From positions 88,713 through 152,712 of the forward strand of contig JANXYU010000003.1 of NCBI GenBank assembly GCA_025355855.1: a DNA stretch of 64,000 nt. Reading direction: 5' to 3'. How positions within the stretch are numbered: the stretch's first letter is position 1; every line of letters begins with the position of its first letter. The position numbers and the translations under genes are program-made. The notes beneath the pieces were generated by a model. The model was not told the origin of the DNA, ran no database searches, and worked only from the letters and a program-made list of their open reading frames with translations. Below are positions 1-64,000 of this stretch, piece by piece. Source of the stretch: Actinomycetota bacterium (lineage in GTDB: Bacteria > Actinomycetota > JAHEXW01).

Positions 1-285
1 GTTCGGCCGATCGCTGACTTTCGCGATCGCCTCCAGCACAACGGGGTTGTTGTGCCCGACGTTCAGTGATCCGTAGCCGGCCAGAAAATCAGTGTATCGC
101 CGGCCGTCCTCGTCATAAACGAAAACGCCCTCAGCGCGAACAAACTTCTTGTCGAAATCCAAGAGCTTGAACATGCTGACGAGCGTCGGATTAACGTATT
201 TGGTATGAAGGGCGATGATCTCCCGACGGCTTAAGGCCAGCGCCTCGTCGACGGAGAACAAGGACTGCGGCGCTTGATCCGTCAT
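1..285 (-). CDS. class-III PLP-dependent aminotransferase, N-terminal fragment (gene runs off window start)
   Basis: Reverse-strand ATG at 285..283 opens a frame reading MTDQAPQSLFSVDEALALSRREIIALHTKYVNPTLVSMFKLLDFDKKFVRAEGVFVYDEDGRRYTDFLAGYGSLNVGHNNPVVLEAIAK... This is the typical N-terminus of acetylornithine/GABA/putrescine-type aminotransferases. It is absent from the ORF track only because the window truncates it. Confidence 0.6.
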   Translation of the reverse strand, partial: MTDQAPQSLFSVDEALALSRREIIALHTKYVNPTLVSMFKLLDFDKKFVRAEGVFVYDEDGRRYTDFLAGYGSLNVGHNNPVVLEAIAKVSDRPN

Positions 286-291
286 GAGGAA

Positions 292-579
292 TTAGTCCCG
301 GTCCCTACCCCTGCCTCGGTCCCGATCCCGATCCCGACCCTCGCGGGCTTTTTGGACAGTGTAGGGGATGAGGGCCATTTCTCGCGCCCGTTTAACGGCT
401 CCAGCCAGCATGTTTTGATGCTGCGTACAATTTCCCGAGGTGCGCCGGGGCTTGATTTTACCGCGTTCCGAGATATACCGCTGTAGAGTGCCGAGGTCTT
501 TATAGTCGATCGACTCGCACTTCCTGCGGCAAAACTGGCAATATTTTTTGTAGGTCCTTCTGGCGTACTGCTCTGCCAC
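292..579 (-). CDS. rpsR: 30S ribosomal protein S18 with unusual C-terminal Arg-Asp repeat tail
   Basis: Conserved S18 core [61 protein letters not shown]; canonical rpsF-ssb-rpsR gene order. Confidence 0.9.
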
Positions 580-596
580 TTAAATAAACTCCTTCT

Positions 597-1016
597 CTAG
601 AATGGAACGTCGCTCTCCGAGCCGGCGCCTCCGCCGATCTCGGTAAAGTCAGATTCTTGTTTTCTACTGCCGCCGCCGCCTTCTCCCCGGCCGCCCAGAA
701 ATTGGACGTTTTCGGCAACTACTTCCACGACGGAACGTTTTTGGCCGTCTTCGGTTTCCCAACTGCGGCTCTGAAGTCTGCCTTCAACGGCGACGGAGCT
801 CCCTTTGTGGATATATTCGGCGCAGCGCTCCGCCAGCGTGGCCCAGACGACCACGTTAAAGAAATTCGGTTCCTCGACCCATTCTCCAGCGTCGTTCTTG
901 CGGCGTCGGTTAACGGCGATGCCGAAACCGCCGACGGTCGTGCCGCTGGGTATGGAACGCAACTCCACGTCGCGCGTGAGGTTACCGATCAGTATGACCC
1001 GGTTCAAGCTGGCCAT
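597..1016 (-). CDS. ssb: single-stranded DNA-binding protein
   Basis: Internal start MASLNRVILIGNLTRDVELR (OB fold), Gly-rich linker, acidic C-terminal tip SESDVPF. The upstream 64 codons of the track ORF (to 1208) are Arg-rich and overlap rpsF, so the start at 1016 is preferred. Confidence 0.85.
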   Translation of the reverse strand: MASLNRVILIGNLTRDVELRSIPSGTTVGGFGIAVNRRRKNDAGEWVEEPNFFNVVVWATLAERCAEYIHKGSSVAVEGRLQSRSWETEDGQKRSVVEVVAENVQFLGGRGEGGGGSRKQESDFTEIGGGAGSESDVPF

Positions 1017-1020
1017 ATCT

Positions 1021-1305
1021 CTAGTCCTTTGCGACGAACATATGCCGCACGACTTCGTCTGAGATGCGCAAGACCCGGTCCATTTCCTTGATGTTCTCTT
1101 CCGGGCCTTCAAAGTGGAAGAGAGCGTAATAGCCCATTGTCTGTTTTTTAATGGGATAGGCGAGTTTCCTTTTGCCCCAGCGATCGGTCTTGGCGACCTT
1201 GCCGCCATTCTTGGCGATGATTCCCTCGATCTTGGTTACCGCGGCTTCAATCTTCTCGTCTTCCATATTAGCATCGAGAATGGCCATGGCCTCGTATTCC
1301 TTCAA
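1021..1305 (-). CDS. rpsF: 30S ribosomal protein S6
   Basis: MKEYEAMAILDANMEDEKIEAAVTKIEGIIAKNGGKV...LAYPIKKQTMGYYALFHFEG is the S6 family signature; position upstream of ssb. Confidence 0.9.
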   Translation of the reverse strand: MKEYEAMAILDANMEDEKIEAAVTKIEGIIAKNGGKVAKTDRWGKRKLAYPIKKQTMGYYALFHFEGPEENIKEMDRVLRISDEVVRHMFVAKD

Positions 1306-1429
1306 ACTTGTACCCTCCTTGATACGAAAAATAGCGCGTAGTTCACGCGCTGATAGAGTGTTAACCTACTAATTATAGCGACAGAACGTCAATGATACAA
1401 CAGGAAGCCAGGTAAGAGCAAGAGCGTCA

Positions 1430-2521
1430 CTAAACGTTGAATCTGAAAAAGACGACGTCGCCGTCTTGCATTACGTATTCTTTACCTTCCAGCCTTAGCA
1501 AGCCTTTCTCTTTGGCCGCGTTGAACGAGCCGTTGGCGACTAGGTCGTCAAAGCCGACGATTTCCGCCCGAATAAACCCGCGTTCCATGTCAGTGTGAAT
1601 TTTTCCGGCAGCCGCGGGCGCTTTTGTGCCGGCGGTGATTGTCCAGGCCCTCGCTTCGGTCGGGCCCCCAGTGAAATAGGTAATCAAATCCAGCAGCTTA
1701 TAGGAAGCCCGAATGAACGTCGCTAGCGGCAACTCTTCCAGACCGAGATCAGCCATAAACTCGGCTGCGTCCTCGTCAGATAGTTTGCCCATCTCTTCCT
1801 CGAGCTCAACCGGCATCACGACTACGGCCGCACCTTCGGCCGCCGCCTTGGCCTCGACCTCTTTTACGTACGCGTTCTCAGTGTTCCCGATATCGGCTTC
1901 CCCGATGTTGGCTACGTAGATGACGGGCTTAAGAGTTAATAGACTGAGTGTTTTTAGGTAGAGCGTTTCCGCTTCATCGAAGTCGTGTGACCTTAGGGTA
2001 AAACCCTTGTCCAGATGGTCCTTGGCTTTCGCCAATGCCGTTCGTTCCTTGGCGGCGGCGGCGTCGCCGGTCTTGGCTTTGCGCACGCAGGCATCTAGAC
2101 GTTTCTCGACAGTCGACAGATCGGCCATCATCAGCTCGATGTTAATTATCTCGATATCGTCGCCAGGCGCGACCCGGCCTTCGACATGGGCGACGTTCTG
2201 GTCATCAAAACACCGAACGACCTGAGCAAGGGCGTCGGTTTCGCGTATATTGGCCAGAAACTGGTTGCCTAGCCCCTCGCCGCGGCTGGCCCCGCGCACC
2301 AGCCCCGCAATGTCCAGAAATTTTACCGACGCCGGTGTAATCTTGGCTGATTTTTCCATATCAGCGATTGTATACAGCCGCGCGTCGGGTACATCCACCA
2401 TGCCGACGTTCGGTTCGATAGTGGTAAATGCGTATGCGGCGGCCGGCGCTCCAGCCTTGGTCAGCGCGTTGAAAAGAGTCGATTTTCCCGCATTCGGCAG
2501 TCCGACGATACCAACTTGCAC
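1430..2521 (-). CDS. ychF: ribosome-binding ATPase YchF (Obg-family)
   Basis: G1 motif GIVGLPNAGKSTLFNALT at the N-terminus, 363 aa, C-terminal TGS-like region (MQDGDVVFFRFNV). Confidence 0.9.
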   Translation of the reverse strand: MQVGIVGLPNAGKSTLFNALTKAGAPAAAYAFTTIEPNVGMVDVPDARLYTIADMEKSAKITPASVKFLDIAGLVRGASRGEGLGNQFLANIRETDALAQVVRCFDDQNVAHVEGRVAPGDDIEIINIELMMADLSTVEKRLDACVRKAKTGDAAAAKERTALAKAKDHLDKGFTLRSHDFDEAETLYLKTLSLLTLKPVIYVANIGEADIGNTENAYVKEVEAKAAAEGAAVVVMPVELEEEMGKLSDEDAAEFMADLGLEELPLATFIRASYKLLDLITYFTGGPTEARAWTITAGTKAPAAAGKIHTDMERGFIRAEIVGFDDLVANGSFNAAKEKGLLRLEGKEYVMQDGDVVFFRFNV

Positions 2522-2571
2522 GTGTTTACCTCCATTTGTTCCATATTAGCAGATAAAAAAGGTCGCGCATT

Positions 2572-2586
2572 TTGTAAATATTACAA
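2572..2586. promoter_or_regulatory. 15-bp perfect palindrome TTGTAA-ATA-TTACAA in the divergent ychF/regulator intergenic region; candidate operator
   Basis: Read directly. Lies ~35 nt upstream of the 2621 ATG in an AT-rich ~100-bp promoter region. Confidence 0.25.
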
Positions 2587-2620
2587 AGAAAGTTGCCGAT
2601 ACATATTATGAGGTGAATAT

Positions 2621-3307
2621 ATGACTCTGCAATGGCTGTTTCATAACTATCAACGAGGTCTTCTGACGGCTCTTTACGAACACCCGATGGAGGCCGTCTG
2701 CCTAAGTGAACTAGCCCGGCGGGCTGGCGTCGATCCCGGCAATACCAAACGCTATCTGGAGAAGTTTGCGGAATGCGGTATAGTATCTGCCGAAAAGCGA
2801 GGACGAAAGACGGCTTTTAGGCCTAACCTGGGAAACCCTGAAACCCGCAAGATTTTTGAGCTGTTCGAGTTAGACAGGACAAAAAAGTTCTTGGCCAAGA
2901 TTCATCCCCTGGCGGATATTCGTGTCGACGCCTTCCTGACGGAACTCGTTGAACAACTGCCCGATATCAGGTTAATCGTCATGTACGGGCTGGAAGACAA
3001 CGATATCGTGGTCAGAAAACCCCTTGGCCTAGCGATCGTTGTCGGTTCTTTGCATGATACGTCCTTAGTCCATCACAAGGTCCGCTCGCTGATTGACTCA
3101 GCCGGATTCAGGCATGAATTCGAGCTCTGCGTTTATACCACCGATAATCTGGCTGCCGCCTGGAATAAGAGCGATTGCGGTTGTGTCGGTTTCTGTAATG
3201 ACCGGGTCGTGCTATTCGGCGAGGGCTACTACTGGCGACTTGTTGACAACCAATTTCATCAAGACCAAACCACCCCCACTGACGAGGAGATGGTTCAAAA
3301 TGCATAA
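2621..3307 (+). CDS. putative winged-helix transcriptional regulator with degenerate nucleotidyltransferase-like C-terminal half; first gene of the exosortase-family operon
   Basis: ATG with GAGGTG RBS. The segment LSELARRAGVDPGNTKRYLEKFAECGIVSAEKRGRKTAF resembles MarR/ArsR-type wHTH. The stop overlaps the next gene's start by 8 nt. Confidence 0.4.
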   Translation: MTLQWLFHNYQRGLLTALYEHPMEAVCLSELARRAGVDPGNTKRYLEKFAECGIVSAEKRGRKTAFRPNLGNPETRKIFELFELDRTKKFLAKIHPLADIRVDAFLTELVEQLPDIRLIVMYGLEDNDIVVRKPLGLAIVVGSLHDTSLVHHKVRSLIDSAGFRHEFELCVYTTDNLAAAWNKSDCGCVGFCNDRVVLFGEGYYWRLVDNQFHQDQTTPTDEEMVQNA

Positions 3308-4037
3308 ACTGATCGCGTTGCGCCTTAAATTTAGGACTCTCGGGCTGATAATCGCTTTGTCTTGCGTCGGCGTCCTGCTATTCGGCGCCACGGCGCTGGC
3401 AGACACCGCCTATTTTGTAAAGAACAGCTCGGAATCCGGTTTGTTCGTAAACGCGCTCAGTGACACCGTTTCGGGGTCGACTTTGGAGTATTCGATATTA
3501 AACATGACGCCGGGCCAAATTTCTTATTTCGGCTCACCGAACGCGACCTCGTATTCCAAGGTCTATCCGGGCGGCAACGGTGTCGCGGCCGGGAATTGGA
3601 CGCTTAGTGCCTGGGGTCGGTCCCTGAACGCCTCTAAAGTAGTATTCTCCGCCGAGATCGGGGAATACACCAGCGCCGGAACCTATACCGTCAAGATACC
3701 GTACGGCGACACGCCGGCCGGTTTTGGCTGGACACCCGATTTTAAGGGGGCTAACGCGACCATGAAGAGTGTCACCAAAGTCGGGGCGCCCGCCTTTACG
3801 ATTGCGGCCGGGAGCCGGATTTATGTGAGGATATACGCCAAAAATACACACTCAACACAGAATCGGGATGCCTTCCTGGCATATAACTCGACCGCAACCA
3901 ATTCAAATCTGTCGACCCCTCCGTTCGCTCAGCCTATACCCGCTCTGGGTTGGTATCTGGTTTTGGCCGGCATCGTGGTGTTCGCGTTCTTCGCCGTCGG
4001 GCAGGGTGTCTTGAAGGTGAGAAGGGATGAAGCTTGA
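3300..4037 (+). CDS. secreted Ser/Thr/Asn-rich protein with signal peptide, nine N-x-S/T sequons and a C-terminal motif+TM helix+basic tail; candidate exosortase-type sorting substrate
   Basis: ATG 3300 opens MHKLIALRLKFRTLGLIIALSCVGVLLFGATALA|DT (AxA cleavage site). The C-terminus is ...PPFAQPIPALGWYLVLAGIVVFAFFAVGQGVLKVRRDEA. The TGA stop overlaps the TTG start of the next gene. Confidence 0.5.
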   Translation: MHKLIALRLKFRTLGLIIALSCVGVLLFGATALADTAYFVKNSSESGLFVNALSDTVSGSTLEYSILNMTPGQISYFGSPNATSYSKVYPGGNGVAAGNWTLSAWGRSLNASKVVFSAEIGEYTSAGTYTVKIPYGDTPAGFGWTPDFKGANATMKSVTKVGAPAFTIAAGSRIYVRIYAKNTHSTQNRDAFLAYNSTATNSNLSTPPFAQPIPALGWYLVLAGIVVFAFFAVGQGVLKVRRDEA

Positions 4038-4633
4038 CTCAGGTCGGCACCGTATTGCTGAGCATTGCTGCGATAACCGCCTACTTGATCGGCGTGATCT
4101 ATTTTCGACGGCGCCGGGCCTGGTTGGGATATTACCTGTTCGCGACTGTCGGGCTAACGCTTATCTTGGTTTTCGGCGCGCAATTGACCGGCTTATCCGA
4201 CAGGATCGAGTATCTAGTCACTTGGCTGACCGCCCGCGCCTCACTGTTGTTAGGCATCCAGGCACAATTCCTGGGCCAAAACGAATTGATGGTCTCAGAC
4301 AAAGCGGGCTGGGTCATTTTGCGAACAACGATCGAGTGCTCGGCCTTGATCGAAACCAGCGTACTGATCGCTTTGGTTGCGTTCTATCCGGCCTTCAGGT
4401 GGACCAAGAAAGCGGCAATTTTGTCTTTCGGCCTGCCGATTACCTGGCTGTCCAACATCGTTCGGTTGCTGATCATCACGGCAGTGACGGCATTCTTTGG
4501 CCGACAAGCAGTGTTTTTCGGACACGCCGTCGTGGGCCGGTTCTTTTTTTTGGTGGTAACAATTGCCCTGTACTGGTACATCCTGACGATGCCGACAGTA
4601 AAACACATCGGGAAGTCTCTAGAACAAGGATAG
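4034..4633 (+). CDS. exosortase/archaeosortase-family protein, minimal ~199-aa form (XrtG-like)
   Basis: Polytopic membrane protein carrying family signature residues in context: TTIECSALIETSVL (Cys), NIVRLLIITAV (Arg), FGHAVVGRFFF (His/Arg). TTG start is coupled to the upstream stop. A family-2 glycosyltransferase follows immediately, as in the Gram-positive XrtG subfamily. Confidence 0.55.
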   Translation: MTQVGTVLLSIAAITAYLIGVIYFRRRRAWLGYYLFATVGLTLILVFGAQLTGLSDRIEYLVTWLTARASLLLGIQAQFLGQNELMVSDKAGWVILRTTIECSALIETSVLIALVAFYPAFRWTKKAAILSFGLPITWLSNIVRLLIITAVTAFFGRQAVFFGHAVVGRFFFLVVTIALYWYILTMPTVKHIGKSLEQG

Positions 4634-4647
4634 AGGCGAGATTCTAA

Positions 4648-6291
4648 ATGGACGGTTTGTGGACGTTTATGCTGATCTGGGGTGTTTGGATCCTGCTGCC
4701 GATTCTGGTGGACGGGTCAGACACACTTCTCAGGCTATTCGTTGTGCTGCTTTGGGGACGCAAGAAAATCCGGCCGACTGTCGCCGACGCCGACTTGCCG
4801 TTCGTCTCCATCCTTGTGCCCGCGTATAACGAAGACCAAGTCATCGACCGCTGTTTGAACTCGATCAAACTGCAGGACTATCCGCACGACAAGATGGAGG
4901 TCATTGTAATTAATGACGGTTCGAGCGACCTTACCGCGGATAAGGTTCTAAGCCATATCGACGGCCGCGAAGTCGGCATGCGCGATCTTAACCAGCGCGA
5001 TCCCAAGGGCGCCGTAAGCGATGCGGGCGAGGTTTTCAGGGTCGTACCGCCGGGCATCTATCGCAGTAAAGACATCGTCGTTGACGAAGAATCCCGCCGC
5101 CCGAAGCACGACGAAGCCCTCTTGGAAGGCAAGTATGTCGACGTCCCCGAATTCAGCGGCGAGATGACGCTCATTAATAACCACCACTTTGGCAAACCGA
5201 CCGCGTTAAACTCGGGCATCTCACAGATGAACGGGAGTCAGATAATCTTTACGGTCGACTCCGACGTCGTTCTTGATGGCGGCGCGGTACGCAATATGGT
5301 CTACGCGTTTCTGGATGATCCCAAATTGGGCGCAGCGACCGGACACATCGAGATATCCGAGGATATCGTGGAGGAACGCGACGAACTTGGTAACCTTGTC
5401 TTAGATGAGAAGGGCCACCTGATTCGCAAGAAGATGAACTTTATGCAAACCGCTTTGACGCGTCTCCAATTCCTGGAGTATTTGGACGCGTTCCGGCTCG
5501 GGCGGCAGTTCCAGGCGACGATCGGTTCCGCATACATCTTGGCGGGCGCCTTCTCCGCATTCAGGCGCAGCACCCTTATGAAGACCGAACTCTATAAACC
5601 GCGCACGGTCAGCGAGGATTTTGACTTGACCGTCGATATCCATGAAACCGGCGAGAAAGTCGGTTATGTCGCTGAATCTAAGGCCTTGCTGGCGCCTGTC
5701 ATTAACGTCAATGCTCTGTATTCCCAGCGTGTGCGCTGGTGCAGAGGACAGCTGGAAGTAGCCGGGGCGCACCAGAAAGTAATCGGCAACCGGCGTTATG
5801 GCATGGTTGGCTGGTTCGGTTTTCCGCAGATGCTGATTACCGATCACACCTTAAGTTTTCCCAGATTGATCTGGACGATTCTGATCATCATGTTTCCGCT
5901 CTTCGGTTATCCTGTTAGCACAGTCACACTGGCCCTATTGTTTACCTATGCGTTTTATGTTGTGCTTAGTTTCATGCAAACCTTCGCCGCCTACGTGATA
6001 GTAGATGGGGAAACAAAACGCAAGACGGAACGGGCCTTGGGTTGGTGTTTCGCCTTACCGTTCTACCGCTTGGTCGTATTCTACTTCCGGATGTCCGGCT
6101 ACTTGCGAACCCTTACTGAGCCAGCCGGTTGGGACATCACGTCTAAGACTTTGGTTAACGCGAACGCGAATATCGACAGACTGAAGGACGGGGCCGCCGG
6201 GATGCTCCGTACCTACAAAAGAACCGCCCATGGCGTCGCCGCCATCGTACGCTCCGTCATGATGCTCGTCCTCTTGTTCGTGCGGGACTAG
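4648..6291 (+). CDS. processive family-2 glycosyltransferase (membrane-embedded polysaccharide-synthase type)
   Basis: Motifs VPAYNED, DGSSD, GKPTALNSG, TVDSDVV (DxD), SEDFDLT, QRVRWCRGQ (QxxRW). N- and C-terminal TM helices. An ~90-aa insertion sits between DGSSD and GKPTALN. Confidence 0.75.
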   Translation: MDGLWTFMLIWGVWILLPILVDGSDTLLRLFVVLLWGRKKIRPTVADADLPFVSILVPAYNEDQVIDRCLNSIKLQDYPHDKMEVIVINDGSSDLTADKVLSHIDGREVGMRDLNQRDPKGAVSDAGEVFRVVPPGIYRSKDIVVDEESRRPKHDEALLEGKYVDVPEFSGEMTLINNHHFGKPTALNSGISQMNGSQIIFTVDSDVVLDGGAVRNMVYAFLDDPKLGAATGHIEISEDIVEERDELGNLVLDEKGHLIRKKMNFMQTALTRLQFLEYLDAFRLGRQFQATIGSAYILAGAFSAFRRSTLMKTELYKPRTVSEDFDLTVDIHETGEKVGYVAESKALLAPVINVNALYSQRVRWCRGQLEVAGAHQKVIGNRRYGMVGWFGFPQMLITDHTLSFPRLIWTILIIMFPLFGYPVSTVTLALLFTYAFYVVLSFMQTFAAYVIVDGETKRKTERALGWCFALPFYRLVVFYFRMSGYLRTLTEPAGWDITSKTLVNANANIDRLKDGAAGMLRTYKRTAHGVAAIVRSVMMLVLLFVRD

Positions 6292-6295
6292 CGCG

Positions 6296-8839
6296 TTGGC
6301 ACAGGCGATTCCCGAACCCCTGCAACCGGCCAAGCCCGACGTGCGCAAAGGTTGGACTCTGTCTCGGTTTATGCTGGGCTTGGCTTTCATTTGGCTGGTA
6401 GTGTTCGTCGTCTTCCGCCACATCGCCGAGCCGGGTGTTCCCGCTGGTAATGATGCGATGGCCCACCTGTTTAAGATCTGGTATATCGGTCAACACCTGG
6501 CCCAGACGCATACATTTCCCGTGTGGCTGCCATACTGGTACGAGGGTACTGACCTCATCAAGTATTATCAACCTCTATTCTACGTAGTCGCGACGCCCTT
6601 CTACCTGATCACGAAGGATGTGTTCACCACTTACCGGATCGTCACGTTCGTTTGGATCGGGCTAGTGAGCCTGTCCATGTACGGAGTAGTCTACCGCCGT
6701 CTCGGCCTATTCCCAGCAATCGTCGCCGCCATCCTCTACGCATTGTCCCCGCCCGTGATAAGGGCCTATTTTTATGTCGGTCTGCTGCCGCAGGCGTTCT
6801 CGTACATATTTCTGCCGCTGGCTTTTCATTTCACCCTGCGCCTGGCCGATGAAGGCGCCAAGAGGGCCAAGACGGTCGCGCTACTGGCCGTCTGTTGGGG
6901 TCTATTTATTCTGGCCCATCCGATGAGCGCGGCTTTCTCGATGATGGCCACGTTCGTCTTTATTGCTGTCTATCAGGCTACTAAACAGGAGGAACGGCAC
7001 CCCCTGGTGGTCACGCGCTACCTTTTGTCAGCGGCTTTGGGAATCGGCGTAGCCGCCCTCTGGTTCGTGCCGGCTTACTTCGGCAAGATAATGCCGCCAA
7101 CGTCAGGCGAAGCGGTTTTTACGACTTCGGTTCCCTTGAAGGAGTTGGCGGGGTTTGTCACTGGCGCCGCGACCGTAAACGCCCGCTATATTCCGATTGC
7201 TCTGTCTATCTTGGCGATAGCGGGAACATTCTGGCGTCGTACCGCGCTCGCGTGGGGCTTAGCCGCCATGGGAGCGTTTACGATGATCTTCGCGTTGGGC
7301 GTGCAAACGCCCCTCTATAGTTGGGTACCACTGTCGTCGGCCATTTTTCCTGAGTACGCTCTTTTCGGCGCCTGTTTCGCGTTTGCTTTTCTGGCCGGCC
7401 GCCTTTTCGAAAGAACTATCCGTAACCGGGCCAAAGACGCTGCGACTGTCGTTCTCATCGTGACGGTGGTATTTATCGCCTTGTTGGAAACACAACCTGT
7501 CTTTACGTCAGTCATCAACAAGCCCGCGCCGTCCGACATTATTCGCTTACTCGATAAAGCGAAAACCTTGCCCGCCGACGGCCGGGTATCGATGCTTGGC
7601 CATTCCTCGGCGGTCCTGTCCTATTATCCGACTGTCTTGACAGGCCGCCAGATCACCGAGGGTTTCTTCTACCAAGGAACGAACCACTACAAAGAAATCG
7701 CCAATATCAACGACGTGCAGATTCATGATTATTCGCCCGAATATGTCCACCGGAAGCTGGCGCAGTGGAACACGCGGTATATCATGGTTCACACCGCGAC
7801 GCTTACGCAGGACAAGGCGGTCATCCCGCCGGGCTATAAAAAGGTCGCTACGGCCCAATTGTGGAATCTTTTCTATCAGGATAAGGCCCGTTCAAGCTTC
7901 CAGCTAATGACTCACGACACTATTGCCATCGGCAAGAACCCGGCCATCGTCGCTCTGCGCTATCCCTGGGTCGTCGAGGGCGGCTTGTATGTCGACAACT
8001 ACGATTGGAAATATCTTTCGCAATTCAAACGGATCATCCTGACCGGCTTCGCTTTTCATGATCGCAAGACGACCGTCGATCTGATAACTCGACTGGCGGA
8101 GAGCGGACGCACGGTCGTTATCGATCTCCAAGACGTCGCGAGTGAGTTCGGCACTGAGAGCGTCTCGTTTATGAATGTGTTGCCGATTCCCGTGACGACC
8201 CGTCAGCAAATCAGCCTGACACCGTCCGAGCAATTAACCGGCCTGCCACGGCGAAAACTTAATCTGCGGAATCTTGCTTATAACGGGGAGGCCTGGAAGG
8301 CGGTAGTCTATACGGGCCTCGACTCAAGCGCGTACGATGTCACGATCGAGGGCAAAACCTACAGCGCGTTGGGCTATAAGCGCGCCGGAGCGGGCAAGAT
8401 ATATTTCGCGGGTTTGAATCTATTTTTCCACAATTTGCTGGCGGCCGAGAAAGATGGGACCGCGCTCACCGATTGGCTGGCCGGTCCGCGTGATCCCAGT
8501 CTGTATATGACCAATTTCCCTGTCACAGCCCAAACCTGGCGCGATGATTCGGTCGACTTCAGTTACACGTCAACGAAGACCGCTCCGGTTGTGGTTTCGA
8601 CAACTTGGACCGAAAACTGGCACGCGACAATCGACGGAAAGCCGCTCAAGGCCTACGCATATGAAAACATGCCGTTGTTCTTCCTGCCCGCCGGCGCTCA
8701 TACGATCGAGTTGAAATACGGCACAACGGGATTGGAGATTTTTGCTACGCTTATCACGGTAGCGTCAGTCGCAATCGTCCTCTTCATTTTAATAAGGAGC
8801 GTGCGCCGTAAAAACAGCGCTGATAATACCGGCCTTTAA
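6296..8839 (+). CDS. large polytopic membrane protein (~13 N-terminal TM helices, ~430-aa extracytoplasmic domain, terminal TM anchor); candidate GT-C-fold/YfhO-like glycosyltransferase, XrtG-associated
   Basis: Hydropathy pattern read from the translation. Acidic first loop (GNDAMAHLF...WYEGTD). Synteny between a processive GT2 and a polyprenol-phosphate-sugar-synthase-like GT2. Confidence 0.45.
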   Translation: MAQAIPEPLQPAKPDVRKGWTLSRFMLGLAFIWLVVFVVFRHIAEPGVPAGNDAMAHLFKIWYIGQHLAQTHTFPVWLPYWYEGTDLIKYYQPLFYVVATPFYLITKDVFTTYRIVTFVWIGLVSLSMYGVVYRRLGLFPAIVAAILYALSPPVIRAYFYVGLLPQAFSYIFLPLAFHFTLRLADEGAKRAKTVALLAVCWGLFILAHPMSAAFSMMATFVFIAVYQATKQEERHPLVVTRYLLSAALGIGVAALWFVPAYFGKIMPPTSGEAVFTTSVPLKELAGFVTGAATVNARYIPIALSILAIAGTFWRRTALAWGLAAMGAFTMIFALGVQTPLYSWVPLSSAIFPEYALFGACFAFAFLAGRLFERTIRNRAKDAATVVLIVTVVFIALLETQPVFTSVINKPAPSDIIRLLDKAKTLPADGRVSMLGHSSAVLSYYPTVLTGRQITEGFFYQGTNHYKEIANINDVQIHDYSPEYVHRKLAQWNTRYIMVHTATLTQDKAVIPPGYKKVATAQLWNLFYQDKARSSFQLMTHDTIAIGKNPAIVALRYPWVVEGGLYVDNYDWKYLSQFKRIILTGFAFHDRKTTVDLITRLAESGRTVVIDLQDVASEFGTESVSFMNVLPIPVTTRQQISLTPSEQLTGLPRRKLNLRNLAYNGEAWKAVVYTGLDSSAYDVTIEGKTYSALGYKRAGAGKIYFAGLNLFFHNLLAAEKDGTALTDWLAGPRDPSLYMTNFPVTAQTWRDDSVDFSYTSTKTAPVVVSTTWTENWHATIDGKPLKAYAYENMPLFFLPAGAHTIELKYGTTGLEIFATLITVASVAIVLFILIRSVRRKNSADNTGL

Positions 8840-9518
8840 CGAGAAAGAAAATATCGGACCGCTGCTTGATCGCGTCGAGACAGTCATCGCGGACTCGGCT
8901 CTGACTTTAGATGTCGTTGTCGTCGATGATGGCTCCTTCGACACCACCGGATCGATCGCGGCGGACAAGGCGGCAAAATACGGTAACGTCAATGTGGTCA
9001 CCCACGAGGTAAATAAGGGCTTTGCCGCTGCGCTCAAGACCGGTATCGCCGCCGCACTGGCAGGCGGATACGACGCCGCTGTCTTTATGGACTGTGACCA
9101 GACACACGATCCCGCCGATTTGCCGGCCTTTCTTACGCAATTGGAACGCGGTACTGACCTGGTTATCGGCTCTCGTTATGTGGGAACCGGCGGGATGGTC
9201 GATGTCCCGTGGCACCGCGTGGCGATCAGCGTGCTCGGCAACGGTTTCGGCAAGCTTGTCTTTCGGCTCCCGGTCCGCGACGCTTCCAGCGGATATCGCG
9301 CTCTGAGCCGCAAGGCTATGGCATCGCTCCGCATCGCCTCCAATGATTTCAGCATCCAGGTCGAAGAGGTCCTGCGCGCCCGGCGGCTGGGTCTGACTTT
9401 CTCGGAGATACCCATAACTCTGGTGAATCGCAAACTAGGTTCGTCAAAATTCAATCTGAATATCTCGGCGCTGTGGCGCTATTTCTTATTAATGTTTAGG
9501 AGCCTGACATGGCGCTAA
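8820..9518 (+). CDS. family-2 glycosyltransferase of the polyprenol-phosphate sugar synthase type (DPM1/GtrB/ArnC-like), soluble form; start codon unresolved
   Basis: ...ALIIPAFNEKENIGPLLDRV...VVVVDDGSFDTT...FMDCDQTHDP...GSRYVG. The frame is open only from 8796 and has no ATG/GTG/TTG before 8994. The start is either CTG 8820 or a frameshift near the A5 run at 8810-8814. Confidence 0.65.
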   Translation: MIIPAFNEKENIGPLLDRVETVIADSALTLDVVVVDDGSFDTTGSIAADKAAKYGNVNVVTHEVNKGFAAALKTGIAAALAGGYDAAVFMDCDQTHDPADLPAFLTQLERGTDLVIGSRYVGTGGMVDVPWHRVAISVLGNGFGKLVFRLPVRDASSGYRALSRKAMASLRIASNDFSIQVEEVLRARRLGLTFSEIPITLVNRKLGSSKFNLNISALWRYFLLMFRSLTWR

Positions 9519-10642
9519 AGGTGATGGCCGTTTTTGGCACTCGGCCGGAAGCAATCAAGCTGGCGCCGGTTATCGACGAGTTACGGCAACGGGACGGGGT
9601 CGAATGTCGCGTCGTAGTCACGGCGCAGCATCGGGAGATGATCGACCAGGCTTTGAATATTTTCGAAATCCGGCCGGACGCGGACCTGAATATTATGCGC
9701 CCCGACCAGACGCTGGACGATGTCGTCTGCCGGGCGCTGGCCGGGATTGCGCCTGTCTTTGAAACCATGGAGCCGGATGTCGTTTTGGTCCAAGGAGACA
9801 CGACGAGCGCGCTGGCGATGGCTTTGGCCGCCAGTCACCGCGGCATCACCGTCGGCCACGTGGAAGCCGGCCTGCGCACCCACGACAAGGCGCACCCGTT
9901 TCCGGAAGAACTGAATCGTCAAATGATCGGCCGCCTGGCCGACCTCCATTTCGCCCCGACCGAGATCGCCCGCGATAATCTGCTGGCAGAAGGCATAGCG
10001 TCAGATCGCGTCTTCCTGACAGGCAACACAGTCGTTGACACGCTGCTCCGGCTATCAACCGAGATTAGAGAACCGGTGGACGATACGCTACGGCGAATTG
10101 ATTTCGATAAACAAAGGGTCATTCTCGTAACCGCGCACCGGCGCGAGAATTTCGGGGCGCCTCTCGAGCATATTGCGACCGCCGTTAGGCAAATCGCGGA
10201 GGAACATGCGGACGTCGAGATTGTCCTACCGGTACATCCGAACCCACGCGTTAGCGCGGTAATGCGCGCGGCGCTCGCTAACGTCGAACGCGTCCATTTG
10301 GTTAAACCACTAAACTACTCCGATCTAATCTGGGTCTTAGCGCGTTGCTATTTCGCCATGACGGATTCCGGCGGCATTCAGGAGGAAGCTCCGACTTTTA
10401 AGAAGCCCGTACTGGTTATGCGGGAGAAGACGGAGCGGCCTGAAGGTATTGAGGCCGGCGTTGCTAAAATCGTTGGGACGACCGTTTACCGCCTGGTCGG
10501 CGCGGCATCCGATTTGCTTAATAACGAAGGGGTCTACGCCAGCATGCGGGCCCGGAAGAACCCCTACGGCGACGGCCATGCCGCCGCCCGGATCGCCGAC
10601 ATTCTGCTCGAAACCCTATCAGATACTGCGAGAAAACTCTAA
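9509..10642 (+). CDS. wecB: UDP-N-acetylglucosamine 2-epimerase (non-hydrolysing)
   Basis: MALKVMAVFGTRPEAIKLAPV...HVEAGLRT...RENFG...TDSGGIQEEAP are typical WecB/MnaA family segments; 377 aa. Confidence 0.9.
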   Translation: MALKVMAVFGTRPEAIKLAPVIDELRQRDGVECRVVVTAQHREMIDQALNIFEIRPDADLNIMRPDQTLDDVVCRALAGIAPVFETMEPDVVLVQGDTTSALAMALAASHRGITVGHVEAGLRTHDKAHPFPEELNRQMIGRLADLHFAPTEIARDNLLAEGIASDRVFLTGNTVVDTLLRLSTEIREPVDDTLRRIDFDKQRVILVTAHRRENFGAPLEHIATAVRQIAEEHADVEIVLPVHPNPRVSAVMRAALANVERVHLVKPLNYSDLIWVLARCYFAMTDSGGIQEEAPTFKKPVLVMREKTERPEGIEAGVAKIVGTTVYRLVGAASDLLNNEGVYASMRARKNPYGDGHAAARIADILLETLSDTARKL

Positions 10643-10690
10643 CCAAACAGCTTTAGGTATTAGCAAAGATTTTTAGTTGCCCTGCTTTCG

Positions 10691-10790
10691 TGCTTTAAAG
10701 CGCTAAAGCGGCGCTACTTCAGCGCTACGTAGCGCTGAAGTGTTTCGTGCACAGGACTCACTTCACCGCTATGTAGCGGTGAAGTGGAAC
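10691..10790. repeat. palindromic repeat cluster (CTTTAAAG and AGCGCT cores; perfect 24-bp palindrome CTTCAGCGCTACGTAGCGCTGAAG at 10717..10740; variant CTTCACCGCTATGTAGCGGTGAAG at 10761..10784)
   Basis: Read directly. Lies between convergent wecB and the nfnB-like gene. The same family recurs at 28398-28520, 36127-36156 and 49578-49601. Confidence 0.8.
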
Positions 10791-10833
10791 AATAGACGGG
10801 AGCGCGCTTGTACAGGGGAAAGCAAGGCGGTGG

Positions 10834-12270
10834 TTACGGACGGGGTTGTTGCAGATATGCGTCAATGGATTTGGCGGCGCGTTTACCGGCGCCCATTGCC
10901 GCGATAACCGTCGCGCTGCCGGTGACTATATCACCGCCAGCGAAAACGCCCGGGAGGCTGGTCTGGCCGGTGGCTTCGGCCGCCGCTATATAACCGCGGT
11001 CGGTAAGGTTTAAACCGGGGGTCGCGTTACCGATGAGCGGGTTGGCGCGGGTGCCGATGGCCATAATCACCGTGTCGACGTCTAACACAAACTCCGAACC
11101 GACTACCTCGAAAGGACGACGGCGACCGCTGGCGTCGGGCTCACCCAGCTCCATAGTTATACAACTAAGTCCGGAGACTCGGCCGCTGTCGTCTCCCAAA
11201 ATCTCGATTGGGTTGTTTAGCAGTTTGAACTCGATACCTTCATCCCCGGCGTGGTGAACCTCTTCGGCGCGGGCGGGCAACTCTTCGAGGCTCCGCCGGT
11301 AAACAAGATAGACATGTTCCGCGCCAAGGCGCATCGCGACGCGCGCGCTATCGATTGCGACATTGCCGCCGCCGACAACCGCGACATTCTTCCCGCGGGC
11401 GATGGGGGTGTCATATTCGGGGAATAAATAAGCTTTCATGAGATTGGCTCGAGTCAGAAACTCATTAGCGGAATAGACGCCGTTCAGATTCTCGCCGGGA
11501 ATGTTCATGAACATGGGAAATCCCGCACCTGACGCGATAAAGACGGCGTCGTAGCCATGGTCAGACATTAGTTCCTTAACACCGAATAAATGGCCGATCA
11601 CGGCGTCTGTTCTAATCTCGACGCCCAGGCCTTTTATGTACTCGACCTCGCTTTTAACGATGTCTTTAGGCAAACGGAATTCGGGGATGCCGTAGACAAG
11701 CACCCCACCCGGCTCGTGCAGCGCCTCGAACAGTGTCACCGCATAACCCAGCCGCGCCAAATCGCTGGCGCACGTCAGTCCGCCGGGTCCGGAGCCGACA
11801 ACGGCGACTTTCTTGTTAGACGCGAGGCGTGAGACGCGAGGCGTGAGTTGCCTTCCGGCTTGTTCTCGCTCATAGTCAGCCACAAATCTCTCCAAGCGGC
11901 CAATAGCCAGCGGCTCGAAACGTTTGCCGAGAACGCAGCCGTTCTCGCATTGCTTCTCTTGCGGACAAACTCGGCCGCAAACCGCGGGCAGAGCGTTATT
12001 TTCTTTTATCTTTTGGGATGCTTCGGCAAACTTGCCCTCTTTGACCAGAGCGACAAATTCCGGGATAGGTACCTCAACAGGACACCCTGCCTGGCAAGTC
12101 GGTTTACGACAGCTAAGGCAGCGGGCGGCTTCCGCCAGCGCGTCTTCTTCTGAATAGCCCAGCGCGACTTCCTCGAAATTGCGAGCGCGCCTCTTGGGGT
12201 CCTGTTCCGGCATCGGTCGGCGCGACTGCTTGGGAGAGGGCGCGCGCTTTTCTATTTCTGACACTGGCAT
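10834..12270 (-). CDS. NADPH-dependent glutamate-synthase-small-subunit-like flavoprotein (NfnB/SudA-type)
   Basis: N-terminal 2x Fe-S Cys clusters (CLSCRKPTCQAGCPVEVPIP..., CGRVCPQEKQCENGC) and two Rossmann motifs (VAVVGSGPGGL, VAVVGGGNVAID). Confidence 0.75.
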   Translation of the reverse strand: MPVSEIEKRAPSPKQSRRPMPEQDPKRRARNFEEVALGYSEEDALAEAARCLSCRKPTCQAGCPVEVPIPEFVALVKEGKFAEASQKIKENNALPAVCGRVCPQEKQCENGCVLGKRFEPLAIGRLERFVADYEREQAGRQLTPRVSRLASNKKVAVVGSGPGGLTCASDLARLGYAVTLFEALHEPGGVLVYGIPEFRLPKDIVKSEVEYIKGLGVEIRTDAVIGHLFGVKELMSDHGYDAVFIASGAGFPMFMNIPGENLNGVYSANEFLTRANLMKAYLFPEYDTPIARGKNVAVVGGGNVAIDSARVAMRLGAEHVYLVYRRSLEELPARAEEVHHAGDEGIEFKLLNNPIEILGDDSGRVSGLSCITMELGEPDASGRRRPFEVVGSEFVLDVDTVIMAIGTRANPLIGNATPGLNLTDRGYIAAAEATGQTSLPGVFAGGDIVTGSATVIAAMGAGKRAAKSIDAYLQQPRP

Positions 12271-13100
12271 GCCTCCCCGCCGTGATAATGGTCCAAGGCC
12301 AAACGTTCTTGTTCCACATAGCCGCGCAGACGCATCGCCAACTGATCGAAGTTAACGGCGTGACCGTCGAACTCGGGCCCGTCGGCACAGGCGAATTTTG
12401 TCTCTCCGGCGACTTCGATGCGGCAGGCGCCGCACATCCCGGTGCCGTCAACCATGATGCAATTGAGGCTGACAACTGTTTTGACCCCGAACGGACGCGT
12501 CGTATCGGCGCAAAACTTCATCATTGGCCCCGGCCCGATGGCCACGACCAGGTCGATGTCTTGACGTTTTTCGAGGGTCTCCTTGAGAGGTTCGGTGACA
12601 AGAGCGCACCGGCCCCAGGTGCCGTCGTCGGTCGTGGTGATAAACTTGTCGCAGACTGAGGCTAGTTTGTCTTCCATGATCATAAGGTCTTTGGTGCGGC
12701 AACCGATGATTCCGATCACATGATTGCCCGCGTCGCGCATTGCCCTGGCAATCGGATATACGGGGGCGATGCCGACACCTCCGCCGATGACGATAACATT
12801 TTTGCCGACGGGAATGTGGCTCGGCCGACCCAACGGGCCGGCCAGATCCAAAAGAGCTCCGCCGGCGTCGTAGCAAGCGGCCAGTTCTTCGGTCGTTTTA
12901 CCGACGACCTGGAAAACGATGTCGACCGTCCCGGCCGCGGCGTCGAAATCGGCGATGGTCAAAGGAATGCGCTCGCCTCGTTCGTCTAAACGCAATATGA
13001 CGAATTGTCCGGCCTGCGCGGCGCGGGCAATGTCGGGCGCTTCCACCGTATACTGGTATATGCCATCCGCCAGTTGCTCCTTCTTAAGGATGCTGAACAA
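12252..13100 (-). CDS. ferredoxin-NADP reductase-like subunit with C-terminal [2Fe-2S] (NfnA/SudB-type)
   Basis: FAD/NAD-binding PDR-like fold (VILRLDERGERIPLTIADFD...IIGGGVGIAPVYPI) and a C-terminal Cys cluster CIMVDGTGMCGACR...C. Overlaps the NfnB-like gene by 19 nt. Confidence 0.75.
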   Translation of the reverse strand: MFSILKKEQLADGIYQYTVEAPDIARAAQAGQFVILRLDERGERIPLTIADFDAAAGTVDIVFQVVGKTTEELAACYDAGGALLDLAGPLGRPSHIPVGKNVIVIGGGVGIAPVYPIARAMRDAGNHVIGIIGCRTKDLMIMEDKLASVCDKFITTTDDGTWGRCALVTEPLKETLEKRQDIDLVVAIGPGPMMKFCADTTRPFGVKTVVSLNCIMVDGTGMCGACRIEVAGETKFACADGPEFDGHAVNFDQLAMRLRGYVEQERLALDHYHGGEACQCQK

Positions 13101-13138
13101 GTGCCTCGCGCCTCGCTTAGTCTTATCGACAGTACTAG

Positions 13139-15604
13139 TTATGCTTTCTTGGCCGCCGCGGGCTTGCGGGCGGCTTTACGCGTAAAGACGATCTGGTTAT
13201 CTTTTATGTCGGTCACTATAGTGTCGCCGACATCGAACACTTTGCGCAATATCTCTTTGCTTAACGGTCCCTCGATATCATGTTGGATTACCCGTCGCAA
13301 CGGGCGGGCGCCGTATTCAGATTCCTCCGCCATTGAGGCGATCTTCTCAGTCACGGCGTCGGTGACCTCTAACCTATAGCCGAGCATCGCGACCTCTTCC
13401 TTGACTCGCCCAAGCATCAAACGGACAATCTGCTGCAAGCTATCCAGCGTCAAGCTGTCGAAAACGACGATGTCGTCGACCCTGTTTAAGAATTCGGGGC
13501 TGAAGGCTGACTTCAAGTCGTTGAGCAACTTGTCGCGCATGTCTTCAAACTGGCCCGCTCGGTCGATCTCGCCCGCCTTGAAGCCCATCGGCCCGTTCGT
13601 CCGGTTAATGTCCCGCGCGCCCACATTGCTGGTCATAATGATCAGCGTGTTCTTGAAATCAACGGTGCGCCCCTGTGCGTCTGTCAGACGACCGTCCTCT
13701 AGTATCTGAAGCAGGGCGTTAAACACGTCTGGGTGGGCCTTCTCTATCTCGTCCAGCAAAACAACCGAATAGGCCCGGCGGCGGACCGCTTCCGTCAGCT
13801 GGCCGCCCTCCTCGTAACCGATGTAGCCAGGAGGCGCGCCGACCAGGCGCGATACCGTGTGCCGCTCTTGATATTCACTCATATCGAGACGAACCATCGC
13901 GTTTTCGTCATCGAACAGGAACTCCGCCAGCGCCTTTGTTAGTTCTGTCTTGCCGACCCCGGTCGGGCCGAGGAAGATGAAAGAACCGATCGGGCGGTTG
14001 GGATCCTTCAATCCGGCGCGCGCCCGCCGTACCGCTTCGCTTACCGCGCTGACGGCGTCGTCCTGGCCGATGATCCGGCTATGTAATACTTCCTCCATCT
14101 TAAGTAGCTTGGTAATCTCTTCTTCCATCATGCGGGACACCGGCACACCGGTCCAAGTGCTGACCACTTGAGCAATCTCATCCTCCCCGATTGTGATGCC
14201 CTCCATGCCCTTCTCCTTCAGCCAGGCTTCGCGCATGTCTTGAAATTCCTTTTGCACTTGGTCGGTCTCGGTACGAAGTTGAGCCGCTTTCTCAAAGTCG
14301 CGGGCTTGCACCGCTTCTTCGCCGGCGGTTGTTAAGGCACGCAGTTTTTTGTCTACTTTCCTTAGCTCCGGCGGATACATGATCGCTTCGATGCGCATCT
14401 TACTGGAAGCCTCGTCGATTAAGTCGATTGCCTTATCGGGCAAGAATCGGTCACTCACATAACGATGTGAAAGATTGGCCGCCGCTATCAAGGCTTCGTC
14501 GCTGATGCGGACGCCGTGGTGTTCCTCATATTTCTCGCGGATGCCCCGCAGGATGTCGATTGTCTCGGCCACCGTCGGTTCATCGACAAAGACAGGCTGA
14601 AAACGCCGCTCCAGGGCCGGATCCTTTTCAATGTATTTCTTGTATTCATCCAGTGTAGTGGCTCCGACGCATTGCAGTTCTCCTCGCGCGAGCGCGGGTT
14701 TCAGGATGTTGCTGGCGTCTATAGCGCCCTCGGCCGCGCCGGCTCCGACGACGGTATGCAGCTCGTCAATGAACAGGATAATTTCGCCGGACGCTTTACG
14801 CACCTCTTCGACGGCGCCTTTCAAACGCTCCTCGAATTCGCCGCGATACTTGGCGCCGGCGATCATGCCGGCTAGATCGAGACTCATGACGCGTTTGCCC
14901 CGCAGGATATCGGGAATCTCGCCGCTGATTATGTCTTGCGCCAAGCCCTCAATGATGGCCGTTTTGCCCACACCTGGCTCGCCGATTAATACGGGGTTAT
15001 TCTTGGTCCGCCGGCTAAGAATCTGAATGACGCGTTTGATTTCGTCACTGCGTCCGATGACCGGGTCAAGCTTGTCTTCCTCGGCCAATAATGTGATGTC
15101 GCGCGCATACTTTTTCAACATGACGAACCGTCCGGTGCCTTCGCCCTGGCTGCCGCGAATGATGTTTAACGATTGATAGATCTTTTCCGGCGTCAGCCCT
15201 AGGTCCTTCAGGACAAGTGCGCCGGCGCCTTCGCCTTCCTTTAAAACGCCCAACAATAAATGCTCGGTGCCGATGACGTCATCGCCCAAGGTCTGGGTCT
15301 CCTCAAAGGCTAAGTCCATGGCTTTCTTCGCCCTGGGGCTGATAAACAGCGACCCGACCGCTCCGCCTGTCTCTTCCCGGGCGCGCTGGCCTCCCGACAG
15401 CTGAACCGCCTGATTGGCCCGGGTACGCGCCTCACCGATGTCGATTTTGGTGAACTCGAGGATCTGGGTGACCACTCCGTCGGTATCGGCTAGCAAGCCG
15501 ACCAGGAGATGTTCGGTACCCAGCTGGTTGGAGCCGGATTCCCGCAAAACGTCCTGGGCCAGCGCTATCGCTTCTTGCGCTTTATCCGTGAATTTATTGA
15601 ACAT
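13139..15604 (-). CDS. clpB: ATP-dependent chaperone ClpB
   Basis: Two AAA+ modules ([20 protein letters not shown]), a middle coiled-coil region and a Clp N-domain; 821 aa. Confidence 0.95.
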
Positions 15605-15616
15605 GTCGAATCACTC

Positions 15617-16015
15617 CTATATAGACATCAAACCGCCCGGTCGATGCCGAACGATTTCTCTGGAATAGCTTCTCTTTATCCGGTCGATCTCTCGCTCCAT
15701 CTCCGTCTCCAGCACAGACCTTTTGTCTTCGATTTCGTCGACCAGTTCTTCTAAATCGCTTAACCTCTCCCGCATTTCGATAATCATCCGCACACCCGCC
15801 AGGTTTACCCCAAAGACCTGCGTTAGCTCTTGGATCTCGCGTAACCTCGCGATATCCACATCGGAATAACGTCGGCTGTGGCCGCCGGTCCGCTGCGGGC
15901 GCAATAAACCCTCGCGCTCATACAAGCGCAGAGTCTGTGGATGCATCCCGACCAACTCAGCCGCTACGCTGATAACATAGACGGCGCCTTGTCGCCTGCG
16001 GTCATTTTCAGCCAT
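15617..16015 (-). CDS. hspR: heat-shock repressor HspR (MerR family)
   Basis: MerR-type HTH ([26 protein letters not shown]), placed between dnaJ and clpB as in actinobacterial dnaK operons. Confidence 0.85.
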
Positions 16016-17116
16016 TTATTTCAACCCCTTGCGGATATCTTCCGGACTTGCTTTCTTGAGCTTGGTCAGCAGTTCCTTTTCTTCCGCATTCAGTTTTCCG
16101 GGAACCACGACTGTCAGCTTTACAAACATATCGCCTCGGCCTAAACCGCGCAGCCGCGGGGCGCCCTTGCCGCCCACCCGCAGCACTTGGTCTGCCTGGG
16201 ATCCGGCCGGAACCTTTAAAGTGATGTGGCCGGTCAGGGTGGGAACAGATATCTTCGCGCCCAAAGCCAGCTCCGGGTACGTTACCGGCAGATCCAGCCA
16301 GACATCGGCGTGATCGCGCCGGAAATATTTATGCGGCGCGACTTGCGTAACAACGTATAGATTGCCCGCCGGGCCACCGCGTAAACCCGCTTCGCCTTTG
16401 CCTTTGACGCGGATGGTCGAACCGTTCTCTACGCCCGCCGGAATCTTCACGGTCAGATTCTCGGTCATGTTGACTCTAGCCCGGCCCCGACAATCGGGAC
16501 ACGGCTCTTCGATGATCTGACCGGTGCCGGCGCAATTGTGGCAGGGCTGTTGAATGCTGAAAAACCCTTGCGTGTTGGAAACAACCCCGCGCCCTCCGCA
16601 GGCCTGACAGGCTTTGGCGGAAGTACCGGGCTTGGCGCCTGTGGCGTTACAAGTTTTACAGTCAACCTCGTGAGCCACGTCTATCCGGACCGCCGTTCCG
16701 TTAACCGCGTCGTCGAAATTAAGCCGCAAGTTATACTGGATGTCGCGGCCGCGCTCCGGTCCTCTGGTGCGCGCCCTGCCGCCGCCGCCGCCGAACATGT
16801 CAAAGATATCACCGAAGTCAAAGCCTCCGGCGTTAAACCCGCCGAACCCGGCTCCGTAGTCTTGTCCGGCGCCCGGACCGCCGCCAGGACCTCCGGCTCC
16901 AAAGAACCGCACCCCGTTGTCATAGTCGGACCGTTTCTTGGTATCGCTCAAAACCTCGTAGGCTTGCGAGATTTCCTTAAACTTCTCCTCGGCCGCTTTG
17001 TTGTCCGGGTTAGCGTCAGGATGATGTTGCCGGGCTAAATTACGGTAAGCCTTCTTTATTTCCTCGGGGCTGGCATCCTTCCCGACGCCTAGTAACGCGT
17101 AGTAATCCTCCGCCAT
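16016..17116 (-). CDS. dnaJ: molecular chaperone DnaJ
   Basis: J-domain with HPD (DYYALLGV...HPDAN), G/F-rich region, four CxxCxGxG zinc-finger repeats. Confidence 0.95.
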
Positions 17117-17700
17117 CAGGGGTTCCTGCTAATCTTAACCATGGCCGGCCGTAGAACCGTGTCGCCCAGCCGGTACCCCTGGCGCAATACCTCGATTACC
17201 TGTTCGTCCTCGTGTGCATCCGATGGTTCTTGCATAATCGCTTCATGCGAGTGGGGGTCAAACGGCAGACCTTCCGCTTCGATTACTGAGACGCCCTCAT
17301 CCTCTAGAGCTTTCATAAAGTGAGCGCGAATCATTACCAGGCCTTCGGTATATTTACCGGCGACCTCGTCCCTGAGAGCCGCGTCTATCGCCCGGTCGAA
17401 ATCGTCTATGACCGGAAGCAAGCGTTTAATAAGATTGACCGACGCCCGGCCGGCACTCTCGATCCTCTCGCGCTCCGTGCGTTTGCGGTAGTTATCGAAC
17501 TCCGCGCGCGCGCGCAGCACGTCGTCTTCGGCTATCTGGCACCGCTGCTCGTAGTCGGCTAGCTTTGCCAGCATCTCGTTCGCTTTTTTCGTCGCGATTG
17601 AGTATGCCGACGGCTTTCGTTCGCCTTTGTCCGGGCGCGCAGCACCGCGACTTACTCGGCCATCCTTGTTGTCTCTTCGCTCGTCATATTTATCCGGCAT
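17116..17700 (-). CDS. grpE: nucleotide exchange factor GrpE
   Basis: GrpE family C-terminal region ([17 protein letters not shown]...[10 protein letters not shown]...[17 protein letters not shown]). Confidence 0.9.
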
Positions 17701-17702
17701 GG

Positions 17703-19556
<1,854 letters not shown>

Positions 19557-19583
19557 TCAAGGTAATAATCTGCTTAGATACTA

Positions 19584-19613
19584 ATCATATTAGTTGAGTC
19601 TATTGTTGTCAAG
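19584..19613 (-). promoter_or_regulatory. sigma-70-type promoter of the dnaK operon (TTGACA-17 nt-TATGAT) overlapped by a HAIR-like inverted repeat CTTGACA-N7-ACTCAAC (candidate HspR operator)
   Basis: Read on the minus strand. The -35 element is at 19612..19607 and the -10 at 19589..19584. The inverted repeat spans 19593..19613. The HAIR consensus is CTTGAGT-N7-ACTCAAG. Confidence 0.45.
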
Positions 19614-19676
19614 TATACTAGACGCGGCTTCGCCATAAGATCTGTTGTCGGATTTGTGAGCGGAGTGGTTCTTGGT

Positions 19677-20996
19677 CTAGCGGCTATTCTTGGCGGCGAG
19701 ACGGGCCTCGGCCGCGGCGGCTTGACCCTCTTCGTACTCGGCCAACTCGGCCAATAACTCAGAGTATACACCCAAAGTGGTCAAAACGGTCTTCTTTAGG
19801 TCGAATTGTTCTTCACTGCGGCGACGGCCGGCTACGCCCATTTGCACAGCCACGTCCTTGTTCTGAAGGAGATACACGACCGCTTGGGAGATGGCCAGAG
19901 GCTTCTTGGGCGGTACTAGGAACCCGGTCTCTCGGTCAAGTAAGGCCTCTGGAATTCCCCCAGTCATGGTGGACACGACAGGTTTACCGGCGGACATAGC
20001 TTCCAGCAGGCTATAGGGCATGCCTTCCACCATGGACGGCAGAACGATCACGTCGGCCGCGGCCATGATATCGCGCGCATCATCCCGCCAACCGGTGAAT
20101 ATGACCTTCTTGTGAATGCCGAATTTTTCAGCCATGATTTCCAACTCGTGTTTCTGTGGCCCGTCGCCGATGACCATGAACTGCGCGTTAGGGAATTCGC
20201 GCAGAATATGCGTCGCTGCGGTTAACAGGTATTTGACGCCCTTTTGGTTGGTTAAGTGGCCGACCGTGACAATTAACGGTGCGGCGGCATTGAGGCTGAG
20301 CAGGTCTTTGACGTTCAGGATGCGTCGAGAGGCATTGGCGCCCGAAGACAACGGCCGGACGCCGGCGGGCACGACGACTACCTTTGATCCCTCGATCTTG
20401 CCCTTTTCCAAGATTCGCTTGCGCAGCGACTTGGATACCGCAATCACCTTGTCGACCAGGGCCGGCATATATCGTTCCGCGATGTCGAAATAGAGGTGCT
20501 TCATCCTGCCCTCGCCCTCATTCAAAATAAAATCATGCAGGGTAACCAGGGTGAGGCGCGTCTTGGCCCGCCGCGCGGCCAAGCCGGCGATAAGCCCGGC
20601 CTTATAGCCATGCGCGTGGACTAGACGGATTTCCTCGTCACGGACGATTTTGGCCAGCTTACGCGATACCGACCAGTCCTCAAAAAGAGCCAAACGATCA
20701 TCGAATTCAAGCGGGAATGTAATGATCTGGGTTTTCTTTAGATCCTCAACGACGGAACCGCGCGGTCCCGCGACATAGACGCGATAACCTTCCTTACCGA
20801 GTTTCTCGATCAACGCCAACAGATAAGCCTTTACTCCGCCCTCAAAAGCGCGAGTAATTATCAGAACCTTGGTTGACCCGTTGTTCTCGAATTCCAGTTC
20901 TACCGGGACGGCTTTCGAGTCCGTATCGTCGGCCGCGTTGCCGGCAGAGAAGAATCGTCCCATGAGGTGTTTGAATCGAGCGGCGAGATCAGTCAA
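19677..20996 (-). CDS. family-4 glycosyltransferase (GT-B, EpsD/WcaL-like)
   Basis: C-terminal GT4 signature ...IVLPSMVEGMPYSLLEAMSAGKPVVSTMTGGIPEALLDRETGFLVPP. Confidence 0.8.
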   Translation of the reverse strand: MTDLAARFKHLMGRFFSAGNAADDTDSKAVPVELEFENNGSTKVLIITRAFEGGVKAYLLALIEKLGKEGYRVYVAGPRGSVVEDLKKTQIITFPLEFDDRLALFEDWSVSRKLAKIVRDEEIRLVHAHGYKAGLIAGLAARRAKTRLTLVTLHDFILNEGEGRMKHLYFDIAERYMPALVDKVIAVSKSLRKRILEKGKIEGSKVVVVPAGVRPLSSGANASRRILNVKDLLSLNAAAPLIVTVGHLTNQKGVKYLLTAATHILREFPNAQFMVIGDGPQKHELEIMAEKFGIHKKVIFTGWRDDARDIMAAADVIVLPSMVEGMPYSLLEAMSAGKPVVSTMTGGIPEALLDRETGFLVPPKKPLAISQAVVYLLQNKDVAVQMGVAGRRRSEEQFDLKKTVLTTLGVYSELLAELAEYEEGQAAAAEARLAAKNSR

Positions 20997-20997
20997 C

Positions 20998-21447
20998 TTA
21001 ATGAGTGGCCTTCATGCGCAGCAGCTTGGCTAGGATCTCGAGACGTTTGTCCCGGTTCTCCAGCGCCTCGCAGAAACCGGTGACTCGTTCAAGTAATTCC
21101 GGTGACGGCTGGAACGAATAGACCTTGTCACCATCTTGGCTTAGACGAAGGAGTCTCCTTGATGTTAGATTTGCCAAAGCTTCACTGATATCCTCCGTCT
21201 TGCGGCCCAACCTTCCGGCTAGATCTTCGGCTGTACCGGCGGCGTCGGGATTAAAGCTGAAGAATGTTACTAGATCCCATTTAACAAAGGAATCGACATA
21301 TTCTTCGATGAATTGATTGAGTTCGTCGCCTAGGGTTTTACGGCTGTCCAAGGCATAACCTCTTTCAAGCGCCTGTCGAATTGAAAAACGCGAAATAGTT
21401 GTGCGCGGGTTCGCCATCAGCTTATCACCATGATAAGCGCGCCGCAA
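20998..21447 (-). CDS. hypothetical protein (149 aa), translationally coupled to the GT4 gene
   Basis: ORF only; no recognisable motif; stop abuts the GT4 start. Confidence 0.35.
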   Translation of the reverse strand: MRRAYHGDKLMANPRTTISRFSIRQALERGYALDSRKTLGDELNQFIEEYVDSFVKWDLVTFFSFNPDAAGTAEDLAGRLGRKTEDISEALANLTSRRLLRLSQDGDKVYSFQPSPELLERVTGFCEALENRDKRLEILAKLLRMKATH

Positions 21448-21473
21448 CAGGGCGGCAGGCGCCGGGCCACTCT

Positions 21474-22415
21474 CTAGGGGCGGTAGCCATCTCCGGTTGG
21501 TGAATAAACAGGCGCTTCCTGGACGCAGCTGCCCGGGTACGGGGCATGAATCTGCATGCCGCCGCCGACATAGATGCCGACATGCCCGTAGCCGTGGCTA
21601 TAGACCAGGTCACCGGGCTCGAGTTGTTCCCAGCTGACATTGGGAGTGTAGTCACAGGTGCGGTTAAGGGAAATGCCTATTCGGTTATAGCAGTACCAAA
21701 CTAATCCAGAACAGTCGAAACCGCCATCCGGTGAAGTACCGCCGTAGACGTAGGGTATGCCGATAAGAGCTCGGGCGATCGCGACGACGCCAGATGAAGC
21801 CGGCGGCAGTGTTCCGCCCCAGACCGATGGGCTGTCGTTACTGTTGTTGGCTCGAGTGGCCGCGACTTGGGTCGCCGCTTGTTGTTCAACCTCAGACAGA
21901 CGCGCTTTCTTTGCCGCTACCTGGTCTTCGATTGTCGCTTTGTCAGCCGCGACCTGATCGACCAAGACCGCCTGGCGCGCCCGGGCTGTCTCTAAATCTG
22001 CTTTTGTTTTCTCCATGTCGCGTTCACTGGTGGTTATCGTTTTGACCAGGCTGGCGTCGGAATTGCTGACGCGGTTCAACAGGCCGAAACGGTCCGCGAA
22101 ATCATTGATCGTCTGACTGCCGAAAATGACCTCGAGCACGTTGACGTCCCCATACTTGTATAGTCCTTTGACGCGAACGTCGAAACTGGCGCGCGCCGCG
22201 TCGAGCCCGGACTGGGCACTGGCGATCTCGGCCGACTTTTGATCAATGGCGGCCTGTGTCTGATTCAAATCGGCGTTTGCCTGGTCGTAGCGGACGATGA
22301 CATCGTTTAACTGGGCATTGACCGCGTTGACTTCCTGTTGCGCGGCCGTCTGATCCGCCGCCGGGTCGGCCAGAGCCGGAGCCGTTGTCTGCGCGAACAT
22401 AAGAGCCCCGAGCAT
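21474..22415 (-). CDS. secreted coiled-coil + NlpC/P60 peptidoglycan endopeptidase (RipA/PcsB-like architecture)
   Basis: Signal peptide, ~180 aa of heptad-like Q/A/D-rich sequence, C-terminal NlpC/P60 (ALIGIPYVYGGTSPDGGFDCSGLVWY...HVGIYVGGG). Confidence 0.75.
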   Translation of the reverse strand: MLGALMFAQTTAPALADPAADQTAAQQEVNAVNAQLNDVIVRYDQANADLNQTQAAIDQKSAEIASAQSGLDAARASFDVRVKGLYKYGDVNVLEVIFGSQTINDFADRFGLLNRVSNSDASLVKTITTSERDMEKTKADLETARARQAVLVDQVAADKATIEDQVAAKKARLSEVEQQAATQVAATRANNSNDSPSVWGGTLPPASSGVVAIARALIGIPYVYGGTSPDGGFDCSGLVWYCYNRIGISLNRTCDYTPNVSWEQLEPGDLVYSHGYGHVGIYVGGGMQIHAPYPGSCVQEAPVYSPTGDGYRP

Positions 22416-22466
22416 GCCGGTTATTAGGATTTTAGAAAATACCTTTGTCTGTCTAATGATTCTCTC

Positions 22467-23468
22467 CTAAAAATAGGTTTGGAAGCTGCCGGCCGGTACG
22501 TAGTTGCCGTTGTCCAAAAGCTCAAAATGGAGATGCAGATTGACCGATGCTATCGCTTGTCCTTCTGTTATACTAGCACCTTCTCCATAAAATGGCTCCG
22601 AGTGCGCGTAGCAGGTGATATAACCGCCGCCTTGAATGATCGTGACACCGCTGCTGCTGCCGGAACTCCAGATGACGGTCCCGGAATGAGCGGCGTAGAC
22701 GATGTCGCCCGGCCCCCCGATGTCCATCGCGTCGGCCGAACCCGAGTTGGAGTATTCATAAAGCCAGACGCCGTGACCGGAACCGCCATACTTATAGTGG
22801 TCGCTTGACTCTCCTGGCGCCAGCTGGCCCCAATCCCCGCCCGGTAATGGATTTGTCAGAGTGGCCCCGGGAGTCTTCTGATATGGCGGTGCCTGCGGCC
22901 GGTCCCGGCCGGGGTCGTCTAACGTCACCAGGTCAGCCAGGATGCTGGCTAAAACGTTTTGCTTGTCACCCAGTTGAGCGTTAATGGCGTCGCGTTGCGC
23001 GGATAGATCATTCGTAAGTTTCTGTTGCTCTTGTCTTTGCGCGGCCAGCTCGCGGGCTTTGACCTCGATGGCCTTCTTCTGAGCTTCCACCTGTTTGACT
23101 ACTACGCCATCGCGGTTACCGACGCGGCTTAACAGATCCAGTTGCTGGACTAAGTCATCGATGCTTTTACTGTTAAAGAGCACCTCAAGTGATGACACGT
23201 TGCCGCGTTTATAGATACCGGCCGCCCGCTTATTTAGGATGTGCAAAGATTTTGCCAGATCCCGGGCGCTGGCGTCCATGTCTTGTTGGTTCTGGCTCAT
23301 CTGCGCGTTCAAGTCGTCTAGACGATTTGATGCATCGCTATAGCGATTGACTGCCTCGGCCAGTTGCACGTTAAGGTTGTTGATGTCGTTTTGGGTGTTC
23401 TGCGCGTCGGAGCTGTCGGCTGCCAGGATAGCGGGAGACAAGGCTTGCCCCATAATTAGCACAGCCAA
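22467..23468 (-). CDS. secreted coiled-coil + M23 (LytM-type) peptidase
   Basis: N-terminal coiled coil paralogous to the next gene; C-terminal HxxxD/HxH-type M23 region (...YAAHSGTV...YAHSEP...LHLHFELL). Confidence 0.7.
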   Translation of the reverse strand: MAVLIMGQALSPAILAADSSDAQNTQNDINNLNVQLAEAVNRYSDASNRLDDLNAQMSQNQQDMDASARDLAKSLHILNKRAAGIYKRGNVSSLEVLFNSKSIDDLVQQLDLLSRVGNRDGVVVKQVEAQKKAIEVKARELAAQRQEQQKLTNDLSAQRDAINAQLGDKQNVLASILADLVTLDDPGRDRPQAPPYQKTPGATLTNPLPGGDWGQLAPGESSDHYKYGGSGHGVWLYEYSNSGSADAMDIGGPGDIVYAAHSGTVIWSSGSSSGVTIIQGGGYITCYAHSEPFYGEGASITEGQAIASVNLHLHFELLDNGNYVPAGSFQTYF

Positions 23469-23528
23469 ACCGAATGTGATTGTTGATGTTCTGAACGCGG
23501 AAAACCTGACGATTATCGCCCCCGTAGT

Positions 23529-24614
23529 TTAGAAGTAGCTTTGGTAATCGCCGGCGGGAACGGCCACGCCGTTGTCAAAAAGCTCAAAATGCAGGTGTTG
23601 GTACCAGCCATCATATCCATAAGCGACTGTTCCGACAATATCACCGGCTGAGACATATTGGCCTGGGTATAGCAACGGTTCCGTGTGCGCGTATAGTGTC
23701 GTAAAACCTTCGCCCTCAAGAGTTGTGACGCCGTACCGTTCGTACCCGATCGACCTGACCGTTCCGCTGTGCGCTGCGTAGACGGGGGTACCGGCTGGTG
23801 CGTCCAAATCGAACGCGTCTCCGCCCAGCCAAACGCCGTGGCCCGCGCCGCCGTGATCGCTCCACTGTCCGGGAGCCAACGGCCCGCTGCCGGTTGACCA
23901 GCAACTGCTCAGGTTCGGCAGAACGCTGTACAACGCTGCACCGCTGCGTTGATTGCCGTGGCTTGCCCGTTCTTTGGCAATCCGGTCCGCCTCGGCGGCG
24001 TCGATATTGGCGATATCGGTCAAGATGCTGGCTAAAACGTTGGTTTTGTCGGTCAACTGGGTCTCGATCGTGTCGCGTTGCTGTGCCAAAGCAGTCGTTT
24101 GCTTCTCCTGCTCTTTGTGTTGCGAGTCCAACTCTTTGGCTTTGGTCTCGACCAGCTTCTTCTGCTCGTCCACCTGCTTGACGATCAAACCATCCCGGTT
24201 ACCTACGCGCATCAGAAGGTCGAGCTGTTGAACGAAGTCGCTCATATCCTTGCTATTAAAAATCACTTCGAGCGAGGAAACGCTGCCTCGCTTGTAGATG
24301 CCGACAGCCCGCTTGTCCAATACGTCTGTCGCTTTGACCAGATCGTGAACGGTCGTCTGAAGTTCTTGTTGATTCTGATTAACCTGAAAATTGAGTTCAT
24401 CGAGCGCGGTAGAAGCAGAGTCGTATTTGCTCACGGCCTCGGCCAGCTGCACGTTTAGGTTGTTGATGTCTGTCTGAACGTTCAGCTGATCAGCGGATTT
24501 GGACGCCTTATCGGCCGCAAGGGTTGTGGTCGGCGCAAGCATAAACATCAGAAACGAAATGGCCGCTACGGCCATTGATTTTTTGAGTGTGATCTTTCTG
24601 CTCAACATATGCAT
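23529..24614 (-). CDS. secreted coiled-coil + M23 (LytM-type) peptidase
   Basis: LNVQTDINNLNVQLAEAV... coiled coil; C-terminal VYAAHSGTV...LYAHTEP...QHLHFELF. Confidence 0.75.
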   Translation of the reverse strand: MHMLSRKITLKKSMAVAAISFLMFMLAPTTTLAADKASKSADQLNVQTDINNLNVQLAEAVSKYDSASTALDELNFQVNQNQQELQTTVHDLVKATDVLDKRAVGIYKRGSVSSLEVIFNSKDMSDFVQQLDLLMRVGNRDGLIVKQVDEQKKLVETKAKELDSQHKEQEKQTTALAQQRDTIETQLTDKTNVLASILTDIANIDAAEADRIAKERASHGNQRSGAALYSVLPNLSSCWSTGSGPLAPGQWSDHGGAGHGVWLGGDAFDLDAPAGTPVYAAHSGTVRSIGYERYGVTTLEGEGFTTLYAHTEPLLYPGQYVSAGDIVGTVAYGYDGWYQHLHFELFDNGVAVPAGDYQSYF

Positions 24615-24694
24615 CTTATTATCTACGATACCATATCTAGGTCGTTCGGGGCAAACCGAGAGGGGTGCCGATCGACATACTATCCCAGCTCAGG

Positions 24695-25711
24695 CTAGTC
24701 TTCCCAGTAGCGGTTGAGCGCCGTGACGGTGGCCGCTGCAACCGCTTCCGCCGCCCCGGGGCGAACCATGATTTCAGCGTCCCGCGGGTCGGATTCGACA
24801 ACCGGTTTCACAATCACAGCCGGCATACGGGTCGCTCGGAGAATAGCTAAGTTCTTGCCCTCCACCCCATTATCGAAAAGGCGGAGCGCCGACGCGATCT
24901 CGTTTTGAATCAGGCTAGCCAGGGTTTTAGAGCGTGCGGAGAAGAATTCACCGTTATCAAAGAACTCGCAAACAGAGCCGCGTACACCGGGTTCCTCAGA
25001 GACGGCCGTCTCGAACCGCAGCAGAATATCGGCCTCCGCCTGGTTGGCCAGCGCCGCCAGCTCCCGCTCGTCTGATCCAGGTGAAGTCTCTGGCAGTTTT
25101 AGAGGCTTAGCGCCTTCGGCCGCTAGCAGGGTCGCTAGACTGGCGGCGACGTCACGGGAAAAGTCGTCTACTGCGTGATCGACAGCGATCCGTCTCTCAT
25201 GCAAGGCTCCGGCCGGCTGCATCACCGCGCGGTCCCAGACTCCGGTGATTCCGCCCGAGCTGACACGCATCTTAAAGTTGTCCAAGGCTTGCATGGTCGT
25301 GTCCCCGACGATACCGTCAGCGTCCAAACCTAAGTTGCGCTGAAAATCACGCACCGCCTTGTTTGTCTGCTTTCCCAAGACGCCGCTGACCCGACCCGCG
25401 TTAAACCCAACATTGTTTAGGGTCGCTTGGAGTTCCCGGACATCGTCGCCGCGCAACGGCGGTTCCATTAAATAGAGTTGCCGGTCGCCTAGTTTATAGC
25501 TGGCGTCGACCATTTCTCGCCACGTTTCCGGACCGATTTTGCCATCCGGCTCTTGCTCGCGTTTCTGCTGGAATAGCCGCACGGCGCGCTCGGTTTCCGG
25601 CCCAAATACGCCATCTACGCCAGGCAAGCCCAGTTCATAACCCAAGCGCAGCAAACGCGTTTGGACGTCGACAACCTCTCGCCCCCGCGAACCGATTTTC
25701 AACCAGATCAT
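24695..25711 (-). CDS. N-acetylmuramoyl-L-alanine amidase (Amidase_3) with two N-terminal PG_binding_1 repeats
   Basis: GREVVDVQTRLLRLGY...VDGVFGPETERAVRLFQ repeated twice, then the MurNAc-LAA catalytic domain. Confidence 0.8.
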   Translation of the reverse strand: MIWLKIGSRGREVVDVQTRLLRLGYELGLPGVDGVFGPETERAVRLFQQKREQEPDGKIGPETWREMVDASYKLGDRQLYLMEPPLRGDDVRELQATLNNVGFNAGRVSGVLGKQTNKAVRDFQRNLGLDADGIVGDTTMQALDNFKMRVSSGGITGVWDRAVMQPAGALHERRIAVDHAVDDFSRDVAASLATLLAAEGAKPLKLPETSPGSDERELAALANQAEADILLRFETAVSEEPGVRGSVCEFFDNGEFFSARSKTLASLIQNEIASALRLFDNGVEGKNLAILRATRMPAVIVKPVVESDPRDAEIMVRPGAAEAVAAATVTALNRYWED

Positions 25712-26448
25712 TTTCCCCGCTCCAAGTTTGTCGGCATCTCCAACCCATATTCTAACAGGCGCGGTTCATCGGTTAAAATCGCTGACGGCGGCCCGATAGC
25801 CACAAGCTCTGATTGATAGATGACAGCGACGCGGTCGGCCAGAACATACGCGGCGTTCATGTCATGCGTGGAAATCACCTTGGTTTGAGGCAGTTCTTTC
25901 AGGATGCTCAGCAGATGCCGCCTAGCGCGCGGGTCCAGATTGGCGGTTGGTTCATCCATCACCAGCACCTTGGGGTTCATCGCCAGAACCGAAGCCATAC
26001 TGACGAGCTTTTTTTCCCCAAAACTAAGGTGATGACTGAGCCGTCCCTGGAAACCGGCTAGCCCCACCAAACCCAGCGCGTCTTCGACGGCGTGGCGTAT
26101 TTCGTGTTCATCCAACCCCATATTAAGCGGACCGAACGCGACGTCATCAAAGACAGTAGGCATAAACAGCTGGTCATCCGGGTCTTGGAAAACGACGCCG
26201 ACCGCTCGGCGAATTTCGGCCAGGTTGTCGTCGGCGACAATCGAGCCAGCTATTTTTAATGTGCCCCGCGGCGCGTTTAGACCATTCAAGGCTAATAGAA
26301 GGGTCGATTTTCCGGCTCCGTTAGGACCGACGATCACCAGCGTCTCGCCCTCCCCGACAGTCAGGTTAATCCCGCGCAGCGCGATCCGCCCGTCGGGATA
26401 GGCGAAGCCAACGTCAATAAGTTCGATGGCCGGCAAGGCGCGACTCAT
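25708..26448 (-). CDS. ECF-transporter ATPase (CbiO/NikO type)
   Basis: Starts MSRALPAIELIDVGFAYPDG; Walker A GPNGAGKST, LSGG-like signature SFGEKKL, Walker B VLVMDEP. The upstream 70 codons of the track ORF overlap cbiQ and are rejected. Confidence 0.85.
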   Translation of the reverse strand: MSRALPAIELIDVGFAYPDGRIALRGINLTVGEGETLVIVGPNGAGKSTLLLALNGLNAPRGTLKIAGSIVADDNLAEIRRAVGVVFQDPDDQLFMPTVFDDVAFGPLNMGLDEHEIRHAVEDALGLVGLAGFQGRLSHHLSFGEKKLVSMASVLAMNPKVLVMDEPTANLDPRARRHLLSILKELPQTKVISTHDMNAAYVLADRVAVIYQSELVAIGPPSAILTDEPRLLEYGLEMPTNLERGK

Positions 26449-27161
26449 TGGATCGCCTGCCAAACAATGGCCGCCAAAGCCGCGGTGAAATAAGCGGCGA
26501 ACGTGGCATCGGTTCGGGTCAGAACGAAACGACGCGGCGTGTGGGCGTGACCGTGATAGCCGCGGGCCAGCATCGCCTGGTAAATACGTTCGCCTCGCTC
26601 GAATGTATTGATGAAAAGGGACCCCAATATATTGCCGGCGGCGCGCATTTGCGACCAACCACGACGCCCATAGCTGCGGGCGACGCGCGCTCGCTCTAAC
26701 TTAGCGACCTGATCTATCAACGTAAAGATATAGCGGTACATAAAGGACAAAATCGTTGTCAGTAGTTTTGGCACACCCAGACTTTCTAGGGCCTTTAGAA
26801 GTGTGGGGAAATCGGTTGTACCTGACAGGACAATCAATGCCAGCACCGACAGCCAAGATTTGGCCAGGATGTTAAAGAACACTGAAAACGGCCTAAAGAA
26901 GAGGTTGAAGAGCCCGATCATGAGGGCGAACGGGATAATTATTAGCGACCTCTTTAAAACAAACAAGAGCGGCAGCTCCGACAGAAACACTACTGAGAAT
27001 ATGAGAACGACATAGAGAAAGAAGGCCGCATACCTGTCAGGCGGCGTCAGAACGACACAGAGGATGAACGCCAGAAAACACATGGTCTTAACCCTGGGAT
27101 CGAGACGGCTGACTGTTGTATCCAGATAGCTGAACTGGTCAACGCTAGGGCTTTGCATCAT
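26445..27161 (-). CDS. ECF-transporter transmembrane (T) component CbiQ/NikQ
   Basis: Polytopic protein of CbiQ length with C-terminal ...ARGY...H region, located between the M and O components. Confidence 0.75.
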   Translation of the reverse strand: MMQSPSVDQFSYLDTTVSRLDPRVKTMCFLAFILCVVLTPPDRYAAFFLYVVLIFSVVFLSELPLLFVLKRSLIIIPFALMIGLFNLFFRPFSVFFNILAKSWLSVLALIVLSGTTDFPTLLKALESLGVPKLLTTILSFMYRYIFTLIDQVAKLERARVARSYGRRGWSQMRAAGNILGSLFINTFERGERIYQAMLARGYHGHAHTPRRFVLTRTDATFAAYFTAALAAIVWQAIQ

Positions 27162-27780
27162 ATACCAAATCCCTTCTTACACGAAGTACGAAGCCGACGA
27201 TTCCCGCCACAATCAGTCCTTCAATCGCGCCGACAAAGAGATTGGTGATCCCAAGGACCGGTAAGACTATCCTAGCCGGCGTCGCCCCGCTTGCGATCAT
27301 CTCCGCAGCGACAAAGCCGGTGGACAACAAGATGGCCAACCAGGACGCGACAAACGCGCCGCTGACAATGCCTCTGTCTCCGCTAACTAACCGGCGCCAG
27401 CCTCTATATATGTAATAACCGGCGAACGTACCGACAATTCCGATGTTGAAGACGTTCGCGCCGAGAGCTAGTAAACCGCCATCCTGCAGCAAGAGAGCTT
27501 GGACAGACATTACGGCTGTCATGACGACGACCGCCTCCCACGGCCCCAGCAATATCGCCGCGAGCACCGCGCCCACTAGGTGGACCGGCGGGCCGCCCGG
27601 GGTCGGAATATTCATCAATTGGGCGGCAAAAATGAACGCCGCCATCACGCCCATCATCGGTATCTGACGCTGGTCGACCTTCCTTGACACTTTGCGGATG
27701 GCGACCCCAACCGCCCCCGCTGTAACGACATCAAGGCTGGCCCAGATTTTGGCGTCAAGAACTCCGTCCGGCAGATGCAT
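27145..27780 (-). CDS. nickel/cobalt ECF substrate-specific component (NikM/CbiM family)
   Basis: N-terminus MHLPDGVL matches the metal-binding MHIPDG(F/Y)L start of NikM/CbiM proteins; 211 aa, polytopic. Confidence 0.75.
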   Translation of the reverse strand: MHLPDGVLDAKIWASLDVVTAGAVGVAIRKVSRKVDQRQIPMMGVMAAFIFAAQLMNIPTPGGPPVHLVGAVLAAILLGPWEAVVVMTAVMSVQALLLQDGGLLALGANVFNIGIVGTFAGYYIYRGWRRLVSGDRGIVSGAFVASWLAILLSTGFVAAEMIASGATPARIVLPVLGITNLFVGAIEGLIVAGIVGFVLRVRRDLVYDAKP

Positions 27781-27784
27781 GCCT

Positions 27785-28204
27785 CTACACCAGCTCTTTG
27801 CCGGTTGTGGTCATAGTTAGGCGGCCATGCTTAACGCCTTTCGTCCCGATCAACCGGTCGGCAGCGGCTTTGATATCCGCATTAGGACCTTTGACGATCA
27901 GTACCTCCAGGCAGTTATGGGCATCCAAATGAACGTGGACGGTGGAAATGATGGCTTCATGCAGGCTATGCTGCAGGTCGGTAAGGGTGTCTTGCAGGTC
28001 ATGGACATGATGATCATAAACTAAAGTAATCGTCCCGACCGTTTCAGCGTCGCCGCCGGCCCATTCCTCTTCAACAAGAAGATTCCGGACAAGGTCGCGA
28101 ATCGCTTCCGACCGGTTTCCGTATCCTTTAGCTTCGATGACATCATCAAACTTGGCGAGCAGATCATCGTCCATCGCCACACCGAACCGCACCGTCTTGG
28201 CCAC
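27785..28204 (-). CDS. nikR: nickel-responsive regulator NikR
   Basis: Ribbon-helix-helix N-terminus ([23 protein letters not shown]) and C-terminal His/Cys Ni site YDHHVHDLQ...[11 protein letters not shown]. Confidence 0.8.
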
Positions 28205-28228
28205 GCCGCCACCTTTCGCCGTCTACTT

Positions 28229-28279
28229 ATCCTTGCGCCAATCGTGCATAGCACTTGCCACGTCTTGCGCCAATCGTGT
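28229..28279. promoter_or_regulatory. two direct copies of CTTGCGCCAATCGTG, 36 bp apart, upstream of nikR; candidate operator or promoter element
   Basis: Read directly at 28229..28243 and 28265..28279. Confidence 0.3.
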
Positions 28280-28397
28280 TACCGAATGGAATTATCGTAG
28301 CACGCCATTAACTCGGGGGCAAGACACGCTTTGGCACGTTAACGCGCTGAAGTTCGACCCGGATGCAGTGCTTCAATGTTTTAAGCAGTAACGTGTT

Positions 28398-28520
28398 TGC
28401 TTTAGCGCTTTAAAGCACTACAGCGCTCCAGCGTAGGGATTCGATTACTTCAGCGCTACGTAGCGGTGAAGCGTCCAACGTGACGGTTCGATTACTTCAG
28501 CGCTACGTAGCGGTGAAGTA
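28398..28520. repeat. palindromic repeat cluster: GCTTTAGCGCTTTAAAGCACTACAGCGCT followed by two tandem ~47-bp units, each containing the near-palindrome CTTCAGCGCTACGTAGCGGTGAAG
   Basis: Read directly; 24-mers at 28448..28471 and 28495..28518; lies between the cooC/acsF-like gene and nikR. Confidence 0.8.
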
Positions 28521-28548
28521 ATCGATAAGTATTTAGAGAGAGGTCATT

Positions 28549-29319
28549 CTAGACTTTTAAGGCTTGGGCGAGCTGTTTGATTGATTCGAGGGTGGCGGGG
28601 GAGGCGGCGGCAAAGGCCGAGGTGCCGTCCAGGTCGCTGCGGCGCAGGCCCGGGTCATAACCGACAAAGCCAATCAACCGGTCGGCCGGGACGCCGGCGC
28701 GGACGGCGTCTTCTTCTTCTGGGGTGCCGACTTTGTTGCCGACGAAGACTATCTTCTTTATCCCGAGGTCATTGGCCAGCTTATCGATGCGGGCGGCCAG
28801 CTGCAGACTCTTCTGCCCCGGTTCGACCACGACCAGTAACGCGTCCATGCCGCCTGTCGTGCCGCGCCCGAGATGCTCGAGGCCAGCTTCCATGTCCAGG
28901 ATAACGGTCTCGTCGCGCTCGACGATAAGATGATGCATTAGGTTTTTTAGGAGAGTGTTCTCGGGACAGGCGCAACCGGCGCCGCCCGCTTTGATCGTGC
29001 CGACCAATAATAATCGGACGCCATTATACTCGCCCCAATATTTTTCCGGGATATCGTCGACCTTGGGATTGTACTTGAAGAGTCCGGTGGGAACGCTTGG
29101 GTTGGTTGCGGTCCGCTCGTTAATCAGTTCCTGCTGCTCGGCAATCGGGACGATGCGGTCTAGAATCTCGGACGGGAAGCCTAGCCCCAGCCCCAGGTTC
29201 TGGGCCGGATCGGCGTCAACCGCAAGCACGGTCTTCCCCTCTCGCGCCACGTAAGCCGCCAATAACGATGACAACGTCGTCTTGCCGACGCCGCCTTTGC
29301 CCGAAACCCCGATCTTCAT
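28549..29319 (-). CDS. CooC/AcsF-type Ni-insertion ATPase (MinD/ParA family)
   Basis: MKIGVSGKGGVGKTTLSSLLAAY deviant Walker A; CxC motif GCACPENT typical of CooC. Confidence 0.8.
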   Translation of the reverse strand: MKIGVSGKGGVGKTTLSSLLAAYVAREGKTVLAVDADPAQNLGLGLGFPSEILDRIVPIAEQQELINERTATNPSVPTGLFKYNPKVDDIPEKYWGEYNGVRLLLVGTIKAGGAGCACPENTLLKNLMHHLIVERDETVILDMEAGLEHLGRGTTGGMDALLVVVEPGQKSLQLAARIDKLANDLGIKKIVFVGNKVGTPEEEDAVRAGVPADRLIGFVGYDPGLRRSDLDGTSAFAAASPATLESIKQLAQALKV

Positions 29320-29333
29320 AATCTAGTTAGCGC

Positions 29334-29657
29334 CTACAGCCACTCAGCTAACTCGGCAACGAGTTTCTTCTTCGGCATCGCGCCGACAATCTTCTTCTTT
29401 TGCTCGCCGCCCTGAAAAACGATCATGGTTGGAATGCCCATAATGCCGAAGCCCGGCGGTGTCTTCTGATTTTCGTCCACGTTGAGCTTGGCTATCTTGA
29501 TCTTGTCGCCGTACTCATCGGCCAGCTCTTCAAGGATCGGTCCGATCATTCGGCACGGGCCGCACCACTCGGCCCAGAAGTCGACCAGGACCGGCTTGTC
29601 GCTCTCGAGAACTTCGGTTTGAAAGGAATCGTCGGTTACGTGGATGATATCGGCCAT
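29334..29657 (-). CDS. trxA: thioredoxin
   Basis: WAEWCGPCRM active site; 107 aa. Confidence 0.92.
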   Translation of the reverse strand: MADIIHVTDDSFQTEVLESDKPVLVDFWAEWCGPCRMIGPILEELADEYGDKIKIAKLNVDENQKTPPGFGIMGIPTMIVFQGGEQKKKIVGAMPKKKLVAELAEWL

Positions 29658-29670
29658 TCTTATCTCCTCC

Positions 29671-30600
29671 TTAGAGCGTTTCGATATATTTTTCAGCCAA
29701 GACCGCAGCGCGCGCGCCCTCCGCGGCGGCCCAGATTATTTGCTTTAAGCTGTTGGCGCGGCAGTTGCCGGCCGCATAGACTCCCGGCACGGAGGTCTGT
29801 AGGTCATCGCAAGCGGTGACAAAACCTTTGTCATCTCGCTCGACAACATCAGCCAGAAAGCCTGTCTCCGGGCTGGTGCCGACAAAAATGAAGATGCCGT
29901 CGGTCGGCACGGACTTCATAACGCCGGTCTGAGTGTCGCTCAAGACGGCTTCCGTAACCAGCATATCACCACGGACCTCGTCTAGAACACTATTCCAGAT
30001 CCACATGATTTTAGAATTCGCTTGCGCCCGCTTGACCAGGACATCGTCAGCGCGCAATTTGTCGCGCCGATGCACAATGGTGACAGAGGAACAAAACTTC
30101 GTCAGAAAGATTGCCTCTTCCACCGCCGCGTTGCCGCCCCCGATGACCAGAACTTTCTTGTCCCGGAACAGGGGCCCGTCGCAGGTGGCGCAGTAGGAAA
30201 CGCCCCGACCAGTAAATTCTTTTTCACCCTTGGCGCCCAAAACGGCCGGACTGGTGCCGCTGGCGATGATAACAGTCCGCGCCAGCAGTTCTTCCCCGTC
30301 ATCCAAGACAATAGTTTTCCCTTTGTCGTCCAGTCGTATCGTCGTCACCGGACTGAAGTTCTTGATCTCCGCGCCAAAGCGCACGGCCTGAGCGTCAAAA
30401 CGATCCATGAGTTCCTCCGTCTTGATGCCTTCGGGAAAACCGGGATAGTTCTCGATTTCGTCGGTAATTGAGTAGGGGCCGCCCTTTAAGCCCTTTTCTA
30501 AGATGATTGTTTTTAGTCCGCCGCGGCTAGCATATAGGCCTGCGGCCATTCCAGCCGGGCCTCCCCCGATGATAGCGACGTCATAGTTTTTGTCAGGCAT
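29671..30600 (-). CDS. trxB: thioredoxin-disulfide reductase
   Basis: GGGPAG FAD motif, redox-active CATCDG, second Rossmann motif VIGGGNAAVEEA. Confidence 0.9.
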   Translation of the reverse strand: MPDKNYDVAIIGGGPAGMAAGLYASRGGLKTIILEKGLKGGPYSITDEIENYPGFPEGIKTEELMDRFDAQAVRFGAEIKNFSPVTTIRLDDKGKTIVLDDGEELLARTVIIASGTSPAVLGAKGEKEFTGRGVSYCATCDGPLFRDKKVLVIGGGNAAVEEAIFLTKFCSSVTIVHRRDKLRADDVLVKRAQANSKIMWIWNSVLDEVRGDMLVTEAVLSDTQTGVMKSVPTDGIFIFVGTSPETGFLADVVERDDKGFVTACDDLQTSVPGVYAAGNCRANSLKQIIWAAAEGARAAVLAEKYIETL

Positions 30601-30625
30601 GTCCGTAACGCTCCGTTCAATAATG

Positions 30626-31630
30626 TTACTGATTCAAACGAGTGAGGGCTTGTTTGGAGAGATCCGCTAGTGAGCCAGTTTGGTCCAGCTCGAGATAAGC
30701 TTTGTACTGTTCGATTGCTTGCGGCTTGGCGCCTTTCTTCTCGTAGGCGACACCCGCGTAGTAATATGCGGGGGCGTATTGGGCGTCGCTCGTCATCGCC
30801 TTGGATATTTCAGTCAGTGCGATGTCATAGTTACCCAGCGAAATATAGGCGTTAGCCATATCGGTTCTGATCTTTACATCATCGTTGATCAGCAGTGCCT
30901 TATGATAGTAGACGATGCCTTCAGCGTACTTCCCGTTCGCGACGTATAGGTTGGCCAAGGTCACCATTGTCTGCACGTCTTCCGGCTTGTTGGCAAGAAT
31001 CTGCTTGTAGCTCGCCTCTGAAGCAGCAAAATCTCTTTGCTGGGCGGTTTGGGTATTAGCGTTTATGACAGTCACATAGTAGTAGCCAAGAGAGGCGACG
31101 CCGCCCACAACAAGGAGACCAATGATTGTCACCAGGACTTTCAGCAACGCCTCTTCCTTTAGGCGTCGCCGGAAACTCTTCTTGACTGGCTTCTCCTCGA
31201 TGCGTTCCGCGGCCACGTCCAACGTCTGCGCCCGCAGCATCATATTCAGGTCGCTAGTTATCAAGATCACCTTGCTCATGGGGTTGCTGCCGGTCACCTG
31301 GTGGGCTAAGGCCAGGATAACATCGTCGGCATTCTTTAGGTTAAGCCCCTGGGGTATGTCGCCCAGATGATCAGTCGACATAACCTTGATGGTGGCGTTT
31401 TCCTTGGTGACGATCCCGTCTGTCAATTTGCCCCGTTTGGCCAGGGAGAAAAGCATCCGGGAGACCTCGCGACCGCGGTATATCATGGAGCGGTCAGCCC
31501 GGCTTACCTTGAGACGGTCGAGTTCGGACAAAACGATCTGGGGGATGATGATCTCAGAATCGGGACAGCAAAAAATGATATCCGGGTCGCTTAACAGGGC
31601 GCTAGTGTCTATAACGTAGATGGTCTTCAT
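30626..31630 (-). CDS. PIN-domain protein fused to a TM helix and extracytoplasmic TPR repeats
   Basis: N-terminal PIN-like MKTIYVIDTSALLSDPD...ITSDLNM, one TM helix (LLKVLVTIIGLLVVGGVASLGYYYV), C-terminal TPR-like repeats (ANLYVANGKYAEGIVYYHKAL..., GVAYEKKGAKPQAIEQYKAYLELD). Confidence 0.6.
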   Translation of the reverse strand: MKTIYVIDTSALLSDPDIIFCCPDSEIIIPQIVLSELDRLKVSRADRSMIYRGREVSRMLFSLAKRGKLTDGIVTKENATIKVMSTDHLGDIPQGLNLKNADDVILALAHQVTGSNPMSKVILITSDLNMMLRAQTLDVAAERIEEKPVKKSFRRRLKEEALLKVLVTIIGLLVVGGVASLGYYYVTVINANTQTAQQRDFAASEASYKQILANKPEDVQTMVTLANLYVANGKYAEGIVYYHKALLINDDVKIRTDMANAYISLGNYDIALTEISKAMTSDAQYAPAYYYAGVAYEKKGAKPQAIEQYKAYLELDQTGSLADLSKQALTRLNQ

Positions 31631-31649
31631 GTTCTACATTGTAACCTTA

Positions 31650-32528
31650 TCAGAACCAGTTCGGAAAGAACCGGGTGAAGGCGGACAGATTCGTGATCGT
31701 AGCGGGTTGGGCGATGACTTGCGCCATAGAGGCAATGAAGCCCGCTGCCGGCAAAAATACGAACTGGGCCAGAATCGTTCCGATGATTTTTCCGGCGACC
31801 AGATACCACACCATCACTTGGACATCATGCTCGGTCCGTTCGCCGGCAATCGCTTGATCGGTGATGAGGGCGATAATCGGGTCGACCAAGATAATAAGCA
31901 GGAAGGTTGCGATGACGTTGACAATGCCGCTCAGATTATCCGCGGTCAGACGATGGTCCGGAATCAGCGCGCCGGAGTAGATGGTCGACAAGACGCCTGT
32001 CGTATAGATGGCAACTACGATAACGTTGGCAATCAAGAATCCTTTAGGAATGGTTGATTTCGTATGTTCCTCGGGTCGTTTGAACTGCGGGGCCCGTACC
32101 GATTCCAAAAGAACGCGGTAGCTGCGCCCGCGAAATAGGCGTTTGAACAACTTGAACACGGAAGCTTCTCGCTCAAAAACAGTGAGGACGCGGGTAAAGA
32201 TGCGAACGAAGGTAGGTACAAGCAAGGCCCCGATGATGCTGCCGATCGTCGCCGCGAGGATTATCCAGCGGAACTGGCCCGCCAACGTTGCCAGAACCGA
32301 CGCCGGCACTTGGTGAGTATAACCAAGCATAGCCCGGTCGACCAGACTACCGGTAAGCGGGGCTTGAATGGTATTGGCAAAGCGGGAAAACAGAAGCAGC
32401 ATGTTGAACAAAGTCAGCGCTATCCCCAGTTTGCGGACGCGAACCGCCGAAATGCGGCTGCTATAATAGAGCGCGTCGATGCTGTGAATGACCGCGGTGA
32501 AGACGCAGACAATTGCCAGGCGGACCAA
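31650..32528 (-). CDS. polytopic membrane protein, possibly Amj-like lipid II flippase (DUF2837)
   Basis: Hydropathy and length (~290 aa, 8-10 TM); tentative family recall only. Confidence 0.35.
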   Translation of the reverse strand: MVRLAIVCVFTAVIHSIDALYYSSRISAVRVRKLGIALTLFNMLLLFSRFANTIQAPLTGSLVDRAMLGYTHQVPASVLATLAGQFRWIILAATIGSIIGALLVPTFVRIFTRVLTVFEREASVFKLFKRLFRGRSYRVLLESVRAPQFKRPEEHTKSTIPKGFLIANVIVVAIYTTGVLSTIYSGALIPDHRLTADNLSGIVNVIATFLLIILVDPIIALITDQAIAGERTEHDVQVMVWYLVAGKIIGTILAQFVFLPAAGFIASMAQVIAQPATITNLSAFTRFFPNWF

Positions 32529-33449
32529 TTATTTACCCTTCGCTTTTGTCCGGCTCTTTTCAGCCAGCGCTTTTGTGACTGCCTCGTCGGCCGGGAAGCT
32601 GTGTTCCTCGGCCGGAAACGCGCCTGCCTTCACGTCTGAGACGTATTCCTCGAACGCCTGCCGCATGGTCGGGCCGAGCGCGGCGTATTGTTTGGTGAAC
32701 TTGGGAACGAACTTCTCGAATAAACCGATGACGTCATGCACGACTAGTACCTGGCCGTCACAATCCGGACCAGCGCCGATACCGATCGTGGTGATGCCGA
32801 TATTATCCGTCACGTACTTGGCGACCGGCGCCGGTATCTTTTCTAAAACGATCGCGCTGGCGCCCGCCAGTTCCAGTGCCGTCGCGTCACTCAGCAGTTT
32901 ATCAACTTCGGCGAGCCCCTTGGCTCGCAAACCGTAACCGCCAAAGACGTTTATCGATTGAGGCGTGAGGCCGAGGTGCCCGACAACCGGGATGCCCGCG
33001 TCGACAATGGCGCGCACGGTTTTGGCGACCTCCACGCCGCCTTCCAGCTTAACCGCGTCCGCTCCAGCCTCTTGCATCAGCCGGCCGGCGTTGCGCATGC
33101 CTTCTTTAGTGGATATCTGATAGCTCATAAAGGGCATATCGGCGATGACCATGGCGCGCTTGGCCGCCCGGACAACCGGTTTGGTGTGGTGAATCATGTC
33201 TTCCATTGTCACCGGGATGGTGCTGTCATACCCGAGAACAACCATGCCGAGCGAGTCTCCGACCAGGATCATGTCGATACCGGCGGCATCCAAGGCGGCA
33301 GCCGTCGGATAATCGTAGCCAGTCAGCATGGTCACCTTCTCGCCCTTGGCTTTCGCTTCCTTAAGGTAACTAACCGTCACCTTTTTTATTGGAGTCGTCT
33401 CGCCCATTTTTCCCCCTTCACCTGCTACCGGCAAGCAGCAGTCGCTCAT
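32529..33449 (-). CDS. panB: 3-methyl-2-oxobutanoate hydroxymethyltransferase
   Basis: LTGYDYPTAAALDAAGIDMILVGDSLGMVVLGYDSTIPVT...ADMPFMSY; the true start may be M15 (MGETTPIKK, ~33407). Confidence 0.85.
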   Translation of the reverse strand: MSDCCLPVAGEGGKMGETTPIKKVTVSYLKEAKAKGEKVTMLTGYDYPTAAALDAAGIDMILVGDSLGMVVLGYDSTIPVTMEDMIHHTKPVVRAAKRAMVIADMPFMSYQISTKEGMRNAGRLMQEAGADAVKLEGGVEVAKTVRAIVDAGIPVVGHLGLTPQSINVFGGYGLRAKGLAEVDKLLSDATALELAGASAIVLEKIPAPVAKYVTDNIGITTIGIGAGPDCDGQVLVVHDVIGLFEKFVPKFTKQYAALGPTMRQAFEEYVSDVKAGAFPAEEHSFPADEAVTKALAEKSRTKAKGK

Positions 33450-34328
33450 TTATTCCGACCGGTCCAGCGCCTCGAGCAGCTCGCGCGCCGATTCTTTGTC
33501 TACCGTTCCTTTGTCCATCCCCACTTTGACTGTGTATGCGCCCATCTCGCGGTATAAACGACCCGCCCAAGGCGCCGTTTCGTCGATCGCTTTTAGGTGA
33601 CGAACAACAGTGCCAACATCGCAGCGCGCGATCGGGCCGGTCAACGCCTGCGCGGGCCCCAGCTTAGCGATGTTTTCGACGGTGCCGCGCAACAAAGGCA
33701 GGAACGCCTGCCGGGCTTGGTCTTCGGGTACACCGATCGCCGCATAGAGAGCCGTACTGAAGTCAACCAGACTGACAAGATAATTTGAAACCGCGCATGC
33801 CGCCGCGTGATAGAGCGCTCTGTCCTTATCCGCTATCTTGATGACGGTGCCGCCTAGGGCTCGAACCAAGTCACTGGCAACGACCAGGGCTTCATCCTCG
33901 GCGGTCACGCCAAAAACGCTGCCGGGCAGGTTTAAGATCGCCGAGTCAATATCGGCAAAAGACTGCATCGGATGGATGCTCCCGACTTGTGCGCCCAGAT
34001 GCTTGGCGCCGCCCAACACCATTAGCGGCAAAGCGCCGCTGGTATGAAAAACGATGTCATCCTGGGCGAATCCGCCATGAGCCGCGATCGTCTCGCAAAC
34101 GTGTTTGACCGAATCATCCTTGGTGGTGATAAAGATTATGTCGCCCAGCCTGGCGGCCTCGACCACGTCGTTGGTGGCCTTCGCGTCGACATAGGAACCG
34201 GCTCTTTTTAAACTGGCCTCGGTTCTGCCCGCGACGGCCGCAATTTTATAACCGTGTGACTGTAGAAGTGCCGCGATGGCCGTTCCGACAATCCCGGCAC
34301 CTATAATTGAGATCGTCCGTTCCCGCAT
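33450..34328 (-). CDS. Rossmann-fold NAD(P) oxidoreductase of the DUF2520/PanG-like type; candidate ketopantoate reductase
   Basis: IIGAGIVGTAIAALL dinucleotide motif; translationally coupled to panB. Confidence 0.45.
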   Translation of the reverse strand: MRERTISIIGAGIVGTAIAALLQSHGYKIAAVAGRTEASLKRAGSYVDAKATNDVVEAARLGDIIFITTKDDSVKHVCETIAAHGGFAQDDIVFHTSGALPLMVLGGAKHLGAQVGSIHPMQSFADIDSAILNLPGSVFGVTAEDEALVVASDLVRALGGTVIKIADKDRALYHAAACAVSNYLVSLVDFSTALYAAIGVPEDQARQAFLPLLRGTVENIAKLGPAQALTGPIARCDVGTVVRHLKAIDETAPWAGRLYREMGAYTVKVGMDKGTVDKESARELLEALDRSE

Positions 34329-34426
34329 GTTTCGCGCCCGCCCTTCGCTTGATTGGTGTTCAACCAGGCCGAATAGCCTAACTGTGTAGGCAATGATTAT
34401 ATCATAGCGATTTTGCGACGCGGCCT

Positions 34427-34726
34427 CTAGTTGGCGAAACCAATGTTTGGTCCTTTAACGGAACCGGGGTCGGGCGGGCCGGGAATAGGGCCAAAAGCCT
34501 TCTCGTATTTCGCGACGTTTTCGGTCAGCGCCGCCAGGAACGCTTTGGCGTGTTGCGGGCTCATCATTACGCGGCTGACGAGGTCTCCCCGCGGCGGACT
34601 GATACGCAAGAAATCCAATGTAAAATCGAATGGCTGGTGGCTGATGTTCGCGAAATTCGAGTAAACCGGTTCGGTCTGGCTGGTATCGATCGTAATCTGC
34701 ATTCCCTGATCTTTTGGCTCGTCCAT
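34427..34726 (-). CDS. small conserved hypothetical protein (DUF3467-like)
   Basis: 99-aa ORF; ITIDTSQTEPVYSNFANISHQPFDFTLDF resembles DUF3467 from memory. Confidence 0.4.
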   Translation of the reverse strand: MDEPKDQGMQITIDTSQTEPVYSNFANISHQPFDFTLDFLRISPPRGDLVSRVMMSPQHAKAFLAALTENVAKYEKAFGPIPGPPDPGSVKGPNIGFAN

Positions 34727-34759
34727 GTCAACCTCCGCTTGTCTCAGTTTGTCTGGATT

Positions 34760-35242
34760 TTATATCGGGTAGCCCCGCGAATCAGTGTATTTAACCACGC
34801 CGTCTTCGTTACGTTCGGCCTTGAATTGCGCGCCGCTCATGTTTTTGTAGACGCATGTGAACGTTCTCTCTCGGGTCGCTTTAATACTGACTTGCCCGTT
34901 GGCGGGTGAGCTGTTGACCCATTCTATCCGGGGTTCAAGTTTTTTTAGCGAGTATGTCGTCACCGCGGCGAATGAATTGTTGTGCGTGGCGGCGAAGGCT
35001 TCGGCCGCGTCAACGGCGTGAGTTAGGACTGTTTTAGCGGCCCGCGCGTCAGTTTGGTCGACATTCTGGCTTTCGGTCCCGAACATGATAAACACGACAA
35101 CCGCGAAAGCTATTGTGAAAAGCAGGAAGGGGACAGCCAAAGCCAACGCCTTCAGCCATTTCCTACCTTGGCGATGACCGCGCAACTTAGCTCGTTCGTC
35201 CTCGCGCGCCAGCCTCAGTTCTTCGCGTTCCTCTGTAGTCAA
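34760..35242 (-). CDS. hypothetical membrane-anchored protein
   Basis: ORF with one TM helix (ALALAVPFLLFTIAFAVVVFIMF). Confidence 0.35.
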   Translation of the reverse strand: MTTEEREELRLAREDERAKLRGHRQGRKWLKALALAVPFLLFTIAFAVVVFIMFGTESQNVDQTDARAAKTVLTHAVDAAEAFAATHNNSFAAVTTYSLKKLEPRIEWVNSSPANGQVSIKATRERTFTCVYKNMSGAQFKAERNEDGVVKYTDSRGYPI

Positions 35243-35356
35243 CTTGTCGATTATTGTCGCCCCCTCTGGTCAAGAGATGCATCTCAACGCTATATTACCT
35301 ATAATACCCGAGACTATTCCAGAGAATTCGAGAACACTCATCTAGGAGGCGGAAAA

Positions 35357-36031
35357 ATGGCGGAGCGTAGAAACTTAGGCGTTATCGTCGCTGGAGCCTT
35401 GTTTATTTTTGTGGCAATTCTTACGGTCGGCGAGGGCGCTCTACTGCGTCAGTCGGGGCAAAGCCGAACTCAGATCGACCGCTTAAGCCTACGGCTGGCC
35501 AAGTTTGAGGCCGCCCAAAAGAAAACGGCCGCGATTGCGAAGGCTAAGGCTGCGACTAAAACCGTTGATCCCTACGCGGGCTGGCTGACGTATGACAACG
35601 CGGCTGTCGGCTACAAGCTTAGATATCCGGCCGACTGGACTGCCGAGGAGACCACGGACGCCGACTCTGGAGCCGCTAACTTTGTCATCTTCCGCGACTC
35701 AAACCAGAAATACGCGGTCTCGTTCGGACTGCGGAAGTCCGGGTCGGATCTGGTTACTTCCGGGCGAACTGGCTTAGGCCAGGGTGAGTCTTTCACCGGT
35801 GGAACCATCACAATCCTGGGCGAGCTGATCGATAAGACATATCACGTCAACAACGGTCACGCCCTAGTTGTCTTCTATGGCCCCGGGGCGGCTGCCTCTT
35901 TCACCGTCGCCGGAAACGAAATCAACGCGGAGCTGACCGCTCCCGGGCTTGACTGGGAAGCGACCGAATTACGCGGTATCCCCGAAGAGGCCCTATCCGA
36001 TAAGATAGTTACTTCTCTAACAATGAATTAG
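35357..36031 (+). CDS. membrane-anchored paralog 1 (TM anchor + Ala/Lys-rich helix + ~160-aa beta-rich domain beginning DPYAGW-TY)
   Basis: ATG 35357 with RBS TAGGAGG; shares the C-terminal domain with 38772..39503 (...DPYAGWLTYDNAAVGYKLRYPADWT...GRTGLGQGE...NAELTAPGL...). Confidence 0.5.
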   Translation: MAERRNLGVIVAGALFIFVAILTVGEGALLRQSGQSRTQIDRLSLRLAKFEAAQKKTAAIAKAKAATKTVDPYAGWLTYDNAAVGYKLRYPADWTAEETTDADSGAANFVIFRDSNQKYAVSFGLRKSGSDLVTSGRTGLGQGESFTGGTITILGELIDKTYHVNNGHALVVFYGPGAAASFTVAGNEINAELTAPGLDWEATELRGIPEEALSDKIVTSLTMN

Positions 36032-36126
36032 GCAGCCAACCGCGCTCAATTCCATGTCAATCTTTTCGCTCGACAACATTGTCTTCCTGAGCATAATCCT
36101 GATTGAAAATGAGGTAAAGCGCGTAA

Positions 36127-36156
36127 GCGCTTTAGTGCTTTAAAGCACTAAAGCGC
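36127..36156. repeat. perfect 30-bp palindrome GCGCTTTAGTGCTTTAAAGCACTAAAGCGC (same repeat family as 10691-10790 and 28398-28520)
   Basis: Read directly; between convergent paralog-1 and tspO genes. Confidence 0.85.
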
Positions 36157-36176
36157 TCTGGGCTAAATGGGAAGAG

Positions 36177-36584
36177 TTAGGCGTTCTTTATCGTTATTGT
36201 CAGTTGCAATATGGTCGCGAAGGCGACCCAAGCTAAATAAGGGATATTCGCCAGCGCAACCCAAGGGGTGTACGGCCAGATGGCCAGCATTAGCCAGACT
36301 AGAGTGACCAGCACGAGCAGGATGTCGACAGCGGCCAAGACGTTACTGCGGAGTCCGAATTGCAGCGGGGTAAACGCGAAGTTGAATATCAGGTTCAAGA
36401 TAAAGGGGAGAGCCACGACCAGCGGGACACGACCTTTGGCCGCCAGATAGCCGACATAGCCAAATGAAACTGCAATGACTAGATATAGGACAGACCACAC
36501 CGGACCGAACAGCCAGGACGGGGGTGCCCAGGCCGGCTTAGTAAGATGTTGATACCAAGTGTACGAGCTCTCTTGTGTGACCAT
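36177..36584 (-). CDS. tspO: TspO/MBR tryptophan-rich sensory protein
   Basis: WYQHLTKPAWAPPSWLFGPVWSVLY is the canonical TspO N-terminal signature; 5 TM. Confidence 0.85.
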   Translation of the reverse strand: MVTQESSYTWYQHLTKPAWAPPSWLFGPVWSVLYLVIAVSFGYVGYLAAKGRVPLVVALPFILNLIFNFAFTPLQFGLRSNVLAAVDILLVLVTLVWLMLAIWPYTPWVALANIPYLAWVAFATILQLTITIKNA

Positions 36585-36626
36585 AGCGAAAGTATAACCG
36601 AATCAACTAGTTTACGTACCGTGAGT

Positions 36627-37034
36627 TTAAGTCGACTCTCGCATCGCGGCCATGGCGGACTGCTCGCGTTCCTCCATCGGCGTAAAACCTTCCATGATTC
36701 CGAATTTGTTGCCTTCGGTGTCTTCGCAATAGCGGAAGGTCCCGACGTTCATGATCTCTTGCCTATCGGTCAAGTTTTTTCCGCCCGCTTGCTCAATCGC
36801 TTTCGAGGCCTCGTCCAAGTTCTTTACCTCCAGCGTCAAAATGACCTCTGGTTTTTCGCTAGCCATAATCGCGCCGTTGATTCCCGGCTCCTTATCCGAA
36901 CCGGTCGCGGCCAGCCAATAGTCATCGGGGCCTTCCCAAGTGCTAATGTCCCAGCCGAAAACGTCGTGGTAAAAGGTCACCGCGCGCGCCGGCATCGGAC
37001 CAGCTATCTCGAAATGTATTACCCTTCCCATCAT
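36627..37034 (-). CDS. VOC-family (glyoxalase/bleomycin-resistance fold) protein
   Basis: VIHFEIAG...FYHDVFGWDIS...EDTEGNKFGIME. Confidence 0.7.
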   Translation of the reverse strand: MMGRVIHFEIAGPMPARAVTFYHDVFGWDISTWEGPDDYWLAATGSDKEPGINGAIMASEKPEVILTLEVKNLDEASKAIEQAGGKNLTDRQEIMNVGTFRYCEDTEGNKFGIMEGFTPMEEREQSAMAAMREST

Positions 37035-37164
37035 GGGCCTCCTTATGTAAAGGGATTTCCCGGATACGAGCCATTATCGCACTTCCGCAAGGGAATTTAA
37101 CCACTCTGGGGTTAAGACTAGGCGGATTACTAGCCTGATATTGGACACCTATAGAATGCCTATA

Positions 37165-37198
37165 CAGTCTATTGTCTAATTAATTGGACAATAGACAG
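37165..37198. promoter_or_regulatory. inverted repeat GTCTATTGTC-N10-GACAATAGAC upstream of the VOC gene; candidate operator
   Basis: Read directly (cagtctattgtctaattaattggacaatagacag). Confidence 0.3.
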
Positions 37199-37236
37199 TT
37201 GGCTGATGAGAGAGGCGGTTGCAGGTATTTGTTCGA

Positions 37237-37917
37237 TTAATGGATAGTGATTGACGCGGTGATTTGGTAGGCCTCGGCGTCGTGCATGACATAGTAATCG
37301 ACGCCTTTATAGTTAAGGTCGGCCGCGTAGGTAAACGTGTAGACTTTGCGGTTTTTGATCGTCCACAACGTTGTTCTCTTGAAAGGTTGGCCAACCTCGA
37401 CGTATGTATCGACCACCTGGATTGCCGGATTCGAGTCCAGTGTGGTCTCGATCTGGCTGGTCACGTCCCCGCCGCCTTGGGGAGCCTGACGCGCCGCGGC
37501 GACGTAGTCCTCCAGTTTTGCCGCCGCCGGCACCGTCTCGACAAAGACGGTATAGGTGCACTCGTTTTGGTAGGGGCTGCCGGCCGCCATCGCCGGTCCC
37601 AGAAGCGCTGCCCGCAACGTGTCCGCGACAGTCTCAGTCAACGTCCAGTTCGGCGGATATAGGAGGGTGGTGCCCCACGTCTTGTTGGAATACGTCTGCC
37701 AACCTTTATATGGTCCCTCGTCTGTCGGGTTGGAGGCGGTGTCGGTCGCGACCGGTTTCGTCGCGGTAGAAGTTGCCGCGTTGGTAATGGCGGACGTGTC
37801 CTTTATGGCTGAGGGCAGCCGGTACATAGCCAAGATAATCGCCAGCACAGTAAGCGTCACCGCTATTGCCGCAATTATGCTGGCTTTATTTTCCTTAACG
37901 AACCTGCTCTTGGCCAT
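37237..37917 (-). CDS. membrane-anchored paralog 2 (distant; domain begins PYKGWQTYSNKTWGTTLLYPPNWT)
   Basis: N-terminal TM, Thr/Ala-rich linker, shared motif with paralogs 1 and 3. Confidence 0.45.
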   Translation of the reverse strand: MAKSRFVKENKASIIAAIAVTLTVLAIILAMYRLPSAIKDTSAITNAATSTATKPVATDTASNPTDEGPYKGWQTYSNKTWGTTLLYPPNWTLTETVADTLRAALLGPAMAAGSPYQNECTYTVFVETVPAAAKLEDYVAAARQAPQGGGDVTSQIETTLDSNPAIQVVDTYVEVGQPFKRTTLWTIKNRKVYTFTYAADLNYKGVDYYVMHDAEAYQITASITIH

Positions 37918-38078
37918 ATATCATTATAGCCTGCTTCAAATAGCTCGCATGCGATTGTTGCGCGGATTGTGTTCCACTTCGGCCAAGCCTTCAAAATCCA
38001 CGGATCGTCCTTCGTTCCGGCTGCAACGACCTCGCTCGTCATTGCGGATACCCCTTTCGGCTTAGTCTAGGCTAGCAG

Positions 38079-38666
38079 TTAGCTGCCGAGATTTTTGTCC
38101 TTAAAGTACTGCTGGGCTTTGTCTTGCGCTTTGTTAGCCGTATCCTCGGCCGTGCCGACCTGGGCGGCGATACTGTTCAGCTGCGTCTCGTATGCTGCGG
38201 ACGCCTCCGTGGTCAGCGTACCCGCCGCAGCCTGATCCACCAGCTGTTGAAGGGTTTTGACAAGCGACGTTTCCAGGTCACTGACCGCGTCGCGTTTTGT
38301 CCATGAATCAATCAACAATCCCAGATACGTCTTGTATTCAGAGGATATGTCCATTGCCTTGGCTTTTGTAAGAGAATCCTTGCCACTCTTGACCGCGCTT
38401 TTTTCCTCAGCGATCTTGGTTTGAATCTTCGTCAGAGCGGCCGATTTCTGGGCGAACCCGGCGGCGTCGTTCGGCATTGCCTCGACGGCTTTCATATCGT
38501 TCAGAATCTGTGTGGCCAGAGAGTTATATGTATCAATATTGGTATTTGCCTTGGTGACAAGGCCGCTTGCTTCTTTCGTTTGGCCGCTGCCGCCGCAAGC
38601 CAGGAGCAAAAACGTTACCCCAAGAACCAATGCCACAGCCAACGGTACCCGGTAAGATTTTTTCAT
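38079..38666 (-). CDS. alpha-helical lipoprotein
   Basis: Lipobox LLLACGG after MKKSYRVPLAVALVLGVTF. Confidence 0.5.
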   Translation of the reverse strand: MKKSYRVPLAVALVLGVTFLLLACGGSGQTKEASGLVTKANTNIDTYNSLATQILNDMKAVEAMPNDAAGFAQKSAALTKIQTKIAEEKSAVKSGKDSLTKAKAMDISSEYKTYLGLLIDSWTKRDAVSDLETSLVKTLQQLVDQAAAGTLTTEASAAYETQLNSIAAQVGTAEDTANKAQDKAQQYFKDKNLGS

Positions 38667-38771
38667 GTTGTCTCCTTTTGCTTATGCGACAGGTTAAAAT
38701 CTAAAGCAAGCAACGTCAATGTACCTTTACCTTCAAATGCAGTCAATACGATACGCACGGTAAACTAAACA

Positions 38772-39503
38772 TTGAATGGTCGGCCTGGTAATGTTAATTA
38801 TGAGGAGAACAACCGCATTGGGGGAATCGTGGCGAACCGAAAGAAAACAATAACAATTCTGGCAGCAGTCTTGGGGGTAATTCTCGCGATGCTCGTGGCT
38901 GGCGAGGGTGTGTATCTGGTAGTATCCGGCGAGAACAAGGCTCAAATAAACACGCTCAACAAACGTCTGGCCAATCTGGAGAGCCAACAGGCCGCGAAGG
39001 CGAAGAGCGCGGCCCAAAAAGCCGCGGCACAGTCCGCAGATCCCTACGCCGGTTGGCAAACTTACGAGAATACGACTGCCGGTTACACGCTGCGCTATCC
39101 CTCCGACTGGACCTTTGCGGAAACCTTAACGTCAGACGCTGGAGCCGCCAACTATGTCACTTTTTCCAGCGCCGGCAAAAAATACAGAGTCGCGTTCGGC
39201 TTGCGACCGGCGGGCTCGGATACCATCATTTCCGGCCGTACGGGCCTGGGACAGGGCGAAACTGTGGTTGACGGAACGATTCAGGTTCTGGGACAAACGG
39301 TTGGTAAGGCTTATCACGTCAACGGCGGCCACACGCTTGTGGTTTTTTATGGTGCCGGACTGGCCGCCAATTTTGTGGTAAACGACAACGATATCAACGC
39401 GGAATTAGACGCGCCCGGACTTACTGCAGGCAAAACGGATCTGCGCGGAACCACTGAGGAGGACATCGCAGACAAGATCGTGTCCTCGCTGGCGCTGCAA
39501 TAG
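38772..39503 (+). CDS. membrane-anchored paralog 3
   Basis: ...DPYAGWQTYENTTAGYTLRYPSDWT...GRTGLGQGE...NAELDAPGL...; closely similar to 35357..36031. The start may be the internal GTG (VANRKKTIT). Confidence 0.5.
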   Translation: MNGRPGNVNYEENNRIGGIVANRKKTITILAAVLGVILAMLVAGEGVYLVVSGENKAQINTLNKRLANLESQQAAKAKSAAQKAAAQSADPYAGWQTYENTTAGYTLRYPSDWTFAETLTSDAGAANYVTFSSAGKKYRVAFGLRPAGSDTIISGRTGLGQGETVVDGTIQVLGQTVGKAYHVNGGHTLVVFYGAGLAANFVVNDNDINAELDAPGLTAGKTDLRGTTEEDIADKIVSSLALQ

Positions 39504-39531
39504 GTCGCCGTTGGCTTCCTAAGGTCTCTAA

Positions 39532-40029
39532 CTAAAGCTCTCTGACGAACCCCGTAAAATCAGGAAGAAAACCCATGGCTGCATATGCCTTCGAAGCCTC
39601 GGGGTTAGCGAGCCAGGAATCCACTCCGACCGCGCCGCAGCCGCGGCTTTTGAACCACGCCTCCATTTCAGTCATCAACCGGCCGCCGAGACCATGCCTC
39701 CGGTGGTGCTCATCGACGAACAGATCGTCGACGTAGCCCCACATGGCGATCTGCTGGCCGGGCTCGCTTTCCACCGTGCCCAGGATATAGGCGGCCAGCC
39801 GCCCATCGCCCAAGTCGGCGACCAGTATTCGTTTGTCCGGCTGCCGCGTGCCCGCCAGCCACGTCTCGAACCCGCCCTCGGCCGGCGCGTCGAATTTATA
39901 CATCTCTGGCGGCAGTATATCCTTAATGAAGTCGCCAAACGCTTGATGCAACCGGCGCATCTCGTCAATATCCGTATGAATATACTCGCGTATCGCTATA
40001 TCGCTCATGCCCAAATTATAAACGCTCAA
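39532..40029 (-). CDS. GNAT-family N-acetyltransferase
   Basis: Acetyl-CoA-binding motif HRRHGLGGRLM. Confidence 0.7.
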   Translation of the reverse strand: MSVYNLGMSDIAIREYIHTDIDEMRRLHQAFGDFIKDILPPEMYKFDAPAEGGFETWLAGTRQPDKRILVADLGDGRLAAYILGTVESEPGQQIAMWGYVDDLFVDEHHRRHGLGGRLMTEMEAWFKSRGCGAVGVDSWLANPEASKAYAAMGFLPDFTGFVREL

Positions 40030-40102
40030 TCTCAGATACCCAAATACTCAAACAGCGCCGTAAGAACTTGCGCTGTTCGGCCCGTTAGATAATGATGTAG
40101 GC

Positions 40103-40579
40103 ATGATTAATTGGAAGAACTGCTGGAAGATAACGATTTTCGCGGGTTTGTTATTGGCGGCTCTGCCGCTACTGGCCGGGTGCGGCCTGACCACAGCGCC
40201 ACGCGGCGATGTGTCGACGCCGGCCAAGGCTCTCCTGGGACACTGGCAAGTCAAAGACGCGGGTACGACGACAAGCGACGCAGATGGTTTCTATTTCGAC
40301 GGGAAAACCGTCTACTACCGTGAGGGAACCGGAGAGACGTCGGTCACCAATCAATATCAAAATACCTACCGGGCCATAGATTCGGCGCTCGAGCCGTTCA
40401 GTATTACCATCGAGTATCAATACCAGGACTTCGTAACCGGTCAGCAGATGACGGCTCGTAAGGAGATCGTCTTCGACAGCGACAAAACCCAGTTCACATT
40501 CAACAACAACACCGACACCCGGCAAGCAAAGGAAGGACTGGGCCCCTACACCTACGTCGGCCCGGAAACGAAACCCTGA
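40103..40579 (+). CDS. lipoprotein
   Basis: Lipobox LLAGCG after a TM-like signal. Confidence 0.5.
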   Translation: MINWKNCWKITIFAGLLLAALPLLAGCGLTTAPRGDVSTPAKALLGHWQVKDAGTTTSDADGFYFDGKTVYYREGTGETSVTNQYQNTYRAIDSALEPFSITIEYQYQDFVTGQQMTARKEIVFDSDKTQFTFNNNTDTRQAKEGLGPYTYVGPETKP

Positions 40580-40843
40580 GACCAAACCCCAAGTCAAGTC
40601 ATTCGGTCATAAGAGAGCAAAACGGAAGCCTTTCAAAAACGGTCATCCTGGGTTCGCGACTTTTGCGAACGCAGGAACTGAAGCGAATCCCACTATCCAG
40701 CTAAAATCGTGCGTGGTGGATCATAGAACAAGAACATTGCCGCGACCCTAGAGAGCCAGAACCCGAATGCTAAACTAACAATTCAAGACTTGACCCTTTT
40801 TATTTTTATTGGGTGGGGGGGAGTGGGCAGCGCTAGCCGAGCG

Positions 40844-43564
40844 TCACTTTTGCGATATCTTCGCGGCTGCGACCTTTAGCTCCGGGATCTTCGCTACCGG
40901 ATCTAACGCCGGATTCGTGACCGCATTGGCCGCCGCCTCCGCGTAGTGGAACGGCATATATATAACCCCAACCGGCACATCCTCCGTTAGCCGCGCCTTC
41001 GCCGTCACGCTGCCGCGCCTCGTCGTAACCGTCACCGACCGCTTGTTCTTCACCCCGTACTTCTTCGCGTCAGCCGGATTGATGTCGACCCTGGCCTCCG
41101 GTTCGATCTCGTTTAAGCCGTCGACCTTCCTGGTCATCGTGCCTGTGTGCCATTGAGCCAGGTAGCGACCGGTGGTCAAGATTAGCGGATACTTGGCGTC
41201 TGTGACTTCCGCAGGCGGTTTGTAATCGATGGCGTGGAATTTGCCTTTGCCGCGGGCGAACGTTTCCGTGTGCAGGATTGGCGTGCCCGGATGGCCGGGC
41301 GTCGGGCAGGGCCAGTGAATGCCGCAAACTTCGATCCGATGATGGCTGATGCCGCCGTACGCGGGTGTGACCGCCGCGATCTCTTCGAAGATGGCAGCCG
41401 ATGAATGGTAGTTCATTTTGTAACCGAACTTGGACGACACCAGACCGATGATCTTCCAATCGCTCAAAGCCTCGCCAGGCGGTTGGATGGCCTTACGGAC
41501 CGGTTGGACGCGCCGTTCGGTGCTGGTGAACGTACCGGACTTCTCCGCGAAGGTCGCGGCCGGCAGGACGACGTCGGCCAGCCGCGCCGTTTCTGTCAAG
41601 AAGATATCCTGGACGACCAGGAAGTCTAGGCCTTTCAGACCGGCGATAATGTGGGCCTGGTCCGGCTCGGACAAAATGGGGTTCTCGCCCATGATGTACA
41701 TGGCGCGAATGCCGCCCTTGGCCGCCGGTGTGCCGGCCGCTCTAGTCATCTCCGTGGCCGTTAACCCGGGTTTTTTCGGCAACTTCCGGCCCCAGGCCGC
41801 CTCAAATGATTTTCGAACACCGACATCGGCGACACTTTGGTAGCCCGGGTAAACGTTCGGCAGGGCTCCCATATCGCAGGCGCCCTGGACGTTGTTCTGG
41901 CCGCGCAGGGGGTTGACGCCCATACCAGGTTGGCCGATGTTCCCGGTCATCATCGCCAGGTTGGCTAGAGTCATGACGTTGTCCACGCCGGTCGTGTGCT
42001 GAGTGATGCCCATGGCGTAGATGATGGTCGCTTTGTCCGCGCCAGCGTAGATCTCCGCCGCGCGAACGATGTCGGCCGCCGGAATGCCGGTGATTGATTC
42101 AACGTAGTCGGGCGTGTATTTTTCGACCATGGCCACGACGGCCGCGAAGCCCTCCGTCCTCTCTTTGATAAACGATTTATCGGCCAGGCCGATATCCAAA
42201 ATGACGTGCATTAAACCATTGATGAGCGCGACGTCGGTGCCCGGTTTCTGAGACAGCCACATGTCGGCGTATTTTACCAACGGGATCCGGCGCGGTTCCG
42301 CCACAATCAAACGGGCGTCTTTGTTCTTTACAGAGTCGATGATGTTCAAGCCCAGAATGGGGTGGGCCTCGGTCGTGTTCGAGCCAATGACCAGAATGAC
42401 GTCAGCCTCCCCGATGTCCTCCAGGGAATTCGTCATCGCCCCGCTGCCAAACGCCGCGGCCAGACCGGCCACCGTTGGGCTGTGTCACAATCGAGCGCAG
42501 TTGTCGATGTTGTTCGTACCGACCCCCGCGCGGGCAAACTTTTGCATCAGGTAATTCTCTTCGTTGGTACATTTGCTGGAGGAAAGGAAGCCGATGGCGT
42601 CGGCCCCGTATTCCTGTTTGGTTCTCTTCAGTCCGGCGGCGACGGCCGCGATGGCTTCGTTCCACGACGCCGGCACCAGCTCCCCGTCCTTGCGTATTAA
42701 TGGGGTGATCAGACGGTCCGGGCTGTTCACGAAACCGTAGCCGAAGCGGCCTTTCACGCACAGGTCGCCCTTGTTGACCGGAGAATCCTCCCGCGAGGTG
42801 ACGCGCACGATGTGCTGGCCGTCGGTTTCCAAGACTATGGCACAGCCAACGCCGCAATACGGACAGGTGGTGACCGTTTTCTTGAGGTCTTTGCTGCGGC
42901 CCCGGTAGCGGCTGGGCTTCTCAGTCAACGCGCCGACGGGGCAGACCGAGACACAGCGCCCGCATTGGACGCATTCGGTTTCCGGTAGGGGACGGTTAAG
43001 GGCGGACGTGACCATCGTGTCAAAGCCGCGTCCCATGTAGTCGATGACCTCGCAGAACTGGAGCTCCTGACACGCCTGAGCGCAGCGGTAACATTTCACG
43101 CATTTTTCGAAATCCCGGACAATGAACGGGTTGGCGGTATCGATGGGATAACGGTTGCGCCGCCCCCGGAAACGGGAATCGGCGACCTGATATTCATAAG
43201 CCAGGTCCTGCAGTTTACAATGTCCGCTCTGTTCGCACGTCAGACAATCGCCGGGGTGATCGGAGAGCAACAGCTCCAGCACCAGTCGGCGGGCGGCCAC
43301 GGCGCGGTCGGTATGGGTCAGCACCCGCATGCCCGATTCGGCGGGACGGGCACAAGCCGCGATCAATGGACGGCCCGGACCCTCGCCCTCCAGCTCGACG
43401 ACGCAAAGACGGCACGCGCCGGTCGGCGTGAGATGCCGGTGGTTGCACAGATGAGGAATATCGACCTTGGCCTTATGGGCGGCTTCCATGATGGACGCGC
43501 CGCGATGAATCTTTACGGGCACGTCGTTAATGAACAGGGAAACTGTATCGGACTTTCTAGCCAC
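40844..43564 (-). CDS. fdhA: selenocysteine-containing formate dehydrogenase catalytic subunit (FdhF/FdhA-like; N-terminal 2Fe-2S/4Fe-4S ferredoxin modules + Mo/W-bis-PGD domain), in-frame UGA at 42487..42485
   Basis: Two track ORFs (42485..43738 and 40844..42472) are in the same frame, separated by TGA + HSPT. The joined sequence ...[30 protein letters not shown] matches the E. coli FdhF Sec140 context NCARV-U-HGPSVAGL. The likely start is GTG 43564 with a GGGAGG RBS, overlapping the NuoF-like stop by 8 nt. Confidence 0.85.
42445..42487 (-). promoter_or_regulatory. bacterial SECIS element directly 3' of the fdhA UGA
   Basis: mRNA UGA CAC AGC CCA ACG GUG GCC GGU CUG GCC GCG; the GCC-GGUCU-GGC hairpin with GGUC apical loop is at the same register as the E. 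coli fdhF SECIS (UGA CAC GGC CCA UCG GUU GCA GGU CUG CAC). Confidence 0.65.
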
Positions 43565-45287
43565 GGTTGGCCTCCCGATTCGCGGGCCGCCGCTTGCAAA
43601 TGCCATGCGGGCATTTCTTGTGTTCGATATGGGCGACGTATTCATCGCGGAAATATCGGATGGTGGACAAGACCGGGTTGGGCGCGTTTTGGCCCAGGCC
43701 GCAGAGAGACGTGTCGCGCACCACGGCCGCCGTCTCAATCAACAGGTCGATGTCTTCAATTTTCCCGTTGCCGCCGGCGATGCGTTCCAAAATCTCCAGC
43801 ATGCGGGTAGTGCCGACGCGGCAGGGGGTGCATTTGCCGCACGATTCGGCCGCCGAAAACGCCAGAAAATAGCGGGCGATATCGACCATACAGGCGGTTT
43901 CGTCGAGAACGATGACGCCGCCGCTGCCCATGATGGCCCCGACTTTGCTCAAGGTGTCGTAGGTCACGGACAGATCCAGAAATTCGGCCGGGATACAGCC
44001 GCCGGACGGGCCGCCCATCTGAACCGCTTTGAATTCCTTACCGTCGATGATGCCGCCACCCAGGTCGAAGATGAGCTCACGCAGGGTGATGCCCATCGGG
44101 ACCTCGACCAGTCCGGTGTTGTTCAGCTTACCAGCCAGGCTGAAGACCTTTGTGCCGCGCGAGGTACCGGAGCCCATGTCGTTGTAGACATCGGCGCCGC
44201 GGCCGATGATAACAGGCACGTTGGCCAGGGTCTCAACGTTATTGATGCAGGTTGGTTGGCCCCAAAGTCCGGCTACCGCCGGATAGGGCGGGCGGGGGCG
44301 GGGTGTGCCGCGTTTGCCCTCCAAACTGGCGATCAGCGCGGTTTCTTCCCCGCAGACGAACGCGCCGGCGCCTTCCTTGACCGTAATGTCGAAGTCGAAG
44401 CCGGAGCCCAAAATGTTCTGGCCGAGCAGGCCATATTTTCGCGCCTGGTCGATGGCCAGGGTGAGATGCTCGACGGCGATGGGATATTCCGCGCGCACAT
44501 AGATGTAGCCTTCGGACGCGCCGATGGCGAAGCCCGCAATGATCATGCCTTCGATGACGGCGTGCGGATCGCCCTCCATGACGCCGCGATCCATAAACGC
44601 GCCGGGGTCGCCCTCGTCGCCATTGCAGATGAGATATTTCGGTTTGGATCTTTCCTTGCGCGCCAGGCGCCACTTCAAAAAGGTCGGGAAACCGGCGCCG
44701 CCGCGGCCGCGCAGGCCGGACGCCTCCAGTTCGTTTATGATGCCGTTGGGGGTCAACCTTATCAGGGCGCGCGCCGCCGCCGCGTAGCCGCCAGTCCGGA
44801 TGTAGGCGTCGAGGGAGCGCGGGTCGACGCGACCAAGGTTGCGCAACACGCTGCGTTCCTGCGCCTTATAGAACGGGACTTCGGCGGCTTGTGTTATCGG
44901 CTGGCCGGTGGCCGGGTCTTTGTAGGCCAGGCGGTTAATGGGTTTTTTGTTTAATATGGTCTTCTGCACTATCTCCGGAACGTCGGCCGGTTTGACCTGG
45001 CCGTAGAAGATGCTGACTGGATCGATCTCGATGACGGGCGCCTGGGCGCAGAAACCGTGGCAGCCTGTTTCAACGACTTCGATGTTCTTGCGCTCGGCCG
45101 CCGGGAGCCTGGCGATTTCTTTGGCGAGCGCCGCGGAGACCGCGTCGGCGCCTGACGCCCGGCAACCGGTCATGCAGACGCGGACCCGCGTCTTATTCGG
45201 GTCGTAAGCCGTCTGCAAACGGTTACGCAAAGCGTTGAGGTCAGTCCGCGTATTTAGTTTTTGCGTGTTCGGTACGTTCTTTGGCAC
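43557..45287 (-). CDS. NuoF/HydB-like NAD(P)H-binding flavoprotein subunit with N-terminal thioredoxin-like [2Fe-2S] and C-terminal 2x[4Fe-4S] (formate dehydrogenase beta / HylB-like)
   Basis: GRGGAGFPT, FMN/NADH motifs, C-terminal CGKCTPCR...CGLGQ; GTG start with AGGAGC RBS. Confidence 0.85.
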   Translation of the reverse strand: MPKNVPNTQKLNTRTDLNALRNRLQTAYDPNKTRVRVCMTGCRASGADAVSAALAKEIARLPAAERKNIEVVETGCHGFCAQAPVIEIDPVSIFYGQVKPADVPEIVQKTILNKKPINRLAYKDPATGQPITQAAEVPFYKAQERSVLRNLGRVDPRSLDAYIRTGGYAAAARALIRLTPNGIINELEASGLRGRGGAGFPTFLKWRLARKERSKPKYLICNGDEGDPGAFMDRGVMEGDPHAVIEGMIIAGFAIGASEGYIYVRAEYPIAVEHLTLAIDQARKYGLLGQNILGSGFDFDITVKEGAGAFVCGEETALIASLEGKRGTPRPRPPYPAVAGLWGQPTCINNVETLANVPVIIGRGADVYNDMGSGTSRGTKVFSLAGKLNNTGLVEVPMGITLRELIFDLGGGIIDGKEFKAVQMGGPSGGCIPAEFLDLSVTYDTLSKVGAIMGSGGVIVLDETACMVDIARYFLAFSAAESCGKCTPCRVGTTRMLEILERIAGGNGKIEDIDLLIETAAVVRDTSLCGLGQNAPNPVLSTIRYFRDEYVAHIEHKKCPHGICKRRPANREANRG

Positions 45288-45550
45288 CTAGCTCCTAAAG
45301 TGTGTCTCCCGATAAGAAAGACTATATCTGGCGGGTCCACCCCCACCTTTCATCCTCCCCCTTCCCGTAGGGGGAGGAAAAAACTAAACCAAAGCTCTAA
45401 AACTGTCCACCTCCTAGGAGGAGGAAATAAATATATGTACTTCCCGTTAGGGAATCGATTGCACTTCTTCTAGCGTCCCCCAAGGAGAGGCAAATATCTA
45501 GTCGCTCGTCTTAAATAATTCGACGCGCGGGTGAATCGAATACACTGTCC

Positions 45551-45644
45551 GGCGGGTGGCGCGACTGGGGGGACCCCCAGATCGCGCGCAGGCCACCGAT
45601 CGGCGAGCACGATATGGGGGAAGTCTGTCGCGACAGGACCCGCC
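45551..45644. repeat. ~90-bp TIR-bounded structured repeat (copy A): GGCGGGTG...CTGGGGGGACCCCCAG...GACAGGACCCGCC
   Basis: Read directly; aligns with copy B (46920..47010) and partial copy C (50677..50715); inside the 400-bp nuoE/nuoF spacer. Confidence 0.7.
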
Positions 45645-45690
45645 GGATTTCACTCCCGCACCTGCTCGTCACTCTTTAAGAACGCGAGCG

Positions 45691-46113
45691 TCACTTGCTC
45701 TTTCTGTACTTATCCAGCACTTCCACAGCCTTCTCCGCCGTTAGCTTCCCGTAATACTCGCCGTCCACCGTCATGACCGGGGCCAGGAAACAAGAGCCAA
45801 GGCAGGCGACGGTGTCGAGCGTGAATAGTCGGTCGGGCGTGGTCTCGCCGGGTTCGATGCCCAGCTCCGTTCGCAACCGCTTCAGCACGTCGGTACCGCC
45901 TTTGACGTGGCAAGCGGTGCCGTCGCAGACGGTGACGCGGTGCTTGCCGACCGGTTTCAGCCGGAACTGGGAATAAAAGGTCGCCACCGAATAGATCTCG
46001 GAGAGCGGCACGCCCAATTCTTTGCTGACTCGCTCAATTTTGGCCGCGGGCAGGTAGCCTTCCTTGGCTTGAACCTTTTGAAGTGTGGTGATCAGCTGCC
46101 CGCGTTCGCTCAC
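45691..46113 (-). CDS. NuoE/HydC-like [2Fe-2S] thioredoxin-fold subunit
   Basis: CDGTACHVKG...CLGSC Cys pattern of the 24-kDa subunit family. Confidence 0.85.
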   Translation of the reverse strand: MSERGQLITTLQKVQAKEGYLPAAKIERVSKELGVPLSEIYSVATFYSQFRLKPVGKHRVTVCDGTACHVKGGTDVLKRLRTELGIEPGETTPDRLFTLDTVACLGSCFLAPVMTVDGEYYGKLTAEKAVEVLDKYRKSK

Positions 46114-46115
46114 AT

Positions 46116-46889
46116 CTAATCCAGGTAAGAGTCGGCGTAGAGGATATTGCCATTAAAGACGTCGACGGTTTTGACCGTGTTCATCAATTCCCTGTCGGTC
46201 GGGTCCATGATCGCCGCGTCCAGACCGAGCGCCATCAGGCTGGATAGCATCGTGCTATCCAGCAGCGTCTTGATTGGCCCGGTTAGACCGTTGGAGGTGT
46301 TGGACAGACCGACAACTGTCTTTAGCGGTGGATCGTTCAGTTGGCGAAACAGCTTGATGGCCTCAAAAACCTGGAGCGCCTGTTCCTGCGCAACCTTGAC
46401 GGGGAGAATCAGGGGGTCGAAGTAGATACGCTCGACGTCAACGCCGTAGCCCATGGCGTTGGTCATGATGTCGACAGCGATCGCGGCGCGTTCGTTGGCG
46501 TCGCGCGGGATGCCGTTCATCATAGTAAGGCCGATGATATCGGCGTCATATTTGGCCGCTAACGGCAGATAGGCTTCCATCTTCTCCGGCAGACCGTTGG
46601 TCGAGTTGATCAGCGCCGTGCCTTTGTGGACCTTGAGCCCCGCTTCGATGGCGGCTGGGTTCATCGAATCCAGGCAGCAACGAATATCCATAGCCTCTTG
46701 GATGGTCTGGACCAGCCAGGCCATGCGCTCCGGCCCGTCTTTGGCCTGACCGATGTTGATGTCCAACATATTGGCGCCGGCGTCGACCTGCGCCTGGGCC
46801 ATAGCCAGAACCGGACCCGCGTCGCGGTCCTTCATGGCCTGCCCGATCTTCGTGTTGATAACGTTTACCTTTTCACCGATTACTAACAT
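46116..46889 (-). CDS. acsE: methyl-tetrahydrofolate:corrinoid iron-sulfur protein methyltransferase (MeTr)
   Basis: Pterin-binding TIM barrel MLVIGEKVNVINTKIGQAMKDRD...MLDINIGQ; 257 aa. Confidence 0.85.
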   Translation of the reverse strand: MLVIGEKVNVINTKIGQAMKDRDAGPVLAMAQAQVDAGANMLDINIGQAKDGPERMAWLVQTIQEAMDIRCCLDSMNPAAIEAGLKVHKGTALINSTNGLPEKMEAYLPLAAKYDADIIGLTMMNGIPRDANERAAIAVDIMTNAMGYGVDVERIYFDPLILPVKVAQEQALQVFEAIKLFRQLNDPPLKTVVGLSNTSNGLTGPIKTLLDSTMLSSLMALGLDAAIMDPTDRELMNTVKTVDVFNGNILYADSYLD

Positions 46890-46919
46890 ATTATTCTCCT
46901 TTTTTTATATATAGAACAT

Positions 46920-47010
46920 GAGCGGGTGACGTCGGTGGGGGACCCCCGCAGCGCGCGCAGGCCACCAGCCAACGAGCACGTAGTAGGGGTGACCGATGGC
47001 AGGACCCGCC
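46920..47010. repeat. ~90-bp TIR-bounded structured repeat (copy B), between metF and acsE
   Basis: GAGCGGGTGACGTCGGTGGGGGACCCCCGCAGCGCGCGCAGGCCACC...GGCAGGACCCGCC; ~70% identical to copy A with a conserved GGGGGACCCCC hairpin and GCGGGT/ACCCGC termini. Confidence 0.7.
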
Positions 47011-47017
47011 TTGTCGT

Positions 47018-47950
47018 CTACCCCATAGGCCTTGGCAGAAGACCGGCGGCCTTGACGATATCCGGCACCGCTTCTTCCCATTCTATGGCCATGACGTGTA
47101 CCCCGGCGATGCCGGGAATCGTTTTCATCTTCTCTATCAGCTCGACCGCGATGGCGATGCCTTCCTCTTTGGGCTCTCGCCCCTCATCTTTGGCCGCTGT
47201 CATCCGCGCGATATATTCATCAGGCACATCCATACCGGGTACGTTGTTTTTCATATACTTGGCCATACCCGCGCTCTTCAACGGAGATATGCCGGCCATA
47301 ATGTAGACTTTTTTGTCTAAGCCCAGCGCTCGGACCTCTTCCATCCACTTCTCAAACTTCGGCACGTTGTAGACGATCTGGGTCTGAATGAATTGGGCCC
47401 CGGCCGCGACTTTCTTGGCCAAACGCCTGGCGCGCAGCTCGAATGGATCCGCGAACGGATTCTCCGCCGCGCCGATGAATAAGTCGGGTGCGACCGCCAT
47501 TTCCTGCCCGCCCAGCAATTTCTTATCATCCCGCATGGCTTTCACCATTTGCAGCAGCTGGATAGAGTCGAGGTCCCAGACGCCCTTGGCCTGGGGATGA
47601 TCGCCGAATTTCTGGTGGTCGCCGGTCAGGCAGAGGAGGTTCTTCGCGCCCAGCGCCGCCGCGCCCAGAATATCGGCCTGCATCGCCAGCCGGTTACGGT
47701 CGCGGCAGGTCATCTGGACAACCGGCTCCAAACCCTCATCTATCAGGAGCTTTGCCGCCGCGATGCTGGACATCCGCACGATAGCGGTCTGGTTATCGGT
47801 GATATTGACCGCGTCGGATTGGCCTTTTAATAATTTGGCTTTCTCGATGACAACCGAGGCGTCGGCGTCCCGGGGCGGACCCAGCTCTGACGTCACGGCA
47901 AATTTGCCTGATTCTAAGACCCTTTGTAAATTACTCAAGGTAAACCTCAC
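47018..47950 (-). CDS. metF: 5,10-methylenetetrahydrofolate reductase
   Basis: MRFTLSNLQRVLESGKFAVTSELGPP...; 310 aa MTHFR TIM barrel. Confidence 0.85.
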   Translation of the reverse strand: MRFTLSNLQRVLESGKFAVTSELGPPRDADASVVIEKAKLLKGQSDAVNITDNQTAIVRMSSIAAAKLLIDEGLEPVVQMTCRDRNRLAMQADILGAAALGAKNLLCLTGDHQKFGDHPQAKGVWDLDSIQLLQMVKAMRDDKKLLGGQEMAVAPDLFIGAAENPFADPFELRARRLAKKVAAGAQFIQTQIVYNVPKFEKWMEEVRALGLDKKVYIMAGISPLKSAGMAKYMKNNVPGMDVPDEYIARMTAAKDEGREPKEEGIAIAVELIEKMKTIPGIAGVHVMAIEWEEAVPDIVKAAGLLPRPMG

Positions 47951-48072
47951 TTTTTCGTTAGCCGCTAGAACTTTGTAGCTGCCAGTCTTTATGACCGGCA
48001 GTCGAGCGCCGACCTAAAGGACGGCGCCTACCCGTTGTCGCGGAGGATTCACCGTATAATTTCTACTCTTTA

Positions 48073-48735
48073 CTATTTACTTTCTAGCCTTCTGGGTCCG
48101 CCGTGCCAAGATGGACGCCAGTCGCGCGCCGTTGTGACCTCGTCCCATGTCGCACCCAATTTAAGTTCGTTCAGTTTGTCGAAGATCAGTTGCCAGCCGC
48201 AACCGATGTCCGGCGAGACCTCGCATTTGCCGTTGACCGACCCGCCGCAGGGGCCGTTCAACATCGACTTGGAGCAGCGGACAATGGGGCAGATACCGCC
48301 GGTCTCTCCCAGAATGCAATCGCCGCAGGCGCCGCAATATTCGATGAACAGCCGGTCGGGTGAGTGGCTCCCGAGCATCATCGTGTTGACGCCGGGCAGA
48401 ACCCGTTTGCCCGGAAACTCGGCCGCTAGGGTCTGGACCCCGACCCCGCACGACAGAGAGAGCACGGCATCCGCCGCCTTGACCGCGTCGGCCATCTCTC
48501 GCGTATACTCCGGCTCGCATTGACGCAGCGGCGTGAGCTGGGTAATTTCTAGAGTCCAGCCGTCTGATGTGGCTTTCAGTTCCAAGGCCGCCGTCAGTTC
48601 GGCGACTTCCTTCTCGCCACCGGCGAAGGAGATGGTGACACAGGTGCCGCAGCCGCCGAGCAATAATTTCTTGACGTCATTGGCGACGATCATGGCATAT
48701 ATTTCGTCTATCGGTTTGCGTTGTCCGACGATCAT
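48073..48735 (-). CDS. metV: MetV (Cys-rich MTHFR-associated small subunit)
   Basis: 220 aa with clustered Cys (CGTC, CGVGV, CGACGDCILGETGGICPIVRC...CGGSVNGKC); directly upstream of metF in the direction of transcription. Confidence 0.7.
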   Translation of the reverse strand: MIVGQRKPIDEIYAMIVANDVKKLLLGGCGTCVTISFAGGEKEVAELTAALELKATSDGWTLEITQLTPLRQCEPEYTREMADAVKAADAVLSLSCGVGVQTLAAEFPGKRVLPGVNTMMLGSHSPDRLFIEYCGACGDCILGETGGICPIVRCSKSMLNGPCGGSVNGKCEVSPDIGCGWQLIFDKLNELKLGATWDEVTTARDWRPSWHGGPRRLESK

Positions 48736-48742
48736 TTGCGCT

Positions 48743-50665
48743 TCACTCCTTGATGGCGATCATGGCCGGTTCGAGACCCAGTTCGGTAAGTGTGGCTTGG
48801 ACGGATGCGACGCGGGCGATCGTCCGGTCGCGGGCAGTGCCGAAGAAACAACCTTCCTCGGGACACAGCGACACGTTCACCTTAGCCGCGCCGGCCCGCA
48901 GTGCTTCCAGCATCAATAGTTCGCTGACCTGACCGATACACATCGCGGGGACAATCGTGTGACCTTGCGGGAGCTCGTCAGCATCGTTATAAAGACGGTT
49001 CATGCAGTAGAAATCGACCTGTTTCGCGGCCGCCGCGGCGGCAACGGCCTCGTCAAGCAGACGTTCCTCTTGACCGCGCCGGAGTGTAATGGCGCCGGCC
49101 GGACATTCGGTGGCGCACAGACCGCACGCCTGGCATTCCGCTGTATCAATGACAGCGACATTGTCGGCGCCGATCTTCGGAATCTCAAAAGGACAGACGC
49201 GCACGCACGTTAAACAGGCAATACATTTTTCCGGGTCAACTACCGCGCCGGACAGGCAAGCCATGCAGCGCAAACCCTCACGCGCCGCCTCGACCTCTGT
49301 TAAACCCGGCTCGAACAGCTCGAAGTCCCGGACGCGATCGGCGGACGGGCGCGTCATGCCGGTGCGGCGCTGGCGGGCCGGCACGAGCGGACGCATCCGC
49401 TCGGGCAAGTCGGCTAACACGGCCGGCTCGTAAACGGCAGCCGGTTTGCCGGTTAGAAACGCGGCGACGGCCGCGGCGACAACATGGCCGTTCTGTACCG
49501 CACCGATGGCGCTCCCTGGCCCGGTCGCGAACTCCCCTGCCATGAAGACATCCCGCGGTTGTTCTTTCGTTATGTCAACTTCAGCGCTACGTAGCGCTGA
49601 AGTGTCCCGGCCTTGGCCGATAGAGACAATAACGGTCTCACCGGCTACTGTCAAGAATTTGTCGGGGACGAATTGCGGGTCGAAACGGCCTTCTTCGTTG
49701 AATACGCGTGACACGGCCTGACAGGTAAGACCCTCGACCGAGGCGCCGGAGCTGACTAGTTTTGATGGACCGAGGCAGCAGTTCAGGTTGACACCTTCGG
49801 CGGCCGCCTCTTCGATCTCCCAATCATGCGCTGGCATTTTATCGCGCGACTCCAGGCAAACCAGGTTTACCTCCTTGGCGCCCAACCGGACAGCGGTCCG
49901 GGCAACGTCAATGGCAACGTTGCCGCCGCCGACCACGATGACCCTACTTTTGAGCGCCGGCGGATTCCCCGCCTTGACGGCTTTCAAAAACGGGATCGCG
50001 GTGTAGACGTTATCGCCTTCTGTCGGGAAAACGGGCAGGCTGCGGGAAAAAGGCAAGCCGGTCGCGATAATGACTCCGTCATTATCGGCTCTTAATTCGT
50101 CGATACTAAAATCTTTGCCAAGCTCTTGACCATATTTGATTTTAACCCCGGTCGCAGCGACTTCATTGATATCACAGTCAAGTGCCGTGTCTGGGAGGCG
50201 ATAGTTTGGGATGGTAAGGCGAAGCATACCGCCGGCTTTGGGCTCGCGTTCGAAAACGGTGACCTTGTGGCCGGCCGCGACCAGGTCTTGGGCGGCGGTA
50301 AGGCCCGCGGGCCCGGCCCCGATGATCGCGATACGTTTGGCCTCTCCACCCAGATTCCTTCTTTGCATGTGGAACTGTCCGTTCGACGCTGACTCAGGAT
50401 CTGGCCCGCAGGCTTCGCCGAATGCCGCTGCGGCTCGTTTAAGTTCCATGATGGAGATCGGCTGGTCGACTGAGGCGCGGCGGCAGTTCTGCTCGCACGG
50501 GCGGAAGCAGATATAGCCGCAGCTATTGGAGAATGGATTGGTCAGGCGCGCGACGTCGTAGGCTTCGGTGAAACGGCCGAGCGCCGTCAGGGCCACGTAG
50601 CCCTGAACGTCGGTAAATGCCGGACAAGCCGCCTGACACGGCGGCACAAAATCACGCATAAACAC
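48743..50665 (-). CDS. GltD/NfnB-like FAD-NAD(P) flavoprotein fused to a 2x[4Fe-4S] ferredoxin and an MvhD/FlpD-like domain (MetFV-associated electron-transfer subunit)
   Basis: N-terminal FVPPCQAACPAFTDVQGY...CGYICFRPCEQNC, Rossmann motifs IAIIGAGPAGL and VIVVGGGNVAID, then CIACLTCVRVCPF/CQACGLCATECP and a Cys-rich tail. Confidence 0.6.
   Translation of the reverse strand: MFMRDFVPPCQAACPAFTDVQGYVALTALGRFTEAYDVARLTNPFSNSCGYICFRPCEQNCRRASVDQPISIMELKRAAAAFGEACGPDPESASNGQFHMQRRNLGGEAKRIAIIGAGPAGLTAAQDLVAAGHKVTVFEREPKAGGMLRLTIPNYRLPDTALDCDINEVAATGVKIKYGQELGKDFSIDELRADNDGVIIATGLPFSRSLPVFPTEGDNVYTAIPFLKAVKAGNPPALKSRVIVVGGGNVAIDVARTAVRLGAKEVNLVCLESRDKMPAHDWEIEEAAAEGVNLNCCLGPSKLVSSGASVEGLTCQAVSRVFNEEGRFDPQFVPDKFLTVAGETVIVSIGQGRDTSALRSAEVDITKEQPRDVFMAGEFATGPGSAIGAVQNGHVVAAAVAAFLTGKPAAVYEPAVLADLPERMRPLVPARQRRTGMTRPSADRVRDFELFEPGLTEVEAAREGLRCMACLSGAVVDPEKCIACLTCVRVCPFEIPKIGADNVAVIDTAECQACGLCATECPAGAITLRRGQEERLLDEAVAAAAAAKQVDFYCMNRLYNDADELPQGHTIVPAMCIGQVSELLMLEALRAGAAKVNVSLCPEEGCFFGTARDRTIARVASVQATLTELGLEPAMIAIKE
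49578..49601. repeat. perfect 24-bp palindrome CTTCAGCGCTACGTAGCGCTGAAG embedded in-frame in the 48743..50665 CDS (encodes TSALRSAE)
   Basis: Identical to the intergenic palindrome at 10717..10740. Confidence 0.85.
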
Positions 50666-50676
50666 TCCGTATATTT

Positions 50677-50715
50677 GCTCCCCGCTAGGGGAGTCAAGTT
50701 CATGACAGGACCCGC
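50677..50715. repeat. partial copy C of the TIR element (CTCCCCGCTAGGGGAG hairpin + GACAGGACCCGCC) in the acsC/flavoprotein intergenic spacer
   Basis: Read directly. Confidence 0.55.
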
Positions 50716-50727
50716 CAGACTATCTTC

Positions 50728-52077
50728 CTACGACGCCCAGGTTTTTAGGAACGGTGGGATGTCGGCTGCTTCGCGCGGCCCGACCTCTACATTCCAGCCT
50801 TCCAGTTCGTCTTCCAGCTCGCCGCTCATCGTGGCCAAATAGCCCGGGATGACCAGCTTGCGATGCTTAACCTGCTCTTCGATGCCGACGCCCTTGATAA
50901 ACGGGACAATCTTTTCAGGCACGAACTTGCCGGCCGCCCAGCTGGTCATGACAGACAAGCCTTCCGTGTCCATGACGCACAGCCAGGCCGGGACGCGGCT
51001 GGCCTCGACCTCGCCCGACACGATGAAATAGGTCAGGCTGAAATTGGAGGTGATAAGCACCGGCGAATCCGCCGTCGGGTTGCCGATCGGGTATATGCCC
51101 GGCTTAACCTGCATCGGCCGCTGGGGATCGGTGTAAATATTCTGCCGCAGCACGTACAGCGGCAGGGCGCGCGCGGCGTCCAAATCGCTCAGCATGATAA
51201 CGCTACCGTACTTGCCGACATAAAGTCCGGCGTAGACGGCTTCCATCATTTTGTCGTCCGTTTCCTCATTCGGGAAGACAATAATCGGGAAACCGAGTTC
51301 TTTGACCTTTTTGTTCAGCGCAGCGCGGCGGATGTAGACCAGCCGTTCTAGAGTATCCTTGGGGTTACGCGTACCGGGATCCAGAACAATGTCCTTAACG
51401 CCGGCGGCCATGATCTTTTTGACCAGGTCGACCAACGCGTCCAAGTCGCCGGTGCCGCAAACAGCGAGCGGCGCCTTGTGGGCCAGTGCGAGGGCCGCCA
51501 TCGCTTCGTAGTTAGCCGCGGTCGCCGCGTAAATCAGCGGCGCGGTCTCGCCAGCCGCCTTCAGGCCCGCTTCCATTTCCGCTGGGTCGCCGCACATTAA
51601 GACCATAGGCTGCGTTGTCGCCGCTTTGACTTTTTCAATTAGCGCGACAAATTTCGCGGTGTCGCCGGATAAAGATTTCACGCCGACCAAGCCGGCTTTC
51701 AAGTCTTGTTCGACCCGGACGAACCGGCTTTCGTTAGTCTGTTTGAGCAGCCCGTCGACGGTCGCCGCGTCCATGCCGTCATCGATGACAGCCGCGAAGA
51801 CGCACGGGTTGAAGAATGTCTTCTCGTGACGGTAGAGCACCAGCTCCCCGCCGACCTTGACCGCGTCATCGCCCACGCCGATGGTGACGGCGCGAATCGG
51901 CGGCGCGGACGCCTCGCTCAAAGCCGAGGCCGCGTCCTCCGACAAATGCGGACAACCAGCCAGTTCCGCTTGGCCGGCCGCGATCTTCATCGCGAAAGCC
52001 AGGCAGGTCGGTACGCCGCAGTCCCCGCAGTTGGTCTTGGGCAGTTGTTTGAAAATATCTATTCCGGTTAAAGCCAT
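50728..52077 (-). CDS. acsC: corrinoid iron-sulfur protein large subunit (CFeSP gamma)
   Basis: MALTGIDIFKQLPKTNCGDCGVPTCLAFAMKIA; 449 aa. Confidence 0.9.
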   Translation of the reverse strand: MALTGIDIFKQLPKTNCGDCGVPTCLAFAMKIAAGQAELAGCPHLSEDAASALSEASAPPIRAVTIGVGDDAVKVGGELVLYRHEKTFFNPCVFAAVIDDGMDAATVDGLLKQTNESRFVRVEQDLKAGLVGVKSLSGDTAKFVALIEKVKAATTQPMVLMCGDPAEMEAGLKAAGETAPLIYAATAANYEAMAALALAHKAPLAVCGTGDLDALVDLVKKIMAAGVKDIVLDPGTRNPKDTLERLVYIRRAALNKKVKELGFPIIVFPNEETDDKMMEAVYAGLYVGKYGSVIMLSDLDAARALPLYVLRQNIYTDPQRPMQVKPGIYPIGNPTADSPVLITSNFSLTYFIVSGEVEASRVPAWLCVMDTEGLSVMTSWAAGKFVPEKIVPFIKGVGIEEQVKHRKLVIPGYLATMSGELEDELEGWNVEVGPREAADIPPFLKTWAS

Positions 52078-52165
52078 TTATAAACCCCTTTCGTTAGGCA
52101 TGAGCCATGAGGCAAGAGGCATGAGTTCTTCATCCTCCGACTCGCGCCTCGTTCCTCGTGCGTTC

Positions 52166-54358
52166 TTAGCCAAGTAGTGAATCCATTTCGAGCGCCGGGT
52201 GACCGACCTTGGCCATATACTCCATGACCTCTTCTTCGGTCGTCCCGATTGTCTCATCGGCGATCATGTCGACAAAGTCCGGCAGGCCGAGCGCTTCGCT
52301 ACGCTTCTTAAGCTGGCCGGCCAATGCTTCCTTTAGTTCCTTGGGCATCCAGACGATGCGCTTGAAACCACCTTCGGCGGCGATGAATTTCCCGCTCGTA
52401 ATGTACTGCCGACCCACTCCCAAAAATCCGGGAGTCTGCGCGCCGCCGCCGACCGAGCCGGCCAGGCTGGAGAACTTCATGCCCACCGGGGTCTCGCCGG
52501 TATGCTCGCGGTTAACCACCATGACGCCGTTGGCGATGGGCAGAATGGCCACGACACACTCGAAGCAACCGCAGCTGGTCTCGGGATCCTCCATTATGGA
52601 GTAGGCGTTGACCTGCTGGACACTGTTGTTTGATTTAGCCCGCACTAGTTCGTTGACGCCGACCCACTGACCGCGGCGTTCGTCGATGGTCTCGCCCTTG
52701 ATGATCGGCTGGTTGGCGCCGGTCGGATTGATCTCGTGCGCCGCCTTCGCGTCTAACCAGTTATACGCGCCGCACAAACCCAGCCGCTCCGGCGAAATCA
52801 CGCAGACATGGTTCGGCGCGAAGCTCTGGCAGAGCGTGCAGGAATAGAAGGTGTCAACGCTCTCGTCGATTAAGCCGGCGACCCGTTCGTCACGTGCGAT
52901 AAAAGCCGCGCGCGCTTCCTCCAGGACTTCCTTCATCTTGTCAGCGTCGGTATAGAGCTTGATTTGGATCTTGTCGACGATGGCCGGGAAGTCGTCCATT
53001 AGCTTGGCCTTTAGAATCTCTCCGAAGTGCTCGATTTTGAAGCCCTTTTCATGGGCGCTTTTGCTGATGCGCATCCAGTTCATATCGCGCTGGCCCATAT
53101 GCCAGATGCCTTCGGCGCCGTTGACTAGGTGGTGCAGCTGGCGCTCCAGAACAGGCTCAAAGTCGGACTGCATCTTCCGTCCGGCGACCTCGATCAATAT
53201 ACCCAACGGGTAGGCCTTGCCCTCTTCCATCTGGTCGATCTCCGGCCCGATAACCTCGATCTTTCCATTGTCGATATCGTCCATATCGCGCATGCGCAAA
53301 TACTCAAACGCAGGCGACTTCTGTCCGCCGAACTCGACAAACATGGCTTCCTTGCGGATGCGTTCACCCTCGAAGGCGGAGCCGAACGACACCGGGATCG
53401 GGATTTTGGTGATTTTAATCTTTATGCCGCGCACCTCGACCGCCGTGTCGACGATCTTGTCCAGCGGCACATTAGACACAACGTGTTCATAGGTCGTGAT
53501 ACCGGTCGGCAGAATCTGCGGGATATCGGTGTTGGCGATGACCGGGAAGCCGAAGTTGATGGCGCCCGCGGCTGTGGCATATTTCTCATCGTCTACGTCG
53601 CCCAAGGCGATGACGAAAGCAAACACACGATTTTTGTTGTACATTAGGATCTCGCGAGCTTCCTTCATTCCGCCCGGAGTAATACCGCCGAAGGTCATAG
53701 CGGCTCGCGCGGCGACGCCCAGCGCGTATACCGCCGCCGAGATGTCCCTGCCGAACGGCACTAAATAGACGTCCCAGCCCATCTCGACGCCGGCTTCGTT
53801 TAACTGGTCGGCCATGGTTTTACCGTCCGTCTCGCCCGCCATGAACAGCAAAATGTTGCGTTCGCGCAGTTCGGTCGCTAGTTTTACAGCTTCCTCAGTG
53901 GTCGGCGCGGCGCCGACAACGGCGGCGAAACCCGGCATGGACCCGTCAACGAGCTTGATGCCTTGGGTCCGGACAATAACGTCGTCGGTCGCGCCCAGCC
54001 AGATACCTTCAACGGGGTTGGGTCCCATGACGTATTTCATGGCTTCGATGATTTCCTCGCTCAACAGCGCCGCGATACCTGAGTCCAGCGTGTTGCCCAG
54101 ATAAGGCAGCCAAGCGTCCTCAGCCGGGATGTCCGGCAACATCGATTTGGCTTTTGCCAGGACCGGCTGGATGTCACCCAACGTTTTAACCTTGATGGCC
54201 AGCAGCGCATAGGCGACCGGCAGATAATAAGCGGTGTCCGGAAAAGATACAGGTTGGTCCGCGCCTTTGGCTGCCAGCGCCGCGTTGTAGGCGGCTTCCG
54301 CTTTGTTATAGAGAGAGTGCGCCCCGCGGATAGCGGACGAGGCAATCAGTTTTGACAT
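52166..54358 (-). CDS. acsB: acetyl-CoA synthase (A-cluster subunit)
   Basis: 730 aa; SCTLCQSFAPNHVCVISPERLGLCGAYNWLD and CGCFEC Ni-Ni-FeS ligand motifs. Confidence 0.9.
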   Translation of the reverse strand: MSKLIASSAIRGAHSLYNKAEAAYNAALAAKGADQPVSFPDTAYYLPVAYALLAIKVKTLGDIQPVLAKAKSMLPDIPAEDAWLPYLGNTLDSGIAALLSEEIIEAMKYVMGPNPVEGIWLGATDDVIVRTQGIKLVDGSMPGFAAVVGAAPTTEEAVKLATELRERNILLFMAGETDGKTMADQLNEAGVEMGWDVYLVPFGRDISAAVYALGVAARAAMTFGGITPGGMKEAREILMYNKNRVFAFVIALGDVDDEKYATAAGAINFGFPVIANTDIPQILPTGITTYEHVVSNVPLDKIVDTAVEVRGIKIKITKIPIPVSFGSAFEGERIRKEAMFVEFGGQKSPAFEYLRMRDMDDIDNGKIEVIGPEIDQMEEGKAYPLGILIEVAGRKMQSDFEPVLERQLHHLVNGAEGIWHMGQRDMNWMRISKSAHEKGFKIEHFGEILKAKLMDDFPAIVDKIQIKLYTDADKMKEVLEEARAAFIARDERVAGLIDESVDTFYSCTLCQSFAPNHVCVISPERLGLCGAYNWLDAKAAHEINPTGANQPIIKGETIDERRGQWVGVNELVRAKSNNSVQQVNAYSIMEDPETSCGCFECVVAILPIANGVMVVNREHTGETPVGMKFSSLAGSVGGGAQTPGFLGVGRQYITSGKFIAAEGGFKRIVWMPKELKEALAGQLKKRSEALGLPDFVDMIADETIGTTEEEVMEYMAKVGHPALEMDSLLG

Positions 54359-54403
54359 CTAAAATCCTCCTTGGTTGGCCGCGGTCAGCGCCGCGGCGAA
54401 CTG

Positions 54404-55348
54404 TTAGTTTGTAGCGCCGGTTAGGGCGGCGACAAATTGCCGCGTCAGCTCGACCGCTTTCGGGTGCCGCATGACCAGGATGTTGGAGCCGGCCATGATC
54501 AGCGCGGTCGCCGTCAGTGCCTCCCATAAAACACCCCTGGTCTCCGCGTCGCCCCACGCGGGTTCGTCGGCTTCCGACGTTTTGACTTCTTTGGCTTTCC
54601 AAACCTCGCGACCGATCTGGTTGATCATCGGCATCTGGGTCATTGAATCATTCTGGGTCATGGCCGCCAAACGCAGCCGCTCCATGACGGAGTAGCAATA
54701 TTCCAGCCCGTAGCCCAGAGCGCCCGTCGTGGGATCGATGATGACCCGTTCGGGGGCCAGACCGAGCTGGGTGATCAGGATGTTCAGCTGTTTGGCGATA
54801 TTGACGTCGATGGGGGAATGGGGCGCCGCCAGGTGGTCGAAACCGAGCGCGGCGGCGGCCACAGTTTTGTAGTTTTCCTCCTCGACCGGACCGATCAAAG
54901 CGCGTTTGCCCTGACAAGCCTCGGCCGCCTTGGGCATCACTTCGGCGTCTTTGTCCGCGTTAGCGGTGCCGTAGACGATCAACGGAATCTTGATGGCGTC
55001 TGCCACGGCTTTCACAATCGGCGCGATGTCCGCCCCGTTGCGGTCGCCGGTCGACGGATTTGTCGAAGCCAGGTTAAGACATATCATGTCCGCCTTGTAT
55101 TCGTCCTGGCACTTCAACGCCCACTTGACTGGGTCGTCCAGGACGTCGGCGTAAGGGGCGATCGCGGCCTCCGGCCAGTCTTCCGGTTTGGTGTCGTAGA
55201 CTTCCAACGCGATGACTGGTTTGTTGGGAGCCGCGCCCTCGAACATGTACAACGGCAAAGAGGTTTCGCCGCCCACCGTTACGGCCGTGTCTCCCAGACC
55301 GATCGTCGCTTCACGTATCTTGCCGTTATATGTTTCCTTTACTTCCAT
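54404..55348 (-). CDS. acsD: corrinoid iron-sulfur protein small subunit (CFeSP delta)
   Basis: 314-aa TIM barrel partner of AcsC; MEVKETYNGKIREATIGLGD... Confidence 0.85.
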   Translation of the reverse strand: MEVKETYNGKIREATIGLGDTAVTVGGETSLPLYMFEGAAPNKPVIALEVYDTKPEDWPEAAIAPYADVLDDPVKWALKCQDEYKADMICLNLASTNPSTGDRNGADIAPIVKAVADAIKIPLIVYGTANADKDAEVMPKAAEACQGKRALIGPVEEENYKTVAAAALGFDHLAAPHSPIDVNIAKQLNILITQLGLAPERVIIDPTTGALGYGLEYCYSVMERLRLAAMTQNDSMTQMPMINQIGREVWKAKEVKTSEADEPAWGDAETRGVLWEALTATALIMAGSNILVMRHPKAVELTRQFVAALTGATN

Positions 55349-55471
55349 TAGACCCTCCCACTGCGAGCAATCAGCTCGCCTTGCGCGTTGCCTTCGTAGC
55401 TGCCGGTCTTTAGACCGGCAGTCGAGCGCCGACCTAAAGGTTGGCGCCTACATCTCTACACTCGTACGTGT

Positions 55472-56323
55472 CTAGCCCGCTGCTCTCTTTGCCGCCTCAA
55501 GAGTATTTACCATCAGCATGGCAATGGTCATGACCCCGACCCCGCCAGGCACAGGCGTGATGGCGCCGACCTTATCGAACACGCCGTCATAGTCGACGTC
55601 TCCGACAACCTTGCCTTCCTCGTTGCGGTTGATGCCGGCGTCCACGACAGCGGCGCCCGCTTTTACCATGTCTGCGGTAATCATTTTCGGCTGTCCGATG
55701 CCAACGACCAAAATGTCTGCCCTACCGGTATGAGCCGCCAGGTCCTTTGTCTTCGAGTGACAGATGGTAACGGTCGCGTTGTTCTGCAGGAGCAGGACCG
55801 CCGCCGGTTTACCGACAATGTTGCTGCGGCCAACGATAACGGCGTCCTTGCCGGCGATCTCCACGCCGCTGCGCTGCAACAGCACAATTATGCCGTGCGG
55901 TGTGCACGGCAGAAAACATTCCTTGCCGATCAACATATTGCCCACGTTGACGGGGGTAAAGCCATCGACATCCTTCTTAACCTCGATAGCGTCGATTACC
56001 TTGTCTTCATCGATGTGCTTGGGCAAAGGCAGCTGAACCAACAGACCGTGGATCTTCGGGTCGTCGTTCAATCGGTAAACCAGACTCAGCAGCTCTTCTT
56101 CTGAGACGTCCGCCGGTAATTCGTGTTTTTCCGAATAGATACCTGTCTCCGCGCAGGCCTTTTCCTTATTCCGGACATAGATGGTGCTGCCGGGATCCTC
56201 GCCGACGATGATAACGGCCAAGCCTGGCGTAATGCCGGACCCCGCCTTTAGCTGTTCAACGCCCGCGGCGACCTCGGCCTTTATTTCAGCCGAAATCTTC
56301 CTACCGTCAATTACTGTGGTCAT
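55472..56323 (-). CDS. folD: bifunctional methylene-THF dehydrogenase/methenyl-THF cyclohydrolase
   Basis: IIVGEDPGSTIYVRNKEKA, LPLPKHIDE, VVGRSNIVGKP. Confidence 0.9.
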   Translation of the reverse strand: MTTVIDGRKISAEIKAEVAAGVEQLKAGSGITPGLAVIIVGEDPGSTIYVRNKEKACAETGIYSEKHELPADVSEEELLSLVYRLNDDPKIHGLLVQLPLPKHIDEDKVIDAIEVKKDVDGFTPVNVGNMLIGKECFLPCTPHGIIVLLQRSGVEIAGKDAVIVGRSNIVGKPAAVLLLQNNATVTICHSKTKDLAAHTGRADILVVGIGQPKMITADMVKAGAAVVDAGINRNEEGKVVGDVDYDGVFDKVGAITPVPGGVGVMTIAMLMVNTLEAAKRAAG

Positions 56324-56331
56324 AAATCCTC

Positions 56332-57093
56332 CTATGTGATTCTTTCCAGTATTTCTGCTGCTGCCGCCATGGCCGGGGAGTCGGCCGGCAAATCTACAAA
56401 AGCGCCGCCCGCTATATCCACTGCCTCGACCCCGGCGTCATATGGTACGGTCCCGATAAGCTCCAGGCCTGTCCGCGCGACTGCGTCTTGGACGGCCGGG
56501 CTCAAACCCACAGCCCCCGCTGGCACCCGGCCGATCACCAGATACATCCGGCCGACGTTCATGTCCTCTTCCGAAGCCATCTCCGCGATGCGCCCAGCGG
56601 TCATCACGCCGCGCACCGTCGGGTCCGAACAAACTAACAGGATGTCGGCGCCCCGGCTCGTCCGGCGGGACAAGTGTTCCATTCCCGCCTCGTTGTCCAT
56701 GACGACAAACGGGTAGTTATCAGCCAGCACGTCAATATATTTACGCAGCACCGAATTGACGTAGCAATAGCAGCCGCTGCCTTCCGGCCGCCCCATAACC
56801 AGCAAATCGAAACCGTCGCCCTCGGTCACCGCTTCCTGGACCTTAAGTTCGAGGTATGTTTCTTTCGGCACGCCCGTCGGAATCTGATCGATGTTCTTCC
56901 GGGTAGTTTCCCGCAAGTCGCCGATCGTCGTCTCGGGCACGACGCCCAACGTTTCATGCAGTGTCGCGTTAGCGTCGGCGTCGATGGCCAGCACCGGCTT
57001 CTTCCCCGTCTTAAGCAAATTGGCAATCAATAGTCCGGCCAAGGTCGTCTTGCCCGTACCGCCTTTACCGCTGACGGCGATCTTAACCGTCAC
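56332..57093 (-). CDS. cooC: CODH/ACS nickel-insertion ATPase CooC
   Basis: VKIAVSGKGGTGKTTLAGL; CYC motif GCYCYVNS. Confidence 0.85.
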   Translation of the reverse strand: MTVKIAVSGKGGTGKTTLAGLLIANLLKTGKKPVLAIDADANATLHETLGVVPETTIGDLRETTRKNIDQIPTGVPKETYLELKVQEAVTEGDGFDLLVMGRPEGSGCYCYVNSVLRKYIDVLADNYPFVVMDNEAGMEHLSRRTSRGADILLVCSDPTVRGVMTAGRIAEMASEEDMNVGRMYLVIGRVPAGAVGLSPAVQDAVARTGLELIGTVPYDAGVEAVDIAGGAFVDLPADSPAMAAAAEILERIT

Positions 57094-59012
57094 GCCCTCG
57101 CCCCGGTTTTGACCGAAGGAAACAGGGTCGCGTCGGTGTGCGGCAAGAACAAAGCCGCCACATATCCGTCCATGAATTTGTTGTTTGTCGACAGGTCAAG
57201 ATAGGTCATGCGCGCCGCGGTCGCCGCGATCTCCGCCCGCTTCTCCCGTGAAATCGCGGAGTTGTGCGCCCCCCATAAGGAACCGTTGCCGATATAGTAG
57301 AACTTGTCGGTTGGCAGGTCGGGCAAGAGACCGATGGTGATTGCGCGAGCCGCGTCCAGGTGACGGCCGAAGGAGCCCGCGATATAAAACCGGTCGACGT
57401 CTTGGAGCGATACCGAGACGCTGTCCAGCAAGACCATGACGGCGGCAAAAACTGCCGCCTTAGCCCGCAACAGATTGTCGATGTCCGCTTCCGTAATGAC
57501 GATATCGCGATCGGCGCCGTTATCCCCGGCTGCGGCCAGCGCGTATTCCGGTCCGCTGGGACCGATGCGCGTTCGGTCGGTCGGCAAGTCCACGTTGATT
57601 TTGCCTTTGGCGTCGATAACGCCGGCCTCGAACATCTCCGCCAGCGCGTCAATCAAGCCGGACCCGCAGATCCCAATCGGTCGTTTGCCGCCGACGGTTT
57701 TGATCGTCGGCTCGTAAGTCGTGGGGTCGACAAGGACCTCCTCGATAGCGCCAAAGGTTGCCCGCATGCCGTATTTCACTCCGCCGCCCTCGAACGCGGG
57801 ACCTGCCGAACACGAGCAGGACACTAGATACTCATTGTTCCCTAAAACCATCTCTCCGTTCGTGCCGACGTCAATATACAAGGACAGTTTTTCAGAAGTG
57901 GGGATGCCGGCCGCGACGATGCCGGCGACGATATCCGCGCCTAGATAAGAAGCGACGCACGGCAGAGGGTATAGGTTCGTTCGCGGTCCCAATTTTAGGC
58001 CCAGCTCGCGGGCTCGCACCCAGGGAAAAGTCGTGGCGGTAGGAATATAGGGCTCTTCCCGCAGATACTTTGGATTAAGACCCAGTAAAAGATGTTGCAT
58101 GATCGTGTTGCCGGCCGCATAGACGGCGACAACATTGTCCTGGGTCATGTCCGCCGCGGTCAACAAGCGCCGCAGCGCTTCGTTAATGGTATCGACGACC
58201 AGTTCGCGCAGACGGGCTTGCCCGCCGGGCCGTTGGGAATAGACGATTCTAGAGATGACGTCCTCGCCGCAAGAAATCTGGCGGTTGTAGGCGGACGTTT
58301 CAGCCACGGCTTCTTTTGTGTCTAAATCAATCAGCTTGCCGACAACGGTCGTTGTTCCGACATCGATCGCCAGGGCGACGGCGCGGCCGGTTTGGTCGCC
58401 CGGTTGAAGCATCGTTACCAGGGCTTGTTCCGGGTCGCGGCGGACCGTGGCTGTCACTTGCCATTCTTCCTGCCGGCACGCAACCGCGGCTTCTTTTAAG
58501 GCGGCCGGCTTAAATATCACGGGTTCATCGACACCGGCCTGACGCAACGCTCTCGTTAACCGGACGGTATCGCTGGCGTTGTCGTCCAGCGTCGGCGGCG
58601 TCATGGTCAGAAAGAACTGCGCCACCGGCGGGTCGAGCGTGATTGCGTCCAAGCTCTCGGCCTCTTCGGCGGCGGTCATCATCTTGCCGTAGGTGACCGC
58701 TTCTTCGGTTTCCTCTGGCACTATACCAAGCCGCGTTTCGGGGGGCACTAGGACCTTCAGGTCGGACGTGACGCTGGTTAAACAGGCGAGGACGTAGCCT
58801 TTGGCCGCATCCTCATCCGAGACCTTGGGAGTCTGCTTGGTCACGATAGCGCCATCGTCAACAATCACGCGGCATTTTCCGCAATCGCCGTCACCGCCGC
58901 AAGTCGCGGTGATGTGCACCTCGGCCGCGATGGCTGCGGTCAGCACGCTTTCGCCGTCAGCAACCTCCGCCACCCGGTTATCCGGATAGAATGTGACCTT
59001 ATGTGTTTTCAA
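57090..59012 (-). CDS. reductive activator of corrinoid Fe-S protein (RACo; 2Fe-2S ferredoxin + ASKHA ATPase)
   Basis: N-terminal plant-type ferredoxin (CGGDGDCGKCRV), ~640 aa, located in the acs cluster. Confidence 0.75.
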   Translation of the reverse strand: MKTHKVTFYPDNRVAEVADGESVLTAAIAAEVHITATCGGDGDCGKCRVIVDDGAIVTKQTPKVSDEDAAKGYVLACLTSVTSDLKVLVPPETRLGIVPEETEEAVTYGKMMTAAEEAESLDAITLDPPVAQFFLTMTPPTLDDNASDTVRLTRALRQAGVDEPVIFKPAALKEAAVACRQEEWQVTATVRRDPEQALVTMLQPGDQTGRAVALAIDVGTTTVVGKLIDLDTKEAVAETSAYNRQISCGEDVISRIVYSQRPGGQARLRELVVDTINEALRRLLTAADMTQDNVVAVYAAGNTIMQHLLLGLNPKYLREEPYIPTATTFPWVRARELGLKLGPRTNLYPLPCVASYLGADIVAGIVAAGIPTSEKLSLYIDVGTNGEMVLGNNEYLVSCSCSAGPAFEGGGVKYGMRATFGAIEEVLVDPTTYEPTIKTVGGKRPIGICGSGLIDALAEMFEAGVIDAKGKINVDLPTDRTRIGPSGPEYALAAAGDNGADRDIVITEADIDNLLRAKAAVFAAVMVLLDSVSVSLQDVDRFYIAGSFGRHLDAARAITIGLLPDLPTDKFYYIGNGSLWGAHNSAISREKRAEIAATAARMTYLDLSTNNKFMDGYVAALFLPHTDATLFPSVKTGARA

Positions 59013-59050
59013 GTGCTCTAGCGCCTCGCTTCCGACCGCTTACGGCCGGT

Positions 59051-60754
59051 TTAGAACAGGCCGATTACTTTGCCGTCGTCATCGATGTCGATATGATTGC
59101 CGGCCGGCACGCTGGGCAGACCGGGCATGGTCCGCATCTCGCCGCACAGCGGATACAAGAAACCCGCGCCCATCGCCGCCCGTACGTCGCGGATCGGCAG
59201 ACGAAAGCCCGTCGGCCGCCCTTTCAGGGTCGGCTCGTGTGAAATAGACAGGTGGGTCTTGGCCATGCAGACCGGAACGTTTGTGTAGCCGAGCTCGGTG
59301 TACATCTTGATCTTCTTCTCAGCTACCGGCGAGTAGTCAACGCCGTCGGCGCCATAAATCTGCATAGCGACAGCCTCGATTTTTTCTTTGATCGGCGCGT
59401 CCGTCTCATAGGTGAACTTGAATTCGCTCGGCATGTCGGCCGCTTTGACGACAGCGCGGGCCAGATCTTCGCCGCCGGCACCGCCCCGGGCCCAAACCTG
59501 GCTTTCCACGGCGTCTTCGGCTCCCGCCGCGATGGCCAGCTTCCTGATCAACGCAATCTCTTTGTCGGAGTCGTAGGTGAAACGATTGACGGCCACGACC
59601 ACCGGCACTCCGAACGACCGCATATTTTCGATGTGTTTAACCAGGTTGACGCAACCTTCCTCCAGCGCCTGCAGGTTTTCCTTGACGAGCTCGGGATCCA
59701 GCGGACGGCCCGCGACCACGGTGAACCGGCCGCTATGCATTTTCAGGGCTCGCGCGGTCGCGACGATTACCACTGCATCGGGACGCAGGCCGGAATAACG
59801 GCACTTTATGTTCAAAAACTTCTCCGCGCCCATGTCGGCGCCGAAACCGCTCTCGGTCACGACATAGTCGCCCAGCTTGAGAGCGATGCGGTCTTCGATA
59901 ATGGAATTGTTGCCGTGCGCGATGTTGGCAAAGGGGCCGGCGTGGACCATCACGGGCCCGCCCTCCAGATTCTGGATCAAATTGGGCTTAATGGCATCGC
60001 GCAGGAGTACGGCCATCGATCCGGCAACCTGTAGGTCTTCGGCCGTGACCGGCTGGCCGTCATAAGTAAAGGCGACAACGATCCGCCCCAGCCTTTGCCG
60101 CAGATCCTTCAGGTCGCTGGCCAGCGCCAAGATGGCCATGACCTCCGAGGCGACGGTAATGTCGAAAGCCGCCTCCCGGGGTTGGCCGTTCTCGCGTCCG
60201 CCTAACCCGATAACGATCTGTCGCAAAGCCCGGTCGGAAACATCCATCACACGCGGCCAAATAATACTCAGGGGATCGATGTTTAGCTTATTGCCTTTGA
60301 CTATGTGATTATCCAGGAAGGCGGCGCACAGGTTGTGAGCCAAGCCCACCGCGTGGACGTCACCGGTAAAGTGCAGGTTGAAGTCTTCCATCGGTACGCA
60401 CTGGGCGTAACCGCCGCCGGCCGCGCCGCCCTTGATGCCGAAAACCGGCCCCAAGGATGGCTGGCGGATGCAGGTAACGCATTTCTTGCCTATATAGTTG
60501 AGCGCCTCGCCAAGACCCACTGTCGTGACCGTTTTGCCCTCGCCCAAAGGCGTCGGGGTAATGGCCGTGACGTCGATGTATTTGCCGCTCGGGTTGTCCT
60601 TTAGACGATCCATAACGTCCAGCGTGATCTTCGCCTTGTATTTGCCGTACAGCTCGATGTCGTCTTCGCCCAGACCCAGAGCCGCCGCGATTTCGACAAT
60701 CGGCTTCATTTGAGCAGCTTGCGCTATCTCTAAGTCGCTTTTTACGTCTGCCAC
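59051..60754 (-). CDS. fhs: formate-tetrahydrofolate ligase
   Basis: 567 aa; PTPLGEGKTVTTVGL P-loop; GTG start with GGAGGA RBS. Confidence 0.95.
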   Translation of the reverse strand: MADVKSDLEIAQAAQMKPIVEIAAALGLGEDDIELYGKYKAKITLDVMDRLKDNPSGKYIDVTAITPTPLGEGKTVTTVGLGEALNYIGKKCVTCIRQPSLGPVFGIKGGAAGGGYAQCVPMEDFNLHFTGDVHAVGLAHNLCAAFLDNHIVKGNKLNIDPLSIIWPRVMDVSDRALRQIVIGLGGRENGQPREAAFDITVASEVMAILALASDLKDLRQRLGRIVVAFTYDGQPVTAEDLQVAGSMAVLLRDAIKPNLIQNLEGGPVMVHAGPFANIAHGNNSIIEDRIALKLGDYVVTESGFGADMGAEKFLNIKCRYSGLRPDAVVIVATARALKMHSGRFTVVAGRPLDPELVKENLQALEEGCVNLVKHIENMRSFGVPVVVAVNRFTYDSDKEIALIRKLAIAAGAEDAVESQVWARGGAGGEDLARAVVKAADMPSEFKFTYETDAPIKEKIEAVAMQIYGADGVDYSPVAEKKIKMYTELGYTNVPVCMAKTHLSISHEPTLKGRPTGFRLPIRDVRAAMGAGFLYPLCGEMRTMPGLPSVPAGNHIDIDDDGKVIGLF

Positions 60755-60867
60755 TTATCCTCCTAATGTTTCAGTTGGTTTCATTGTCCAAAAAACAAGA
60801 CACTAACGCCCCGATGCGGACGTAAGCCGCGTCCAAATAGGAACGAATGCGCGCTAGGGTTGAAATA

Positions 60868-60896
60868 ATCATAGCTACGGCGGTTTGGCCAGTCAA
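60868..60896 (-). promoter_or_regulatory. sigma-70-type promoter TTGACT-17 nt-TATGAT for the fhs-led Wood-Ljungdahl operon, leaving a ~105-nt 5' UTR
   Basis: Read on the minus strand: -35 at 60896..60891, -10 at 60873..60868. Confidence 0.5.
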
Positions 60897-61059
60897 GAAG
60901 AAAGTGTAACAAATGATACAAAAGTTTCGCGGAAGGGACAGGCCGCGAGGCGCAGATGACGCTGCCTCAGATGGAAATATGGTGACTTTAAGCTTCTGTT
61001 TATGGTATAAATTTTCCATAACCTGCGGTCAAATAGACCGCCTTCGCGAAGGAGGAACT

Positions 61060-61389
61060 ATGTTAGCTTTGTCACCCGCCATGATGCTTCTCGCCCGGAC
61101 GTATTTCCCGTCGTTTATCTCGACCGGCAACTCTTGCTGCTGCGGGGGGCCCAGCTTGCTGACATTGATTATTATCGGTGTCGTCATCTACCTGATCGTG
61201 CAGAATCAAAACAAGAAGCCGAGCGGCACCATGACCACACCCGTGCCGCCAGCGGTACCGGCCGCGCCGCCAGTCGCTGCGCCTTCCGAACCTCCAGTGG
61301 AAACAACGCCAGTGGCGCCGCCGGTCGTGACCCCGACGGAGCCCAAGACCGAACCGGAAGCCAAGCCGGAGGAAAAAAAGAAAGACTAA
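61060..61389 (+). CDS. small membrane protein with Pro/Ala/Val-rich and Lys/Glu-rich C-terminal tail
   Basis: ATG 61060 with AAGGAGG RBS; one TM (LLTLIIIGVVIYLIV) then PVPPAVPAAPPVAAPSEPPVETTPVAPPVVTP. Confidence 0.45.
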   Translation: MLALSPAMMLLARTYFPSFISTGNSCCCGGPSLLTLIIIGVVIYLIVQNQNKKPSGTMTTPVPPAVPAAPPVAAPSEPPVETTPVAPPVVTPTEPKTEPEAKPEEKKKD

Positions 61390-61595
61390 AGCGTCTGCAC
61401 ATAACCGTACTACGAGGAGGGGGGACACGGCACGCTTTTTGCCGGCCTCCCTTCTTTTTTGTCATTTGCCTGCTAAAGAATCCCTCCCCGCGCGCCGATA
61501 TTATTCGTGTAAGCAGTTTGACAAAACTTTTATCTCTCCCGCCGGACAGCCGAAGGTGAGAGCAAGCGCCACGACACAACCACGACTTCCACACA

Positions 61596-61642
61596 AAAAA
61601 GGCCTGTTCTTTTAGGGAGACCTAAAAAGAACGGGCCTTTTT
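61596..61642 (+). terminator. stem-loop GGCCTGTTCTTTTAG-loop-CTAAAAAGAACGGGCC flanked by an A-run and T-run (bidirectional rho-independent terminator-like)
   Basis: Read directly. It sits immediately upstream of the RBS of the next gene, so it could instead be a 5' leader structure. Confidence 0.4.
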
Positions 61643-61665
61643 ATGTGGCCAAAGGAGCGGGAATA

Positions 61666-62205
61666 ATGAAGAAGATCGTTGTTTTGATCAGTGCGGCGGT
61701 TTTGGCGGCGGGCGCCAGCGTGGCCGCTTTTAGCGTCGCGGCGGGAAACACGAGCGAGGCCGCGCGGCCGGCCAAACCGACGGGCATTATCGCCCTCAAT
61801 CACGCCCGCGGCAGGGCGGCTGACAACACAATGCAAAAAGCTATCGATGACGCGGCGACGCGAGCAGCGGCCGAGCAGGCGGCTCGCGACGAAGCGGCTC
61901 GCCAAGCCTCGGCCCAACAAGCCGCAGCCCAGGGCGGCAACGGTAGCTCCGGCGGCGGCTCAAGCGAAGCGGCCGCGGCGCCAAGTGGCGGCGGAGAAGA
62001 TCTCTGGGGGGTTTTGGCGAGCTTTGGCGTTCCAGGCACCAGCATCGCCTACGGTAATACTTACGGCTACGAGGCAATCTCTTATTACAGAACCGGTTAC
62101 ATCGTCATAAACCCAAACCATACGTATGACCTCTATACGCTGGTCGCGCACGAAATCAACCACATTGTTGCTTACCGGGAATCTGGGAAGACTACGGAGT
62201 ATTAG
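61666..62205 (+). CDS. secreted Ala/Gln-rich protein with C-terminal HEINH (HExxH) domain
   Basis: ATG 61666 with AAGGAG RBS; signal peptide MKKIVVLISAAVLAAGASVAA; ...TLVAHEINHIVAY. The track ORF starts at GTG 61645. Confidence 0.45.
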   Translation: MKKIVVLISAAVLAAGASVAAFSVAAGNTSEAARPAKPTGIIALNHARGRAADNTMQKAIDDAATRAAAEQAARDEAARQASAQQAAAQGGNGSSGGGSSEAAAAPSGGGEDLWGVLASFGVPGTSIAYGNTYGYEAISYYRTGYIVINPNHTYDLYTLVAHEINHIVAYRESGKTTEY

Positions 62206-62208
62206 GCG

Positions 62209-63261
62209 TCAGGACCGGCGAAGATTCAAGTCTTGCCCACAGCCGGCGCAGGTCGCGCCCTCGACCATACAGGGATTTGTCATATAACCCGAGCGTTCAA
62301 TGACTAGGGCGCCGCAGCCGGGACAATATGTATTCTCGCCGGGGTTTCCGGGGTCATTGCCCACATAAACGAACGAGAGCCCCGCGTCCAAGCCGATCTG
62401 TCGAGCGCGATTTAAGGTTGCCGTGGGCGTCGCCGGCAGATTTGCGAGGTCTAGATAGGGAATGAAGCGGGTGACATGCCAGGGGGTCTCGGGGCCCAGG
62501 GCGCCGACAATCCATTCGGCGATGTCGCGCAATTGTCGCTCATCGTCGTTCAAGGTAGGAATGACGTTGGTCACAATCTCTACATGACAGCCCCAGCGCT
62601 TCTTGGCGCGCTCCGCCGCCGCAAGAATGCTCCGCCAGTTCGACACGCCGGCCAGCTGTTTGTAGAACGCGTCCGTGAAGCCTTTGACGTCGACCCTGTA
62701 CGCGTCCAAATAGGGGCCGATCGCGTCGACGGCTGCCTCCGTAGCATAACCGTTTGTTACGTAAACGGTGTATAAGCCCGCGTCCCGGCAAAGCTTGGCG
62801 GTATCAATCGTATATTCCAGCCAGATGGTCGGCTCGTTGTAGGTCCAGGCGATGCCGCCGCAATCGTTGGCCTTAGCCGCCGCGACGGCCTGCGCGGGCG
62901 ACAGCTCGGACAAGCCCGGCAGATTAAGGGCTCCTCCGGCGTTAACCGCGTCATCCAGCCGCTCGTGCGCGATCTGCCAGTTCTGGCAGTGGACGCACCG
63001 CAGATTACAGCCGGCGCTGCCCACGCTGAAAACACGCGTTCCCGGATGAAAGTGGAACAGTGGCTTCTTTTCGATGGGATCAGAGGCGGCCGAGGTTATC
63101 TTGCCGTAGGTGATCGCGTAGAGCGTGCCGCCCCGGTTGTGGCGCACGCCGCAGAATCCGGCTCGGCCGTCCGCTATTTTACAATCGCGCGGACAAACAA
63201 GGCAGTGGACGCGGGTGTCGTCAAGTTTCTCGTACAGAATGCACTCGTGCATTTCTCTCAT
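62209..63261 (-). CDS. radical-SAM enzyme of the AmmeMemoRadiSam (AmrS/PflA-like) type
   Basis: N-terminal CxxC pairs (HCLVCPRDC...FCG), radical-SAM CNLRCVHC, C-terminal YCPGCG...CAGCG. Confidence 0.65.
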   Translation of the reverse strand: MREMHECILYEKLDDTRVHCLVCPRDCKIADGRAGFCGVRHNRGGTLYAITYGKITSAASDPIEKKPLFHFHPGTRVFSVGSAGCNLRCVHCQNWQIAHERLDDAVNAGGALNLPGLSELSPAQAVAAAKANDCGGIAWTYNEPTIWLEYTIDTAKLCRDAGLYTVYVTNGYATEAAVDAIGPYLDAYRVDVKGFTDAFYKQLAGVSNWRSILAAAERAKKRWGCHVEIVTNVIPTLNDDERQLRDIAEWIVGALGPETPWHVTRFIPYLDLANLPATPTATLNRARQIGLDAGLSFVYVGNDPGNPGENTYCPGCGALVIERSGYMTNPCMVEGATCAGCGQDLNLRRS

Positions 63262-63270
63262 AACGTCAGA

Positions 63271-64000
63271 TTAGGCCAGCCCCAGCACGATTGCAACCAG
63301 CAACGCTACCGTAAGAGCGATGATAAATACGGTCGTGGCCCAGGCGATGACGTTGAAAACCTTGCCGTTGACGTGGTCGCCCATTATTTCGCGGTCGTTG
63401 GCAATACTCATGACATAGAAAAGGATGATCGGCATCAACACGCCGTTAAGGGTCGCTGACAACAGAAGGATCGACACTAACGGAACCCCCGGAATCAAAA
63501 CTACGGCGCCGGCGGCCAGAATGAAGAAGCCGAGCAGGCCGTAAAACTGGGGCGCCTCAGCGGCCGTGTTATCGATGCCCGCTTCCCAGCCAAACGCCTC
63601 GCATGTCGAGTAGGCGCTCGTTAGTGGCAGAATTGACATGCCGAGCAGGGCGGCGTTGGCCAAGCCGAAGGCAAATAGCGTCGCGGCGAACCCGCCGGCC
63701 AGCGGGCGCAGTGCGAGCGCTGCGTCTTTGGCGTCGTTAATTGATTTTCCAAAGACCCAGATGGTCGCGGCGCAGGCAATGATGATAAAGTACGCGATGA
63801 AATCGGTCATGAAGGCCCCGAAAAAAACGTCGCCGCGCGCGATATTGAGCTCGCGGATACTCATTTTTTTATCGACAGCATAGCTCTGGATGAAGAACTG
63901 GCCCCAGGGCGTGATCGTGGTCCCGACGGTCGCAATAAACACTATCAGGTAGTCCTTGCTAATCTTAAAGGTGGGGAGAACAGAGCCCTTGGCTGCCGCG
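63271..64000 (-). CDS. Nramp-family divalent-cation transporter, C-terminal ~240 aa (gene continues beyond window end)
   Basis: The frame is open to position 64000; TM-rich; the C-terminal region LNGVLMPIILFYVMSIANDREIMGDHVNGKVFNVIAW resembles the MntH tail; the TM6-like segment reads FIATVGTTITPWGQ. Confidence 0.7.
   Translation of the reverse strand, partial: AAAKGSVLPTFKISKDYLIVFIATVGTTITPWGQFFIQSYAVDKKMSIRELNIARGDVFFGAFMTDFIAYFIIIACAATIWVFGKSINDAKDAALALRPLAGGFAATLFAFGLANAALLGMSILPLTSAYSTCEAFGWEAGIDNTAAEAPQFYGLLGFFILAAGAVVLIPGVPLVSILLLSATLNGVLMPIILFYVMSIANDREIMGDHVNGKVFNVIAWATTVFIIALTVALLVAIVLGLA

Follow-up and report, generated by a model that had tools for sequence, protein, structure and literature searches.

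A divergent actinobacterial relative of the XrtG system and its candidate sorting target

Exosortases are widespread, and their chemistry is poorly understood. To our knowledge, no bacterial exosortase has an established acceptor, XrtG systems have not been characterised experimentally, and we know of no experiment that shows processing by an XrtG-type enzyme. In RefSeq, canonical XrtG loci are ordered as a Firmicu-CTERM protein, annotated immediately upstream of xrtG, then xrtG itself, a TIGR03111 glycosyltransferase (GT) and a PF10131 or TIGR03766 protein. Moreover, 'a complete XrtG system' including a Firmicu-CTERM protein was described in 2026 (PMC12854382), so that the statement in an earlier note on this DNA that no target protein had been described for XrtG does not stand. 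The only experimentally characterised relative is the archaeosortase A/PGF-CTERM system, in which removal of the C-terminal helix is coupled to anchor attachment (10.1101/2023.06.07.544157). According to Haft, the substrates of exosortases and archaeosortases have a motif that abuts the transmembrane (TM) helix with no spacer, and adjacency to the enzyme is a criterion for dedicated systems (10.1101/2023.06.07.544157).

The locus described here lies in a 64-kb stretch of DNA, hereafter the window, and has the same gene order as the canonical XrtG loci. It is therefore a variant of a known system, with a different and unmodelled tag in place of the Firmicu-CTERM domain. Its features are as follows.

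2621..3307, plus strand: putative regulator of 228 aa with an N-terminal winged-HTH-like region (sub-threshold HTH matches only)
3300..4037, plus strand: predicted secreted protein of 245 aa, the candidate sorting target, with a predicted signal peptide, a beta-sandwich domain and a C-terminal sorting signal
3918..4034, plus strand: predicted C-terminal tripartite signal of this protein, residues 207-245 (conserved motif, TM helix and basic tail)
4034..4633, plus strand: XrtG-like exosortase-family protein (Xrt) of 199 aa with 5-6 TM helices (PF09721, TIGR04178, TIGR03110)
4337-4339, 4463-4465 and 4523-4525, plus strand: putative catalytic residues C102, R144 and H164 of Xrt (conservation in 25 homologs)
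4648..6291, plus strand: membrane-embedded processive GT2 synthase of 547 aa, TIGR03111-like, with QRVRW at residue 360
6296..8839, plus strand: polytopic, GT-C-like membrane protein of 847 aa (PF10131, 'PTPS_related')
8820..9518, plus strand: DPM1/GtrB-type GT2 (polyprenyl-phosphate sugar synthase-like) of about 232 aa (PF00535), with a probable CTG start
9509..10642, plus strand: WecB, a non-hydrolysing UDP-GlcNAc 2-epimerase (TIGR00236, PF02350)

The seven plus-strand genes with overlapping or near-abutting junctions listed in the earlier note were recovered in a check of the open reading frames of the window (2621-10642), and an independent public gene call on an identical contig gives the same 228-, 245-, 199- and 547-aa products. 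The first two genes overlap by 8 nt (3307/3300), the second and third within TTGA (4037/4034), and the last two also overlap (9518/9509), while gaps separate the genes at 4633/4648 and 6291/6296. A scan for promoters and terminators returned counts no higher than those in shuffled controls. The full seven-gene layout is common only to the closest relatives (loci L001 and L006), and the conserved core consists of four genes, encoding the target, Xrt, the GT2 and the GT-C-like protein. The first gene has orthologs of 36-80% identity in the same position in L001-L007, L041, L047 and L048, and its matches to HTH models (IclR, HTH_24, ArsR and DUF7342) all stay below threshold. It is missing from more distant loci, where EAL/GGDEF genes often occur instead.

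The 199-aa protein belongs to the exosortase family, as the earlier note had proposed: it scores above the cut-offs of PF09721 (33.5 bits, cut-off 25.7) and TIGR04178 (50.2 bits, cut-off 23). The best specific model is XrtG TIGR03110 (79.7 bits, below the NCBI cut-off of 102.75), with ArtC far behind at 29.7 bits. The other members of the clade behave in the same way, with 72-89 bits against TIGR03110 and only one of them (L010, 105 bits) passing the cut-off. Alignment of profiles with hhalign pairs the window protein with Eubacterium eligens XrtG over almost its full length at 98.4% probability. At least five TM segments are found in the protein. Among 25 Xrt homologs, R144 and H164 do not vary and C102 is kept in at least 90%, though the sequences diverge down to 34% identity; two homologs (P0022 and the Xrt of L044) have Ser in place of the catalytic Cys. 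The product of 4034-4633 is thus an exosortase-family member and a putative Cys/Arg/His transpeptidase.

The protein encoded just upstream has a predicted signal peptide at residues 1-34 (MHKLIALRLKFRT...ATALA, followed by DT), read straight from the sequence with the boundary ALA|DT. Its tail (residues 207-245) consists of PPFAQPIPALGW, the TM helix YLVLAGIVVFAFFAV and the basic tail GQGVLKVRRDEA, so that IPALGW, the helix and KVRRDEA follow one another at the extreme C-terminus. Judged by the tripartite sorting-signal criteria of Haft (10.1101/2023.06.07.544157), the protein has the motif, the TM helix and the basic cluster at the C-terminus, together with the predicted N-terminal signal peptide. 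The motif directly abuts the helix with no spacer, consistent with the same work (10.1101/2023.06.07.544157). Within the target family, I213, P214, L216, G217 and W218 are invariant. The structure model of the target is of low confidence (pLDDT 60). An HMM built from the tails of the clade has exactly one match in the 64-kb window; a motif-like tail at 27145-27780 (minus strand) was picked up only by a loose regular expression, had no HMM score and was treated as a chance match.

We then compared these tails with the curated NCBIfam CTERM models at E<=10, and none reached its cut-off (Firmicu-CTERM, IPTL-CTERM, MYXO-CTERM, JDVT-CTERM, LPXTG and the rest), which sets the tag apart from the known sorting domains. 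For Firmicu-CTERM (TIGR04145), neither the window target nor its tail gave a match even at E<=10, whereas two positive controls (L037 and L039) scored 154 and 94 bits. Homology between the target family and a Firmicu-CTERM protein was also rejected by hhalign (1% probability). A word-indexed search with the tail alignment returned three short fragments only and was uninformative. At the sequence level, [IV]P[AT]LGW is a new, sharply conserved tag that matches no curated model. Annotation pipelines currently miss it, and the tagged proteins are labelled 'hypothetical'.

Scanning genomes with Xrt motifs as seeds returned 31 loci, of which 30 could be assessed. A protein with [IV]P[AT]LG(W), a TM helix and an R/K cluster adjoins the Xrt gene in 29 of these 30. 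Among the assessed loci, the tagged gene lies just upstream in 22, target and Xrt are fused in a single ORF in seven, and in one the target is divergently adjacent. The same arrangement of tag, helix and basic cluster beside Xrt is seen in L001, L004 and L002, the last of which has two Xrt copies, each with its own tagged protein upstream. The tagged cargo proteins are between about 76 and 1721 aa long, with mutually unrelated N-terminal domains. In L041, for instance, an unrelated cargo carries a nearly identical tail in the identical position, and P0046 matches the target profile in the tail only. The association also holds in reverse: starting from the target profile alone, an Xrt gene adjoins all four hits with enough flanking DNA (P0046, P0040, P0048 and P0039). 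The MAGs that contain the scan loci are labelled Actinomycetota, Coriobacteriia, Chloroflexota, Saccharibacteria and 'Eubacteriales', with one archaeal bin.

These data bear on the simplest reading of the tail, namely that it serves as a common C-terminal anchor in the membrane and that its adjacency to Xrt is inherited synteny with no functional link. The two closest relatives, L001 and L006, have the whole chromosomal neighbourhood in common with the window (ychF, rpsF, ssb and rpsR), so that synteny among these three does not count as independent evidence. However, the association extends over at least five phylum-level MAG labels with different flanking genes, it involves unrelated cargo, duplicated target-Xrt pairs and gene fusions, and it reappears in the search from the target. 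This reading is contradicted by the results, and we consider it extremely improbable. The conserved tag, the co-occurrence across phyla, the unrelated cargo and the fusions instead strongly support the proposal of the earlier note that the 3300-4037 product is the sorting target of the adjacent Xrt. In addition, the natural target-enzyme fusions constitute Rosetta-stone evidence for the pairing of enzyme and target.

The enzyme is accompanied by XrtG-type glycosyltransferases, again in agreement with the earlier note. The best match of the 4648-6291 product is TIGR03111, the XrtG-associated GT (267.9 bits, cut-off 363.95), followed by PgaC/IcaA (119.5 bits) and NodC, and in Pfam by Chitin_synth_2 (28.1 bits). 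It matches PF00535, PF13641 and PF13632, has SEDFD at about residue 322 besides QRVRW, and contains four TM segments; the GT2 fold, the Q(Q/R)xRW motif and the flanking TM helices of the processive-GT2 signature are all found in it. Wherever a locus includes enough DNA, the gene directly after Xrt encodes a GT2 of this kind (36-95% identity). The 6296-8839 product scores 205 bits against PF10131, a family that also has a member in the canonical XrtG locus of E. eligens (455 bits). Its predicted topology, a point that the earlier note had left for checking, is one of about nine TM helices at the N-terminus and one at the C-terminus, with a large extracytoplasmic domain between them; this fits the GT-C layout of a multi-TM catalytic module plus an extracytoplasmic domain. 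Proteins in the same position in other loci match PMT_2 and Glyco_transf_22 above cut-off, and also the C-terminal part of PF10131, whereas the window protein matches PF10131 and DUF6541 only. A sequence search of the 847-aa protein against the PDB gave no matches, and there was no match to TIGR03766.

On these sequence grounds, the operon is a divergent actinobacterial relative of the XrtG system, and the locus is probably a dedicated one-enzyme/one-target XrtG-type protein-sorting system joined to a surface-glycan synthase, the one-to-one relation being that of the examined neighbourhoods and the 64-kb window. As its signal peptide indicates, the 245-aa protein would be exported by Sec and tethered by its C-terminal helix, with IPALGW at the outer face of the membrane and the KVRR tail on the cytoplasmic side. 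The XrtG-like Cys/Arg/His enzyme would, by analogy with ArtA/PGF-CTERM and XrtA/PEP-CTERM, recognise the motif, remove the helix and transfer the protein to an acceptor. The processive GT2, whose relatives include PgaC, NodC and chitin synthase, may together with the GT-C-like PF10131 protein make and decorate a HexNAc-type surface polymer, which would be either the acceptor or the matrix where the processed protein functions. In the sub-clade of the window, the DPM1-like GT2 and WecB would supply a polyprenol-P-sugar and UDP-ManNAc. Cleavage and its site, the acceptor and the glycan identity are what we infer within this scheme. As a PgaC/chitin-synthase-like GT2 is invariably coupled to the system, attachment of the protein to a polysaccharide, or its embedding in one, is directly testable.

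The fusions can also be read differently. The target could stay uncleaved and belong permanently to the glycan synthase complex as an extracytoplasmic subunit anchored by its C-terminus, in the manner of BcsB with BcsA, where a periplasmic, CBM-like protein is held by one C-terminal helix, and Xrt would then be a membrane scaffold or partner and not a protease. Such a subunit would fit with the permanent fusion of the target to the membrane domain of Xrt in seven loci, with the two Xrt homologs that lack the Cys and with the position of the GT2, always directly after Xrt. The fusions as such are equally compatible with an uncleaved subunit, and the sub-cut-off NCBI scores of Xrt and the GT2, the Cys-to-Ser changes and the low confidence of the target model weigh against the sorting system that we favour. 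However, Cys, Arg and His are otherwise conserved throughout the divergent family, and a fixed subunit of the synthase would not be expected to have domains that are unrelated from one locus to the next, as those of the cargo are. Moreover, the fusions keep the short [IV]P[AT]LG motif although the target's own helix and basic tail are replaced, suggesting that the motif is recognised and does not simply anchor the protein. We regard a permanent subunit as unlikely.

The last two genes vary more between loci. WecB is identified with confidence (TIGR00236, 477 bits, cut-off 210; PF02350, 400 bits). Only the window, L001 and L006 have it in the operon; L004, L007 and L036 have it in the vicinity. 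DPM1-like GT2 genes (GT2b-like) recur near many loci. The window copy (8820-9518) matches PF00535, with AglJ, PpgS and dolichyl-P-hexose transferase as its best NCBIfam models, all below cut-off. Its reading frame extends upstream to 8796, and none of the codons ATG, GTG and TTG occurs in it before 8994 (about residue 58 of the GT2 domain). It likely starts at the CTG at 8820, since the resulting LIIPAFNE N-terminus aligns with the orthologs of L001 and L048, which start at TTG. It is plausible that a polyprenol-P-sugar synthase acts together with a GT-C-type enzyme.

The earlier note had gone further and coupled C-terminal processing to N-glycosylation of sequons in the target, with the DPM1-like GT2 providing the donor, WecB the precursor and the GT-C-like protein the transfer. 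It counted nine N-x-S/T sequons; our recount gives eight, against 2.4 expected in the 211 residues of the mature protein (P about 2e-4). Enrichment is also found in L006 and L001, which have the GT2b-WecB extension, and the models best matched by the window GT2b as well as the recurrence of such genes are in line with this proposal. However, the enrichment is confined to these three proteins among the 30 targets tested (z 3.4-3.9), and they are close relatives, which points to one evolutionary event. The other 27 targets are at expectation (192 sequons observed, about 186 expected), and sequon enrichment as a general feature was rejected. Members P0029 to P0032 of the target family have one to three sequons only. 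Nor does enrichment track the DPM1-like GT2, as L048 has this gene in the operon and a target with a single sequon, and the window GT2b itself lacks a canonical start codon. No STT3-family oligosaccharyltransferase (STT3/PglB/AglB) was found among the seven locus proteins by HMM search, and we know of no PF10131 or PMT_2-type GT-C enzyme that acts as an N-oligosaccharyltransferase. We consider coupling to N-glycosylation quite improbable.

A bolder proposal goes beyond the dedicated sorting system that we favour. The clade might represent an exosortase subfamily that has not been described before and has a sorting signal of its own ('IPTLGW-CTERM'), covalently attaching a single cargo to the nascent HexNAc polymer of the adjacent synthase, and the cargo-Xrt fusions might be self-processing, single-turnover precursors. 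We put this forward as a speculative possibility that is doubtful at present; if true, it would offer a first tractable way to study how exosortases work chemically and what their acceptor is. In vitro, cleavage could be assayed on the natural fusions as self-contained substrates. In any case, the XrtG architecture is extended beyond Bacillota to Actinomycetota, Chloroflexota and CPR lineages.

The likeness to other known systems is of different kinds. To IPTL-CTERM (TIGR04174) it is at the level of the motif only (IPTLxEWG there, (I/V)PTLGW or VPTLGEW here); membership was rejected, since the score over profile positions 1-9 is 10-11 bits, where the cut-off is 20.5, and the window tail has no match. 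The DPM1/GtrB-like GT2 and the GT-C-like polytopic protein recall the two-step extracytoplasmic glycosylation of the GtrB/GT-C systems CsbB-YfhO and Ppm1-Pmt, but no flippase was identified at the locus, and the window protein matches PF10131 and not PMT_2 or YfhO. Archaeosortase A is the mechanistic template for the processing proposed here. It differs in being archaeal, in its prenyl lipid acceptor, in its many targets and in having no GT2/GT-C synteny. PEP-CTERM/exosortase A (EpsH) shares the enzyme superfamily, the Cys/Arg/His triad, a tripartite signal whose motif abuts the TM helix and the association with exopolysaccharide loci (PMC1569441; 10.1101/2023.06.07.544157). However, XrtA is larger, has many targets per genome (median 8), occurs in diderm bacteria and has the motif PEP instead of IP[AT]LGW, and the window Xrt reaches only 17 bits against the XrtA model.

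The closest system is XrtG/Firmicu-CTERM of Bacillota, which likewise comprises a tagged target, an exosortase of about 190-200 aa, a processive GT2 and a large polytopic membrane GT. Both have EAL/GGDEF genes as neighbours and a one-to-one, adjacent relation of enzyme and target, and TIGR03110 and TIGR03111 are by far the best matches for the third and fourth genes here, but below the curated cut-offs. The window Xrt is 26-33% identical to canonical XrtG, with TIECSALIE around the active site where canonical XrtG has (Y/F)ECSG(I/V)IE. The target is unmatched by the Firmicu-CTERM model (191 positions), and its tag combines [IV]P[AT]LGW, a TM helix and RRR, whereas that of Firmicu-CTERM combines a Gly/Ser-rich motif, a TM helix and KKKK. 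Unlike the canonical system, the locus has no gene for a QueD-like 6-carboxytetrahydropterin synthase, and it has the wHTH gene, the DPM1-like GT2 and WecB in addition. Finally, the hosts of this clade are Actinomycetota, Chloroflexota and CPR MAGs rather than Bacillota, and the existence of target-enzyme fusions sets it apart from XrtG/Firmicu-CTERM.

We recovered all seven plus-strand ORFs of the earlier note, with their overlaps and short gaps, in the ORF listing, and in a public gene prediction for an identical contig the products are 228, 245, 199 and 547 aa long. The operon comprises the following genes:

2621-3307, plus strand: gene 1, 228 aa, only sub-threshold wHTH matches
3300-4037 (within a longer ORF, 3093-4037), plus strand: gene 2, the candidate target, 245 aa, no Pfam/NCBIfam match
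4034-4633, plus strand: gene 3, the exosortase-family protein Xrt, 199 aa, matching Exosortase_EpsH, the exo_archaeo signature and XrtG TIGR03110
4648-6291, plus strand: gene 4, GT2a, 547 aa, a GT2 with TIGR03111 'XrtG-associated glycosyltransferase' as top model
6296-8839, plus strand: gene 5, 847-aa membrane protein, PF10131 PTPS_related, 205 bits
frame ending at 9518, plus strand: gene 6, GT2b, a DPM1-like GT2 matched over the C-terminal two-thirds of the GT2 domain
9509-10642, plus strand: gene 7, WecB, 477 bits

In the Pfam/NCBIfam search, Xrt scored 33.5 bits with Exosortase_EpsH (cut-off 25.7), 50.2 bits with the exo_archaeo signature (cut-off 23) and 79.7 bits with XrtG TIGR03110 (cut-off 102.75). 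GT2a reached 267.9 bits with TIGR03111 (cut-off 363.95), its next best models being PgaC/IcaA and NodC, and carries a QRVRW motif at residue 360. In the 847-aa protein, about nine TM helices at the N-terminus are followed by a large loop domain and one further TM helix at the C-terminus. The top matches of GT2b were AglJ, PpgS and a dolichyl-P-hexose transferase. The frame of GT2b, open from 8796, includes the essential N-terminus LIIPAFNE...DDGS, without any ATG, GTG or TTG before 8994, which corresponds to residue ~58 of the catalytic domain. A CTG at 8820 lines up with the TTG starts of the GT2b orthologs in the related loci L001 and L048. An AAGGAG at 8794-8799 and then a GTA at 8808 lie upstream, and L006 has GTG codons near the corresponding start. 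CTG initiation, translational coupling and gene decay are all possible.

The operon is flanked by a minus-strand housekeeping block (1-2521; rpsR, ssb, rpsF, ychF) and by glutamate-synthase-like and Clp ATPase genes (10834-15604). The rpsR-ssb-rpsF-ychF flank is common to the relatives L001, L002 and L004, so in this lineage the system is chromosomal and has been inherited vertically. A palindrome of 28 nt, perfect or nearly so, CACTTCASCGCTAYGTAGCGSTGAAGTG, is dispersed over five sites in the window (10715-10742, 10759-10786, 28446-28473, 28493-28520 and 49577-49604; 0 expected by chance), two copies lying between the convergent wecB and glutamate-synthase-like genes. It resembles an intergenic element of the REP type.

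Comparative genomics strongly supports the proposal that the protein encoded upstream is the substrate of Xrt. Among 5.8 billion proteins, Xrt has 25 relatives and the target only 7, several pairs being on one contig. The L001, L002 and L004 contexts repeat the order ychF(-), [EAL], a 212-230-aa HTH protein, upstream protein, Xrt, GT2 and large membrane protein. The translated upstream proteins differ in length (237-245, 507 or 1121 aa) and in their N-terminal domains, and all their tails consist of [IV]P[AST]LGW[WY], a hydrophobic helix and FAVRxGxxKLRR. L002 has two Xrt genes, each preceded by its own tagged protein. These tandem pairs (8481-10612 and 12488-16461) encode targets of 507 and 1121 aa with the Xrt copies P0008 and P0013, and the two targets have a common repeat-rich domain, beta-propeller-like in appearance. 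P0038, a 678-aa protein, joins a window-type N-domain, an L002-type repeat domain and the tag.

Searching 185,579 species genomes for Xrt motifs gave 31 loci, all in MAGs, labelled Actinomycetota/Actinomycetes, Coriobacteriia, Anaerolineales/Chloroflexota, 'Eubacteriales', Saccharibacteria, Geothermocultoraceae and, for one bin, Methanofastidiosia. At 22 of these loci, the ORF directly upstream of Xrt ends with F[YF]S[IV]P[AT]LGW[PG]L, a TM helix and WRRR; at L009 the target is divergently adjacent to Xrt, and L008 runs into the end of its contig. An HMM of the tails had exactly one match within the 64-kb window. In the reverse test, the target-family profile retrieved 13 proteins from 1.84 billion representatives. 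Those matched through the tail carry other cargo domains, and all four of the 13 with enough flanking DNA adjoin an Xrt gene and a GT2. At exactly the same position (ychF, HTH, target, Xrt), P0046 has a nearly identical tail behind an unrelated N-domain. The contig binned as a Candidatus Methanofastidiosia archaeon (L010, JBHIDS010000004.1) carries a complete set, with a tagged 169-aa protein, Xrt, GT2, a PF10131 protein and a DPM1-like GT2, and its Xrt exceeds the XrtG cut-off with 105 bits. Lateral transfer or a mis-binned contig could account for it.

A dedicated sorting system is the best-supported reading of the locus. On the model of ArtA/PGF-CTERM and XrtA/PEP-CTERM, as summarised by Haft (10.1101/2023.06.07.544157; PMC1569441), the target would be exported by Sec and held in the membrane by its C-terminal helix, and the Cys/Arg/His exosortase would recognise the motif abutting the membrane; as we infer for all steps beyond motif recognition, the helix would then be removed and the protein passed to an acceptor. 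According to the main rival, the tagged protein stays uncleaved and serves as a BcsB-like subunit. The exchange of cargo domains between loci and the conservation of the catalytic triad argue against it, although two Xrt variants in which Ser replaces the catalytic Cys (ESSALIE; P0022 and L044 1332-1889) would fit such a subunit. The target adjacent to the L044 enzyme, P0048, has STLGW where others have PTLGW, which may reflect co-variation of enzyme and tag.

Seven loci encode target and Xrt as a single-ORF fusion:

7082-10546 in L013
797-4270 in L017
6977-10561 in L019
6860-10558 in L030
7874-10543 in L033
7064-10546 in L034
50-5758 in L011, 1902 aa

Besides its fusion, L011 has a second copy of Xrt and a tagged protein encoded separately. 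Each fusion starts with an N-terminal signal or TM segment, then has an ectodomain of considerable size (roughly 650 to over 1,400 aa) and the motif in the form VPTLGE(W/I) (e.g. ...TTQFFSVPTLGE[WI]). After a linker of 10-20 residues come directly Xrt TM1 and RRRRWL, so that TM1 and RRRR of the enzyme substitute for the target's own helix and basic cluster. This replacement agrees with the topology, as Xrt TM1 crosses the membrane from outside to inside and RRRR is cytoplasmic. Such fusions would also fit an uncleaved BcsB-like subunit, but the motif is kept in them, which counts against that reading.

Directly 3' of Xrt, the relatives invariably encode a TIGR03111-like GT2 (36-95% identity), and then a polytopic protein of 770-930 aa that is either a full-length PF10131 protein or PMT_2 with the C-terminal part of PF10131. 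A gene for a PRC-barrel domain protein separates the GT2 gene from the PF10131 gene in some relatives (L043 4235-5065, L045 2057-2854). The canonical XrtG system and the present clade both have EAL or GGDEF-EAL genes as neighbours (L002 6242-7612; L004 7133-8500; L037 4413-6098; L042; L043; L045 7275-8642; L047 865-2169), which suggests c-di-GMP control; within the window there is no EAL/GGDEF gene, only the wHTH gene. The invariance of the GT2 and GT-C partners and the frequency of EAL/GGDEF neighbours suggest, as acceptor or matrix, a HexNAc-like surface polymer of the biofilm type.

The target has 8 sequons, not nine as previously counted, against 2.4 expected (P about 2e-4), and its L006 and L001 orthologs are likewise enriched (z 3.4-3.9). 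However, this enrichment is not general: 27 other targets hold 192 sequons for ~186 expected, the family members P0029 to P0032 only 1-3 each, and L048 combines a DPM1-like GT2 in the operon with a single sequon in its target. A Pfam search of the locus found no STT3 homolog. The suggested coupling to N-glycosylation of the sequons is thus not borne out. Pairing of a GtrB-like with a GT-C enzyme is plausible, because GT2b-like genes lie near many loci.

The view that XrtG has no described target is out of date, since RefSeq annotates a Firmicu-CTERM protein next to xrtG. On Lactococcus lactis and E. eligens plasmids in RefSeq, the order is Firmicu-CTERM protein, xrtG, TIGR03111 GT, QueD-like protein and TIGR03766 GT or PF10131 protein; GGDEF and EAL genes precede the system on the Lactococcus plasmid, and on an Aneurinibacillus plasmid a 'hypothetical protein' precedes xrtG and the TIGR03111 GT. 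Given this same gene order, the window locus is homologous in architecture. However, both Xrt and GT2a fall under the NCBI family cut-offs, and Xrt is only 26-33% identical to canonical XrtG, yet hhalign aligns them over the full length with 98.4% probability. The 191-position Firmicu-CTERM model gave no match for the target but scored 154 and 94 bits for controls, and hhalign gave 1% probability. Canonical XrtG tails have a Gly/Ser-rich motif, TM and KKKK, whereas the window clade has IP[AT]LGW, TM and RRR. None of the NCBIfam sorting-domain models reached its cut-off on any clade tail; IPTL-CTERM, alike in motif, scored only ~10 bits. In the papers searched, we found no description of the tag, the taxonomic range or the fusions. 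The locus represents a divergent form of the curated XrtG/Firmicu-CTERM system and not an unprecedented one; its novelty lies in the tag, the range of taxa and the target-enzyme fusions.

Follow-up and report, generated by a model that had tools for sequence, protein, structure and literature searches.

We found that a 245–amino acid protein encoded in the window, the 64-kb stretch of DNA analyzed here, is probably the single, dedicated target of an XrtG-like exosortase, the product of the next gene downstream, which overlaps its own. The earlier note had proposed this protein as an exosortase substrate, and the comparison with related loci strongly supports the proposal: the same C-terminal tag terminates otherwise unrelated protein bodies and adjoins an XrtG-like gene in every locus where this could be checked. 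Judged from these comparisons, the pair belongs to a locus that parallels, in Actinomycetota, the XrtG/Firmicu-CTERM surface-protein/exopolysaccharide locus of Firmicutes but uses a different tag, one that lies outside current models.

The proposed substrate protein

The open reading frame of the substrate proved to be real. We accepted the starts at 3300 for the substrate and at 4034 for the XrtG-like protein because both agree with the N termini of the homologues; on the same grounds, a longer TTG-initiated form of the substrate frame (3093 to 4037) and a shadow frame overlapping the enzyme gene (4027 to 4647, in an alternative frame) were rejected. As had been noted before, the protein begins with what reads as a Sec-type signal peptide with a putative cleavage site between ALA and DT. 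It combines N-terminal lysine/arginine residues, a hydrophobic core of 18 to 20 residues (Kyte-Doolittle 19-mer maximum of 2.45 at residues 16 to 34), and an AxA site, and the residues A32, A34, and D35 at the predicted site are invariant among the homologues.

The mature body had been described as a low-complexity stretch rich in serine, threonine, asparagine, and glycine. It is indeed rich in serine, alanine, threonine, glycine, and asparagine; however, it is not low-complexity filler, as AlphaFold2 predicts a β-sandwich with a pLDDT of about 80 over residues 61 to 196, in a model of moderate confidence overall (mean pLDDT of 67.6). The predicted fold is CBM-like, and the body may bind carbohydrate. 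In the same model, a flexible linker of low pLDDT directly precedes the IPALGW motif.

The C-terminal tag

The layout of motif, transmembrane helix, and charged tail ascribed to the C terminus was confirmed. It consists of PPFAQP-IPALGW (the motif at residues 213 to 218, starting 33 residues from the C terminus), a 20-residue helix at positions 219 to 238, placed by AlphaFold2 at residues 217 to 234, and the tail KVRRDEA. The AGA AGG codons of the two arginines in the tail double as a GAGAAGGGA Shine-Dalgarno–like sequence for the XrtG-like gene.

Across the whole substrate family, conservation is highest in the tag, while the bodies are 17 to 26% identical or unalignable. In 13 to 14 diverse tag-bearing proteins, P214, L216, G217, and W218 vary little or not at all: in alignment A2, a 46-column profile of the tag, no sequence departs from P214 or G217, and conservation of L216 and W218 is at least 90%, whereas in alignment A4 each of the four reaches at least 90%. 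Within the helix, F228, A232, and G236 are unusually conserved. The basic cluster, K239-V-R-R in the window protein, reads KLRR, KLRK, WRRH, or IKKG in relatives. The tag as a whole can be written as [IV]P[AST][LM]G[WF] followed by a transmembrane segment and a basic cluster. The tag occupies the same terminal position as in the window in 13 of the 18 tag-bearing proteins; the remaining five, all remote (L015, P0034 to P0036, and P0043), have another 30 to 60 residues after the basic cluster, an arrangement unusual for a sorting tag.

Neither the C-terminal 50 residues nor the whole protein matched any family in Pfam (E ≤ 0.1) or in NCBIfam (E ≤ 10), whose models include PEP-CTERM, PGF-CTERM, IPTL-CTERM, and other cataloged sorting signals; the HMMER filters of these searches could have concealed very weak matches. 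The IPxLGW motif resembles IPTLxxWG. Searched with a strict DNA pattern, the window contains the tag once, as compared to no occurrence in 100 shuffles. Among 185,579 species genomes, this pattern matched once, in the orthologous locus; the whole nzgw113 genome gave a single hit. Loosening the pattern gave 19 matches in the JGI metagenome collection, all of them false, since they lay in noncoding frames or in helices inside EamA-type transporters, and true tag loci are apparently absent from that collection.

One tag on unrelated bodies

The same tag ends at least five mutually unalignable bodies, whose lengths are about 240, 260, 366, about 500/1121, and ≥789 amino acids. Among them are the 366-, 1121-, and ≥789–amino acid Ig/NEW3-repeat proteins; L012 encodes an Ig/NEW3-repeat body. 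A BLASTP comparison of the window body with the 507–amino acid type gave an E value of 0.24, and with the P0041 body an E value of 0.66, although the tails of the latter pair are nearly identical. By inspection and hydropathy, the signal peptide features (basic n-region, hydrophobic core, and AxA) are present in the window protein, the 507–amino acid protein of L002, the 500–amino acid protein of L008, and P0041. The exchange of bodies is sharply delimited in the comparison with the close relative L037, where DNA similarity breaks off at position 3309 and returns at 3936, precisely where the IPALGW codons begin. On this evidence, the tag appears to act as a portable cassette on unrelated bodies, as is typical of sorting signals.

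The earlier note had also considered that homologues might lack the C-terminal module. This was not the case: the clear homologues all keep it, the one exception being P0040, a weak match (E = 3e-5) that has no tag and a subthreshold Pfam WxL hit (18.7 bits, as compared to a gathering score of 25 bits). Another weak match, P0042 (E = 5e-4), ends in VPD[AP][ST]L followed by a transmembrane segment and RRS.

The tag gene is paired with an XrtG-like gene

An XrtG-like gene adjoins the tag gene in 18 of 18 checkable loci, four of which (P0003 to P0006) were assigned by an indirect same-contig match only; L038, which ends at a contig edge, was left out of the count. Many of these pairings are not independent, since the examples are all drawn from a few related uncultured lineages. 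The enzyme gene lies directly downstream in the window, in L017, L001, L005, L008, L012, L013, L015, L016, L037, and L041, and twice in L002, and the two genes are divergently adjacent in L039/L040. The overlap of the substrate stop with the exosortase-family start, pointed out previously for the window, is real (TGA at 4035 to 4037, TTG start at 4034, together TTGA), and a 4-nt NTGA overlap of this kind recurs in 11 of the 13 junctions between a tag gene and an XrtG-like gene. Whether the tag goes together with the enzyme had been suggested as a check, and among the checkable loci the tag was never found away from an exosortase homologue. There is one tag copy in the window; two copies were found on the L002 contig only, each with its own enzyme gene.

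The variants of the motif also track the divergence of the enzymes. The motif IPxLGW[YW]L goes with enzymes that are 60 to 100% identical, VPTLGF with one that is 56% identical, ISTLGW and IPTLDS with enzymes at 45 to 48%, and SIPA[LM]GWPL with enzymes at 38 to 39% identity.

The enzyme itself was recognized by the TIGR04178 exosortase/archaeosortase signature (50.2 bits, cutoff of 23) and by PF09721 (33.5 bits, cutoff of 25.7). Its best family by far is TIGR03110 XrtG (79.7 bits, which is below the cutoff of 102.75), followed by ArtC at 29.7 bits. It is colinear with annotated XrtG, at 23 to 24% identity in alignment A3 and 26.7% identity to Lactococcus lactis XrtG by BLASTP, and the residues E101-C102-S103, N141, R144, H164, G168, and R169 (an ECS...N..R...H..GR signature) are invariant with respect to three annotated XrtG proteins.

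Organization of the locus

The genes at the locus follow the order winged-helix protein, substrate, XrtG-like enzyme, PgaC/BcsA-like GT2, and PF10131 GT-C protein, and the locus resembles the known XrtG surface-protein/polysaccharide locus, of which it would be a rare actinobacterial form. Coordinates are listed in Table 1.

Table 1. Features of the substrate gene and its neighbors, in window coordinates.
Feature	Position	Strand	Basis
Winged-helix protein, putative locus regulator (228 aa)	2621..3307	+	Weak wHTH Pfam/NCBIfam matches only
Substrate gene (245 aa): signal peptide, β-sandwich body, IPxLGW-type C-terminal sorting module	3300..4037	+	
Sec-type signal peptide, residues 1-34, predicted cleavage between TALA and DT	3300..3401	+	Read from sequence
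Mature body, residues 35-212; predicted jelly-roll/CBM-like β-sandwich core, ~61-196, then disordered linker	3402..3935	+	
Signature motif I213-P-A-L-G-W218	3936..3953	+	
Transmembrane helix, residues 219-238 (YLVLAGIVVFAFFAVGQGVL)	3954..4013	+	Kyte-Doolittle 19-mer up to 2.42
Charged tail K239-VRRDEA and stop codon	4014..4037	+	
XrtG-like exosortase-family protein (199 aa), proposed sorting enzyme	4034..4633	+	TIGR04178, TIGR03110, PF09721 scores
Membrane-embedded family-2 glycosyltransferase, PgaC/BcsA/chitin-synthase type (547 aa)	4648..6291	+	TIGR03111, PgaC_IcaA, Pfam GT2 models
Polytopic GT-C-like membrane protein (847 aa), PF10131 'PTPS_related'	6296..8839	+	PF10131, 205 bits; DUF6541, 39 bits
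Dpm1/AglJ/PpgS-like GT2 (polyprenyl-phosphate sugar synthase type)	8796..9518	+	PF00535, 93 bits; NCBIfam AglJ, PpgS
UDP-N-acetylglucosamine 2-epimerase	9509..10642	+	PF02350, 400 bits

The stop of the winged-helix gene overlaps the substrate start by 8 nt. In L001, L002, L005, L008, L015, L016, and L037, a homologue of 212 to 230 amino acids is encoded just before the substrate gene; the L037 copy is 57% identical to the winged-helix protein of the window. Downstream of the enzyme, the PgaC/BcsA-type GT2 was best matched by TIGR03111, the XrtG-associated glycosyltransferase model (267.9 bits, below the cutoff of 363.95), with PgaC_IcaA at 119.5 bits and cellulose synthase BcsA as its PDB matches; its position is identical to that of the TIGR03111 gene in annotated XrtG loci. 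The PF10131 family of the GT-C–like protein is also annotated in the Eubacterium eligens XrtG locus and is present in related actinobacterial loci; a sequence search for solved structures found no relative of this protein. The Dpm1/AglJ/PpgS-like GT2, which probably belongs to the same glycan pathway, is spanned over its whole domain by PF00535 when read from 8796, and the GTG start of its L017 copy corresponds to GCG in the window. L005 and L008 likewise have the epimerase gene beside the locus. The assignment to a metagenome-assembled lineage of Actinomycetota rests on the closest species-representative genome, with 84% nucleotide identity over 8 kb, and on one relative labeled Coriobacteriia.

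Proposed mechanism and alternative explanations

Haft et al. (section 5; bioRxiv 10.1101/2023.06.07.544157) give criteria for tripartite C-terminal sorting signals and allow adjacency to replace multiple copies in dedicated systems. From their list, we found the C-terminal position, the conserved motif, the hydrophobic transmembrane segment, the basic cluster, the signal peptide, the dissimilar bodies, and the adjacent enzyme, but not multiple occurrences per genome.

In the mechanism that we propose, Sec would export the 245–amino acid protein and the signal peptide would be removed at its predicted site. The C-terminal helix would then anchor the protein so that IPALGW lies on the outer side of the membrane and the basic tail stays in the cytoplasm, as the layout of the tag suggests. 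Cleavage and transfer are established for ArtA/PGF-CTERM, which serves as the model for the following steps. By this analogy, we infer that the XrtG-like exosortase recognizes the IPxLGW-helix module, cleaves the tag at or near the motif, and hands the CBM-like β-sandwich domain to an acceptor, most plausibly a lipid or a glycan made by the coencoded GT2 synthase and GT-C protein. A more specific version of this scheme is possible but doubtful: the IPxLGW tag and the XrtG-like enzyme would form a distinct, unmodeled sorting system of uncultured Actinomycetota, in which the enzyme attaches a swappable, CBM-like surface domain to the GT2/GT-C glycan through a covalent bond. Strains would keep the tag and exchange the body in front of it as a cassette, thereby varying the displayed surface.

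The conserved helix residues would also suit a lasting helix-helix partner. The protein could be a permanent, uncleaved subunit of the polysaccharide synthase that is anchored by its C terminus, with the IPxLGW-helix docking to the XrtG-like protein or the GT2 and the XrtG-like protein acting as a scaffold rather than a transpeptidase. We consider this unlikely, as the enzyme retains the Cys/Arg/His signature residues invariant with annotated XrtG and passes the exosortase/archaeosortase signature model, the motif is preceded by a flexible, low-pLDDT linker as in cleaved sorting signals, and the tag behaves like a portable module on unrelated bodies. It is even harder to believe, and in our view highly improbable, that the protein is an ordinary member of the cataloged Firmicu-CTERM family (TIGR04145) with nothing new beyond its taxonomic spread. 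Its position and gene order are those of Firmicu-CTERM genes, and its size is similar to that of the L. lactis member (220 amino acids); however, TIGR04145 scored 154.5 and 94.4 bits on two annotated members while failing to match the window protein even at E ≤ 10; at E ≤ 1, it also missed the 507– and 1121–amino acid proteins of L002 and the L008 and L005 proteins. The motifs differ as well (...TGGSTGG or ...TAGASSGAW with a lysine-rich tail, as compared to IPxLGW with an arginine/lysine tail), and an hhalign comparison of A1 with the L. lactis Firmicu-CTERM protein, one protein without a profile, gave a probability of 1%.

The earlier note had further counted nine sequons and pointed to N-glycosylation, and one could view the protein as chiefly an N-glycosylated, S-layer–like surface glycoprotein whose sequons are modified by the glycosylation machinery of the locus. 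We counted eight N-X-S/T sites, as compared to 2.9 ± 1.4 in composition-matched shuffles (P of about 0.0003 to 0.0015), and found a similar excess in P0002 (10 versus 3.7) and P0003 (7 versus 2.3), with P ≤ 0.002; in addition, genes for a GT-C membrane protein, a polyprenyl-phosphate-sugar-synthase–like GT2, and a UDP-GlcNAc 2-epimerase are present at the locus. However, the three sequon-rich proteins (7 to 10 sites) are 67 to 87% identical, so that the enrichment amounts to one lineage event. The other four homologues and the other tag-bearing proteins have one to three sites, with no excess in P0004 to P0007, L005, L016, L001, or any other tag-bearing body, and no sequon column is conserved family-wide. 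The GT-C protein of the locus belongs to PF10131/DUF6541 and does not match STT3, nor did we find an oligosaccharyltransferase of the STT3/PglB/AglB type elsewhere in the locus, and the same GT-C family occurs in Firmicutes XrtG loci whose targets show no sequon excess. N-glycosylation was thus not supported, and we regard this explanation as quite unlikely.

Implications

To our knowledge, exosortase G systems have been cataloged by computer models only, and we know of no acceptor or cleavage site for them. The actinobacterial variant is compact, pairing one enzyme with one substrate, and its IPxLGW motif is both sharply defined and very well conserved; natural body swaps locate the boundary of its signal to the base. 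It is therefore a convenient test case for how small exosortases recognize their targets, for what these targets get attached to, and for whether surface-protein sorting is tied mechanistically to c-di-GMP–linked exopolysaccharide synthesis in monoderm bacteria. Current annotation names neither partner, the substrate being a "hypothetical protein" and the enzyme falling below the model cutoff, and a new sorting-domain model would better annotate these metagenome-assembled genomes.

Comparison with known systems

A motif-helix-tail protein next to XrtG is an already cataloged type of system, made up of a Firmicu-CTERM protein, XrtG, and a TIGR03111 glycosyltransferase. The XrtG/Firmicu-CTERM system of Firmicutes (TIGR03110, TIGR04145, TIGR03111, and TIGR03766, with a PF10131 partner) shares with the window locus the order of target, exosortase, GT2, and GT-C/PTPS-related protein, an order that also matches the published Lactiplantibacillus plantarum XrtG system. 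Both have one target per enzyme, with abutting or overlapping genes, and a colinear enzyme of about 190 to 200 amino acids with the same invariant residues; GGDEF/EAL genes are next door in the L. lactis XrtG locus and in most actinobacterial relatives, and the function of both systems is known from in silico work alone. In contrast to the Firmicutes system, the window belongs to Actinomycetota, its enzyme and GT2 score below the TIGR03110 and TIGR03111 cutoffs, its IPxLGW tag replaces the Gly/Ser-rich motif and is unmatched by TIGR04145, its locus has no gene for a QueD-like 6-carboxytetrahydropterin synthase, and bodies are swapped between its relatives.

Archaeosortase A/PGF-CTERM of Haloferax volcanii uses an enzyme of the same superfamily (TIGR04178) and, as in the window, a motif-helix-basic tail signal on a Sec-exported surface protein. 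It differs in being archaeal, in serving many targets with one enzyme, in its motif (PGF), in having no coupled GT2/GT-C operon, and in its product, a lipid-anchored S-layer glycoprotein. Exosortase A/PEP-CTERM of Gram-negative exopolysaccharide loci likewise ties an exosortase to exopolysaccharide genes and uses the same tripartite signal; however, it has many targets per genome, the motif PEP, a diderm envelope, and a larger enzyme, and the PEP-CTERM models did not match the window protein. Last, JDVT-CTERM with its adjacent intramembrane protease (10.1101/2023.06.07.544157) has an unrelated, Rce1/CPBP-type enzyme and a motif with an invariant cysteine, but resembles the window system in having one target per strain, adjacent co-operonic genes, and a sporadic, rare distribution.

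The probable substrate and its gene

The N terminus of the 245-aa putative substrate, MHKLIALRLKFRTLGLIIALSCVGVLLFGATALA|DTAYF, reads as a signal peptide: a basic n-region is followed by a hydrophobic core, whose Kyte-Doolittle 19-mer maximum is 2.45, and by an AxA site. A32, A34 and D35 do not vary among homologues, in agreement with the ALA|DT cleavage site proposed in the earlier note. The motif-TM-charged-tail layout proposed there was likewise present: the C terminus is PPFAQP-IPALGW-YLVLAGIVVFAFFAVGQGVL-KVRRDEA, in which the motif is followed by a helix of 20 residues, with Kyte-Doolittle values up to 2.42, and by a tail that is first basic and then acidic (hereafter, the tag). The body had been described as S/T/N/G-rich and of low complexity. 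The composition held, with S, A, T, G and N abundant, but AlphaFold2 with a 13-sequence alignment predicts a folded β-sandwich at residues 61-196 (pLDDT about 80), followed by a linker and motif (residues 197-216) with pLDDT <50.

As had been noticed, the substrate stop overlaps the start of the exosortase-family gene: TGA (4035-4037) shares TTGA with the TTG start at 4034, and the tail's Arg-Arg codons (AGA AGG) supply that gene with a Shine-Dalgarno-like GAGAAGGGA. Two other reading frames are probably artefacts: a mechanical ORF starting at TTG 3093 inside the wHTH gene, and a 206-aa ATG ORF in another frame (4027-4647) shadowing the XrtG-like gene. Homologue N termini support 3300 and 4034, respectively.

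Genes of the locus and their profile matches
Feature	Position	Matches	Remark
rpsF-ssb-rpsR cluster, ychF	292-2521 (minus)		
Winged-helix protein, 228 aa	2621-3307	weak wHTH matches only	8-nt overlap with substrate start
Substrate, 245 aa	3300-4037 (+)	no NCBIfam or Pfam model	
Exosortase-family (XrtG-like) protein, 199 aa	4034-4633	TIGR04178 50.2 bits (cutoff 23); PF09721 33.5 bits; TIGR03110 XrtG 79.7 bits (under cutoff 102.75)	next subfamily 29.7 bits
GT2	4648-6291	TIGR03111 "XrtG-associated glycosyltransferase" 267.9 bits (cutoff 363.95); PgaC/IcaA 119.5 bits	PDB matches: cellulose synthase BcsA
Polytopic (GT-C) protein, 847 aa	6296-8839	PF10131 "PTPS_related" 205 bits	no solved structural relative by sequence
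Dpm1/AglJ/PpgS-like GT2	8796-9518	PF00535 93 bits	
UDP-GlcNAc 2-epimerase	9509-10642	PF02350 400 bits	

The tag is a module carried by varied bodies

Enzyme homologues lie in a conserved order: rpsF-ssb-rpsR, ychF, EAL (often), wHTH, target, XrtG-like, GT2, GT-C. The targets differ between loci, and all end in [IV]P[AST][LM]G[WF], a TM helix and a basic cluster (tag alignment A2). The 245-aa body is not similar to the 507-aa one (E 0.24). A profile search added the members P0033, P0034, P0035, P0036, P0039, P0041 and P0043. P0033 fuses the small and large bodies in one tag-bearing protein and thus links functionally two otherwise unalignable body types. In this 678-aa protein, a small body of the window type, scoring 125 bits against the window-family profile, is joined to a large body of roughly 450 aa, and the C terminus is YRIPTLGF, a TM helix and KRVKS.

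Tag-bearing targets
Target	Size	Tag or C terminus
Window type	about 240 aa	…PIPALGW…
L002 and L008 loci	507 and 500 aa	…YRVPTLGWWL…AVRRGAVQLKK
L002, second pair	1121 aa, then second XrtG-like gene	as L002/L008
L015 locus	366 aa	…EVPTLGF…
L012 locus	at least 789 aa, Ig/NEW3/MG2 repeats	…YSIPALGWPL…WRRH
L013 locus	partial, at least 162 aa	…SIPAMGWPL…
P0039, P0035, P0036		VPTLGWPL
P0043		ISTLGW
P0034		IPTLDS

The tail of P0041, TIPALGWYLALAGILVFSFFAVSRGVLKVKRNEA, is nearly identical to the window tail, and its body is unalignable with the window body (E 0.66). Its locus is orthologous (ychF, wHTH, P0041, an XrtG-like gene sharing 82% identity with that of the window, GT2). By blastn, the two loci aligned over 1430-2894 and 3038-3309 and, after a gap over the body, over 3936-5031, a stretch that opens exactly with the first base of the IPALGW Ile codon. 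Over 13 diverse members, only W100, P214, L216, G217, W218, L220 and G236 are (nearly) invariant, and motif variants follow the divergence of their enzymes.

One L002 contig region (6481-14461) holds two target/XrtG-like pairs with a GT2 gene between them. Its enzymes, P0015 and P0020, are paralogues, and in its second target repeats of the unit "…DSSNNLHVVW…RYKKYTVGTGWG" occur together with a copy of the large body of about 450 aa. Remote tag bearers, namely the L015 target (2476-3576), P0034, P0035, P0036 and P0043, run 30-60 residues past the basic cluster, and some of these extensions include another hydrophobic stretch; C-terminal sorting signals do not typically continue in this way. P0042 (669 aa), a weak body homologue with LamG and DUF2341 domains, carries two copies of another tail (…NLSTPVVTVPD[AP][ST]L, TM, RRS), one of them internal and followed by the apparent signal peptide of a next protein, as if two tandem target genes had been fused or read through.

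The tag is paired with an XrtG-like enzyme

An XrtG-like gene adjoins every tag-bearing gene with available surroundings. It lies directly downstream in the window, L017, L001, L002 (twice), L005, L008, L012, L013, L015, L016, L037 and L041, with an NTGA overlap at 11 of 13 junctions. In L039/L040 the two genes are divergent, 450 bp apart, beside GT2, PRC and PF10131 genes, while for the homologues P0003-P0006 the enzyme is on the same contig, as judged solely from matching contig sizes. The tag was also sought as DNA, with a strict degenerate pattern of about 44 bits that recovered every known close member. This pattern was present once in the window (0 in 100 shuffles) and exactly once among 185,579 species genomes, at the orthologous locus of nzgw113, where the tag is single-copy by this pattern. 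Because pairing holds in all checkable loci and the sole genome match is orthologous, the tag is not a general exosortase-free membrane anchor; the counter-case named in the earlier note, an anchor in exosortase-less genomes, went unseen in this search.

Tripartite C-terminal sorting signals have eight attributes according to Haft and co-workers, who let regular enzyme-target adjacency stand in for attributes 2, 7 and 8 where a system is dedicated and one-to-one (10.1101/2023.06.07.544157). The tag family shows attributes 1 and 3-7 and lacks attribute 2 (many copies per genome). Attribute 8 may be represented by P0040 and P0042, both weak matches, and the tag/XrtG-like pairs show the adjacency alternative.

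The family is rare: 7 homologues of the window protein among 5.8 billion clustered proteins, and 13 matches at E<=1e-3 when 1.84 billion representatives were searched exhaustively with a profile. The enzyme has 25 close homologues, and one distant homologue is labelled Coriobacteriia. Among species-representative genomes, "MAG: Actinomycetes bacterium isolate nzgw113" comes closest, with 84% nt identity over 8 kb.

The window protein is quite probably a substrate of the XrtG-like enzyme. Sec would export it and the C-terminal helix would keep it in the membrane; the enzyme would then recognise and remove the IPxLGW-helix-basic module, and the CBM-like domain may be passed to a lipid or glycan acceptor linked with the GT2/GT-C products. 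The comparisons establish the pairing and the modular nature of the tag; cleavage and acceptor are inferred from the analogy to ArtA/PGF-CTERM. The main rival, an uncleaved helix docking the protein to a synthase complex, would suit the unusual conservation inside the helix and the extended C termini of remote members, but the conserved catalytic signature of the enzyme speaks against it, and we regard it as unlikely.

Sequons and neighbouring genes

The earlier note gave nine N-glycosylation-type sequons for the substrate; we counted eight N-X-S/T sequons. The excess is significant in the window protein (8 vs 2.9 ± 1.4) and its homologues P0002 (10 vs 3.7) and P0003 (7 vs 2.3), which are 67-87% identical, while P0004-P0007 have 1-3. 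None of the alignment columns holds a conserved sequon, and no excess was found in other tag-bearing bodies or Firmicutes targets. Because the excess is limited to three close proteins, no sequon is conserved and the GT-C protein has no STT3 match, N-glycosylation is a lineage-local possibility and no defining feature.

The rpsF-ssb-rpsR/ychF neighbourhood directly upstream is kept in all long related contigs. This conservation indicates that the locus is a stable chromosomal feature of the lineage and not a mobile island. In the Dpm1/AglJ-like GT2, the GTG start of the close relative L017 (6658-6720) is GCG in the window (~8799-8801). From 8796 on, the frame is open, and the next canonical start, at 8994, would cost the domain its N-terminal part, including the VVVDDGS stretch; the gene may use a non-canonical start, its start codon may have mutated recently, or the sequence may contain an error.

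An EAL or GGDEF-EAL gene lies between ychF and the wHTH gene, or adjoins the locus, in most related loci (surveyed: window 2522-2620; L001, L002, L005, L008, L015, L016, L038, L039; L009 4413-6098). No such gene occupies the ychF-wHTH interval in the window, L017 and L037. On the L. lactis plasmid, GGDEF and EAL genes directly precede the XrtG locus. Such neighbours suggest that XrtG-type systems are under c-di-GMP control in different phyla.

Comparison with the XrtG/Firmicu-CTERM system

The "Exosortase G (XrtG) system" of L. plantarum, described in 2026, consists in order of a Firmicu-CTERM sorting-domain protein, XrtG and two XrtG-associated glycosyltransferases (PMC12854382). That system belongs to Firmicutes, whereas the window locus is from Actinomycetota. 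By tblastn, the window enzyme matched four annotated xrtG genes on Firmicutes plasmids. The three neighbourhoods inspected share the gene order of the window: L. lactis (GGDEF, EAL, Firmicu-CTERM protein, xrtG, TIGR03111 GT, QueD-like gene, TIGR03766 GT), E. eligens (Firmicu-CTERM protein, xrtG, TIGR03111 GT … 6-pyruvoyl-tetrahydropterin-synthase-related protein) and Aneurinibacillus (hypothetical protein, xrtG, TIGR03111 GT). The window enzyme is colinear with the XrtG proteins of these loci at 23-24% identity, with E101-C102-S103, N141, R144, H164, G168 and R169 invariant.

The targets differ. Those of Firmicutes end in …TGGSTGG, TM and KSKKNK or …TAGASSGAW, TM and KKKKG, in contrast to IPALGW. 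TIGR04145 scored 154.5 and 94.4 bits on annotated Firmicutes targets, with no match to the window protein even at E<=10 or to four other actinobacterial tag-bearing proteins at E<=1; hhalign of the window family with the L. lactis target gave a probability of 1%. On the Aneurinibacillus plasmid (NZ_CP116888.1; L010 6133-6783), the "hypothetical protein" encoded directly upstream of xrtG misses the Firmicu-CTERM model, yet has a motif-TM-basic layout at its end (…TANTVPSFTVYGIGVATIGAGFILAKRRKKGGVC). Even in Firmicutes, TIGR04145 thus seems not to cover the full diversity of XrtG targets. We conclude that the window system is an actinobacterial XrtG-type system, below model cutoffs and with a sorting signal covered by no model. 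The system type was already known; new are this signal and the cassette-like exchange of the displayed domain.

Follow-up and report, generated by a model that had tools for sequence, protein, structure and literature searches.

A DPM1-like glycosyltransferase gene with a candidate non-canonical GTA start inside the end of a PF10131 membrane protein gene

Locus architecture

The window, i.e., the whole 64,000 nt stretch of DNA that was analyzed, carries the following genes and sequence features, with codons of the GT2 frame numbered relative to the Pro of its P-A-F-N-E motif.

4648-6291, + strand: processive-type membrane-bound GT2, chitin-synthase/PgaC-like, 547 aa, first gene of the conserved block
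6296-8839, + strand: PF10131 (PTPS_related) polytopic membrane protein gene, 847 aa as listed (PF10131, E = 2e-60)
8793-8799, + strand: Shine-Dalgarno sequence TAAGGAG (core AGGAG 8795-8799), within the upstream codons ATA AGG AGC (I R S)
8808-8810, + strand: GTA, proposed non-canonical initiation codon (codon -7)
8808-9518, + strand: GT2 gene for a DPM1-like polyprenyl-phosphate-sugar synthase, 236 codons plus TAA, without a C-terminal membrane domain
8810-8814, + strand: A5 run, GT[A AAA A]CA, not conserved
8820-8828, + strand: CTG ATA ATA (L I I, strand beta-1), near-cognate codons, alternative but less likely starts
8837-8839, + strand: TAA stop of the PF10131 gene, within the GT2 codons TTT AAC (F-N of P-A-F-N-E)
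8994-8996, + strand: GTG, earliest canonical start in the GT2 frame, chosen by gene callers and giving a truncated 174-aa product
9498-9502, + strand: Shine-Dalgarno AGGAG of the epimerase gene, 6 nt before ATG 9509
9509-10642, + strand: UDP-N-acetylglucosamine 2-epimerase gene, 377 aa (PF02350, E = 9e-120)

The place of the processive-type GT2 gene in the block is backed by synteny with relatives. The PF10131 ORF ends in ...LFILIRSVRRKNSADNTGL*, and the GT2 gene overlaps its last 32 nt in the +1 frame. At its other end, the GT2 gene is overlapped by 10 nt by the epimerase gene. The epimerase AGGAG falls within the end of the GT2 gene, where it too is spelled AGG AGC (R S). The epimerase gene thus provides an internal contrast, being an overlapped gene of the same operon with a canonical ATG.

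Start codons in the GT2 frame

The initial annotation had pointed out that the GT2 frame opens at 8796 and offers no ATG, GTG or TTG before 8994, that the upstream gene ends at 8839, and that an A5 run lies at 8810-8814. All of this is confirmed in the sequence. The frame is preceded by TAA TAA (8790-8795), its codon starts are divisible by 3, and from 8796 it reads G A C A V K T A L I I P A F N E K E N I G P L L D R V. The near-cognate codons in frame are CTG 8820, ATA 8823 and ATA 8826, followed by ATC 8853 and others. Two features had been missed, the TAAGGAG at 8793-8799 and the GTA at 8808-8810, 8 nt downstream of it. The PF00535 match (93 bits) begins at residue 5 of the translation from 8808, so a start at 8994 would remove the P-A-F-N-E and V-V-D-D-G motifs. 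The truncated 174-aa call also occurs among the GT2 homologues (P0007).

An indel or a miscalled start base, introduced by sequencing or assembly, might have created the apparent absence of a start. Homopolymers are classic indel sites and the sequence is metagenome-derived. However, a non-identical assembly (L001, GCA_043725015.1) differs at only 7 of 11,559 nt and has the identical junction, which speaks against an assembly artifact. GTA with A5 recurs in two relatives from other samples (L002 and L012), and the same frame relation without a canonical start is found in L008, L009 and L010, which come from three samples, and in L011. An error, already raised in the form of a sequencing indel in the initial annotation, is therefore extremely improbable, because the same +1 relation occurs across nine lineages from different samples.

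The junction in nine lineages

The junction was compared among nine lineages, all of them metagenome-derived: window/L001, L002, L003, L004/5, L008-10, L011, L012, L015, and L016. The AGGAG is kept in all nine, each time through the rare Arg codon AGG. Among the 17 invariant Arg columns only one uses a single codon, and this is the AGGAG site, with AGG in 6/6 full-length orthologues in which AGG makes up 7-17% of Arg codons. Likewise, the only invariant wobble position of the upstream frame among the 38 from -45 to -8 is the G of AGG. We take these patterns as support for selection on the AGGAG at the nucleotide level. Across the genes of the window, the spacing from AGGAG to the start clusters at 4-10 nt and is commonly 8 nt. 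From the AGGAG to codon -7 it is exactly 8 nt in 9/9 lineages that have the GT2 gene after the PF10131 gene.

Codon -7 is ATC in five lineages (L003, L015, L016, L008-10, L011), ATA in one (L004/5) and GTA in three (window/L001, L002, L012). It is never ATG, GTG or TTG in these nine; the codons listed at this position for orthologues are ATC, ATA, GTA or GTG. Its middle T is invariant (9/9) despite being a wobble position of the upstream frame. Variable positions follow the upstream frame before codon -7 and the GT2 frame from -7 on. Constraint on the upstream frame stops at codon -8, and the last ~10 codons of the PF10131 protein (8810-8836), which overlap the GT2 gene, form an unconstrained tail whose TAA has the same position in all nine lineages. 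In the GTA clade, codons -5 and -4 differ by two changes that are silent in the upstream frame and conservative in the GT2 frame (T to I, A to V), so this clade alone is no proof that codons -6 to -4 are translated as GT2.

A canonical start is wholly absent in the window, in L008-10 (three samples) and in L011, and in each of these the ORF is intact (236-242 codons from codon -7). In L004, a TGA lies two codons ahead of the ATA. Judged from the aligned junctions, no canonical start is conserved. That G is missing from the third base of codon -7 may stem from selection for a weak start or, alternatively, from Glu being avoided in the upstream protein's positively charged tail.

A separate gene with a weak start

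The position of codon -7 agrees with the family. Among the 81 strict-motif sequences in the best 120 GT2 homologues (174-293 aa), there are 52 in which the Pro of P-x-Y/F-N-E is preceded by 7 or 8 residues. The usual N-terminus is M-K/R-x5-P-x-Y/F-N-E, and codon -7 is homologous to the M/V followed by K/R. The Pyrococcus furiosus DPMS, whose structure is solved (5mlz; E = 4.5e-24), aligns from residue 2 of the query (K, codon -6).

We consider it probable that the GT2 is a separate gene of 236 codons (8808-9518), initiated at the non-canonical GTA 8808 behind the conserved Shine-Dalgarno sequence. The TAAGGAG inside the upstream coding sequence would position ribosomes for initiation 8 nt downstream, at the usual start codon position of the GT2 family, and the initiator tRNA would read codon -7 weakly to give fMet-K-T-A-L-I-I-P-A-F-N-E.... 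Such initiation would be low-level and IF3-sensitive, and would probably be assisted by ribosomes that translate the upstream gene or terminate on it. GUA is mismatched to the initiator anticodon at two positions, and we found no native bacterial gene documented in the literature to use a GUA start. Deep mutational scanning of TEM-1 in Escherichia coli (Firnberg et al., 2014, PMC4032126) showed weak initiation from GUA, GUC, and GUU, with GUA at 7-14% of the fitness of AUG. AUA and AUC initiate at 1-2% of AUG (bioRxiv 10.1101/063800). Gene finders limited to ATG, GTG, and TTG would consequently truncate the GT2 or pick arbitrary nearby codons.

Non-canonical initiation had been among the alternatives proposed in the initial annotation. 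The comparative evidence supports it, but with GTA 8808 as the site instead of CTG 8820. A later start of a separate gene, at CTG 8820 or ATA 8823/8826, is unlikely. By this route, ribosomes terminating at TAA 8837-8839 could scan back 9-17 nt and re-initiate; bidirectional scanning and re-initiation near stop codons are documented (PMC2268962), and CUG and AUA initiate in E. coli at 1-2% of AUG (bioRxiv 10.1101/063800). CTG 8820 aligns with the called TTG/GTG in L003, L015, L016, and L004 (20-nt overlap), and ATA 8823 with the called GTG of L002 (P0001). However, codon -3 behaves as an internal Leu codon that varies synonymously (CTG/CTA/TTG/TTA), with CTA in L002, L012, and L011 and CTA/TTA in L006/L017, and codon -2, again like an internal codon, switches between I and V. 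Constraint in the GT2 frame is already present from -6. A later start would leave 1-3 residues before the Pro, against the 7 or 8 usual in the family, and truncate strand beta-1, and it would lie 20-26 nt from the AGGAG, beyond the range seen in the window.

Has the window copy lost its start?

The nearest relatives, L002 and L012, have GTG at both codon -10 and codon -2; in the window these codons are GCG and ATA, respectively. These GTG codons might serve as starts in the relatives, in which case the window would be a mere case of start loss (e.g., GTG to GCG at 8799-8801 relative to L002) and its GT2 a silent or barely expressed incipient pseudogene. GUA is also expected to be a poor start codon. 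We regard such a loss as quite unlikely. The ORF is intact across 241 codons and keeps all 84 family-invariant residues, and dN/dS relative to L002 is 0.26 over 8811-8993 and 0.06 over the remainder. Lineage-specific changes (11 versus 7) show no excess or acceleration, and the epimerase gene is still coupled to the end of the GT2 gene. The relatives L008-10 and L011 lack a canonical start as well, yet are intact. The GTG at -10 adjoins AGGA with zero spacing, and the GTG/GCG alternation at this codon is a neutral Ser wobble of the upstream frame. As far as these sequence comparisons go, the window GT2 is under purifying selection, lacks signs of decay and looks functional.

Frameshift fusion to the membrane protein

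The A5 run had led to the proposal that a shift of one base in either direction fuses the PF10131 protein to the GT2. Only one of the two directions joins the frames. Deletion of one A, which mimics a +1 shift of the ribosome, yields a continuous 1073-aa ORF, but an extra A, which mimics a -1 shift, leads to a stop after three codons (842 aa) and no fusion. A programmed +1 frameshift or transcriptional slippage on the A5 (CGT AAA AAC) would produce a protein of sensible topology, with the last TM helix and RSVRRK followed by a cytoplasmic GT-A domain. A5 is also present in L002, L012, and L004. A shift at -7/-6 would fit the change of constraint seen there; a frameshift at -7 and a start at this codon predict the frame switch equally well.

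Nevertheless, the fusion is not borne out, as the orthologous GT2 genes are all free-standing. No fused protein was found among the best 120 GT2 homologues or the 154 relatives of the membrane protein, and a phmmer search with the GT2 against these 154 PF10131 relatives (29 of them > 950 aa) gave no match even at E <= 10. The membrane protein's five close homologues range from 804 to 848 aa. The A run is absent in 4/9 junctions (L003, L016, L008, L011) and is only A4 in L015, and neither a shared slippery site nor a conserved downstream RNA structure was found across the nine junctions. In the 0 frame, AAA is followed by the ordinary codon AAC, and the A site holds neither a rare codon nor a stop. 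The initial annotation had held that orthologues with a clear ATG or GTG start and an identical A5 run would count against a fusion; L002, L012, and L004 pair an identical A5 with GTG codons in the GT2 frame. A fusion would also not explain why the T of codon -7 is invariant or why the spacing is exactly 8 nt.

The locus resembles the known frameshift genes prfB (+1) and dnaX (-1) in its overlapping frames, A-rich run, and upstream Shine-Dalgarno-like element. It differs from them in lacking a conserved slippery site, a stop or rare codon, a downstream structure, and fused orthologues, and thus the defining features of programmed frameshift genes are absent. A Shine-Dalgarno spacing of 10 nt, as found here, stimulates -1 shifting (dnaX), not +1 shifting (prfB, 3 nt). 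The spacing is thus wrong for the +1 shift that a fusion needs, and the -1 shift terminates. Efficient transcriptional slippage needs a longer run than A5. A frameshift fusion is accordingly very unlikely, and the interpretation given in the initial annotation is partly supported overall.

Comparison with known weak starts

Initiation of a separate GT2 gene at codon -7 would have parallels in Streptomyces, in which sigR has a GTC start behind a strong ribosome-binding site (Feeney et al., 2017, mBio, PMC5472188) and infC an ATC start (PMC5472188). The likeness to sigR lies in a G-U-N codon other than GUG, a strong ribosome-binding site, an operon of coupled genes, and mis-annotation by gene finders to nearby canonical codons. 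The weak start of sigR fixes the ratio of its product to a partner protein. The present locus differs in its codon (GTA in the window, ATC/ATA in relatives) and in being a glycosyltransferase gene that would start inside the upstream gene, and the evidence for its start is comparative. The AUU/AUC starts of infC (IF3) similarly combine a conserved A-U-H start with a functional Shine-Dalgarno sequence, and AUC is found here in 5/9 lineages; infC, however, is autoregulatory through IF3, and there is no reason to expect feedback at the GT2. The AUU of E. coli pcnB is a further example of a non-canonical start. For GUA itself, PMC4032126 cites Haggerty and Lovett (1997) for earlier GUA initiation, in a recJ initiation-codon mutation suppressed through IF3; the title of the 1997 paper ties initiation at this GUA to IF3. 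The recJ and TEM-1 cases are laboratory mutants, whereas GTA would be a native start codon here, kept in three diverged lineages (74-84% amino-acid identity).

Predicted function

The top-scoring homologues are annotated as polyprenol monophosphomannose synthase. The predicted product is a DPM1-like synthase, either soluble or peripheral. A TM-less DPM1-like synthase encoded right after a polytopic membrane protein recalls mycobacterial Ppm1, which in Mycobacterium tuberculosis is a fusion of a D1 membrane domain with a D2 synthase domain, while Ppm2 and Ppm1 are separate ORFs in M. smegmatis, M. leprae, and Corynebacterium glutamicum (PMC3485146). As Ppm1 demonstrates, such pairs can be fused in nature. 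The membrane partner here belongs to PF10131, a family distinct from the six-TM D1, and the known orthologues are all separate ORFs as in M. smegmatis.

Three-component extracytoplasmic glycosylation systems combine a GT2 of the GtrB/CsbB type with a GT-C such as YfhO. In these systems, as putatively here, the GT2 makes a polyprenyl-phosphate-sugar donor for an adjacent large polytopic glycosyltransferase, and some PF10131 relatives have a weak match to Pfam YfhO. The window GT2 differs from GtrB and PfDPMS in lacking C-terminal TM helices; no flippase was identified, and transferase activity of the PF10131 protein is putative. The GT2 product would load a sugar onto polyprenyl phosphate for the neighboring GT-C-like membrane protein, and given the adjacent UDP-GlcNAc 2-epimerase gene, this sugar is possibly a HexNAc.

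The Junction Between the PF10131 and GT2 Genes

The start of the small DPM1-like glycosyltransferase gene (GT2) overlaps the end of the gene for an 847-aa membrane protein (the PF10131 protein). The initial annotation had reported an overlapping upstream ORF, a run of five A and no canonical start in the GT2 frame before position 8994, and the sequence is as claimed. The features of the junction are as follows.

6296-8839, forward strand: PF10131 ORF, 847 aa, C-terminus ...LFILIRSVRRKNSADNTGL*, ending with TAA 8837-8839
8793-8799, forward strand: Shine-Dalgarno sequence TAAGGAG
8796, forward strand: opening of the GT2 frame directly after TAA TAA (8790-8795), reading GACAVKTALIIPAFNEKENIGPLLDRV...
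8808-8810, forward strand: GTA, exactly 8 nt after the Shine-Dalgarno; proposed start of GT2 (8808-9518)
8810-8814, forward strand: A5 run
8820 (CTG) and 8823/8826 (ATA), forward strand: the only near-cognate codons ahead of the conserved GT2 motif
8994, forward strand: GTG, the first ATG, GTG or TTG in the GT2 frame

Neither the Shine-Dalgarno nor GTA 8808 had been mentioned in the initial annotation. Public gene calls for the window GT2 use 8994, which gives a 174-aa product; a start there would delete the P-A-F-N-E and V-V-D-D-G motifs. Codons of the GT2 frame are counted below from the Pro of P-A-Y/F-N-E (window 8829), GTA 8808 being codon -7.

A sequencing error, one of the explanations first offered for the missing start, is extremely improbable. 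The junction is identical in a second assembly (L001, GCA_043725015.1), in which 7 of 11,559 positions differ from the window, and the A5 run and the frame relation recur in independent samples. The same recurrence led us to reject GTG 8801, a start in the upstream frame that would apply if the run were A4; it also lies just 1 nt from the Shine-Dalgarno.

The GT2 Protein

Translated from 8808, GT2 scores 93.2 bits with PF00535 (cut-off 23.3), its residues 5-171 aligning to positions 2-164 of the 168 in the profile, and contains the P-x-Y/F-N-E, V-D-D-G-S and D-x-D (FMDCDQ) motifs. Residues D40, D41, D95 and D97 are invariant in an 11-sequence orthologue alignment. The P. furiosus DPMS structure 5mlz is matched with E = 4.5e-24, query residues 2-235 aligning to chain residues 24-249, and the first window residue aligned is the Lys at codon -6. 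Matches to ArnC and GtrB are weaker and mostly cover the N-terminal part only. The NCBIfam equivalogs all fall far under their cut-offs, the best being AglJ (72.6 bits vs 325) and PpgS (70 vs 370). C-terminal TM helices are absent from GT2, which ends at about residue 249 of the 374-residue 5mlz chain. GtrB and PfDPMS have such helices, whereas mycobacterial Ppm1/D2 is TM-less, as is GT2. From its sequence, GT2 resembles the TM-less polyprenyl-phosphate-sugar synthases. It probably supplies the lipid-linked sugar for the PF10131 protein, and the adjoining UDP-GlcNAc 2-epimerase gene hints that this sugar is a HexNAc.

The missing start could mean that the gene is start-defective in the window lineage, which we consider quite unlikely. 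No sign of decay was found in ORF integrity, dN/dS or lineage-specific changes. The ORF runs unbroken through 241 codons, and none of the 84 residues invariant across the aligned orthologues is lost. Against L002, an orthologous locus, dN/dS is 0.26 for the 61 codons before GTG 8994 and 0.06 for the remainder, with dS of ~0.65-0.94. Lineage-specific amino-acid changes, counted with four outgroups, number 11 in the window and 7 in L002. The GT2s of the two other lineages that lack a canonical start are equally intact.

The PF10131 Membrane Protein

The 847-aa protein matches PF10131 (PTPS_related) with E = 2e-60 over residues 89-712 (positions 2-621 of the 621-position profile). In the PDB, no solved structure was matched by its sequence. 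The protein is presumed to be GT-C-like on the basis of weak YfhO matches of its relatives and of its gene context. The five extended relatives tested (P0160, P0193, P0222, P0238 and P0212) all carry a 6-pyruvoyl-tetrahydropterin synthase domain (PF01242) at the N-terminus, which accounts for the Pfam family name. Three others (P0140, P0187 and P0205) have C-terminal extensions of 210-270 aa that have no Pfam match.

Orthologous Junctions

Junctions were gathered from one genome scan, a GT2 protein search and contig look-ups for the best matches. The genome-contig scan with the 847-aa protein yielded one orthologous locus (L002), and a metagenome-contig scan with the GT2 alignment yielded only two distant GT2s (L013 and L014; 31-34% identity), which are uninformative for the junction. 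The conserved gene block is processive GT2, PF10131 protein, small GT2 and UDP-GlcNAc 2-epimerase. We distinguish nine lineages with the overlapping arrangement, namely window/L001, L002, L012, L015, L003, L016, L004/5, L008-10 and L011, whose GT2s are 66-84% identical to that of the window. All nine have AGGAG, then 8 nt, then codon -7. Canonical codons near the junction are sporadic and lie at differing positions.

Table. Codons at and near position -7 of the GT2 frame in the nine overlapping lineages
Codon -7 is GTA: window, L002, L012
Codon -7 is ATC: L015, L003, L016, L008-10, L011
Codon -7 is ATA: L004/5 (in L004, TGA lies two codons ahead of the ATA)
GTG at -10: L002, L012, L015
TTG or GTG at -3: L015, L003, L016, L004
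GTG at -2: L002, L012
No canonical start: window, L008-10 (three samples), L011

An ATG or GTG at -7 is one mutation away in every lineage and occurs in none of the nine. As in the window, the public models of the startless GT2s of L008-10 and L011 are shortened, to 206 and 209 aa.

Three orthologous GT2s (L006:534-1253, L017:1039-1758 and L007:4001-4711) lie between two UDP-GlcNAc 2-epimerase-like genes, with no PF10131 gene ahead. These non-overlapping lineages start canonically: L006 and L017 use TTG at -10, with a TTGA overlap, and L007 uses GTG at -7, the usual start position of the family.

Two of the overlapping loci have stops in the upstream frame. In L016 (400-520) the PF10131 frame has an in-frame stop (...YGTTPL*VFAMIV...) ahead of the last TM helix, ~34 codons before its TAA, and no upstream gene is called on the contig; the Shine-Dalgarno, the ATC and GT2 are intact. 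The stop may reflect a truncated allele or an error in the assembly. In L012 (1-290) just the last ~37 codons before GT2 resemble the PF10131 C-terminus, stops occur throughout further upstream and no gene is called, and the AGGAG-8 nt-GTA signal is kept. Thus, the GT2 of L012 may persist without an intact PF10131 partner.

Evidence for the Proposed Initiation at Codon -7

Four independent lines of evidence lead to codon -7: family architecture, selection on the Shine-Dalgarno, the phase of variability and spacing. As to architecture, the Pro is preceded by 7 or 8 residues in 52 of 81 strict-motif homologues (from the best 120), the typical form being M-K/R-x5-P.

The Shine-Dalgarno lies within PF10131 coding sequence, and codon choice there can be compared with that at other Arg residues. 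The six full-length PF10131 orthologues share 17 invariant Arg columns, and synonymous codons are scrambled in 16 of these. The Arg encoded within AGGAG is the exception: every one of the six writes it AGG, which accounts for 7-17% of the Arg codons in these orthologues. Judged from these codons, the AGGAG is under selection at the nucleotide level, beyond coding needs.

The phase of variability changes at codon -7. Upstream of it the variable sites are the third positions of the PF10131 frame, with one of 38 invariant between -45 and -8, the G of AGG; from -7 on, variation falls on the GT2 wobble positions. Codon -7 itself reads A/G-T-A/C in 9/9 lineages, and its middle T is invariant despite being an upstream wobble position. 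The last ten PF10131 residues vary freely (e.g., KNSADNTGL, KNGGGNPGL, QLSIDYPRV, QIRSGYTGL).

The spacing is ordinary for the window. Within the window, AGGAG is followed by the start of a long ORF at 4-10 nt in 21/36 cases, and 8 nt is common. The epimerase gene that follows GT2 starts at ATG 9509, 6 nt after an AGGAG (9498-9502) that is written AGG AGC (Arg-Ser) inside the end of GT2; the two genes overlap by 10 nt. The operon therefore has, twice, a ribosome-binding site concealed in codons for Arg-Ser; the epimerase start is a canonical ATG, unlike that proposed for GT2.

Other start codons were considered and rejected. GTG at -10 as an ancestral start (L002, L012, L015) would have zero spacing from AGGA, and the position toggles with GCG as a neutral Ser wobble. 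TTG or GTG at -3 as a conserved start (L003, L015, L016, L004) is part of a synonymously varying Leu codon (CTG, CTA, TTG, TTA), which is CTA in 3/9 lineages. Initiation at a downstream near-cognate codon, CTG 8820 or ATA 8823, is unlikely for a similar reason: these sites are codons -3 and -2, which vary like internal codons, -2 encoding I or V.

The Suggested Frameshift Fusion of the Two Proteins

The initial annotation had put forward a possible frameshift at the A5 run that would fuse the PF10131 protein to GT2. The idea is a reasonable one, since M. tuberculosis Ppm1 has a membrane domain fused to its polyprenyl-phosphate-mannose synthase; other actinobacteria encode the Ppm pair as two ORFs (PMC3485146). 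The window locus matches this two-ORF arrangement, unlike the fused M. tuberculosis Ppm1. In a simulation of single-base indels, the frames joined into 1073 aa when one A was lost (corresponding to a +1 shift), whereas gain of one A (a -1 shift) met a stop three codons later, and a -1 shift on the run was rejected on this ground.

A +1 frameshift fusion is nonetheless very unlikely. No orthologous locus is fused, GT2 being separate in all nine overlapping lineages. The longest of the best 120 GT2 homologues is 293 aa, and a word-index search with the membrane protein yielded only five close homologues, of 804-848 aa. An exhaustive HMMER search gave 1179 relatives of the membrane protein, and 29 of the best 150 of these exceed 950 aa. 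Fused forms among the long relatives were sought and rejected: the N-terminal extensions tested are PF01242, the C-terminal ones have no Pfam match, and 0/154 are GT2-like, phmmer with the window GT2 against the 154 collected PF10131 relatives giving no match even at E <= 10.

The junction also offers no conserved site for shifting. The A5 run is present in only 4/9 lineages, 4/9 junctions have no A run, and there is no shared alternative slippery site. At the switch, the upstream frame reads CGT AAA, CAT CAA or AAT AAA, with no common possibility of re-pairing, and the A-site codon is AAC, CTC, ATA or GAC, so that the codon after AAA is ordinary, not a stop or rare. From the AGGAG to the AAA codon downstream there are 10 nt, vs ~3 nt for a +1 stimulator. 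A Shine-Dalgarno-like element 10 nt upstream is a geometry that favors -1 and not +1 shifting. The consensus fold of the junction has -0.5 kcal/mol, 3 pairs and no covariation; we found no conserved RNA structure, and a conserved hairpin or pseudoknot was rejected.

Proposed Mechanism of Initiation

The best explanation, and a fairly probable one, is that GT2 is a separate gene with a non-canonical start at GTA 8808. Non-canonical initiation had been raised as an alternative in the initial annotation, and that part is supported; the start is placed at GTA 8808, not at CTG 8820. The internal Shine-Dalgarno would position the ribosome, and initiator tRNA would read codon -7, so that GT2 would be translated as its own product with the predicted N-terminus fMet/Met-KTALIIPAFNEK. 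Re-initiation could also couple GT2 to the PF10131 gene, the stop of which is 27 nt downstream of the start; ribosomes that have just completed an upstream ORF re-initiate more readily with a Shine-Dalgarno (PMC2268962).

Published starts make initiation at codon -7 plausible. In E. coli, initiation from AUA and AUC amounts to 1-2% of that from AUG (bioRxiv 10.1101/063800), and GUA, GUC and GUU are weak starts in TEM-1 (PMC4032126). [quoted passage not shown] In Streptomyces, the native start of sigR is GTC, preceded by a strong ribosome-binding site, and that of infC is ATC (PMC5472188). We found no example of a native bacterial GUA start in the literature.

We infer three things: GTA is the site of initiation, initiation there is weak and IF3-sensitive, and its weakness has been selected. 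A broader proposal is more doubtful, and we make it tentatively: in every known overlapping lineage, selection may keep a deliberately weak, IF3-sensitive AUC, AUA or GUA after a strong Shine-Dalgarno inside the upstream gene and reject the one-step change to AUG or GUG, the synthase being held low, and dependent on upstream translation, relative to its partner. GUA would then be the native start across three diverged lineages. An alternative reason for the absence of ATG and GTG at -7 is avoidance of Glu in the basic upstream tail. The GT2 frame is +1 relative to the PF10131 frame, and a G at codon -7 turns the upstream K or Q into E only.

Surroundings

An exosortase EpsH-family gene (PF09721; window 4034-4633, from L001 2739-3338) lies directly upstream of the 547-aa processive GT2, and two ORFs without a Pfam match (window ~2621-4037) precede it. 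The EpsH-GT2 pair is also found in L015. The glycosylation block may be part of an exosortase-associated exopolysaccharide or protein-sorting locus. In L008 (3529-4656) the epimerase downstream of GT2 is split into two calls of 282 aa and 70 aa, both PF02350, which suggests a frameshift or sequencing error. The window has a GC content of 56.8%, and tRNA/tmRNA and Rfam scans of the whole 64 kb (gathering threshold) found nothing.

Significance

Few native non-canonical starts are documented, among them infC, pcnB and sigR. GT2 would be a new member of this known class of genes (infC AUU/AUC, sigR GUC). What would be noteworthy is that the trait is common to a whole clade and tied to one overlapping arrangement, with GUA in three lineages. 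The finding would add a comparative-genomic case, including a natural GUA, to the native non-canonical starts. The method, which pairs the variability phase across an overlap with the test for a frozen rare codon, works without experiments and can be applied to further gene pairs that overlap.

[quoted passage not shown] The idea of a frameshift-made fusion of a GT-C-like protein and its donor synthase, appealing yet unsupported, would be removed. Weak starts would be suggested as a means of adjusting the amount of a synthase for a lipid-linked sugar donor to that of its membrane transferase.
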